Assembly (NCBI GenBank): GCA_036172245.1
Contig: JAYWIR010000062.1
Span: 62,001-126,000 of the forward strand
Direction of reading: 5' to 3'
From: Raillietiella orientalis
Taxonomy: Eukaryota
DNA: 64,000 bases
The notes beneath the pieces were generated by a model that was not told the origin of the DNA, did not search any database, and worked only from the letters and a program-made list of their open reading frames with translations. Below, in pieces: positions 1-64,000 of this stretch. The translations under genes were made by a program, and so were the position numbers. Position 1 is the first letter of the stretch, and every line of letters starts with the position of its first letter.

Positions 1-265
1 GACCAGAAAAAAAACGTGTTGTTAAAGAAAAAAAAAAAGGAAACAAAACTTTATCATAGAATTTTTCTTACTGTACGCACTTTAATAATAAAAGCCCCGG
101 CTCACCCGAGTGAAAAACCTGAGTCTGCTGGCAGACCCGACTGTCGTCATCAAACCGCACGCCCTTCCCGGCAGCGTTGATGCTTGCTTTCACGAAAACC
201 GTGACCCCGCAGGTGTTGCGTGCGCCGTATTGCCAATACAACCAACCCCCGTGTATTTACAGTTG

Positions 266-1508
266 ATGGTAGTGTATCAGAAAAAGTAATATCGCAGCAG
301 CACGTGAAGATGAACTAGCCGCGGCATTTAAGGAGTACAGTAATAGCTTGCCAGATATCGATGGGGATATTGAAATTGGACTCACTACAGGAACTCATGT
401 GGATCTACCCGAAGACAAACGGCTACCTATATATCAACCAACCAATACCTGCGTAACCGTCAAAAACTTGGCAGCAGTGGCCAACGGTTGGCTTTACAGT
501 TCCAAACAGTATAAAGACGCACATTTAACCCTTATGATCAACGGGATATACGCTCTGCTAACATATGACATGATCAGATTCCGATCTGTGAACGGTGTGC
601 TATTGCCCGATGGTGATTGGCGGCCGACACCTCAAAGATATGACTTAACCCCTGCCCATAGAGCGTCTAGCCAATCGGCTCTCCACCAACAATTGGCAAC
701 TAACTGTATGGTGTCAGTCATAGCTACCAAGGTTTCCTGGTGGTTAACTAATCACCACACTGGTGTGCGGAAGGACAATACTCGAGGAGCTGGATATCCG
801 CTCAAAGTTTGGCGCTCATTATTCGCACGTTCACCCTTGTCTGAACAGAAGGGTATGGCTGTAGCGCATACACTTGCACATTTCTGTAGCACGCTTCAAG
901 TGCTCGAGTTGGCTGGCTTTAATCACACGATAGAGTCGGTGCCTCTTACTGTACATGGACCCACCTTCAAACCAGTCATAATATCTCAAGATGCACTGCT
1001 AAGATTCTTATCCCCGCCTGCTGGAACCCACAGGCATGCAGTCGCCTATCAAGCATTCAAACGCTTAGTTGACTGGGCCCAGGCGGCTCATTGCCCTGAC
1101 ATCGAAAACATGTTGTTTCTGGGAGAGGCGTATATAGGCATTATGCTCAATGAAAAATTCTACCACATAGGTGCAAGATACTTGACCGGCCAAGCTCGCA
1201 CAAATTTCAATGATTCAGACGCCAATTCAACTTTAGGGCGACTTGGATCTTTTATGTTAAACGTGCACCCGAAATCGACCTTCTGTCTTTCACGCCATAT
1301 GACTCAGCAAGCCATCGAGTCAAAAGAAGACTTTTGACCCGAGTGGGAAGCCTTTTGCTCAAAAGTTCCGAAAGAACTTTCGCTTAGACCTATAGAAATG
1401 ATAATCCCAACTCTAGGAACTGATCGTGTGGCGGACATTAGATCGAAGCTATACGCGGCTATCCGGACTTTTGAGCATAGGCTTCCCCGGGCTGACAGCC
1501 CAGGCTGA
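266..1508 (+). pseudogene. Endogenous viral element: nucleoprotein-like gene, copy N1 (resembles qinvirus-type negative-strand RNA virus N)
   Basis: Intronless 329-aa ORF 348-1337, frame open from 273. Probable ATG at 266 with a frameshift in an A-run; in-frame TGA at 1335 (EDF*PEWEAFC), frame continues to 1508; AATAAA at ~1619. Motifs ATKVSWWLTNHHTG, HFCST, PPAGTHRHAVA, YHIGARYLTG and TLGRLGSF are shared with a second copy at 7580-8717. The family assignment is from recalled motif resemblance, not a search. Confidence 0.6.
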
Positions 1509-1689
1509 GACAGCACGAGGTGTTTCCCGCAGCTGAGCCTATGCATTAGAAGAACGACCAACTCTCCCCAGTTGTGTTGCCTTCCCATATTTGTGACTTC
1601 ATACATAATGACTAATTGAATAAAGTTTGCTTGAGTTTTTTTAAAAAAGAACAAAACAAAACAGGCCGCGATATGGAACACCTTTGTTG

Positions 1690-3140
1690 CCCCCCTCTTG
1701 CGCCCTCTGCTTTTTGTTTTCCCGCCCCCCTACTCGGCCAAGCTCCAGGCGCACAGCCTGTTGAGGAACGCTCTGTGTGACCTGCGAGGTCCAGGATCCG
1801 CCTGAAAGACTTGGCGGATCCGCGTCGGGATGCTAGCTTAGGCATCCCGACGCTGGACAGAATCGAGCTGCAGGTGCAGCTTCGGATGTTGGCCCTGTGC
1901 GCCGACCTATGGTCCACTCCGTGGTGCGCTCCCGCGCGCCTGCTCCTGCGGCGCTGCACCGGCAGCGATGGACTTCTGTCGCTGCGGCCGCATACGGAGC
2001 GCGCCACGAGAAGCTTCGGTTTCCCGATGAAACCGCTATACCGGCTCCTGGCAGCCCACGCATGGATCTCCTGCCGCCCAACGAACTTTGAATGCTGGCG
2101 GCAGGAACCGTTGCATGCCTGGGCAAAGCACCAGGATTTTTTGCCTTCTGGAACTCCGTTGCGCTCACCTCTCCCCGTACTGCACGGTGGATGAGGTGTG
2201 CAACAGCCAGAAGTGGACTCGCCTGGCCGTCACGCCCCTCGCCGACGCGCTGTGAGCCCTCAGGGCAAGAGATGACAGCTGCGAACCGGAGAGATGGGAG
2301 GTCGCCTGCACCATCGCAGGAACAACACGACCCATTGGCGGCTGGTGGACTTGCGAGCTGGCGGACGCCTCCACGCCTCGCCAAGATCCGAAGGGACTCC
2401 TTCGGTGGAGTGAACACTTAAGTGTGGCCCCCGATGAACTTGTGGTCCCTCCCTCCTGTTTGAACACTTCTGTGTTTTCCCTTTTGTGGAAGCAGGACGT
2501 CATCATGCTGATGCATTGTGGTTTTCACTCCAACCAGCGGACTAACCGTGTTTCCGGGTGAGTTTTCTTCCCAAACTGCAAGCGGTGCGGAAAAGTCGAA
2601 ACGCTTCGCACCTGCTCCTAGACTGCAGTGCCCTCCTAGGACTTTGGCGGAGGCTGGCCTCCGCTCTTCTGCACCAGGGGGACACCGCGAGAGACTTGAT
2701 GCGCCGCTTCTTCACGCCAGGCGGCCTGTCTTTGGGTGCTGTCGTTGCAACCGTGTGTTGCACCCGCGCCATCGACAAGGCCCACCGAGAGTTGGAGAAG
2801 CTGGCCATCCTTCGTCAGCCCACCTGATTAGCCAGCGCGAGCATGCCGTAGGCTGCCGAGTGGGCCCATCTACCAGAGAGCGTGAGAGAGATCGCCGGCA
2901 TCAATCGCCGGTTCTGAAAGGAAGGAACGGCCGTACCAAAGAACCCTGTCCCCTGCCCTCCATATCTTTATCTTTATTTTTTATACTAGTGTATTTGTGG
3001 TCCCCTCTCTCCCGTTCCGGACTTTCGGTATACCGACCTGCATGTCGGGGTTCCCACCCCTTTCGTCTCTTGTGGATCCTTTGTCCGGGAACTCTGTTCC
3101 CGGATAGTTTTTCAATAAACGCCCCGGCGCACCCGGGTGA
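1690..3140 (+). mobile_element. Degraded 3' part of an L1/Tx1-like LINE ORF2 plus 3' UTR
   Basis: RIRLKDLADPRRDASLGIPTL resembles the post-RT P..GGLG.P motif. The C-terminus (AAEWAHLPESVREIAGI) is homologous to the fragment at ~13900 (AVRRTHLPQEDESVVAGI). A pyrimidine-rich UTR ends in the AATAAA+hairpin motif at 3114-3140. Confidence 0.6.
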
Positions 3141-3174
3141 TAATCAGCCGCCCCCCTTCCATTGTTCGGACGTG

Positions 3175-4829
3175 CATTCTTGCGCTCCGTCTTCGGAATT
3201 TTTTACTGTTGTGTTTTTTGGGTGTGGTGTGAATTTTCGAAAGAAGATGAAGCCAACACCTGCTTCCATGGAGGTGGAGGAATCCCCCTGCGTTGCAGGA
3301 CCTTCTTCGGGAGGAGTGGAAGCCTCCACCGATCGTCTCTCGCCTCCAGCGAGTTTTGCCGTCGTTGCTAAGGCAGCAGCGTCCAACGGAGCCTCATCCG
3401 ATGAGGCGGAGCTACGGGCCTACGCCGCTCATGGCTACAAGCCCCCTCTGGCCTACAAGGTCAGTGCTGCCTACAGGGATGGGACGGGAGACCAGCTCTG
3501 GAGCGAGCTGGAACGCGTCAAGGTGCGCGAGGACGATCTCCTGGTATTAATGCCGGTGAGCACGCTTCGGCATTGGGAGGTCCGCTGCAAACATGCAGCC
3601 CTCGTCCAGCGCCCGCTCCACACGCCCCTCAAAATCAGGGGTAAGGAGGTCGTCCCCGCGGCCCTGGACAATTCGTTCGTGGTCCAACTCTGCAATTCGG
3701 CCGGGAATCGCCGACCGCAAACTCATCATTGCACTGGAGGCCACAGTGCATGCAATGTGGAGGCTCGCGAATCCAGTGAAGATTGCGCACCTCTCTTTCA
3801 GACTCGCCACGGCGCGCGTCACCACGGACGACCGGAGGCTACTGCCTTCGCAGATCCTCCTCGGTGGCGTCGTCGTCTATCTCCGGTTTGCCGGATAAAC
3901 CCCGGCTTGCGGCAACTGCGGCAAGGAGGGCCACCATCCGCGGAAGTGCCCCACCCGCAGTTGCCGCTACTGCAAGATGCACGGCCACTCAATTAATGAG
4001 TGAGCCGAGCTGAAACGAAATAGGTGGCTGAGAAATGTCCCAGTGACATCGCCGTTCGCGCCGATTCAATCCGCCCCATCGTCGGGTAAGAAATCCGGCG
4101 CGAACGAGACTCCGTAGCGGAGTGCGCCAAAGTCCGATTGTGCGGGTGTATCTGAGCGCAAAGCTCCCCAAAAGTCCGCGCAAAAGGGTCAAAAGCCTCT
4201 GGAAGCTGCAAAAAGCAAGCCCCGAGACCCAGCCCGCCGAAAACAAAAGGCAAAACCACCGTCTCTGTCCGTTCGCGCTCCGAACGAAATGGTGGCACGT
4301 GCGGGAGAACCAACGGAGCGTCGAAAGAGGGGTCGCTCGCCCTTCCGCCCGCGAAAGGCATGCCGATCCGCGGGAAAGGCTGCAAAGCCTCGCGCGCGAC
4401 ACCGAAGAATCGCGCCGCTCTGCCTGCACCTTCCGCTGAGGAGGTGCAGCAGGCAGATGCGGCAAGGGAATAACTGGCCGCCATCACCCATCGGGAGGCC
4501 TTGCAACGGATGCAGAGGATCCTGCAGGCCCTCGTGTCAGCCGAAGCAACCCTGAAGGCAGTGACGTTGACTAGACTCTTGTGGGGAAGATGAAATAGAG
4601 GAAGCCAAGGGATCCTTCCCACTTCCCCATGATAAAGGTAGATTGGGCGAAGAGGAAGCCCGCCCGCCAAAAAGGGCACGAAAAAGCCTCCGCTGCGGTT
4701 GCGCGCGCTGTCGCTGCCGCCCTTAGCGAAAGAAAAGCTGTCGAAGCCGCGCCCTCGCGAGGGGGATCCGCGCCGCCCTGGATTTACGGAGTCATCACAG
4801 AGGACCACAACCAAGACTTATAAAAAAAG
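3175..4829 (+). mobile_element. LINE ORF1 (gag-like, CCHC zinc knuckles), frameshifted
   Basis: MEVEESP...ELRAYAAHGYKP...LWSELERVKVREDDLLVL, then zinc-knuckle remnants near 3905-3990 (CGNCGKEGH...C...CRYCKMHGH) and a low-complexity basic tail; ends in a short A-run at ~4822-4828. Confidence 0.7.
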
Positions 4830-4859
4830 TTAAACACAAATTATCAATATATTTACTTC

Positions 4860-5538
4860 TCTAGATCCTCAACCTCCTCAACTCCGGAGTCCAAGAGAAA
4901 TATATCATGGAGCACCATACACGCTTCTACAGTCGAAACGTTAACTTCGTCAAGGAGTGCTACAGTCTTCCACAATGAAACGTCAGCGAATCCGATGGCA
5001 ACACCTCGTCTTCGCGAATGGCAGCTAAACATCCTTGACTTGTTGCGAAAATCTCCCCATCCAAAAAATATGTACTGGGTCAAAAACAACAGAGGCAATG
5101 CCGGCAAAACGACGCTATTTCTAAGAAAAAAAGCTATATACATGCAGTCTTGCAAGAAGGCTGATACGGCACATCTGTATAACGGAGTCCATCATCGTCG
5201 TTCACTTTACAAGGGATAACAAAGAGCTTGTTTGATATGGGTTTATTGAAAGCCTTGAGCATGGTATTCTGTTTGATCCAAAATCAAATACTGGCACAAT
5301 AGGCACAATCAAATACTACGACACCCCTCACGTCTTTGTCATGGCTAATTGGGAACCTGACTTCAGCAAACTATCACAAGGCAGATGGGTTATCATTGAC
5401 TTGGATATTCCTAAAAACAGACGGAAAACTTCCTGGACAATGGATGACTCCGGTTCGATTCTCCCATGGACAAAGCCTCGTTCAGTAGACTTGGTCCCTG
5501 CTCCAATCGACGAATCCGCTTTGTCTAGATCTTCGTGA
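4860..5538 (+). pseudogene. rep: Endogenous CRESS-DNA virus Rep, copy R1 (SF3 helicase half, frameshifted)
   Basis: LREWQ...MYWVKNNRGNAGKTT (Walker A), IIVVHFTRD (degenerate Walker B), GFIESLEHG, PHVFVMANWEPDFSKLSQGRW (motif C and Arg finger); several frameshifts and stops. Confidence 0.85.
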
Positions 5539-5965
5539 ATGGCAACTTCATGTCCTTGAGTTGCTCAGAAAACCTGCCCATCCCAGAAACATCTACTGGG
5601 TCCGACGGCAAGGCAAAACTACCACAGCAAAACATCTTTTTATGCGAGGAGACACCCTATACAGAAGTTGCAGAAAACAAGACGCATCTCACCTCTACAC
5701 AGGTCGAAAAATTATCATAGTAGACTTCACAAGAGATACTAAAGAACAAGTGCCATATTGATTCATCGAGGCTTTGAAAAACGGACTCATCATGGACCCC
5801 AAATACCAAAGGAAGATAAAATGCTTCAAGACACCCCATATAATTGTATTCGCTAACTGGGAACCAGATATGACCAAACTTAGCGAAGATAGATGGATCG
5901 TAAAACGCATTGAAGCACCCCAAAGAGAACTAACTCAACTATTAATAAACAAAGACTTATTGTAA
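5525..5965 (+). pseudogene. rep: Endogenous CRESS-DNA virus Rep, copy R2 (helicase half)
   Basis: One frame: LREWQLHVLELLRKPAHPRNIYWVRRQGKTT...IIIVDFTRD...PY*FIEALKNG...PKY...PHIIVFANWEPDMTKLSEDRW, with one internal TGA; AATAAA at ~5981. Motif style is that of nanovirus/alphasatellite-like Reps. Confidence 0.9.
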
Positions 5966-6315
5966 GCCAACAACACCAACAATAAAAGTTTATTTTACCA
6001 ACTTTTACATCTAGCATTTTTAAACTGGAAGTACACTTTCCTATGAACACGTACAACAGGATAATTCGCCTTCAACACAGCAGCATTCAACCACACAGCG
6101 GGCACAACAAATCCCGATATATGCTTCATCAAATGTGCTTTCAAACCAAACACCACCACTTTCATATCCGAAGCAGAATTCGTATCTAGCCAAGGACACC
6201 TTCGCCGACGAACATAATTCCCACCTGAACTCGGTAAACTCGAAGCAATTAAAGGGAGACAAAACATAGAACCGCCACCCGGTCCAATCCACCTCTTAAA
6301 CGCTCCACTGTTCCT

Positions 6316-7215
6316 TTGCAATACTTGCCAGGGAACCGGAGAGAAAGCGAAACTCCACACATTCAGGGATACACACAAATGCATGAGCCAAGAACCCTGG
6401 CTCAGCTTAGAAGACCACCATGCAGCAGATGCCATCCTGAACATGCAAAGGGATCAGCAAGTTCAAACCTGCAGTACTGCTCCAAGCTGGATACACATCT
6501 ATGGACTTACGGAGCACTTGACAACCCAGCGGAAGAAAATTACGAAAAAAAGGTATTGCGAATACATCCACATATACAATCTCTTTTAGATACTCCAACT
6601 CATGCGATCAGGCCATACAGAGAAATATATACTCGAAAACCACACCAAATTTTATTCAAAAAACGTCAACTTCATCGAGGAGTGCTTCAGAGTCTACCGC
6701 AACGGAACAGCACCGATGGCTTCACTCCGTCTACGACAACGGCAGATGGATATCCTTGACGTGCTTAGAAAAAGTTCACATCCAAGAAATATCCAATGGC
6801 TCAAAGACACCAAGGGAAACGCAGGGAAAACCACCTTCGCAAAGTTTCTCTTTCTTCGAAGAAGAAATATATGTAGAGTTGCAAAAAGGCAGGTGCTGCA
6901 CATCTACACAACGGAGAAGCTATCATCGTCGTCGATTTCATTCGAGATGCAAAAGAACTTGTGCAATACGGGTTCATCGAGTCTTAGAAAAACGGTATCC
7001 TCTTGACCCAAAACATCGAGGATCCAAAAAATATTGACATCCCACACGTCATACTACTCGCCAATTTCAAGTTTTCTTTTTTTTGGGAGGGGGGAGTTTG
7101 CTAAGTACCTCAGAGCCGCCAACTGGGAACCCGACTTCTCCAAACTCTCCTACGAGAGATGGGTCATCATCGACCCTGACACCCACAGCAACAGGAAAAG
7201 AACATCGTGGACCGG
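6316..7215 (+). pseudogene. rep: Endogenous CRESS-DNA virus Rep, copy R3 (near full length: HUH endonuclease + SF3 helicase)
   Basis: RCR motif II ETPHIQGY, motif III NLQYCSK, Walker A GNAGKTT, Walker B IIVVDFIRD, YGFIES*KNG and ANWEPDFSKLSYERW across frameshifts; the last frame stays open to 7432. Confidence 0.9.
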
Positions 7216-7579
7216 ATGGATGATCGAGGGTTCATACAATCCTTCAAAATACAACAAAGATGGCATACTTTCAAGCGGTTATGCACTTACAGAACCTTCA
7301 ACAATTAATGAAAGCATGCTACGCAACGGAAATTACTCGAGACTTCAACCAACGAACTGTGATATATCTCTGAACACAAATGAGCAGGAAGGCAAAAATC
7401 CCAGGCAAGAATCGCAAACAAATTCAGCTTAATGGTACATATTACCTGCCACATCCTTTGGATTTTAAGAACTTAGAGGGTTCACATTATTCCACCTAAT
7501 AGTCCAGTTGTGGGCATAGGGGGACCAACTATTTTGACAGCAATACTAATCATGTTCTTCATTTGTGTAGGGATTAAAA

Positions 7580-8717
7580 GTGTCAGTTGCCTGATCTTAC
7601 ATTTGATACAAATGCAGAGCAATTAGATCCTGACAATGATACCAACTACGATCGTTTCTCAGCTGGGTTACCTGATTTACATGGACATAGAAATTGGCCT
7701 GACGACGGGTACAGACATCGCTCTTCCTGAAGATAAGAAGCGCCCGGTGTACTTGCCCACAGACAGTAGTGTTACAATCAAGAACGTTGCCGCCTCAGCA
7801 GTGGGTTGGCTGTATCAAACCAAGCAGTGGAAAGATACTGCTTTGACTATTATGATTAATGGCATATATGCCTTGTTCACTTATGACATGATACGCTACA
7901 AGAAAGTAAACCAGAACCTCATCCCTAATGGAGACTGGAGACCAACTGGCAAAAGACATGAAATGACCAACAACCAGCGAACCACAGGTCTTTCATTGGT
8001 CAACAAACAGCTGTGGATTGCATGGTGTTAGTTATTGCCACAAAAGTATCCTGGTGGCTCACTAATCACCATGTAGGGGTAAAGAAAGACCAATCGAAAG
8101 GAGCTGGTTTTCCCCTAGAAGTGTGGCTCACCCTCTTCAATAAAATGGCAATTCCAGAAGAGCGTGGAATGGAGATGGAACACTTCTGTAGCACCCTCAG
8201 AATCCTCGAATTAGCTGGGATGAATGGGATTATGGAGTCAGTGGAAATGGGCACAGTGGAAGCTCCTCCTAAACCAGTCACCATATCGCAAGATGCCCTT
8301 ATGCGCTTTCAACACCGCCAGCCGGGACGCATCGGCATGCTGTAGCATTCCAGGCGTTCAAGAGGCTGTTAAACTGGGGTCAAGCGGCCAATTGTCAGTC
8401 CACAGCCAACATGGCTTTCCTTGGTCTATGCGAACATTATGCTTGGCTCAGTGCATTATCACATAGGGACACGATACATCACAGGACAAAATCGAGCAAA
8501 CTTCAACGACGCCACACTGGGGCGCTTGGGATCTTTTATGACTACCATCACCGCCATCCCCGTAGTGACTGAACAAACAACTAGTGAACTCATTGCCCAA
8601 CTCAGCACAAACTTAGGCGGTTCGGCCCGTAGATATGACATCTTGAGGCCGCAACCTGTAAACGCTCCTGAGAATAGACCGGCAGAAATTGTGCCAGCAG
8701 CTGAACCAGATATGTGA
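7580..8717 (+). pseudogene. Endogenous viral element: nucleoprotein-like gene, copy N2 (frameshifted, internal deletion)
   Basis: Colinear with N1: (LPDLHG)DIEIGLTTG...MINGIYALFTYDMIR...ATKVSWWLTNHHVG...HFCST...ISQDALMRF/PPAGTHRHAVAFQAFKRL...YHIGTRYITGQ...TLGRLGSF; at least four frameshifts. Confidence 0.6.
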
Positions 8718-11700
8718 TAGATGAAGCTACCAGTATCTCGTTACCAATTATGTGATAATTAGTGATATCATTCAGATCTCGATTGAAGAAATACAAATTT
8801 GTTTATTTCTCTGTACAAGCTTGTAGTGTTTTAAGAAAAACAACCATAGCATTCTGGACATGCTTGATGTCTCAAAGTACCGGATAATGCATATGACAGG
8901 AATTCAGCGACTGAAAAACCCTTTTCTCAAAATTGGAATAAGAAAAAGAAATCAAAGGCAAACCAAAAGGCAAAATAATAATAAGACTGCCATGCATGAC
9001 GGATAAGTAAAATCGAATTCTTCAGAAGTTTTGTATATCAAACAATTCGGACCCATGAGTCAGTACATTTCGACATTCAGAATGTTTATTGTTCTAATTT
9101 CGAGCGCCAATCTGCATGCATATTCACATAAACATGACCATGAGAATTCATGGAATATCACGTAAAGCAGAGCATTCAACACTAATATACAAATCAGTCT
9201 ACCTTCACAGTCACTTCCAAATTAAAAACACTCCCATGTGTGCCAAAAACATCATGACTGTATGTCTTCATCTTTTCAAAATTGTATTTCACTGAGATTA
9301 TCAACCACAAGGCACAAACGGGCAATTTCATGAGAGAAACTACTCTAACTTTTTAAAAATTAACATATGCGATATTTTAAGACACCAAAATAACCTTACG
9401 TTTTTTGCTGACTACCAGCTTCACACTGCTTAAATTGCACAAAAATTCTGAACATAAATAACATTAAGGAATCCAAAAATAGGTATTACATTTTGCAAAA
9501 ATCAACATCAAAACTGGGATGACACCCTCTTCCTCCTCCACTTGAATAAGCCTCGATTAAATCTCAACTAGTTCATTGGTTAGCCAGAGAATTCTCTATT
9601 CTACCCTCCTCTGAAACTATATTATTCTGTACCGTATTCACCCAGAAAAATGCTCATTCCTTCTAGCATACGTCAACTAGGCATGAAAACCATCTTACAA
9701 CCAATAAATCAAAACCTTGACAAACGGCCAGAGCTGCACTTTCACAATTGCACCTCCAGTACTATTCACATTTCAACTCATGAGCAAGCATACGTTAACT
9801 CACTGCCGATTCTTTTTGACAACTTATATATCATACGACATTCATGTTCTAAAACAAAAGTGATTCCGCTCTGTTTAGATTGAATATTGGCAAATTGGCA
9901 GATGTGTCAAACAGTAGCAAGTTACAAGCTCTCTTGCAATATTACACAACACAGGATTTCAATAACTCACAACAGTTCAACTCAGTAATACATGCAAAAT
10001 TACTTACATTCCACTATTTGATTTGCAGACACTTCAGTCTTGAACTACAATTCTAACTGTAACAATCTAAACTCAATTTGGATCTTATAGCATGATGGAT
10101 TATTTGACTAGTTGGTCTTTTTTTCCCTAAGCATCATTCTGGCTGAATACATACAAATTTCAGTACTTTCAATACAAAGCTTCCCTATCTGCTATTTCTC
10201 AAAATATTCATACTTTCAGATTTTTCTGATTACATGCTTCATTCGTATTTTTGTTTTGCCGTTAAATTGATAATCTTTTTAAGCTAATTCCCAATAATAC
10301 AATAATGAACAAAAGTCTAATAACACAAAAGAATTTGCCTTTGCAAGTCTCCATACATCCAGGTCAGCAAACAAAACTACTGAGACACACACAGATCAAG
10401 AATGCTTTGCATAATCCATTTCAATCAAAGTTTTTTGCAGTATGCACGTAAAGTAGTCAATTCCCACAACTCCTAGAGTAGAAGCAAAAAGAAGCATCAT
10501 TATCACTTTCTTTCACTTCAACTGCAAAACTTGACTACAGAATACAAAACCGTATTAACTTTTTTAGCTTTGTTGGACCTTCAATTCAATAACATCAATT
10601 ACTTTACTCAACTATCAATATCATGGAGAAATTCAGTAAATCCAAACAATACGTGGAGATCTTTGAGACTGCGTGTTTACTATATTAGAAACTTGTATAA
10701 ACTGCTGCATGCCCAGTAAGTGGCCAGTAACTCACTAAATGCACCTAATTGCTTTCAGAAAAGCACTGCTATCTTAACATCACCTAGCTTTCAACAAATT
10801 GAGAACTGTAACTACTACAACTTTGTAGCAACCACTGTTGCAATTCAAAATACATCTGAAAAATCAAATGAAATTAAAAACCACCTGTTTCTAATCAAGG
10901 GAGCTTGTAACTATCAGAAATCGTTTTTAATTCCAAAGATCCACATTGAACGAGGTTCAAACCAAATTCACGATGGAAAAATTCCCAGCCAGAAGGACAG
11001 TTGACCCTAAAATGAAGACTAGCATTCTTTGAACATTTTGACAAATTGAAAACATTCAGCCGTGTGTGCATTATTCCGGTTAGTTTCCCCCAAGATCAAA
11101 CATAAGGTAGAACTAGCGAAAGAGGGAAATGCCGAAATGATTCACTGATATTAACGGAAACTATATACACCTCTGTTGCAAAACCAACATAAGAACTGGA
11201 GGAGAAAAAAAAAAAAGCTTGCAACACAAAAGATAGAAAAAAGCATTATGAAAAAATACTACATAAATCAACTATCTCATAAAACGACTTTTAAGAGGTT
11301 ACTTCCGGTTTCTTTTTGCAGCTGGAATCAATACATTATAGTGGTCTGCTCCCTAGGAAAAGCACACTGCATATCAGCCTATTCTAAACACATTATATGC
11401 AAGTTCCAAATACGAAGCTCTCCTATTGCAACGACGAGGGCTTCCTATTTGGAACTTGCAACTGCATCCTGATTTCGACAATTTCATCCTGATGTGAAAT
11501 CTGTTTTTTCCACGGGCGTCTGAACACGTAACCAAGCAGAAACATGAGCAACTCAGCTCACTGACCAGGCTATTGGAACCTCCTCACTCCTAACAGATAC
11601 ACGAAGCCACATCGCACTAAATTTTCCAAATAAAGTGCTTCCTCAATGCATTGAAGAACTGAAGAAAACTTAACAATCTTCTTCACATCCACTGGCAGTT

Positions 11701-13539
11701 TACCCCATTGTCCTACCAGCTGCGGATGCACAAACGTACTTCACGGGGTAGCAGGCATCATCCCGGGCAAAAAGGGCTCGCATGTCCCACAATCAAAGTT
11801 ATGGATCTTCCCCTTCGTGCCGCAATCGGAACTACGTCTTTTCGAACCGAAACAGGAACACATGTCACCAACTAAGCACAGCACCAAAAAATGAATCCTA
11901 CAGTCACCTAATGAGCAGCACCCCACATCATCATCGACTTCCGCATCCTCCGAAACAAACAGATACCAGTTCACAGAGTGAGACCACAAATTCCAAGTAA
12001 ATCATTGGATTCGAATTTCGAAAAGGAACAAAATTGAAACGAAATCGGAAATAAATTCAAACTCGAAAACGATCCCATTAAGGTCCTGAAAAACAGCTGA
12101 TCGACTCCATATGACTATTAAATAATACTCCATATTTGTTTTCCTTCGTAGATACTTCCTCCTTCGTTTAGTTTTCGTTCTCCTAAAGGGCCGTAAACTT
12201 TCAAGATGCCTAGTGGAACAATTTCAAAAACAAAACAAAAATGATTCCAGTCTGTTCATCGAACTCATTCTAATATGGAAGACGAATAAAAACAATCATA
12301 AAGAAAGGCCAGCGCCATATATAAAAACCATCATTTCAACCATTCAGTTTATTTTGAATTTCAGAACATATCACATAACAATTCACCCCATTTCACATTC
12401 ACAAATAGCAAAATTCTGATCGAATGAGTCAAACGGACATGCGATTCATAGATGGTTGTAGACTGAAAAGTTTCATCGTATCTATGTTGAAAGGTAATTA
12501 GAAAAAGCATGATTTGCCTCCAGTTACCATTTCCTGTACACTGAATTTTTGTTTGTTTCCAGGAATGCAAGGCAGAATTAAGTTTTCATTGCTCTCTAAT
12601 TGAGCTCGCGTTATTGTAAATTTTGCTTGTTTTTTTTAGAACGCTCGGAAGGTACTTATTTTCCAGTGCACTGAAAACACTGTGGTGAGATCCTGCAAGG
12701 TCAATATCCCCGCAGGGGCTAGCTGAGAACGGTTCAGCTTTGAAAACGAAGAGAATCGATCTTGAAGACAAACTTGATGGTCTACATCTGAAAACGCTAG
12801 TGTCTCGAAAACTGCGTTTCCATAGGAAGATTGTGAAGTTCAAACGTTCTCACTATCGCCGAAATCTTGAGAAGTCTGTAAAGAACAATGTTCAGGAAAT
12901 GCTGAAATTCCAAGGAAACTGTCTGTTTTCTTCAGAATCAGGAGGTAACGATCTATCACGAACGCTGCATTTCGCCTTCCCACTAATCGATGAGAGACAT
13001 CGACAAGAGACAACACTGATGCACAGAAGAACTTTTCCACTTATGACAGCAAGAATTTCCAGTAAAAGAAAGTTTTACAATACAAATCCCCATTCAGGAT
13101 GCATCCTAACCGTCAATGATATTACCATATTGCTAAACTGCAGAGCTCGTAATTTTCATGGGTGTGGCAATTCTTAATGGCAACCAAATGAGGTTTCTGG
13201 AGTGGCATCACAGTAGAATTTGCGTAGGAAGCAACAGGGTTGTACGTGAGAAACTAAACAAGCCGCAGACTCATCTCAGATTCTCCTCAATCTGACGAGC
13301 GGTGGAGCGATTTCATTCGGATATAACACGTTCACAATTACATACGAAAGAACGTCATTCCCCGCAAGAAGTTGACACGAACGCGGACTCACGACTCTAT
13401 TGTCACCTAGCAATGCACACTCAGCATCAATCCTCCTTCTAGGAAAACAAAGGGTTTGCAATAGGAAGCACTCGGGTTCCCTAAAATCTGCACATTAGCA
13501 GTTATTTCTTTCAAAATGTAGCCGCATGTTCAAGAGGGG

Positions 13540-14200
13540 GCTCTGTGTATCTGTGTCCTCCCGGGCTCCCGTGTTCCCCTTGAAATGGGAGCAGGACTTA
13601 GAAGCGTATAAACCAAGTTCTCGGGGAAATTGCCCCCGACTGAACTGCTTAAGGTACGGAAAGATGGAGTCGACTCCATAATTGGTGCGGGAACGTTCCC
13701 GCACCAGTTATGGAGATGCGGCGTTCCTGCACAAGGAGGCATCGCCAAGGGTTCGCTGCGGCGATGCTCCGAGGGAGGGAGTCTCCACTGGCGGCGTGTG
13801 GGCTTCGACCAGCCTGCTGCATTGGCGCTACCGTCACAGCCCGCCGTCTACGGCACTCACCGGCGCACTCAATGCGGGTCACCGACATGAAGGCATGCGC
13901 CGCCAGCCTGAGGCTGGCTGTGAGGCGGACTCACCTTCCACAAGAAGACGAGTCGGTGGTCGCCGGCATTCCGCGCCTGATCGAGAGGAAGAACCTCAAG
14001 CAAATCATTTCTGTCCCACCCTTTCTTCCTTGATTTATTTGTTGATTGACACCACCCTATTTGGTTACCAATTCCCACCTACCGCAAACGACCTCCCTGT
14101 CGGTGACCCTCTCCTCGATTTTCCTCCCTGTGATTCCTGCTGTTGTTGAGGGAGCGGCGCTCCCGAATTGCCTGCTGGTTTTCAGGAAAAAAACGTTTCG
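13540..14200 (+). mobile_element. Internally deleted LINE ORF2 remnant (RT fragment joined to C-terminal zinc finger and 3' UTR)
   Basis: KRINQVLGEIAPD*TA resembles RT subdomain 2; TFPHQLWRC is a zinc-finger remnant; the C-terminus is homologous to the element at 2830-2930. Confidence 0.5.
13674..13715. repeat. 42-bp fold-back palindrome (1 mismatch)
   Basis: ctccataattggtgcgggaac|gttcccgcaccagttatggag; overlaps the 16-bp palindrome atggagtcgactccat (13664-13679). Confidence 0.9.
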
Positions 14201-14267
14201 GAGGAAGCAGACGGCAATCTGCTTACGAGAACAAATGGACCACCGCGCCGAGAGGGCTTTGCCCGCT

Positions 14268-15095
14268 TGAAGATGGTAAAGTAGATGAGTGATGAAATTT
14301 GTCTGAAAGGTAGTATTGATGAGGTGATAGTTTGAGTTCCTAATCATGTAAGAATTAAAAATGATAATAGTAAAAGTAAGAGAAGAATTTTTTTGTAGGA
14401 TAGTAGTGGGAGGACGGTAGGGCTGAAAGTTTGTATATTGGTAAGGTGGTAAAAATGAGAATTCTGGAGATTAGGGCAATTACTCCTCCTAATTTGTTAG
14501 GGATTGATCGTAGGATGGTATAGGCGAATAGGAAGTATCATTTGCGTTGGATGTGTGAAGGAGTTGTTAGGGGGTTGGAAAGTATGAAATTTTCTTCGGA
14601 CATGAATATATGCGGGAAAAAGGTGAATGTAAGTAGGAGGAGTGTAGCGAGTGGTAGGAGGCTTGTTAGGTCTTTTATGATGAAGAATGGTCGGAAGGGG
14701 AGTATGGTTTCTTTTGGTTCCTAGAGGGTTTGAAGAAAAGTTTTTATGGAGAAAGAATAGACGTGATAGGGGGATGACTACTATAATGAAGGGTTAAATG
14801 AAGTGTAGGAAAAAGAATCAATTAAGAGTGGGGTTGGACACGAAAAGATTCCCTCATAAAAAATGAAATGATGCGTTGTCCGATGAGGGGGATGGCGGAA
14901 AATAGATTAGTGATAACTGTAGCGGCTCAAAAAGATATTTGTCCTCAAGGAAGGAGATATCCTAGGAATGATGTCATTATTAATAAAATGAGGGGAAGTA
15001 ATCCTTATATTCAGGTTGTAGTGTTTTTGTAGGAAAAGAAGTATAATGCGTGGAAGGCATGCAGGTGGATTGCTATGAAAAATGAGGAGGCGGTG
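14268..15095 (-). pseudogene. CYTB: NUMT: mitochondrial cytochrome b fragment
   Basis: The minus strand read with the invertebrate mitochondrial code (TGA=W) gives [50 protein letters not shown] and [41 protein letters not shown]; contains stops and frameshifts; strong mitochondrial-type strand skew. Confidence 0.95.
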
Positions 15096-16035
15096 ACTTT
15101 TCTGGGGCAAGCAATTCTCCCGTTGAAAAAGGAACGCGAAAATGTCCTTCAGGTGGGAGACGACCTCCGCCTTGGCCCAAGCGGGGCAGCGTCACCTAGC
15201 ACCTAGTTCAGTGGAAGGCGCGCGATGAACCCCCGCGATCCACACATCAGGCAGCTCGCAGGAACCTTTGCCTCCGCCAAGCGACGGCGGCTTCTGCACC
15301 GCCGGAGGAGACACTCACACCACGGGGTACCGCCGTCCACTACAAGAGGGGGAAGAGAGTGCATCCCTGTCTCCATGTGCGAGTCGGGAATTATCGCGTC
15401 GTCCTGAGAGAAGTCTGGCAGGCGTTTTAGGAATTTCCAGCCCTCCGACCGGGAGGTCGAAGCGCCTGCGTTAACCGCACGGGATCACAACGGGGCGAAG
15501 CAGGACCAACGACCCCAGGCGATTAGATTTCTCATACGCTCAATGGGCATCTTCGGAGATGCGAGCGTGCGCTGGAAGCTGAGCTGCACTCTGGGAATGT
15601 GCATCCGGAAGAGTCCCAGAACGACATCCTAAGCTCCTCAGCCTCCAGCAAGAAACAACCCACGGACGAGCGGCACCGGACTAACCCGTGCTCTCTTGCA
15701 TCCTGTCAGGCGAAGGCGGGAGCTGCTGGATAGCCGGAGGCGTCAGTTGTGCAGAAAAACAGCCGGCTCTCAATGCGGATCCCCATCTACTTTCGCCCTG
15801 TTTCCTCCCCTCCGCCACCTTCTCCCCAGAACCACACCAACTTCACCCTTCCCGACCACTAGCTCTGCGAGTCCAGCCACGGGAGAAGGGCCCCTCCGTT
15901 TTCGCTTGTCCGAACAAGAAGTGCAGCCGCCTTCGCGTGTGCCGTTGCTAATTTCAGGGCTGTAGGAGTTTTCGGCCCCCTACTCAGTGGGCTCAGAGGC
16001 TCCCGCCAAGCGCACTAGGAGAGATGGGTAGCATT

Positions 16036-16510
16036 GGGCTCAAAATCGCGAACGCCCAAATACCCAGCGATCAAAATCCCGAAGGATCATGGGAAAAAAA
16101 CACATGTGCTGATTACATACGTCTATACATCGAATAATGAACGAATTCCTTTTAGCATACGTGCTTTTCAATATTTACCAACGTATATAAATCATTTACG
16201 CATATCATTAATCATCACAGTCATCATTAATTATTACATTTGCAAACCATTATCATTATTAAACGTATTTTAGCATTGTATTCATGAAGAGTAAAGGTAT
16301 ATTAAGTAAATATGCATTGTGAACAGATATATTGTAGAGTAAGCAAATATTTAATTAGGATGCAGACTAAATAAATATGAGGTTCATATGTTAATATTTA
16401 TGCATTCATTTCATATGCATTGACTATATATAAAAATATACATTGATGTACACAAATAAACATGTACATTTATTTCTTACAATCTTTCGGGATTTCGAAC
16501 GACAACGCGT
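16036..16510. mobile_element. Putative MITE with degenerate terminal inverted repeats
   Basis: Left cgatcaaaatcccgaaggatc (~16068) versus the reverse complement of the right end, cgttcgaaatcccgaaagatt (~16481-16501): 17/21 match. A caaaatc.cgaa subrepeat lies on the left; the AT-rich non-coding core sits within GC-rich flanks. Confidence 0.45.
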
Positions 16511-16559
16511 GGACTCTGGGAACGATGCGCAAAGCATGGGGGAAGAAGGGAGGGGATGG

Positions 16560-16950
16560 CAAATCTACGTAGGTCGCATCTGCTTCCGGGGGGCCCTCCG
16601 GCGTAGGTGCGGTCGTCCTTCCCTTTGCTGTTGCGCAAAGATGGCATTCCGAGGTGTCTTCAGGTGCCCTTCTTTGCCCATGTCATGCAAACAAAAGTGC
16701 GCCGCAGATGCTGCGTAAGGGCGGCCGTGTGGCCACGGTCTCCGCGCATGGGGACCGTGGCGAAGCCACGCGCGGAAGACACCCGCAGCCTGGGCAGGAT
16801 GGGCGCCGAGAAAACAGGGGGTGCGTCGTGGGTTTCGAGTTTCGCCCGCAAGATGACCCTGGTTGGTGCATTCGGGTGTGGGCACTGGTGGAAGCAGCTG
16901 GAAACCCAAGGAGGTCCCCGTTGACTGGCCGAGAGTGGAATCTGACTCAC
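16560..16950 (-). mobile_element. Highly degraded LINE ORF1 zinc-knuckle remnant
   Basis: RTFVCMTW/GKEGHLK across a frameshift resembles CxxCGKEGH. Confidence 0.35.
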
Positions 16951-17619
16951 CGGCGTCCTTCCATTACATCAAGCAGCCCTTCGAAGTTCGCCTTCGGTTG
17001 TGCAAACGGAGCCGTCCCTCCCTCCCTCCCACCCTCTTAGGGGTGACCCTGCATTTCGTGCCATGGAGCCGGTCGATACCTCTCAAGGGTATTAAGAGTT
17101 GCGCTGCTAACTTCGGAGAGCGATTCTTCAGAGGAATTGGGACACGCTCATCGGGGTTTTCTTCAGAGGAGGAAAGGAGGTTCAGATCCCTTCCGGATTC
17201 CCTCCGCAAAAAAAATGAGGAAGAACTTCCCCTGATAGAAAACAAGCAAGAAGCTTTTTTCGGGTTTCCCTACCAACCACAACAGGAACGGACTCTTCTT
17301 TCTACCGAGCTCTCCTGGATTCATACGGTGGTCACTTCCTGCAGGGCTCCCATTGAACCGAAGAGTTTCACGTAATATCTGGTGGTTTGCACTGTGTTTA
17401 AGGAGATTCGAAAGGAGGTCTCCCCTGAGAAGACGCACGCTTCTTCGGCACCTGCAGAGCCAAAAAATAAAAAGAAATCGGGAAAAATAAATCTGGAAGG
17501 GGAAGCAGCAAAAGCAGGAGAAACCCGAAAACATTTCCAACGTGGTAAGCCACCAGTGCCGATCTCCCCGAGTGGTCGCTACTGACCTAATTTTATTCCA
17601 AAAAAAACACTCTACATGC

Positions 17620-17883
17620 ACTTACCCCGCACTTACTTCAAGACGTTCCCCCACGTGCACATTCTGCTATCCCGAGAAGGACAGGCGATAGGAGAGCGCG
17701 CGCCACTCGCCGCCGGTGGTAGTGCGCAGCATGGATTGCAGCCCTCCCCGGAATGCTGGCGCCTTTCCCCTTTTCTTGCCCACCCAGTGCGACGTTCGGC
17801 TTCCAAGCCGACCGTTCCTGGCGACTGCCATCGGCTGGTGCTGCGTGGACCGCGGGCGCTGATGCCTGTCGATCGCGGGCATC
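17620..17883 (+). mobile_element. LINE ORF2 C-terminal zinc-finger fragment
   Basis: TCTFCYPEKDRR*ESARH fits the CxxC...ES..H pattern; interrupted by an antisense element end at 17884. Confidence 0.4.
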
Positions 17884-18200
17884 TCACCCGGGTGCGCCGG
17901 GGCGTTTATTTCACATGGAAAACACACAAAGATTAAAAAATTTGTGGTTGAATCACCGGTCCAACCATGCGAATTTCCACGGATGCCGCCGTGTTGCGAG
18001 TTGGCGGAACGGTGAGGCTCGCCACGGTACCAGGGGGCAGGGAACAAAGAAAAAAACAGAAGAAACAAAGAATAAAAAGCAAATCAAGAACACTTGGGAA
18101 AGGGGAGGCGATGCGGGAAGGGATCACGTCCTGCTTAGGGAGGTCCTCTCCATCCTTTCGAGGATCCCGGCAAGCTCTTCCTGCTTGGAGTAATTGAGGT
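17884..18200 (-). mobile_element. 3' UTR/terminus of a LINE-family element
   Basis: Pyrimidine-rich minus-strand sequence ending in aataaacgccccggcgcacccgggtga, identical (27/27) to 3114-3140. Confidence 0.55.
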
Positions 18201-18569
18201 GGGGCCATCCTCATGAAGCGAACGACAAAGTGGGATGGCATCCCACTTGCTATGTCCTCCTCTCGCATTGCTTCAGGGGGCCACAATCCCGTATAGACAG
18301 CAGCACGTGCTCCAGTGACTTCCTGTACCATGGCCGAGCAATACAGAACTATTCTGCCTCGCTTTCTCAAGGAAGAATGCCTTCCTCTAGCAAAGGAAAA
18401 CAAAACTACCAGCATTCTAACTCATTGTCCATTCTACTGGAAGGCTTTCCTGGAAACGGGGTTCCAGGCGAGCTTCTCGGTGAAACGGAAGCCGGACATG
18501 ACGAGCTTCCCCCGTCTTGAAAACGATTCAAAGCCACGACGTAGAGATTTCTGGATGCAACAGCTAGCG

Positions 18570-20054
18570 GATGATGGAGGGCGTCCAGCACATGCCAGAT
18601 CGCGCAGAGGCTGGGCGGCTGAGGCCAAACGCCCGTCACTCGAGAAGCTTCCTGCCTAAGATAAACAATATCAAAGAGGTGTATTTGGCCCTCTGTAAAG
18701 AGAATGTAGACTTTTTCTACGCACAAGCGATCACGCCGAGCACGACGGGGTTCACAGTTTACACAGACAGTGAACCCCTCATCGAGGCCCTGATCGAAAA
18801 GAGCATAAATATATATGGGTGGATGGTCCGCGGAATCGGCGAAATGGCGTATACGGCGGTGTTTCTTGGAGGGATCTGCGTGACAACAAGTAAGCAAGCG
18901 ATGTGGAGTTTCCTCACCAAGCACGGGAAAGTTATGGATGTGGAATTCCGGGAGTACTCCCGAAAGGTGTTGATGTCATCGCCAAGATCAAGTTATTTGA
19001 AGACGTAAAGATTCCGGGGCTCGCCCACATCGATGCGGATTCCCAGGAAGTCTTCACACGATATAGGCAACAGCCTACATTTTTCGCGGGTTGCAAGCAC
19101 TTTGGCCACAGGGTGCGTGCTTGCTGAGGATCTCGGTGCTTCCCCTGCGGCAAGCGGGGACACCTAGATCCGGTCTTGCAACCAACCTGAAGTGTGTGCC
19201 TTCTGTAAGGCAACGGGCCAGGCGAGGTGGAGCTGCCCGGAATACGCCAACTGGCGTACCATGCGCGGGCTCTCACCCGTACGAGAGAGAACCCAGAAAG
19301 AGGCGGAACAGCCGCAAAACATCACCGAGAAGGTGGAAAAAGTGAGAAAGGTCGTCCCAGTATCGGAGGAGGCTTCATCAAAGTGAGGAAAAAGGGGAAG
19401 AGGACGATGCTCGCTAAGGAGCAGCAGACCTCCGACAAGCCCGAGGAGAAAGCAGAAGAGAAAATGGAAACAGCCGAGCCCGTCCCGGAAACCCTGCGAA
19501 TCAACGAGGAAGTGGCGAAGCTGAATGAAGAGGTCCAGCCGGGAACCAGCGGAGGGGAGCAGGGAAAACGCATCTCCAGGTTTCTGGAAGACATAAATAA
19601 TGTAATGGATGAAATCCAGAGTGAGAAGCTAGGAGAAAAGCTTCTCCACATCAAGTCGAACTTCTGTGCGACAGTGAGCCTGGAGAGGCTCCCAAGCAAA
19701 GTGATCGTGGACTCAGGAAACCCGACGGAGGAGGCAGAATTTCTGACTTCACCAAACGGAAAGTGATGCTGTTAGCGAAAAACCTTCTGCGCAGCGGCGG
19801 CAGCGGTCTAATCGGCAGAAGAAACTCCGAAAGGCTAAAAAATAATATCCCTTTATGGCATCGTCGTTGTTCACCGTCAGGAGAATCCACATTGCTTCCT
19901 GGAATGTTGAGAGAATTACCGACCAGGCAAAGAGAAAAAGGATTGTGCGGACCATTGCACATCAAGATATAGTGTGCCAGCAAGAAATCCACGTGATGGG
20001 GCCATGAATCAGCCTCGACATGGAACGGCGACGCTGACACTCCAACGTTTCTCG
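18570..20054 (+). mobile_element. L1/Tx1-like LINE 5' part: ORF1 plus start of APE endonuclease, truncated at 20054
   Basis: ORF1 with an RRM-like region (FLTKHGKVMDVEF) and knuckles (GCKHFGHRVRAC, CFPCGKRGH, CAFCKATG); EN start RIHIASWNVERITDQAKRKRIV...QDIVCQQEIH at ~19880-19995. Confidence 0.75.
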
Positions 20055-23000
20055 AGCGACGAGCCCCTGGACGGTCCCACGCCCATCGCACCCTCGCGTC
20101 CGGAGACCATCCTTTGCGGTTAAACGGGCGAGATGATCCTGAGGGGAGCCTTGGACCTGCGTCCAGGTTTCCGGAGAGGAGCCGCGATGACGGAAGCTGT
20201 GTTTCGGGCCCCCGCGTCACAGTCGGAAATCTCAGATGGAAGCCGTGCTCCTCAAGGCTTTTTTCGCGACCTCGGGAGGTCGCTGCAGCCAAAAAGCGTA
20301 CTCTTCGGCCGCGTGTTTAAAGGCGACCTCATCGAGCGAGGCCTCGACGAAAGACGACGCCGCCGGGTCGCTAGCCTTCGTGTTGATATTGCCGGAGGGT
20401 TGGCAATCGGCAGCGGTCAGTTCAGCTTTGGCGCACTGTTCGTCCGCAGCAATGCGTTCGATAAGAACAGAGCAGCTTTTTGTTTTCTCACGCTTCGGCG
20501 AAATTTCTCTGCTTTCGCGATTTCTCTTTCTTTCTGTTTGTGCTCCTTTTTGAACATCTTGGACTGGACCACCTGCCAGGCAGCCTCTTCTCCGTTTTCC
20601 TCGACCCTATCGGCATTTTCCAATGGGGTAGGGATGCGGCCTTGGGCTTCGGCGCAGGGATCGCGTCCTTAACGGTGGCTCGCGTTGTTAATTTCCTTTT
20701 TTTTTTTTTCGCGTCGCACTTTTTTTCATTCCTCGGCCGACACTTTTGTGGCATATCCGACGGCAATGCCCCATGGTTTGGCAAAGGTCACACTGCACGT
20801 TGGGGCAGCTCTTCTGGAGGTGTCCCTCCGTACCGCAGCGCCCGCAGTAGTTGCGTTTCCCCACGAACCACAGGTCGACCGTTTCACGCGCCACCACCCA
20901 CGGCGCTCGCCGTTCGTTATGGAGCGGCAGCGACACTACAAGTGAGAGCAAGTCGTGCTCCGAGAAAGGAGAAGGCTTCCTCCACAACGCGTGGACCGTG
21001 CCCAAGTTTTCGAGCTCTTTTCGGACAGCCTCTTTGGTCATCCGGAGAGTAATGCCGAGGAGGTGGACCACGATGCACCTGTCCTCCGTAATGTGGAGGA
21101 ACCAAGGATTGCCCATGAGAACTTGGGTGCGGAGCAGACGCGGAGCGAGAGTTGCTTCCCTGCAAATCACCTCCACGTACTGCCCGCCGCTCGTGATGGT
21201 CATTGCAAACAGCTCCTCCTGCGGTACGCTGCAAGAGCGCAGAGCTTTCGAGAAGGCGCGAGGAGGGCGGAACGCTAAAAGAAGAAACCTCTACTCGCAG
21301 GAGAGTAGAGGTTTCCTACCTTCTATAACGGAAGTGGGAGGTACTCCACTTGCAGGTCGTTCTCCTGCTTCAGTCTTTCCCAAGGTGCTGGAGCCGCAGC
21401 CACGGAAATCCAAGCCCGCGCTGCCGCGAGGGACGATTCTGCGGGTTCGGTTGTTGCCCCCAATTCCATCGCCTCGGGAAAGACTCCTTCAGTAAAACGT
21501 TGCCCGGGCGCCCCATGAGAAACATCTGCACTGGCTAGAAGACAAATTCCTGCACTTACGCTTCAGTTCCGAACTGGTTTTCGCTGTGCGAACTGTGTTC
21601 TTGCAGCTGTCAGGTCAAGGTGATGACCGTGCACACCTGGAAGAAGAGTGCACGAACGGATTGCTGCCTTTCCACTGAACGATCGCCGATTGAGCTCAGT
21701 ACCTATCGAACCACCTTCTTGGAAAGTGAAAGTGCACGCGAACGCTACACGCATTCCAGGTCCTCTGAATCGTCGCCTAACGCGATTGTGGAGGCTAAAC
21801 CCGACGGTCCAATTTGTCCGAATTATGCCAACATGATAGTAGGGAATCATCCGAATTCTTCTCCAATTGGTGATTCCGAGCGTGCAAACGGACACTCGGA
21901 TGAAGTCTCACATTTGTGGATGGAGGTTTTTCACTCTGAGTGCTCTCATTCGCAATAGGAACGAAGGACGTTCTCTGCGTGGAGAGTGTGGCCATGGAAA
22001 TTCGGGGGTCACGAAGACGGGGAGCGAACGAAAGAGGGGAAGCAGCCTTACAGATGGGACGATGCTCTTTCGATACGATGACCTCAGACTGAAATAGGAG
22101 TGAGGTCAGCGTCAACGCTTCCCGTGGACGGTTGGCTGGCTCGCTGACGCGGGCAGAACTGGAACTCGGAGCGCGTCAGCCATCCAGCTTCCTTTCAGAG
22201 GCGATCGACTCGGGATGAGAAAGCCCTGAAATCACCAGGGGAGTGCGAGGGAAGTGCGATGCTGCAGGATGAGGTGACGTTAGTACGGAGCGAGCGATGT
22301 GTCTTGTTTGTTTTTTCGGTGAGACGGCGGATTCAAAAGAATGCAAAGAGCCGTCCTTCGCCGAGGCTTCCGGTTGACCATCGCGCCATGTTCGCCTTGA
22401 CTTCGGAAAACTTGTCCTCCAACTTCGCGACAGAACGGAAAACAAAAGACAAAGGTGGCATTATCGAAAAGGTCTATTCGTGTCATGCGATCGCCCCAAA
22501 CACTTTGCATCCTGCTTCTTCAAGTGGGACTGCTGACCTCACTGCTTTGCTGTCATCGGTGACGTGCCCGAAGCCTGGCGAGCGACTGTAAAAGAACTCG
22601 CACAGCAGCGAAAATCTCACCTTCTTCTCCTACTGCTTCCTTCGGATTCCAATCGGAAAGGAATGCGGCCGTGTCAGCTGGTGGGACTCCGGCAGTGCAC
22701 AGACAGGTCGTGATGGGTCCAAGTGGGGGTGTCGTCAGGCGCTCGTGAACGCTGCTGCCCTCAGCGTTCCTGCTCACACCTGTTGGGTGATGTGCTTGCA
22801 CAAATGTGTGCACGTCCGATAAGACTCCCATCCACGAATCGGCCCACGCCGCATCCCTGAATGCAACAAGCAACGTTTTCGTTTCCCCTCTGTCCCAAAC
22901 ACTTACTCTGCTTTGGATTCCTCGAGGACGTCACCTTCAGGCAATCGCGCCACGTCCGTCGTATCCTTGACAGTTGTTCCAGGATCTGGGCCCCAGGCAA

Positions 23001-23296
23001 AGGATACTTTCCACTGGCGCGCCCTTCAACTTACCCTCTTCAGCCAGGAGAGGTCCGCAACGTTCTCGCTGACGACGCAAAGATGAGCGTAAGTCGCACA
23101 TGCGGTGTTGCACTCTTTGAATGCCTCGATCTGTCGAAGACATTCCGAGAGGGGATCGAGTTGTGTGAGCGCCGTACGGTGGTCAGGTTTCTTGCAACGA
23201 GAAACCACATGGAGGAATCCCCGCTGGATTCTGGAAAAAATAACAAAGTTGCTCGCAAGCACTTGTTCTGACGTTTTCGGAATTGCAAGAAGGCAA
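20055..23296 (-). repeat. Left arm of 3.24-kb inverted duplication (derived copy: partial ORF1 element + partial CAP pseudogene)
   Basis: Reverse complement of 30997-34239; paired ORF coordinates sum to 54293/54294. I noticed only a 1-nt homopolymer indel and two substitutions. Confidence 0.97.
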
Positions 23297-25089
23297 AATT
23301 GCTTGAATGCGGAACCGACTGACTCCGAAAAGAAGTTCGCGATCCTTGCGAAGGGTGCCTTCTGTTTTCATCGAAAACAGGAAAACACGCACTCGTGCAG
23401 CAAACCAATTCTGGCTGCGAAGTGAGTTCACAGGTTTCCACTGCTGAAGACAGCAGCATCTCAGGAAAAAGAACCAAAGCACCAACAACTAACTGCACCA
23501 ATCCACGAAAGCATCTCTGAGATGTATGCACATTCGGAAAGCTTCTTTCTCGAAGGTTGAACGCTCTATCGCCAGGACTTGCATTATGTTTCGCCTATGA
23601 CCTTCCCTGAAGGCACTTCTCCGCGCTGACAACAGCAGCAGCAGCAGCAACCGCAGCAGAGGTATTCCATCAACCGTACCTTGCGGGGCCTGCGGATGCA
23701 GTGTTCCACACTCGACCGTGTTCCTGGATTTCGCAGGGAAACGAGAACAGCATCCGGAAGAGGCAGAAAAATTCCCTATTCGCATTGTGGGCAGGATGAC
23801 GTTCGTGGCTTCCAGACCTGTCCACATCACGTTTCCTTAGGAACGCTTTCGTCACGATGGGACGAAGGAGAGTAGGTTCGTGATAAGAAACCACGCGCCT
23901 ACACATTCTTGTTCTCTCGTGCCCCCTACTTTCTGTTTTCGGTTCTCACGTCTGCAAGCACCAAGGTGGGATATCCTTGGATGGCATCAAATGCAATGTC
24001 CTTCTACGGTGTGTTCGTATTCCATGTGTCTCGGTAAAGAAGAGTGGCGCGACACATTCTTTGCAATAGGAGCGTCAATTCCGTCGGGAAATCGGAGTGA
24101 TTCGTGCTGCGCACCTCCAGGAATCTCGACACCGCCTATGAAATCCTTTTGCCGCAATCGTACTCACAGACGTGTAGGGCTGTCAAGCAAAAAGGTGTTG
24201 GCAGTTACCGAAGACAGAATCACAGTGCCGGTTCCATAATGAGAGATATCAATATCAACGTCGATCCAACGCAGTCGCATGATGTTCATCTTGAAGTGTG
24301 CTGTCCGGCGTATTCGAAGCCATCTGCCTTACGGATGTAGCGAGGAGCCTGACCTCTCCCCTCGATCTGTGCGCGTTGCCCTCCTTCGTTGCCTCCTTCT
24401 CTTCCCCGCACGATATGCCAGGGTCGGTCATCGAGGACCTTTGCCAACAGAGTCGTCTGCTGTCGTTCTTTCTGTCGTTCCAGGCAGTCACAATTGGCTG
24501 TGGGCAACTTCCCGGGAGGACAAGATGGCCGCCGCCTTTGAGAGCATGGCTGGTGCCAGTCGCGCGAGCTGCTTTGCGTGGACGTGTGGGCATGGCTGCG
24601 GTGTTGCGCAACGGCGCAGGCGTGGTGGGCAGCGTTCTTGACGAACACGCGCCGCCGGTCACGGGTGCGTGCCCTGCGGGGGCAGAGTCCGCGCGTTCCC
24701 CTGCCGGGTGTGCGAGGTGCGTGAGCATGCTGTACGCGCAAAGCGTACGCCAAGAGGCAGATCGGTGCTCCTGTTCGCCTTCCGGAGGGCGACGGTCGCC
24801 GTCAAGCTGGCGCGCCATGGCACGCACGAGTACGCCCCTGCCAGCGAAAGCACACGTTCGCGAAGCGCCCAGTTCGCCACAACCCGCACGCCTGCCTTCG
24901 GACCGGACGGTTGCCTGCGCAACTCACTCGGACCCCGGGTTCCATGCGGAAAGACGTCTTTTTGTGGCTCCCGCGGGCGGATTCTCCTTTGGCTGCCTCG
25001 AACGGACTTGTTTTCCCTTCGATGCGCACAGGTGCGTTCAGGTGAAGTTTGTGTGCTGTTTGCGGTCGTTTGAAGGCAGAAATACCGGA

Positions 25090-25680
25090 TAAGGCGGCCT
25101 CGTTGGCTCAGGAAGACGAGGAAATCTCGTCTCCGCAACGTATGGAAGTGAGGGCAAGCGCCTCCAGGGACTCGTCCCCCGCCCCGGCGAGGGTTCGGGG
25201 TGCTTTGGTGGCGGCGCCTTCTCCAGCAGTGGCGACGGAACAGCGGGCGTATGAGGCCGAAGGGTACAACCCGTGCACTGTTCAACCTAGGCGGCCTATA
25301 TTTCCCCGCGACAGTTCGTTTCTTCTCCCAGAGGCTTGAAAAGCTAAACATCCCTGAGGACGAGGTAGTCGTCCTGTCTGTGGGTAGTGGGGTGTAGCTT
25401 GTGGAGTTGAGCTGCAAAAGCGCCCGGGCTCACTCGACAGCTTTCAGTGGGCTCGCCACAGGGCGTGTGACGGTCCGCAAGGACAGTTGGTTACCCCACA
25501 GACTATAGATCGGCAAGGAATATGTCGATCTGTGGAATGTGGAGAGACCCAAATATTGCGGATACTGCGAGGCCACACATCACCTCAAGAAGGGGTGTTT
25601 CCAACATCGTGTGTGCTTCTTGTGCGGAAACAAAGTGCACATCACGCGGGTGTGTTGTACACGAACAACGTCCATTCCTG
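25090..25680 (+). mobile_element. Internally deleted LINE ORF1 remnant
   Basis: EQRAYEAEGYNP and LEKLNIPEDEVVVL parallel the element at 3175; VDLWNVERPKYCGYCEATHHLKKGC...CFLCGNKVHITRVC are zinc knuckles. Confidence 0.7.
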
Positions 25681-26039
25681 ATGGCAACAGGAGAATGGGC
25701 TGTAGGAGATCTACTGGTGTACGTTTGCGATCTTGGTTGTGCTTGCCGAAGAGGGAAGCCGCAGGCGGCTATGCTCCTCCGGCTGGGATAAATCAGGGCT
25801 GCTGGTCCTTGGCAGGAGCCGTCCCCAGGCGAGTAGACATAACTGATACGAACCAGGGGGTGGTCCAAAACTTGACTAGCAAGGCGAGTCTTTTTACATC
25901 GAGATGAGGCTACCTTCGCTCTTGCATGAGCACGCCAAGTCCTCCGTCCCGACGCGAAGCGCACAAGCCACTCATTCGTTTTCCCAAGTCCCACAAGGGG
26001 TGGCTGAATTTGTTTTCTTGGATCCTTTACTCAGGATTT

Positions 26040-27803
26040 CCATCGGAGATACGGCGGTGCTGGTGGTCTTCATCTTCCACCACCGCACAAGGATGGCGGT
26101 GATGAAGAAGGCGATGGTCATCCTTACCATGGGATTGTAACAGGGAACATTTTCATTATCTTGGAACATGCCTGCTAAAATTCCCGGGATATGGATAGAT
26201 CCTGAATTCCGACGAGAAAAAATTGGCTTTTCTGGGCGTTGATTTTTAAGCCCTATCCTTCTTCCACAAGCTTCACCACATCCAGAAACGAAAGCTGATC
26301 TCTCTCCCCTTTGAGGAAGAAAAGATCATCCTCGTAAGCCAGATGTGTGAGCCGTTGATTGTCGACAGTGGTTCCACGGAGGTGCCCACTTCTCTCGATG
26401 AATGATAAGAGGGCCTTAATGTATATGACATACTGCATCGGACTGAGAGAGGACTTCGCCTTGGCGGACTCCTCGTTCCATCCGGATGGCTGCTGTCTCT
26501 TCCCCGTTTATCTTGATCCGAAAATGTTGCTCTTCAAGTATCATCTTCACGAAGTTGCTGAATTGTTCCGGGAGGCCCAGTTTCCCTAGAATCTTCAGCA
26601 GCATCCCACGGTCCACCGTATCGAAAGCTTCCACTATGTCAGTGAAACCCAGTACCAAGTTCTCGCCGATCTATAAGCTGAGACCAATGGTAGCCTGGGC
26701 ACACTTGACATTGTCCGCCATGTGGAGTCCGGGCACCGAGCATGTCTGGACAGTAGAGATAAGCTTCGGCATGACCTTGACTAAGCGGCCCAGAACTTTG
26801 CTAACCATTTGGCATCGCTGCTCGGGATTGAGATTGGCCTCCACTGGGTAACCTCAGTCAGGTCACCTCCTTTTGGCAACAACCTCATCCTGCTCTCGTA
26901 GGAGGATGCAGGTGGTCGTCCTTGTCGGATGCAGAGGGTCAGCTGGTGGAACAAACGTCGGTAGGCATGCAAGTACCGCAGATAGCGAGAGATGGGGACA
27001 CTATCATGGCCCGCCGTTACATCCTAGCGAAGTTCCACAAACGCAGCTTTCACTTCTTCTTCGGAGATTTCCTCTTCAAGCATCTTCCAATGGTTTTCAC
27101 ACGTTCGTCTTTCCAGGTGTTGCTTATCACCGAACTACATGTTGCAGAACAGGTGGACAAGGTGTTTCAGGCTATCTCGGTCGGCAACTCTGAGGATGCT
27201 GGTCGTCCGCAGAATCGCCTCTATAACTTCTTGATGGCAGGGTAGCGTTTCGAACCAGACGGGCATGCTGATGAGCGCCGTACTCGTGGCCTTCTTTCGC
27301 CGAGGGTTTTCAGTCCGCAGAAGAAACCTCATCAGCGGGTGGTCGCACAGCAATGTGCGCGTGTCGCGAGACCCGTGGATACGGTTCTCTATATCGGAGC
27401 TGTAGAGGGCGTGGTCGATCGGCTTCTGGCTGGCTGTTAGCCACAGCAGCTCGAACTCGTCGGACAGCCGAAGATACGCCGTCCTGCCTCTGGCGTCTTG
27501 GAAATGGATGATGTCGTCCAGGATGATAAAATCACCCACGATGATTACGATGTCCTTCGGTGCGACCTTTTGTCGGAGTGTTCCGTGGAGCGCTTCCGCA
27601 CACTGATGCTTTTGGTGGTGTGGTCCGTATACGTTCACCAAGAACAGGTGAACATTTGGGGACCAGGACATTCGAATGCTGAAGATTCTTCCCGGTAAGG
27701 GGCCGAAGGTTTCCAAGACAATGAGAGCGAGCTCGCTCCATATCGAAATTGCCACTCCCATGGTGTTTCTCAGTCCCTCGCTGGCGAACAGTTTTGCGTT
27801 CAA
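26040..27803 (-). mobile_element. L1/Tx1-like LINE ORF2 pseudogene (APE endonuclease + reverse transcriptase), 5' truncated
   Basis: EN motifs LVNVYGP, IIVGDF, IDHAL, CDH; RT motifs LLPKGGDL...WRPISI, DIVEAFDTV, RGVRQG, LAYEDDL (YADD box). Confidence 0.9.
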
Positions 27804-27821
27804 TTGAACGCAAAACTGTTC
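27786..27821. repeat. Perfect 36-bp palindrome at the LINE 5' truncation point
   Basis: gaacagttttgcgttcaa|ttgaacgcaaaactgttc. Confidence 0.95.
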
Positions 27822-30049
27822 TCTCTCTAATGATCATGTTTATTTTGGTTGAGGTTATCTGAGAGCTGTTGCTCCAAGTAATTCGTTAGATCTTTTCGAT
27901 TTAAAGGGTATAACACCAGTGTCTAAGAAGTCTCTACCTACCTGTTCGCTCTATCCCACAGGATTGCCTGACTCCTAAAGAACTTCCGCCAAACTCAATA
28001 TCCAAAAAAGGTTGCTTCCTTGGTAGTCCAACTTTAGCTCTGACAGTGTCCCGACCAGAGAGTATGGCCACTTGTTTCGAGAGTGGTGTCGTAGCGGTCG
28101 TCGCCGTTTCTTCTTCCCCAGTGTGAAAGAGGTGCCATGCTTCCGTGACACCAGGTACAGCATCGATTCCTGTGCTGCTCTCGCCACTCGGGACTGATGA
28201 ATGAACTCATTGGAGAGTACCACACTCAACCCGACCTATCCGAAAGGTTTCCACCCTGAAAAAGAATTCGAAAACGAGTTTTTCCCGACGGATCCTTTTG
28301 GCGAACATCGAATGGGTGCAGCGTGGACTGCGCACTCACCAGCATGATGCTCGAGAGCCTCCTTGCTGTTGTTGCAGACAAGGAGGATGCGTTCCTTTAA
28401 AGGACCGCGTGTCTCCGGGAAGCGCATGCTCCACGGACTGCTGCCGTGGTGAAGAAGAAATTCGGCGCCAACCGCGTCGTTTGCGATTGGCGCAACTCGC
28501 GTGTGCTGCGTTGCAGAATGCGTGCTCTGACCCGGACGGTGGTGAGGGGAATCACGCGTGCACAGGTACGATGGACATGCGCATCCTTCACGAAAACGGA
28601 ACACCCACGCCTTGGATGGCGCGTGTGACCACCTCCGTGACAAGCGTACATCGTACGAACGAAGATCGACGAAACCGTGAAGCAGCAAGCCAACCAACGA
28701 GGTCAATTCCTTGCGGGAATCAAGAAAAAGAAAACGAGCCAAAGAGGCTTTCGAAAGAGGCGCCCAGTTGGTTTCTTTCGCAGGTTTGTGGGCACCACTG
28801 CGCACACCACCAGGATGAGCTGGCGCTCGCCAGACGCGTTGCTTGAGTGCGTGCTCGGTCGACTGCGTGACGTCAGCATGAACACCTCTGTGTTCGGCAA
28901 CCATTCTTGTTGCTTAGCAAAGGAAATTTTCCTTGAAACGCGTGCTGATTGTGAATTCGGTTCTCGGATCGACTCGTGGATTTCTTGGAACAGATCGCAA
29001 ATCGGAGCATCGTACTGCTGCTGAATCCATTCCTCATCTACTTGGGCGTTGTTTGTGAGTTCGGAACATCGTAGCAGATGGCGAATATCATCCGGAAGGG
29101 ATTCGCATCTCTGCGAATACTCTCCACAACCCCGGATTCGCTTCCCACGCCACACGGAAAGCGATTCTCGTCGCTCGCTACCATGAAACACATCTAGTGT
29201 ATCTTGCCTCAGGGGTATTCCTGAAGAATTGTCGACTTGAGAACCCGGTTGCCTTGAGAAAGCAGAAAAGCTGATCGACAAGGAGAGCTGAGCATCGATA
29301 AGATGAATGCAACGTTCTTCAGAGTGTGCAGTACATGCAATGCAGATAGTAATTCATGACTTGTGCATGACTTCCAGGTCGAGTACGTCCTATCTGAAAA
29401 TTGTGCTCAGCTCGCATTAGCATGTCGTCCAGGATAATGTCACTGTGGTTGACGAGGACACGCTGTGTTTTGAGGAAAGTCCCTCGAAGCCTCTCAAAAG
29501 CACATGGCTGTTCAAGAGAAAGCTCACTGCGGGAGAGAAGAAGAGCGTAAAATTCAAAAGGAGAGACGAAGAAGCCATCCAATGTGCAAGCAGGGATCAA
29601 AAGAAAGAATGAATGCTAAGCTGAAGAAGCAGAAAAAGAAGGAAGAAAAGAGACTGCCAAACGTAGAAAGGAGCAGGACAAGGAGGGCCAGAAGCAACGC
29701 AAGCAGCATGGCGTGGAGAAGCCAATAGTTCAGATGGAGCAGAACACGAAAGAAGAGAGAGGTGTGAACAGCGAGATTGTTCCGAGTGAAAAGGAAGGAG
29801 CTGCAGGAAGCACCAGTGCTTTGAGGACAGAGCATTAAGATGGTGTACATAACAAGGCCCTGAACAAGAAAGTCGCATCACGGACAAACACGGCTTGCTT
29901 GCTTTCCATTCTGCAAGCACAAGAGAAGATTGGATGAGGTGGCATTGCCCTCCTTGGGAAGCAACTAATAAACTAACCCGGAGGGCTCGTACAGAATGCA
30001 AAAAGGGAATACAATCAGGAATGTAAAATGAAAGAAGGAATTTCCCGAT

Positions 30050-30093
30050 CTTGCTCAGATCTACAAGGGATTTCCCTTGTAGATCTGAGCAAG
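30050..30093. repeat. Hairpin with 21-bp perfect arms and 2-nt loop
   Basis: cttgctcagatctacaaggga-tt-tcccttgtagatctgagcaag; extends imperfectly to 30043-30100. Confidence 0.9.
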
Positions 30094-30407
30094 GGCGGGA
30101 TTTCAGGAAAGAGCGGGGAACGACCCCCATATTTGGAGTGTGGCAGTCGATTTACCCGGAATCACACCCTCTCGAGGAAATGGAGATATCAGCAGAGGAG
30201 GCGTCCGCGAACCCCTAACAGGAAGAACGCCTGCAGATGCGCTCTTTATCCGTCGAGGCGTGCAGTGCGACGGTGTGGAATCGTTCCATCAGTCTGCAGG
30301 AAGTTGGTCAAATCGGTCCCGGTTTCCCCTTTCTCTGGGGCATTTTTGACGAATGCGGAGATTGCATGTCCCGCGTGTAGCTCATTTGGACCCGCTGACC
30401 CATGGAA

Positions 30408-32250
30408 GATGTTGCTTCCTTCAATTGCAGAGAAAACCAGGAAAACAATTTTCACGGCATTGGAATCAATCGTGGAACGATTGGAGAATGCAACTACGAG
30501 GCTGGAGGCTGCTTCAACAACGGTGGCCCCGCCTGGAGAAAAAGTGTCCGAGAGCTTCGGTCCCTGCGTTCTTGCCTTCTACTTCCTGTCATGTACGGAA
30601 GTGTACATCCGTTCTCCAAGAAGTTGCTCCACTCACGCATTCGCATGGGCATTGCGAACATTCGGGTTCCAGAAGAAATTCGTGTTGCTGTGGTTTTGTT
30701 CCCTTCAACATTCCTTGGCTTCTTTCCGTCACAAAAAGTGCAAAGCATGTGGTTAGCTGCTTGGGTTTCCGGGATGGGATACTGTGTTTGAAATGTTTGC
30801 AATTTTCATTCATTGTATCTCTTTTCAGAGACGGGCGCAGAGTGGGTCCTGAACGTTGACGAAATTCGTTGGGGGTCTTTGGCAGTTTTCCACATCCGGT
30901 CCACGAGCATCTTGGAGGAAGTTCGGCGGCAGGCGCTGATGGTGGTGAAAGCATTCCGGAAAGAGCTCGGTATTTTTTGGAAACCATCATTCGCCGTTGC
31001 CTTCTTGCAATTCCGAAAACGTCAGAACAAGTGCTTGCGAGCAACTTTGTTATTTTTTCCAGAATCCAGCGGGGATTCCTCCATGTGGTTTCTCGTTGCA
31101 AGAAACCTGACCACCGTACGGCGCTCACACAACTCGATCCCCTCTCGGAATGTCTTCGACAGATCGAGGCATTCAAAGAGTGCAACACCGCATGTGCGAC
31201 TTACGCTCATCTTTGCGTCGTCAGCGAGAACGTTGCGGACCTCTCCTGGCTGAAGAGGGTAAGTTGAAGGGCGCGCCAGTGGAAAGTATCCTTTGCCTGG
31301 GGCCCAGATCCTGGAACAACTGTCAAGGATACGACGGACGTGGCGCGATTGCCTGAAGGTGACGTCCTCGAGGAATCCAAAGCAGAGTAAGTGTTTGGGA
31401 CAGAGGGGAAACGAAAACGTTGCTTGTTGCATTCAGGGATGCGGCGTGGGCCGATTCGTGGATGGGAGTCTTATCGGACGTGCACACATTTGTGCAAGCA
31501 CATCACCCAACAGGTGTGAGCAGGAACGCTGAGGGCAGCAGCGTTCACGAGCGCCTGACGACACCCCCACTTGGACCCATCACGACCTGTCTGTGCACTG
31601 CCGGAGTCCCACCAGCTGACACGGCCGCATTCCTTTCCGATTGGAATCCGAAGGAAGCAGTAGGAGAAGAAGGTGAGATTTTCGCTGCTGTGCGAGTTCT
31701 TTTACAGTCGCTCGCCAGGCTTCGGGCACGTCACCGATGACAGCAAAGCAGTGAGGTCAGCAGTCCCACTTGAAGAAGCAGGATGCAAAGTGTTTGGGGC
31801 GATCGCATGACACGAATAGACCTTTTCGATAATGCCACCTTTGTCTTTTGTTTTCCGTTCTGTCGCGAAGTTGGAGGACAAGTTTTCCGAAGTCAAGGCG
31901 AACATGGCGCGATGGTCAACCGGAAGCCTCGGCGAAGGACGGCTCTTTGCATTCTTTTGAATCCGCCGTCTCACCGAAAAAACAAACAAGACACATCGCT
32001 CGCTCCGTACTAACGTCACCTCATCCTGCAGCATCGCACTTCCCTCGCACTCCCCTGGTGATTTCAGGGCTTTCTCATCCCGAGTCGATCGCCTCTGAAA
32101 GGAAGCTGGATGGCTGACGCGCTCCGAGTTCCAGTTCTGCCCGCGTCAGCGAGCCAGCCAACCGTCCACGGGACGCGTTGACGCTGACCTCACTCCTATT
32201 TCAGTCTGAGGTCATCGTATCGAAAGAGCATCGTCCCATCTGTAAGGCTG
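30408..32250 (+). pseudogene. CAP: Adenylyl cyclase-associated protein (CAP/capulet/Srv2), unprocessed pseudogene or very divergent paralogue
   Basis: Exon-like blocks in CAP order: LESIVERLENATTRLEA; VLNVDEIRWGSL...EVRRQALMVVKAF; QRGFLHVVSRCKKP...LDPLSECLRQIEAFKE...HLCVVSENVADLSW; PDPGTTVKD...VLEESK; WADSWMGVLSDVHTFVQAHHPTG; GFGHVTDD; SEVIVSK. GTAAGT donors at ~31259 and ~31387; two splice sites appear mutated and the C-terminus has stops. Confidence 0.8.
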
Positions 32251-34239
32251 CTTCCCCTCTTTCGTTCGCTCCCCGTCTTCGTGACCCCCGAATTTCCATG
32301 GCCACACTCTCCACGCAGAGAACGTCCTTCGTTCCTATTGCGAATGAGAGCACTCAGAGTGAAAAACCTCCATCCACAAATGTGAGACTTCATCCGAGTG
32401 TCCGTTTGCACGCTCGGAATCACCAATTGGAGAAGAATTCGGATGATTCCCTACTATCATGTTGGCATAATTCGGACAAATTGGACCGTCGGGTTTAGCC
32501 TCCACAATCGCGTTAGGCGACGATTCAGAGGACCTGGAATGCGTGTAGCGTTCGCGTGCACTTTCACTTTCCAAGAAGGTGGTTCGATAGGTACTGAGCT
32601 CAATCGGCGATCGTTCAGTGGAAAGGCAGCAATCCGTTCGTGCACTCTTCTTCCAGGTGTGCACGGTCATCACCTTGACCTGACAGCTGCAAGAACACAG
32701 TTCGCACAGCGAAAACCAGTTCGGAACTGAAGCGTAAGTGCAGGAATTTGTCTTCTAGCCAGTGCAGATGTTTCTCATGGGGCGCCCGGGCAACGTTTTA
32801 CTGAAGGAGTCTTTCCCGAGGCGATGGAATTGGGGGCAACAACCGAACCCGCAGAATCGTCCCTCGCGGCAGCGCGGGCTTGGATTTCCGTGGCTGCGGC
32901 TCCAGCACCTTGGGAAAGACTGAAGCAGGAGAACGACCTGCAAGTGGAGTACCTCCCACTTCCGTTATAGAAGGTAGGAAACCTCTACTCTCCTGCGAGT
33001 AGAGGTTTCTTCTTTTAGCGTTCCGCCCTCCTCGCGCCTTCTCGAAAGCTCTGCGCTCTTGCAGCGTACCGCAGGAGGAGCTGTTTGCAATGACCATCAC
33101 GAGCGGCGGGCAGTACGTGGAGGTGATTTGCAGGGAAGCAACTCTCGCTCCGCGTCTGCTCCGCACCCAAGTTCTCATGGGCAATCCTTGGTTCCTCCAC
33201 ATTACGGAGGACAGGTGCATCGTGGTCCACCTCCTCGGCATTACTCTCCGGATGACCAAAGAGGCTGTCCGAAAAGAGCTCGAAAACTTGGGCACGGTCC
33301 ACGCGTTGTGGAGGAAGCCTTCTCCTTTCTCGGAGCACGACTTGCTCTCACTTGTAGTGTCGCTGCCGCTCCATAACGAACGGCGAGCGCCGTGGGTGGT
33401 GGCGCGTGAAACGGTCGACCTGTGGTTCGTGGGGAAACGCAACTACTGCGGGCGCTGCGGTACGGAGGGACACCTCCAGAAGAGCTGCCCCAACGTGCAG
33501 TGTGACCTTTGCCAAACCATGGGGCATTGCCGTCGGATATGCCACAAAAGTGTCGGCCGAGGAATGAAAAAAAGTGCGACGCGAAAAAAAAAAAAAAGGA
33601 AATTAACAACGCGAGCCACCGTTAAGGACGCGATCCCTGCGCCGAAGCCCAAGGCCGCATCCCTACCCCATTGGAAAATGCCGATAGGGTCGAGGAAAAC
33701 GGAGAAGAGGCTGCCTGGCAGGTGGTCCAGTCCAAGATGTTCAAAAAGGAGCACAAACAGAAAGAAAGAGAAATCGCGAAAGCAGAGAAATTTCGCCGAA
33801 GCGTGAGAAAACAAAAAGCTGCTCTGTTCTTATCGAACGCATTGCTGCGGACGAACAGTGCGCCAAAGCTGAACTGACCGCTGCCGATTGCCAACCCTCC
33901 GGCAATATCAACACGAAGGCTAGCGACCCGGCGGCGGCGTCTTTCGTCGAGGCCTCGCTCGATGAGGTCGCCTTTAAACACGCGGCCGAAGAGTACGCTT
34001 TTTGGCTGCAGCGACCTCCCGAGGTCGCGAAAAAAGCCTTGAGGAGCACGGCTTCCATCTGAGATTTCCGACTGTGACGCGGGGGCCCGAAACACAGCTT
34101 CCGTCATCGCGGCTCCTCTCCGGAAACCTGGACGCAGGTCCAAGGCTCCCCTCAGGATCATCTCGCCCGTTTAACCGCAAAGGATGGTCTCCGGACGCGA
34201 GGGTGCGATGGGCGTGGGACCGTCCAGGGGCTCGTCGCT
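30997..34239 (+). repeat. Right arm of 3.24-kb inverted duplication (probable donor copy)
   Basis: CAP homology continues across its inner boundary and the ORF1 element continues across its outer boundary. Confidence 0.95.
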
Positions 34240-34560
34240 TGGGAAATTCCTGCACTGCGACGCGGAGGGCATGGAGGTGGCGGAGGCCATCCAAGTACCT
34301 GTTGTTTGTGTGTATTGTTTGGATGCGCTATTATCGTACAGTCCGAAGTTCCCTGTTTACCCAGTGTCTTGCGGAGCGAAGCCAAAGACCTCCCCGACCC
34401 ACCACAAGTGACATTCTTTTTGTTGTCCCTATCCCCCACCCTGTTTCGTACTTCTATCATCCCGGCTTGCGTGCCGGCGGACTTGTGTCTTTGCTTGGTT
34501 GGCCTTGGTTGGGAACATCGCTCCTAACTGGTTTTCAATAAACGTCCCGGGGTGACCGGA
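32824..34560 (+). mobile_element. ORF1-only (non-autonomous) LINE-derived element
   Basis: ORF1 with an RRM-like segment (VVHLLGITLRMTKEAVRKELENLGTV) and CGRCGTEGHLQKSC / CDLCQTMGHCRRIC knuckles, a disordered tail, then a 3' UTR and AATAAA+hairpin at 34537-34559 with no ORF2 between. Confidence 0.7.
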
Positions 34561-34733
34561 TTACAAATTTCGACAGCCTGCTCTTCGGAGATGTTGCGGA
34601 TCTCCTGCAGGAGCGCAAGATCGGAAGGGCGCAGGGCGTCGGCTACCAACCGCCTCTTCTCGTCTTTCTGCAGTCCGTTCACGTTCCAACACGCAACGGA
34701 CAGACGGCGAGAGGAGGCGATTCCTCGCATCAC
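34561..34733 (-). mobile_element. LINE APE-endonuclease N-terminal fragment, interrupted by the ORF1-only element
   Basis: LSVACWNVNGLQKDEKRRLV...SDLALLQEIR. Confidence 0.8.
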
Positions 34734-37700
34734 TGTTGCGAAGATGGCGATTTGTTGCTCGCCTCATCCGGAGAGCTGACGGTGACCATCACGACTGGTT
34801 GGAGGGCGCGGTCGCCACCGTCCTTTGCCGTGTGGAATAAATGCTTGGCAACTCGCACAATACCACCACATTTCAAATAATGAAGAGAATCCAGAGACAC
34901 GTCCTTCGAAGCTGCCTGTCTGTGTACGAACAACTGACATTTCTGGCTGGTTGGCTTCAGACTATTTGGAATTCTATTTATGGCATCACAATTACCTAAA
35001 CAAATGAGATTTTCAGATGGCCATGAATTTCTTTGGGGAAGCGACGATTCTGGTTTCCAGATCCTTAATTTCGAGATTTACGATTCAGGTTACGTGCTTA
35101 TCTTCCTGAACACGAATACGCTTTCATGGACACCAAGAACTTGGCTGAATCACACTTAAATAATTTAAGGGAATGCCTGAATTTGTGTGAAGCATAGCGG
35201 TCCTTAGCAAGCTCGGAACTCCAGATGCATTCACTACAGCAGAACATCCAATGATGTAATCTCTACGCAGTGTTATTCAATAAAATGGTACGGCGTTATG
35301 AGGAATTTATTTGATGGCTTTTTTTTGTTTTTTATGAAATTTTTATACAGCTACTCCATCTTAAAAGCTCAGACTTCAATTTGAATTGAATTTCTACCGT
35401 CATCATTAATCACCTTATCAGCCTCAGAATGTATCAGCGTTCCCTCATGTTCGTCAGTATTAGAAAACTATGCGTATGAAAGATCACATATGCTTCTGAA
35501 TGGCAAAGTGTTTACATGGCGTCTTTAGGGAGATCAAAGGCTCCCTGGCATGCGAAGAACTAGAAAGACTGACACTCATGAAGTCCATTTTGTTCCTCAA
35601 GGCTTGGGTCGCGCCCTTCGTTTCGGAAGAAAACTTCAAGCACAATTTGTAATTTCAAAGTTTGACGAGAAAGGCGTTTGAAATGGTTTTACATTACGGC
35701 GTCTTTATGAATTGCAATCTTGGCAGATGGCTCAGAAATTCTCAAAGAGTGGCTCAGAAATAACAGAAAGACTCAAAATGCAATCAGGAATGCTTGGCAC
35801 GCCTTCCGTTGATTCGAAGGCTTTAGACTTGCGGCAGAAGGGACGACATAAAGGCCATCTAGAGTGGTCACCTACCGAATGTAACTGAATGTCGTGAAAT
35901 CATAAAAAAGCTGCATGGTGATAAGAGCCTCGTGAACGCAAGCTGCCGAAGTGTCTCTAACGCGAGGACATCGAGAGAAAAGTCTCTTTTTGGAGAACGA
36001 GTGAAGAACACTCGTAAAGACACTAGGAAGGCTGCAAGCAGACCTTCTACGATAGGTTGCAACCCTCATCTTGGGATCCGATGATCCGAATCGGAGATGC
36101 CCCTAAGTTTGAGACGGATGGCTATATGAAAAGTTCTGTCACTCGCTGTGACAGACGAATGTGGCAAACTCAGCACCTGATCCAAGCAAAAGAAATCAAA
36201 CTCGCTTACAACCACATACATCCCCGGCACGAAAAAGAACACATCGTTACTAACCACAGTTTCCGACGAAGGTCTCCTGCATCTTCCGGGAAGTCCAGTT
36301 CACGAACGCAGCAACCTCAATTCTGCAACCCGTTGGTTGTACAGTGAGATTTCCCATGGCCTGTTCCAAATGCGGTCTGATCAGTCGGAGTTGCAGTGTT
36401 CCCATTACCTCACTGCCAAAAAAGGGGTTGCCATTGCAAGACGCATCGGAGCGCGATTTAAATAAAAGCGACGCCTTTTCACCTTCGGAGTTGGCTTATT
36501 TGTTGTCGATTTATTGACATTTATACGCGACGGTAATTGCTGGCACATGAAAATTGCAAGAATCGCTCAACAGCCACAGGCGAACAATCAACAGGATTTG
36601 AAGCAAATGATGCAAATCCAATACCACTCGAGATGCACAAACACAGACGAGAAGCGAAGGCACAGACAAACGGGAGAAAAGGGCAAACGAATCGACCGAA
36701 ACACGAGAATGGAACACTTCTAGCAAATATTTTTTGAAAATCAAAACGGAATGAGTGCGGACTTTAACGTCCTCGGCAAAAATTCCATGGTCAAAATTCT
36801 ACGAAAGGTATGCGAGCTGCCTGTGGCTGATGACCCCCCCCCCACACACACGTTTTCTGTCTTGAGAAGGACGATGAAATGGTGAAAGCAAGTCAGGTAG
36901 TATCTGGGAAGGGAAGACATCCGTCGCCAAAACAAACATACATATCAGCAGCTGTGTTCCCGTTGGGGCTTTTTCACAAGACTTCGAGTTCTGCGACCGT
37001 TTCCACAAACACTCAGCGTCGCTGTGCTTCAGTGAAGAATCGGCAGGTATTGAGTGTGGCATGGGAAAGGATTACGCTTACGAACCACTGAATACACATG
37101 AATAACCACACACACACACAGCAGCAAACAAGCACCCTGTGAAGTGTACAGAAACTATACGGACACAATTTGGGGACACGAATCACGGAAACAGCCGAAA
37201 ACCTATCAAAGCATGCCACGTGCTAACCAAACCTTAACACCAAACTTCAAAATTAAGCATGGCAAAAATGGAAAACGGTATTGCTTATCATAATAAATAT
37301 GGTGTTTACGTTTAAGTTTTTACTCTTGCTGAAATCCTATGTGAATAACCGCAAAAATCGTACTGATGATCGAGTGTTTCGGGAAGCATGCCAGCGATCT
37401 AAGGCAGGCTAACGAATTGGCCTCTACAAAACATTTGATTTCATTGGGCATTCGCATCGGGGCAGCATTCGTGTTTCCTAATCACATACCCAAAAAATTC
37501 AATATGCCTTAACAAGGGCAATTTAAAATGATTAGTCGTTTCTCTACTCTTTTCTTTTTTTTTTTTTTTGATCCAGTTAATCCACAATGTACTTAGGTTG
37601 AAAGAGCTAATCAAGATCACTGAAAGAGTTGCAAGTTTGATGCAACATCACACACATTATTATTTCACTTAATCAGCAGCACATATGTAACGAATCTCTT

Positions 37701-37760
37701 GCAATTCCTGACGGATGTGAACCCGGCTGGCATTTCAAAAATAGAGAACTTTCAAAGTTG

Positions 37761-40700
37761 TCAAAAATAGATGTGTTTGGCATCAGCTGGATTTTGTTCC
37801 ATTGGACAATAGGGGCATTTCAACCTAGAAAAAGGTTACATTACCAATTCCCTAACACTGATCTTGCATACTTATTTCCTGTAGTAAGTTTATGCAAGGC
37901 ATCCCTTGAAATGCAATGACCACATACAAGTCTCATTGGAGGATTGCTTTCAGTGCACTGCTGCCTCAAGATAGGGCAAGCAAAAATAGAGTGGTAGCGG
38001 CATTCCTTGCCAATATCAATTTCGATCTAAAAAGGAATAACCTGACTGCGAGTTTTGCATTTATACTGACAGGCAGTTCCTCCTTTCCACTCCACATGCC
38101 TGCAACGGACACCAAACGTTGCTGGACTACTTGTTTGATATTCAGCAGTGCTGGCAAAGCTTTGCAACCTGCATCTATGCTGTACAAAGAGACTAATACA
38201 AGGTCAAAAGAATAGTGAAGGCCCACCAAACACTTAAAAGGCTCTGAATGCTCATCCCCAGAAGTGAACAAGCATCCTGGATAAATATGTCACATACTTC
38301 CGTCCACAGATTATTGCTGAGCAAATGACCATACGTTACTGGAACCAATCCAGAAGGAATATACAACAAAGCACCCATTAAGGTCTGGATATCTGCAGGA
38401 TTTCTATTAAACTTGGAGAATAAAAACTGTCTTGCGAACCTTGTTTGTGTTGTTCTGAGAAATGAACAAAATGTTCACGTGCGTATTGAAGAGCTTCAGT
38501 TTGCTTGGGGGGATCATTAGTGAGTAATTTGATAAACTGCAATTTATGAAGGCGGAACTCCAAAGTGCAGCGCTAGTAAAAGTTGAAGCATATTGGATGA
38601 AAGTCCAGCATTGAGTACCTTGCGTTGGAGATGTTCATGGTGCTTCTGAACCCATTCCATGGCAGGCCCTAAATCTCTCTGTTTCAAAGCATCTAAAATT
38701 CTATTTAATTCCAAAAATGGTTTTTTTGTCTCGATCATCTCTGTCATATTCGTCTCCTGTTCAAAAGAATAAACCCATAATTAGTGACAGTTGCATAACA
38801 TGACATGCTATGCCAGTTTATCAGTAAATGCTTTTCACAGCTGAAATGCTTTAAAACTGAATTAATGCCTACACAACTTGGGCATATTTGGAGCATGTTT
38901 TTCTTCAGCACTTCATAAATAGCAAGTACTCAACATATCCATTAAAAAGGGATCTTTAGCTAAATATTTACAGACACTACAGAAACCCCACCTCAGAGTT
39001 TTACAATTACATTTAATTATCAGGTTATTTGAAAATTTTCCGGAAAAGTCAAATCAAACCAAAAGACTGGGTTTTGCAAAATGCAAGAAATAAATGGCAG
39101 CCAGGAGGTTAAAAAGAAGAAAAAAAAAACATATTCATGCAATTCTTTTATAACAATACTGTTAAGCATTTCTTTTAAGGAAACAGCATAAAAAAAAACA
39201 AAATTGAAATACACCAATGAGAAAAACAAATAAGAAACACGGCTTATAGTATCCTGATGATTCAATAGTCAACACACGCAGTCAAATTTTCAATAATGAA
39301 TGCTTTGCATTACTTTAAGCCACAACTACAACAGAGGTCACTATAAAAAACATCACATGGCAGAAACATGTCCAAGACACTGACCTTAAGTTACCATTCT
39401 AAATTAAACAATGAAACTCGAATTACAGAACATTTGCAGCAAGCATCATATTTAAGAAATTTGGATACTTCAAATTTATTCCAAATTATCATTACTACTA
39501 AAGTCACTAGGAAAGACAGCAACAGCCAAAACAAGTAAGAAGAACAAATTCACATGTAAAGTTCTTTTTGATGCAACTGCTAATCTTATTTATTTTAACA
39601 TTATACAACATATTCTGACCTTCTAATCATTGGTCTTTTATTCATAAGACTTGTAACATAGATAAATCCCATGCACCTGCAATTTGGATGCATTTGCTAC
39701 ACAAGTTCTCTCGATACTGCCACACTTATCTGATCTATATTTTTCGAAACTTTATTCATTGTGTATTTGTGTATGCTTAAAAAGGAGTATGAAGGAAAAC
39801 ATTTGATATTTGGAATTACGATGGAATCCAAAAACTCTTCAAAAAGCATTGAAAATGATCATAGAATTGCATTTGTGTTTTCTGAATTAAACATGGGGAA
39901 AGTATGCAGTTAACTATAGTCATTTAAAGCACTCCCTCTCTATTGTTCCCCCCCCCCCCTTCTCTCTCCCCTGGGAGATAATCAGGAACATTAATTGTGA
40001 AATTAGATTTTTGGGGAATTTTTCCCTTCTTTGAACAAGGCTTAAAACCTGATCTACTCATCAACATGAATGTAAACTTCCAAAATTTGCACTGATTTGA
40101 GTAAGACGCTCAATAAACAAACAACTCTTAGTGTGCAACAGTTGCTCTATAGAATTATACTGAGATGCTAAACACAAGTGTACACAGTATACAAATTATA
40201 GAAGCTAGTTATTCATTTTGCAGTTTCCATTGCACAGTGAAAGTTTGCACTACTTCTCCCAAAGTCCTGAAGTGCTGAAGGACTCAAACACTTTTATTCA
40301 TTTGGGCTATGAAAAAACACAAACCAGTATCAGAAAAGCATATATGAATTAACTACAGTGTTACGAAAAAATACTCTCATTGCAATCTTCAAAACATCAT
40401 ATAAGTCATCATAAAAGTCCAAGATACGACAAATCACTATTCTCATTCAAAGAAATAATTTATAATCACATGAAATTTGAAAATTGATAAATGACACTCT
40501 TGTCTTCTTTCATATGATTTTTCTTAAAGTCTGTTGTTGGCATGAATAAAAATCGAGCCCTCTTGTAATATAAACTACAAACTGCAATCAAGGACATCAC
40601 TAGGAAATTCTAGATGGAAGAATCACTGCATTACTAAACAATGTTTTACTGCTCTTACATAGACAGTCTCAACTTTTTGTGTTCCACGCTGCTTATTAAG

Positions 40701-41610
40701 ACAGCATTAAAAGTTCAGATTCCTATAATCATGAATTCAACCCAGTCTGAACAAAGAACACAAAGACAAAGAAATAGCACACATAAGTATGTCAATGTCG
40801 TTCATGAAAAATGATTTGTACAGCAAATTAACAGATCACAATTCTTCCCAAATATTTACGGCTCTTGGTGACAAACTATCATGTAAAGTTGGAATTATTC
40901 ATATCTTACCTTAATAAGTTCATCTGCTACAGAATGCATTCCTTGTCTGTAAAAATGCTGAATAATCGCCTGATTTAATAAATTTTGCTTTTCAGAATCC
41001 ATAAACAGAAGCTCAGCATTTGTGGTTGCAAAATCTGAAATGAAATTCTGTAAAAATGGATTTATTTGAGAATCCAACTGGGACAGCTTTTCGTTTTTTC
41101 AAGTTTACCTTATCAATAGCTTTACCAACTTTGGATACCGTTCCATGAAGATCACGATGTTCCACGGCAACCTTTGAAACCACTTTTTTTAGCATAGATA
41201 ATTTCTGCTTGATGATGTCTACTTGGTCCAAAGAAAGTGGGCTACCTATGAAATAAAAAACTGAGGAGTTTTCAAAATTTGTCAAAACAGCAAAAAAAAA
41301 AAAAAAAAAAAGGAAAAAAAAGTAGGACACATAACCGGAACACAATTTCTTTTTGCTTTTTTTCATCATTACAACTATTCGTATTGCACACCTTATCATC
41401 TACTGAAAATCGGTTGCAGTACAAGAGAAAGATGCCATCTAGCAGCTATTTCATACCAGATTCCTTGGAAGGAAGTACTATGCTCCTTTGCAATTCCTCG
41501 ATATCGTCGATTTCCTTCTGGACGGTGCTTTGTATGTAATCCTGGATCGAAGTCAGCTTGCTCACTATTTTCTCCACCTCCCGTTCCACCGTGAAGCACG
41601 CCTCCATCAT
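37761..41610 (-). CDS. RMND5: RMND5/Gid2, CTLH-complex E3 ligase subunit (9 exons)
   Basis: Exons with GT-AG junctions: 41610-41457 ([14 protein letters not shown]), 41245-41109 ([18 protein letters not shown]), 41047-40910 (LisH, HFYRQG), ~38756-38619, then [45 protein letters not shown]...[23 protein letters not shown]; stop at 37761-37763. Confidence 0.95.
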
Positions 41611-41639
41611 GGATGGACAGCGACCAACAGCCACCGAAA

Positions 41640-42400
41640 ACAGCTCGCAACTATTTACGTGTGCACTCTCTCCGCAGCACCCACCGCCGCCGCGAGCCCC
41701 CCCCCCCCGAGCAGGGCCTCCCCTCCCCGCCGGCTGGGGAACGCGCGGCACCGGAGGCGGGGGGAAACGAAAAGAAAGAAAAGAAGAAAGGGGTCATCGA
41801 TTGCGGCAGCCGAACGTTCACCGAGGGGACGCTCGCTGCTGCTGCAGCAGCAGAATTGCGGGGTGGAGGGGAGGGGGACACTTCGTGCCATCCCCACCTT
41901 CGGTCCACCGGACGGACGCTGGGCGCGGCGCGGAGTAGGGCCATCGAGGTTGCTGCTGCTCGTTCCCGTGGCAAGGTAGACGTGATGCAGTCTCCATCGG
42001 CAACGGCCCTCCACTCACTTGAGAGCCCACTCGGGAGCCCGCCTGGGAGGAGACAGCACCGCTGGTGAGAATCCCTTGCGGAAGTCGTGCCTCGGGAAAA
42101 CTGTGACCAACAGAAGGGAGAAGGGGTCTCCCGCGTTCGGGCTCGTAAAAGAGACCTCAAGCGCCACGGAACTTCGCAATGGCGCCTCCGGGCACCAGGT
42201 GCAGCTCCCAAGTGCGGCACCAGGAAGAGCGCCTGTGGTCGAGGTCGGAACCCGTGAAATGTTGACGGGAAACGCGTGAGAGCAGAACGGGGGGGGGGGG
42301 GGCAGACCAGACTCGCGGGTTTTGCCTGGAATAACTCATCTTGAGGTCCAGACGTTTCCAAGCCCGTGGATCGCGCGACCAACAGCATCCAGCGTGGCGC
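41640..42400. promoter_or_regulatory. GC/CpG-rich island upstream of RMND5 (probable promoter/5' UTR)
   Basis: Abrupt GC- and CpG-rich block immediately 5' of the RMND5 ATG, contrasting with its AT-rich introns. Confidence 0.5.
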
Positions 42401-45400
42401 CATGACGACTCTGTGCAGCAAACGCACCCCTTTTTGCGTCTTCGGAATAAACATCCGAACGAACTGCCACCTTGGACGCTCCGATCCTTTTCATTGCTTT
42501 GTTCCTCTTCCTCCAACGAAGACCTTCAACGTGTGACGATCAAAGATCTGCTTCTTCACGTTGAAAAATGCAAAAGCTGCCTTTTTAGATTTTCAGGATG
42601 CACACGTAAAAGACCTCATTCGAATGACTCGATCCTGTTTTTCGAAATGCTTGCGCTGCCGCTGCTTTCATGTTTATTTTTTTTTTCTTTTTGAATATCC
42701 ACGCGGTTCACTTATGGAAGTTGTGGCTGCGAACCACCCTGATCCGCGTTCCATTGTTGCGTCGATCCGCTTCCGCGGCGCAGGAAACCCACGTGCCTTT
42801 CAAACAGGTCGAAGTCTGCACATAAAGGACACGGAATTGAGCTCATAAGAAAATTCGGAAATACTCGAGGGAAATTGGGTTTGCACATAGATATTCTAGA
42901 GTTTCCCCCCCCCCCCCCGCTTTTGCTCTCTTCTCTGTTGTATGAGAAATTCCCTTGAGTAGAATTCCATTTTCCCTTTGTATTCTACGACGGCCACTGT
43001 GCCCACGTGTAGACATCGAGTAGAAGACCCCTAACGGTTTGCACAACGTGCCACCGTGCTCACTTGTGGTTGCCCGCTTTGGAGATTTCCCACCATAACA
43101 CCCCCGAGGTGTATGCTGGATTTTTCCGTGTTTGTAGGAATTTCAAAGCGACATTGAAAGGCTTTCGGGATTCTTGAGCACCTCCATGAAGTACAATCGG
43201 ATAAGAACGGCCAACGTGCTGTGACGTTTAGCAGCATAGGGACTTGTGGGCCTGTGCAGACACGGCACCTACAAGTCTCGTCCTCGGAAATCTTACCGTG
43301 AAGGCAAAAGCTGTTGCTGATGCAGGGACTGAGGAAAGGATTTTTAGTGCTACAACAGATACCGGAAGCGGCATCGGCTTGCCAGCCTTGGCAGGCCAGT
43401 CGGTGATTATCCGTGCGATGGGTTTCCTTTTCCGAGCATTTTGGCTGCTTGATTATGGAGTCCGTTTTGATACAACGCATGAAAGAGGATCGTTTGACCC
43501 GATCATGAAGGAGGGATGAAACCTAACCCCCGTGTCTTTCGGGATTACAGGGAACTGAATGAGCGTAGAATCGCAGCGGGAAAAGAGACCTTTCGATTTC
43601 AAGATTATGTTTTGCTGTACCTGCAGTCAGACGAGAGGAAGAAACCGAATTCCTCTAATGGAAAAAGGATCGTACTTTTCCAGTCATGGATGGATGGAAA
43701 AGAGAATTCTCTTTTATGCATACAAAAAAACCCACAAAGTCGCCAAGTGGATTTTTCTGGCCCCATCACATAACAAAGTCGTTTCGATCGCACAAATGAT
43801 AATTCGTTATACACTGTGACCTCGAAATCAGCGTGCTCCAAGCTCGTTTGCAAGCACGAACCCGTGATGTCCTCACGGGTTCGTGCTTAGGCACAATGAG
43901 AATCCTTGAGTTTCCATTGCAGCAAGGACAGGGCCAGAGTCTGGGTTCAAGCATAAGAAAAAAATAGGTGTTGCCATTCACATTAGGCGCTCTTGTATTG
44001 TTCGTGGTGAATACACAGAGAAAAGTAAGAGAACGATATACTCATCAAACTTCAAGATATTCTCTCGCAGACATGAACGATTTTTAAAGAAATGGGAGTT
44101 CAGATTAAAATCAGCAACAAATAGGTAGGCAGCAATGCAAGCAACAAAATCATTTATGCATTCATGTAATATAGATTCATTTTAATTGTTGATGCACTCA
44201 ATGTATATAAGGATACATTCCAGCCCGAAATGGTTAATGAATAATGGTTTCTGAATCCAGCCCTATTTCTATTTTTTTTTTTTTTGACAAAAGAATTCAC
44301 TGATGATCACTGTAGTGAACGAAAGGTGGCACTGAAAATGAAGCCTGTTATTACGTGCTAAGCATCGTTATGCTGTGACCACCTCCATGAGCCACAAACC
44401 ACCACCTCACCTTCAGAGGAATTGATATTTCCAAGCCTTCATGTGATTTTAAGTGCTCTGCTAGCACTGGCTTCACGGCTAACAGGGTTTCCCCTTTCCT
44501 TATTATTTGTATCATGAGCAAATGATAACTGACATAAGCAAAATTGGAACGAAAGATAGTATTCGGTGCCAAAATCTACTCACGAGACCAACTTTACAAG
44601 AGGAAGCCAGATTCATTCTTGATTATTAGATGTCAAGTGGCAATTTGTTTATTCAAGAAGAGCAGGGAATTCTAAAATCGGAAGCACTTCTGATTCAGCC
44701 GCAATCCGGCCTATAAAATAAAATAAAAACAAATTATTCATCGACGGTGAGAATATGTTGCCTTATGATGAAAATCAAAACAGATCAGTCCATAGTATGT
44801 TTGGAAGAATCAGAATACAAAAAGAGGGCTTATAAACTGCTTGTTCTATGTGTTCAAAAGATTCCACATATCACTAATTCGCTGTTATACGTTTAGTTTA
44901 CGGAAGAATTCATATTTTCCTGAAATCGGAACATTCAGAGATCGTCTACTTCTACTTTAAAACAAAAACAAAAAAACAAAGTTGATTAAAAAAATACACA
45001 ATGATAATAGAGACGAATTGCAACTATTAGATTTGGAAAGTCTTTTCTCACGAGTCCAAAGTTTTGGTGCAAACAACATTATCAAAAAGGCTTATGAGGT
45101 GCTGAGTCCTTCCAAATCATGGAGACCACGAAGCGTCTTATTACACCGGGTGCTACTGAGCAGTTTACTGTATCTTGTTCATTCCCCAATGTTTATGTCT
45201 TTTAAACATTTCTTTGATCCATGGCTCCCTTAGCATCGTATCCCCTTTTTCTGACGCCCTTTGGATATTCAGTATTCACATTCGGCATTGAGAAAATGTG
45301 GACAGATGAATGCACAGGCTGGCTCACCAAGTAAAATCAATGCGAGCTTGCATTTATCAAGAACAATAAACATCGACTGGGGTTTGTTCCCTCTATTTTG

Positions 45401-46148
45401 ATTTCATCTATATAAGGTATTTTCGCTAGTCAGTTGAACAGATGTCGTCTATATAAATTTTGATTTTCATATTTGCGGTACTGTTCAAATAGCGGGCAAT
45501 GACTATGATTTAGAAATAGTCATTTGTTTTCCGCAGTTCATACCCTCCAGACTTGACGTCCAGTTAATCTTTTTTAACTCTTTCGAGATCTTGCTTTCGA
45601 AATGACTGAGATAAAAAGGCATCCAAGTTTTGTTCCTATTTGATCCAATGTGCACAAAGCATCATCTGATGGTTCAAATGATCAAGTGAAGATAGAAGAA
45701 ATATGTTTTCTCGATTACAGGAACTCTCCCTGCTTTACACAACGACACTATTGAAACAAAACATATCTATGAGAGTACATTTTGTAAGCATCCGCTATAA
45801 AGTTTCGAATTTTATTGGAAATCAATTTTTACAGCTGCCGATTTGTCACTGATGTCTTTGTTTTTCTTTTGTGTGACTAAGAATCCGATGCTTTATGAAA
45901 TATATGAAAATCTGGAAAGAAAGCTAAAAAGACAAAATGAAAACTGAAAATTTAATTTTACATCACTTTTTTATCTAGAGCACATCTTTGAGTAAACAAA
46001 GGCAACTAGATTGACAGAATGACGGAAAAGAAAATTGAAAACATCCAATATTTCAAGAGAAGAGAATTGACAATTAAGAATTCAGGAAAGTGGGGTTCAA
46101 ACAAAATGTATAAAGAAAAAATTTACTGATTATAAAAGTTGGAAGGAA

Positions 46149-46197
46149 ATTTATTTTCAATTGGCAGGATTGAAAATCCTGTCAATTGAAAATAAAT
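46149..46197. repeat. Hairpin, 23-bp stem (one G-T pair), 3-nt loop
   Basis: atttattttcaattggcaggatt-gaa-aatcctgtcaattgaaaataaat. Confidence 0.85.
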
Positions 46198-46672
46198 ATG
46201 GCAGACATGCCATTAAAATTCAGTGATTATGTCTTACTTTAGCGAGTTTCTATGCGAATTGAATTCTCAGGTTCCAGATACAGCATTGAGGTGTGCAAAC
46301 TTGTCTTAACTAACAGTTTGCTTCCTCCTACAATATCTTGCAAACATGAAATTGTATCTGAAATAATTAAATTTTGCAATTTGTCAGATTAGTTGCAATT
46401 TGTTTCTAAAAACTAATGTATATCATAAATATAAACTTTTGGGTATAGCATTCTTCATTGAAACCTGAAAGTTTCTGCTGTTAAGTTTTCATTGTTTTTC
46501 AATCAGTTTTTGACGTTTTTTGGAATATGCATTAATATGATAACGAATTTGTGTAGTGCACTTGGCAACCCGAAAACTGGGCATGTTATTTGCCCTTGCA
46601 GGCGATGTTTTGTTGAAGGCAGTCGTACTCAAACGGAACTGCTGATATGGACGAAGTTCTTGGAGGTGTATG

Positions 46673-48026
46673 ATGGTTAATGTTATTAAGGGTGTTTTGG
46701 TGGAATGGTAAGATATGTTCCTACATTTTGAGAAAACTCATTCTTCTTTCATTAATTTGTTTTTCATTATTACGAATAAAGTAGCTCTGATGTTCTGTGT
46801 CATGTTTCAAATTCCAATTAAATCGTTACATTAGGATTGGTCAGATTCCAAGTTTCTTTATAATTGGGCTTCTGAAATGTGAACGAGGAATGCATCAAGA
46901 CGTGAAGTGATAGATGATGGTAATTTCGTAACTTAGGCTTGTGAAGTATGCCACATGACTAGCGGAAGGAAAAATAAAATAAAAATAGTGCAAAGATGAC
47001 CCTCTAGAGTCAGCACTACCTTGCCATTAGTATTAAGTCAGTTAGAATGAGCAACCAAGTAATATATGTGGTATATTCTTAATGCAACCTATTTTAAGTT
47101 CAAGTAATTTTGTATTGTTTGTTATTAGCATGCTTTGTGAAACAGCCCGCCTTAGTTACAGCAGTGTAAAATTTGGACTGTAACTTGTTAAATATGATGT
47201 TAAACATCAACACTTGTTAATTTCGTAATTCTAATTATAAAATTAAAGCATTGGTGCTTTGTGGAATTTTTTTTCACTTTGAGGGGAAAATTCCGCAAAA
47301 TATGGTTGTGATTCACTCCAAGTTACATTGCTATTTGAAAATAAAGAAAATCAGCTCATTAGGAATTGCAGGTGCTTTATGTTTGCTGGAACTGTTTTTC
47401 AAACCATAAAAATTTCCAGCCTGAGAATAATAAATATAAAGGCAGCAAATGGCTTAATGTTTAGAAATGCATTCATCAGAACTGACTACTGCTTTTTTTT
47501 TCTTGTTTCCTTCCTGATTATTCGAAATGAATTCATTAAAATTATCCATTGGTTTCTGAACCTAGAAACAGGGTGGTTTTTGATTTTTAATTTATTTTTA
47601 TGATTCTTTCTCCACGAGTGTTGTGTTCTGCATTTTATGTTGAGCATTTATTATCAATTTTAAGTTTTTTCGTTTTTTTCACGTTTTGTGACCATCATGT
47701 TTGGTATTTGAACAAAGATTTTGGAGCGTATGTAATTACAGGCTCTAAAAAAATGAGACAGCTGTGTAAAGGTGTGTTTATTTCATAAAGAAGCATTTAA
47801 AGGAAATTGTTAGATAATGCAATTATAGTTATGCCTGTTTTGTAGTGATCCTGCTATGAAACAGTTCCTGTTATTTCTGGATGAAAATGTAACATTAGGA
47901 AAAAAGTTCATTATTCAAGATTTGGATGAAACACATCTCTTTATCTCTAGTGATGTTATAGAAACTTTGAAAAAGAAAATTGTGAATTTAATGGATCAGA
48001 TTAGCATGACTCCAACAGATAAATAA
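46673..48026 (+). CDS. GTF2H5: TFIIH subunit p8/TFB5 (2 exons: 46673-46707, 47846-48026)
   Basis: MVNVIKGVLVEC|DPAMKQFLLFLDENVTLGKKFIIQDLDETHLFISSDVIETLKKKIVNLMDQISMTPTDK*; canonical GTAAG...TAG intron. Confidence 0.95.
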
Positions 48027-48029
48027 GTC

Positions 48030-48585
48030 ATGGCATCACGAGAATTACAAAAGACCATAGGGCGTCGCATCATTGATCAAGCTGGAAGATTGCGGCGACA
48101 GCGTAAAGCCCTTGAAGCATTGGAACAAGACAATTTTCAGGATGATCCACATGCCAATCTCAGTAAGTTGATACGATTTTTTTAATGCAAGTCACGTGCT
48201 GTTTAGCCATGCACAAAAAGGCTCCTAAATTTGAAGATATCCTTGAGATGAGGGGACCTGGAAAGCGTCGCAAGGCACGTAATTCAGAATATTTTAAGCA
48301 AAGGTAAGAATGTTAGACTGCAAAAGTAGAACATAGATTTCATTATCAAACTCCAGATTTCGAAAAACCTTTGTGATGTTATTAGAAGAGGAACAATCAC
48401 TCCATCAGGAACCACCAAATTATCAGTTAGCAGAGATTCCTCCATCACGTTTCCCTAAACGTCGATTTTGCTCAGTGTGTGGTTTTCTTAGTCATTATAC
48501 TTGCATTAGTTGTGGAACATATTATTGTGGCTTACGTTGTTTGAATACACACCAAGATACTCGTTGTCTAAAGTGGATGGCATAG
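48030..48585 (+). CDS. ZNHIT1: Zinc finger HIT protein 1 (p18Hamlet/Swc6/Vps71; 3 exons: 48030-48162, 48207-48303, 48357-48585)
   Basis: RRQRKALEALEQDNFQDDPHANL...RFRKTFVMLLEEE...PPSRFPKRRFCSVCGFLSHYTCISCGTYYCGLRCLNTHQDTRCLKW. Confidence 0.95.
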
Positions 48586-48621
48586 AAAATATAAAATGTA
48601 TATTTTTCAATAGAACAGTCA

Positions 48622-61459
<12,838 letters not shown>

Positions 61460-64000
61460 CTGAAGGGGGGGGGCGTGTCGGGAAGTCTGAGTCCAGGGAG
61501 AGTATAAGGGCCGGGAGGGCGGAGAGAGCAACAGTAGGCAGAGGGGAAAGTGGGGTCTCTCGGGAGATCCTGGACTCCGAGGGGAACCCGGGGTTGGCCA
61601 GACCGTTTACATCCCGTTGTGTGCGCGAGGGCCGCCTTGCAGGTGTTCCGAATTGCCTCCACCCCGTCCCCCTCGGAGGGAGAGGAGTCACTCCATCTGT
61701 GGATTCCGCAAGAGTCGGGAAGGGCAGGGGCAAAGGGGAGGAGGAGGAAGCACAGACGAATGGGGAAGCAGAGAGCGAGTACTGGAAGGCAGATGCCCGT
61801 GGACGGGGAGCCGATGGGAGCCGTCGGATCCACGTGACTCCCTCCACCTGGAAACCGTTGCCACGGTAGGTTCGGCAACACTGGAGGAGAAAACCAAGAA
61901 CCGAAGAAAGGGGGATAGAGGGAGGAGAAGAAGGAGGAAAGAGAAGCGTTCCTAGCCGGGGAGCCTCCCTTCGTATTCCGAAAGTCTGAAAGGGAGCGCC
62001 CCTGTCAGGAGGTTCTGCTCGGGGAATTCACCGGAGGTCGCTGCCCTCCAGAGAAACGCGAGAGTCGGGGGTGCGTAGAAAACACGTCCGACCGTAGCTC
62101 CGTGGTGGTCCACCGTCGTGGAGGCGCCGTGGCCTCTGTGGCATCGAACGCCGCGCTCCTGCACGCGCTGCCTCACGGCGAGCAAGGAAGGGAGAGGGAG
62201 GAGGAGGCAAGATGGTCGGTGGCCGAGGGAGCTGCTGAGTTCCAAGCCGCCTCCCTCCAGGGGACTCCATCGCGTCCCGCGGGTGTGTCGTTCGTCCTGC
62301 TCCCAGGGCACCGGATGCGGCGATGAGATCCCCGTCCGACAGGGGAAGGGGACTTCGCCCAGGGGGCTTTTTCTCATCTCCCTCTCACCCTCTTCCCGGA
62401 GAGAAGACCCCCACCTCACCCAGGAAGTCCTCCTGCGGAGGTAACGGAGGGGTGGGTGGAGTCCACGCCGACCCGGCCTTCGGTCCCGCCGCGGGACGAT
62501 CGATCGATCGCTCCAGTGATGAATTTTTGATAGGATGGAGCTCCCGGAGCCCCAAGAACAGGGGGCTAGGGAAAGGAGAGGGCCAATATGGGAGGGACAG
62601 GGAATCTCCCTTTCCAGATGGTCTCCTTTGATTGGCAGCCGCTCAGACGCGCGCGTGCCTCATCAAGCAGGCAGTGCTGGGAAGCGGACGGGGGGTGGCT
62701 CTGGCTGCTCCTTCCCGAGGGGAATGCCAGGGACGGAGGGGAATGCGGGGCTCCTCCCCGTGACAAGGGGAAGGAAGAGAGGAGGAACACGGAATTCCCG
62801 GTCCCCATCCGCGCTGCCCCTCGTCGTCCGGGGGACGACCCTTTTCCCCCGCCGACGTTCCTCTGGGGTTCCCTGCTCTCTTCCCTTCGCCCTCCCGGGC
62901 GAAGGTCGGAAATCCCCTGCCTCCCGACTCTCCCGCGGTGACGGAGCCTCAAGGCATCTTCACAGCAAGCAGGCAGGAGGGGGATGGGGGTTAAGCGCTC
63001 TCCCTCTCCCCTCCTTCCCAAGAAGGATGCGGAGAAGCTCGCTTACGTCTCCCAAGCGACGCTCCCGCCTACCCTATGCGGAGATCTTCGGGAGCGGAGT
63101 CAGAAGGGGTGTGCGGAGAGCAAGGAGGTCCGGGAGGCTTGACAGCGGGAAGCGGCCCTCCCGGGAAGGCAACGCTCTGCTCGTCCAAGTGGCAGCTGTG
63201 CGTTGCTTGGCAACGGAGTATACCGGTGCTCCAAAGGACTGTGGCACCCGATACGGGCAACGATAAGGGGAGAAGTCGGAGCCAAAGCGGAAGGCGGTCG
63301 GAGAAGTTCCCCTCTCCTTTCCCAAGCGCATTGGGGAGCCAAGGAGAGGTGCTCTCCTACGCGGGAGGACAAAACCTTTACGTGGACCCGCGGCGGAGGG
63401 CCAGAGGACCCCTCGTCAGTGGACGCTCTGAGAGAGAGCGGAGAGAAGGCATCGACGCTCTCGTCCCCCGGGGGACGAGCGTCCTGGCACAGGCGCAACT
63501 AGCCTGCGAAAGGCTCCATGCGTCTGTCACCAGGTCGCTCAAACCCCCATCCCCGCCCCCCTCTCTCTCTCTCGGAACCGCAGGGAGTCCGGCTCCATGC
63601 CTCGTCGGGTGGAAGCGGCCACCTATAGTTCCCCGCCGCACCGCCTTCCTCCAAGGCGGGAGAGGTGCTCCCTGTCGCCGCCGCCCCCTCCTTTCGTACC
63701 GACCCGTCACGGGGCGGGCGGTGATCAGTCGCCGCGGCAGTCGCCGATGCTCCACCACCGTCCGACCGCAGCGCCCCTGCCGGCGGCTGCCTCACAGCCG
63801 CAGCAGCTCCCTCCAGAGGGAGTATCGATCTTCCCCTCCCGGTCGAAGGGAGGGAGAAAATGACCGAGGATGTCTTTCAGCCGTGATGAATTGCGTCAGC
63901 CTCCCGTGAGTGCATCCGCGCCTGCCCGCCGCCAGCGTCGCAGCGGCAGTAACGAGCGGCTCCCGTCGCCGCGGCCAGATGGCGTCGCTGGCGCACTTAC

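Follow-up and report, generated by a model that had tools for sequence, protein, structure and literature searches.

Five virus-derived pseudogenes, two N-like and three Rep, lie at 273-8717 of the analysed window, a 64-kb stretch of an animal genome, the host being probably an arthropod. All are on the + strand, in the order N, Rep, Rep, Rep, N, and tblastn located them inside 266-8717, as the first-pass annotation had described. The features of the locus are:

273-1508, + strand: N1, a near full-length qinvirus-like small-segment (putative nucleoprotein) gene in a single frame that closes at 1506-1508
1509-1665, + strand: possibly the viral 3' untranslated sequence of N1, with AATAAA at ~1620 and then a T/A-rich run to ~1665, beyond which the GC-rich spacer begins
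1666-4823, no strand assigned: unrelated GC-rich spacer of 3.2 kb between N1 and Rep1, with no recognisable content
4865-5535, + strand: Rep1, a 5'-truncated CRESS Rep with linker, SF3 helicase (GNAGKTT, taken as Walker A) and C-terminal tail
5504-5962, + strand: Rep2, a CRESS Rep fragment limited to the helicase; it has one frame and an internal TGA at 5759-5761
6271-7429, + strand: Rep3, a CRESS Rep that is almost complete and includes both the HUH endonuclease domain and the helicase
7578-8549, + strand: N2, a second qinvirus-like N-type copy; similarity to N1 stops at 8549 and an open frame runs on to 8717

Extent and decay of the cluster

In whole-window tblastn searches, N-like similarity is confined to 348-1367 and 7684-8549, and Rep-like similarity to 4800-7300; queries comprising the copies themselves, their database relatives and 152 database Reps found no further viral copies on either strand of the 64 kb. 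The chance of five copies falling within 8.7 of 64 kb is ~0.002. Five independent insertions would be co-oriented by chance with a probability of 0.06, and the common orientation by itself is weak evidence.

The five copies carry 14 lesions in total, including five internal stops (TGA 1335, TGA 5233, TGA 5759, TAG 6874 and TAG 6985). N1 retains 354 open codons and has a single internal TGA (1335-1337), while N2 bears four frameshifts (~7682, 7980-8010, 8312 and 8421); neither has an ATG at the aligned start. Rep1 changes frame at ~4964 and ~5185 and has a TGA at 5233-5235, and Rep3 combines three frame changes (~6586, ~6868 and an insertion at ~7066-7117) with its two TAG codons. None of the five has an evident protein function today, all being pseudogenes. 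Such stops or frameshifts in every copy are not expected of replicating viruses, and a gene of an RNA virus can reach a DNA assembly only through integration. The window contains no Ns and runs on into host sequence, the contig also bearing intron-containing slowpoke and CTLH/RING genes. It is thus scarcely credible that exogenous viral sequence was misjoined to host DNA through an assembly artefact or contamination.

The spacer between N1 and Rep1 differs from the viral copies in GC content (0.59 versus 0.41-0.48). Its ORFs are long and chance-like; it yielded no significant Pfam match and no terminal repeats, and no homologue was found for its ORF at 2512-3993. The first 20 kb contain 93 ORFs that reach 75 aa or more. 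None of them matches a retrotransposon protein domain (reverse transcriptase, integrase, protease or gag), though short or very decayed pieces could escape this search; the Pfam matches consist of a weak hit to DUF898 and the PF02407 domain of Rep3. Searches for long terminal or inverted repeats around the array were negative. Pfam scans of the window ORFs detected no polymerase domain and no recognisable capsid-like ORF, and the origin nonanucleotide NANTATTAC is absent from both strands of 1-9500. Given the lack of both origin motif and capsid-like ORF, the Rep copies are gene fragments rather than complete viral genomes.

Viral sources of the N-like and Rep copies

N1 and N2 are each other's closest relatives, with 64% protein identity over 277 codons. 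N1 matches the ant genome protein P0001 (E 4.4e-47), an intact homologue of 373 aa that carries a gene annotation; in tblastn, 348-1367 aligns with residues 7-333 of this protein, and the N1 tail beyond the TGA is still similar to its C-terminus. N1 also matches protein P0002 of Hubei qinvirus-like virus 1 (E 1.3e-32, 33% identity, 93% query coverage). Judged by these alignments, the N-like copies are homologous to the one protein that the qinvirus small RNA segment encodes and resemble it in size (~375 aa), though the copies in the window are chromosomal pseudogenes. Viral relatives carry the N-like gene as the sole ORF on qinvirus-type segments of ~1.6-1.9 kb (N-like contig sizes 1625, 1673 and 2144 nt). 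The N-like contig L001 has this ORF alone, without a Rep; similarity between its 3' end and the 3' part of N1 is unconvincing, so that 1509-1665 can only weakly be inferred to be a viral 3' untranslated part.

Endogenous bornavirus-like N elements are known in mammals. The copies described here are comparable in that a negative-strand RNA virus N gene became endogenous nearly whole and kept a long open frame, but they derive from a different virus order, and neither Pfam nor sequence comparison linked them to bornavirus N. Nor was any Pfam or PDB match found for N1 or its relatives. An AlphaFold2 model of the N-like protein, built from a four-sequence alignment, is all-helical rather than jelly-roll, at low confidence (mean pLDDT 35.6). 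The available passages of published accounts assign the N-like family to the small RNA segment of Qinviridae (PMC10496375, PMC6955108) and describe a cultured host with a 2.2 kb N-like segment alongside a 5.3 kb RdRp segment (PMC10496375). The NP label of the family comes from the literature (PMC10888975, PMC10496375), where, in the passages available, a nucleocapsid or matrix function is an assumption.

The three Rep copies are truncated at different points: Rep3 keeps the HUH domain, Rep1 begins in the linker and Rep2 begins at the helicase. The HUH domain of Rep3 (6253-6756) passes the Pfam gathering cut-off for PF02407 (30.1 bits, cut-off 26 bits, E 5.9e-7), and 6271-6582 is matched in one frame by 67 of the 152 database Rep queries. 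Its motif II (PHIQG; HxQ) and motif III (YCSK; YxxK) align with the same motifs of database Reps, while motif I is degenerate (TATRSNP opposite TFTLNNP). The 152 Rep queries found no HUH domain for Rep1 at 4300-4860, and none was found for Rep2 upstream of 5504, where only the Rep1 helicase matches; the start of Rep2 meets or overlaps the Rep1 tail at 5504-5535 with no spacer. Within the helicase parts, Rep1 and Rep3 both carry GNAGKTT, which in Rep2 is reduced to RRQGKTT; IIVVDF/IIIVDF and the ANW motif are also found. With its stop read as X, Rep2 reaches 18.9 bits against PF00910, short of the 21.5-bit cut-off (E 0.002; profile positions 8-104 of 105). At an E-value limit of 1e-3 it matches 5660 database representatives, and at 1e-10 still 2055; among the best 25 of the 5660, PF02407 occurs in 19 and PF00910 in 17. 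The related Reps P0004 and P0005 carry PF02407, on contigs of 1780 and 1669 nt. Of 79 related IMG/VR CRESS contigs, Rep1 matches 74, Rep2 78 and Rep3 74. The Reps are Cressdnaviricota-type ssDNA-virus proteins. Identity to their closest exogenous relatives does not exceed 44%, and the three form one clade (SH-aLRT 99) with no exogenous sequence nested within it. Like the endogenous CRESS-DNA/circovirus-like Reps of animals and protists, they are Rep-only, lack a capsid gene and are truncated and frameshifted, as is common there; the present locus differs in holding three mutually divergent Reps, of a clade of their own, head to tail. Rep EVEs are also reported from ant genomes, in the available text of PMC6540820.

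The first-pass annotation had attributed the N-like and Rep genes to one, possibly multipartite, virus family. In this reading the N-like protein would be a structural protein of a multipartite ssDNA or RNA-DNA chimeric virus, and Rep3 with N2, and N1 followed by Rep1, would be genome remnants. Rep3 and N2 are co-oriented, the N2 frame lying 145 nt beyond the Rep3 stop, and their combined span of ~2.3-2.7 kb is typical of a CRESS genome; the N1-N2 divergence is similar to that of Rep1 and Rep3 (58% protein identity), and the N-like viral contigs are about as small as those of P0004 and P0005. However, no N-like protein was found in any of the 79 related CRESS contigs, the sole match being at chance level (E 0.22). 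The solitary ORF of L001, the published placement of the family on a segment accompanied by an RdRp segment and the lack of an origin motif in 1-9500 also stand against a shared virus, as does, more weakly, the all-helical model. By similarity, the N-like genes come from negative-strand RNA viruses and the Reps from ssDNA viruses; a common family is not supported, and origin from the same virus is very improbable. Were it correct, unknown small DNA viruses, either crucivirus-like chimeras or multipartite, would combine a CRESS Rep with a qinvirus-like structural protein, and the repeated pairing of N and Rep would reflect genome content rather than coincidence.

Divergence before inactivation

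Protein identity between paralogues is 47-64%, and another comparison of the three Reps gives 46-57%. No DNA-level similarity between copies was detected at E<=1e-10. The first-pass annotation had noted that the copies keep amino-acid motifs while differing extensively at synonymous sites; the motif sequences it quoted, ANWEPDFSKLSQGRW (Rep1), ANWEPDMTKLSEDRW (Rep2) and ANWEPDFSKLSYERW (Rep3), are exact letter for letter, and the 49-nt stretches beneath them are 67-73% identical. Substitutions were counted by NG86 in four paralogue pairs, with bootstrap intervals for pN/pS:

N1-N2: 277 codons, pS 0.865, pN 0.247
Rep1-Rep3: 209 codons, pS 0.758, pN 0.287
Rep1-Rep2: 131 codons, pS 0.814, pN 0.293
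Rep2-Rep3: 135 codons, pS 0.624, pN 0.339

Synonymous sites are saturated (pS 0.62-0.87), with a four-fold site identity of 21-31%. In all four pairs pN/pS is well below 1 (0.29-0.54; bootstrap upper limits 0.36-0.69, every interval <1). The five internal stops compare with 53.2 expected had the divergence been neutral (P 3e-17), and no disabling lesion is common to any two of the five copies. From the stops, each copy's neutral distance is estimated at 0.026 (95% 0.008-0.060), against a half pairwise distance of ~0.28. Protein-level constraint acted on the copies while they diverged, before they were inactivated; each then decayed independently, by only a few percent. The low pN/pS, the deficit of stops and the absence of common lesions together indicate that nearly all the divergence is older than pseudogenisation and that five different viral templates were captured.

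Tandem duplication after integration followed by neutral decay, to which the adjacency and common orientation of the copies would be suited, is refuted by the stop deficit and the pN/pS values; the lack of common lesions and of DNA-level similarity also speaks against it, and we give it next to no credence. Low pN/pS is, however, silent on where selection acted. One N and one Rep integration could have been duplicated in the genome, long selected as host genes and recently pseudogenised; in-genome duplication would likewise yield monophyletic Reps and N copies closest to each other, and the long open frame of N1 and the intact ant homologue are in keeping with a host gene. Against this, the order N, Rep, Rep, Rep, N contains no simple tandem unit, neither N has a start codon in place, and synonymous saturation would need a very long host-gene phase followed by near-simultaneous loss of five genes. 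Rep1 and Rep2 are unlikely to have been long-lived genes, since both lack the nuclease domain and a start codon and Rep2 starts in the Rep1 tail. A history of selected host duplicates is therefore distinctly unlikely.

Lesion density is homogeneous over the five copies (chi-square p 0.49), in a test whose power is low at 14 lesions. Different insertion times thus have no positive evidence, and this homogeneity, with the monophyly of the Reps, leaves room for a single composite capture as well as for old selected duplicates. Of the first-pass proposal that the copies diverged under selection as viruses and were captured separately, purifying selection before pseudogenisation is upheld, whereas separate events are not, in view of the lesion density and the well-supported Rep clade.

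Filling of the locus

In a composite capture, the five fragments would have been joined in one event and inserted once, either through reverse-transcriptase template switching among co-packaged sense viral mRNAs or through the end-joining of viral DNA with cDNA inside a germ cell that several viruses had infected. Head-to-tail copying of sense transcripts would then give the common orientation without selection. High transcription is expected for N in negative-strand viruses and for Rep in CRESS viruses, and the genes present are solely these. The homogeneous lesions, the abutting or overlapping junction of Rep1 and Rep2 and the fact that both begin mid-gene also fit one event. However, at least two qinvirus-like and at least three CRESS viruses would have to infect one germ cell at once, the surroundings of the array yielded no remnant of a reverse transcriptase or LTR, an unrelated GC-rich spacer of 3.2 kb lies within it, and the homogeneity test is low-powered. 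We regard a single composite event as unlikely.

The explanation we favour, and consider probable though well short of certain, is a compact non-retroviral EVE cluster at a permissive locus filled stepwise from five viral templates. All would have entered germline DNA as copies facing the same way. Two different qinvirus-like negative-strand RNA viruses would each have contributed a small-segment (putative nucleoprotein) gene, and the Rep genes would stem from three different viruses of a single CRESS-DNA-virus lineage that is otherwise unsampled. By analogy with mosquito piRNA clusters, the copies may have gathered at one permissive 'trap' locus; in loci of the mosquito type, fragments of unrelated viruses with a common orientation are transcribed antisense to yield small RNAs. 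We think stepwise accumulation likelier than one composite event, the data being compatible with both.

In the available text of the study by Whitfield et al. (bioRxiv 10.1101/127498), piRNA clusters of Aedes aegypti and Aedes albopictus hold EVEs of different families in unidirectional arrays, at loci of >50 kb with dense Ty3/gypsy and Pao-Bel LTR fragments and demonstrated antisense piRNAs. Compared with the Aedes arrays as described there, the present locus likewise gathers decayed non-retroviral fragments of different virus families in one orientation, but it spans 8.7 kb and includes an ssDNA virus as one partner; the LTR-rich setting of the mosquito precedent is missing, as no retrotransposon domain was found among the ORFs of 1-20 kb. 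The Aedes arrays are nonetheless the closest precedent: unidirectional EVE loci drawn from several virus families have already been described, and the present cluster is a new example.

The array and its viral relatives

The two N-like and three Rep stretches proposed by the first-pass annotation, all on the + strand, were borne out by stop-to-stop ORFs and self-tblastn, and exact copies of the three Rep motifs it had quoted were found in the window. The copies follow one another in the order N-Rep-Rep-Rep-N.

Viral copies and intervening spacer
273-1508, +, N1: N-like copy in a single frame, interrupted by one TGA at 1335; without ATG
1666-4823, between N1 and Rep1: GC-rich spacer, 3.2 kb, 59% GC
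4865-5535, +, Rep1: frame changes at ~4964 and ~5185; TGA at 5233
5504-5962, +, Rep2: TGA at 5759; start coincides with the end of the Rep1 tail
6271-7429, +, Rep3: frame changes at ~6586, ~6868 and 7066-7117; TAG at 6874 and 6985
7578-8549, +, N2: N-like copy with four frameshifts

Database relatives of N matched the window at 348-1367 and 7684-8549 only, and 152 database Reps matched it at 4800-7300 only, exclusively on the + strand. No tandem repeats, Rfam family or tRNA were found; the spacer yielded neither terminal repeats nor recognisable content, and its ORF at 2512-3993 (494 codons) had no homologue and no significant Pfam match. At the start of the window, an A-rich stretch (1-60) loosely resembles the A-rich run 3' of N1 (1620-1665), and the array may continue upstream of window position 1.

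A search of 5.8 billion clustered proteins with N1 recovered only three relatives. The first, of 373 aa, belongs to the annotation of an ant genome (P0001; E 4.4e-47), and the N1 frame keeps its likeness to the C-terminus of this protein past the TGA at 1335. The second, of 376 aa (E 1.3e-32), comes from a 1625-nt contig of Hubei qinvirus-like virus 1, and the third is a metagenomic protein of 583 aa (E 6.7e-11). Scanning viral contigs with N1 gave zero relatives, and scanning metagenomes gave one more, the 1673-nt contig L001, in which a single N-like ORF of 399 aa precedes another short frame and a 3' region rich in A, a layout compatible with a qinvirus-type small segment. A conserved viral 3' end was considered and dropped, the A-rich stretches 3' of both N copies, at the start of the window and at the L001 3' end having aligned unconvincingly. 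Qinvirus genomes are described as having two RNA segments, and the smaller of them (1.6-1.9 kb) as coding for a single protein, hypothetical or putatively structural, that is assumed to serve as nucleocapsid or matrix (PMC10496375, PMC6955108); another study treats Qinviridae nucleoproteins as structurally near those of other Haploviricotina (PMC10888975). Judged by sequence homology to the qinvirus small-segment protein, the name 'N-like' is correct; nucleoprotein function is putative and taken from these sources (PMC10888975, PMC10496375, PMC6955108). No Pfam link was found for N1 and its relatives, nor a Pfam match for the raw N ORF pieces; PDB sequence searches with N1 and with its family profile returned zero matches, and an AlphaFold2 model of N1, built from an alignment of 4 sequences only, reached a pLDDT of 35.6. 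Families returned for N1 by an Atlas feature search were disregarded as unrelated and of low recognition. The ant protein P0001, closest to N1 of these relatives and named as a Formica fusca hypothetical protein, lies on a 15.5 Mb contig with its reading frame intact; it is probably the product of a further qinvirus small-segment gene that was endogenised and kept its frame open. No report of such an endogenised gene was found in the accessible portions of the qinvirus and endogenous viral element (EVE) literature, the supplements of which may list some.

Rep2, read with X at its single stop, matched two 281-283-aa proteins with PF02407 on 1.7-kb contigs. Exhaustive HMMER searching with it gave 5660 cluster representatives (2055 at E<=1e-10), and the best 25 of these 5660 carried PF02407 (Viral_Rep) in 19 cases and PF00910 in 17; Rep2 itself scored 18.9 bits against PF00910, below the curated cut-off of 21.5. 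The HUH endonuclease domain of Rep3 exceeds its Pfam cut-off (30.1 vs 26 bits) and was matched in one frame by 67 of the 152 Rep queries, with PHIQG as motif II and YCSK as motif III; it was not found in Rep1 or Rep2. The short raw Rep ORF pieces had no Pfam match, and neither a nonanucleotide origin nor a capsid gene was found. The Rep copies are typical Rep-only fossils of CRESS-DNA viruses. A PDB match of Rep2 was set aside as chance level. The best database match of Rep2, the predicted 354-aa protein P0006 (E 1.7e-43), comprises two tandem helicase-only Rep copies without HUH, which suggests a comparable head-to-tail fossil of Reps in a different genome.

Divergence and decay of the copies

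The copies were compared by the Nei-Gojobori method over hand-checked in-frame segment pairs, the pieces of which were never joined.

Codon comparison of paralogous copies (pN/pS values are upper bounds on dN/dS because pS is saturated; 95% bootstrap intervals in brackets)
N1-N2: 277 codons; protein identity 64%; pS 0.865; pN 0.247; pN/pS 0.285 (0.23-0.36)
Rep1-Rep3: 209 codons; protein identity 58%; pS 0.758; pN 0.287; pN/pS 0.38 (0.31-0.47)
Rep1-Rep2: 131 codons; protein identity 54%; pS 0.814; pN 0.293; pN/pS 0.36 (0.28-0.46)
Rep2-Rep3: 135 codons; protein identity 47%; pS 0.624; pN 0.339; pN/pS 0.54 (0.42-0.69)

As the first-pass annotation had predicted, dN/dS lies well below 1 (pN/pS 0.285-0.54, all bootstrap upper limits <=0.69). 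Identity at four-fold degenerate sites is 21-31%, essentially random, similarity between paralogues in DNA was undetectable at E<=1e-10, and nucleotide identity of 67-73% is kept only in the most conserved motif stretches. The same annotation had called for a check on shared disabling mutations, and none is common to paralogues; between the stops of Rep1 and Rep2 there is an offset of two codons, and each stands opposite a different residue. A variant genetic code for the internal TGAs was rejected, since these align with D, Q/P and a conserved G of the relatives, not W.

An argument independent of the codon counts comes from internal stops across 4221 nt, where five were seen vs 53.2 expected (P 3e-17) had the pairwise distance of ~0.55-0.58 substitutions per site accrued entirely neutrally after duplication. 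The stops correspond to 0.026 neutral substitutions per site per copy (0.008-0.060); nearly all divergence therefore predates pseudogenisation, the sources being five different templates under protein-level constraint. Lesions occur at 0.9-4.6 per kb without significant difference among copies (p 0.49), and so provide no evidence for different insertion times. GC3 is alike in all copies (0.40-0.52).

Assembly of the array

The suggestion that the N and Rep genes came from the same virus family is not supported, as the N-like copies derive from negative-strand RNA viruses and the Reps from ssDNA viruses. A chimeric or multipartite virus carrying both genes is very improbable: although Rep3 and N2 are adjacent (145 nt apart, ~2.3-2.7 kb together) and N-only and Rep-only contigs are similarly small, an N-like protein was found in none of the 79 IMG/VR contigs related to the Rep clade (the single match being at chance level, E 0.22), and L001 carries its N-like gene alone.

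In a quick IQ-TREE analysis of the helicase region (151 columns; the three window Reps with 100 of 153 extracted database rows), the window Reps formed one clade (SH-aLRT 99). They share 46-57% identity among themselves and <=44% with any database or IMG/VR relative. Given this clade, these identities, the homogeneous lesion densities and GC3, phylogeny and decay fit stepwise capture, a single composite capture event and old selected duplicates alike. The last of these, in which the copies would be old duplicates kept as selected host genes, is less favoured: Rep1 and Rep2 are promoterless and 5'-truncated, each at a different point, with the start of Rep2 inside the Rep1 tail; an ATG at the aligned N-terminus is missing from both N copies; and the N-Rep-Rep-Rep-N order is not that of a duplicated unit. 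Capture of distinct viruses is favoured on these grounds. The earlier statement that the copies diverged under selection and were captured separately thus stands for constrained divergence before pseudogenisation; for separate events it is unproven, in view of the lesion densities and the Rep clade.

Genomic setting and significance

The window is animal DNA. It holds a slowpoke/BK potassium channel gene with intron-split exons, the pore exon of which is nearly identical to Drosophila Slowpoke, its best PDB match (7pxe, E 1.9e-26). From these genes, the host is probably an arthropod or some related invertebrate. The viral cluster lies outside slowpoke and at least 29 kb from the nearer of the two host genes.

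Host genes
37844-38780, -: CTLH + RING (MAEA/RMD5-like) gene with very short introns
48625-62004, -: slowpoke/BK channel gene, with the following exon regions
48625-49095, -: Slowpoke_C
49287-50062, -: Slo-like RCK
56601-57498, -: BK_channel_a
60877-62004, -: Ion_trans

Elsewhere, an inverted repeat with 3.25-kb arms at 20048-23296 and 30997-34246 (99.85% identity, ~7.7 kb between) may have arisen as a recent palindromic duplication or as a large foldback element, or else may be an artefact of assembly; within each arm, one ORF gives a Scytalone_dh-like Pfam match that is weak and sub-threshold (E ~1e-3). An ORF in a GC-rich region at 29977-30753 (+) matches the CAP N-terminal conserved motif (PF01213, 26.8 bits vs a cut-off of 19), which may be a low-complexity match.

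The closest precedent is the EVE/piRNA-cluster architecture of mosquitoes. Like those clusters, the array is co-oriented and mixes virus families; unlike them, it lacks a retrotransposon context, none of the 93 window ORFs of >=75 aa at 1-20 kb matching a retroelement family. From ants, both Rep EVEs and an EVE of a qinvirus RdRp have been reported (PMC6540820), and from a bristletail qinvirus EVEs (PMC6955108). The locus reveals no new mechanism or new kind of element, and is a known kind of fossil cluster.

Qinvirus hosts are debated, and many of these viruses may, according to one source, have their hosts among the microbiota and not in the arthropods sampled (PMC10496375). The array provides germline evidence that qinvirus-like viruses infected the host animal lineage itself, and shows that three or more members of a CRESS-virus lineage not yet sampled infected it too. 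It is a compact non-mosquito case of RNA-virus and ssDNA-virus fossils in one co-oriented array, through which the idea of an 'EVE trap', or heritable small-RNA immunity, becomes testable in another host, at one 9 kb locus.
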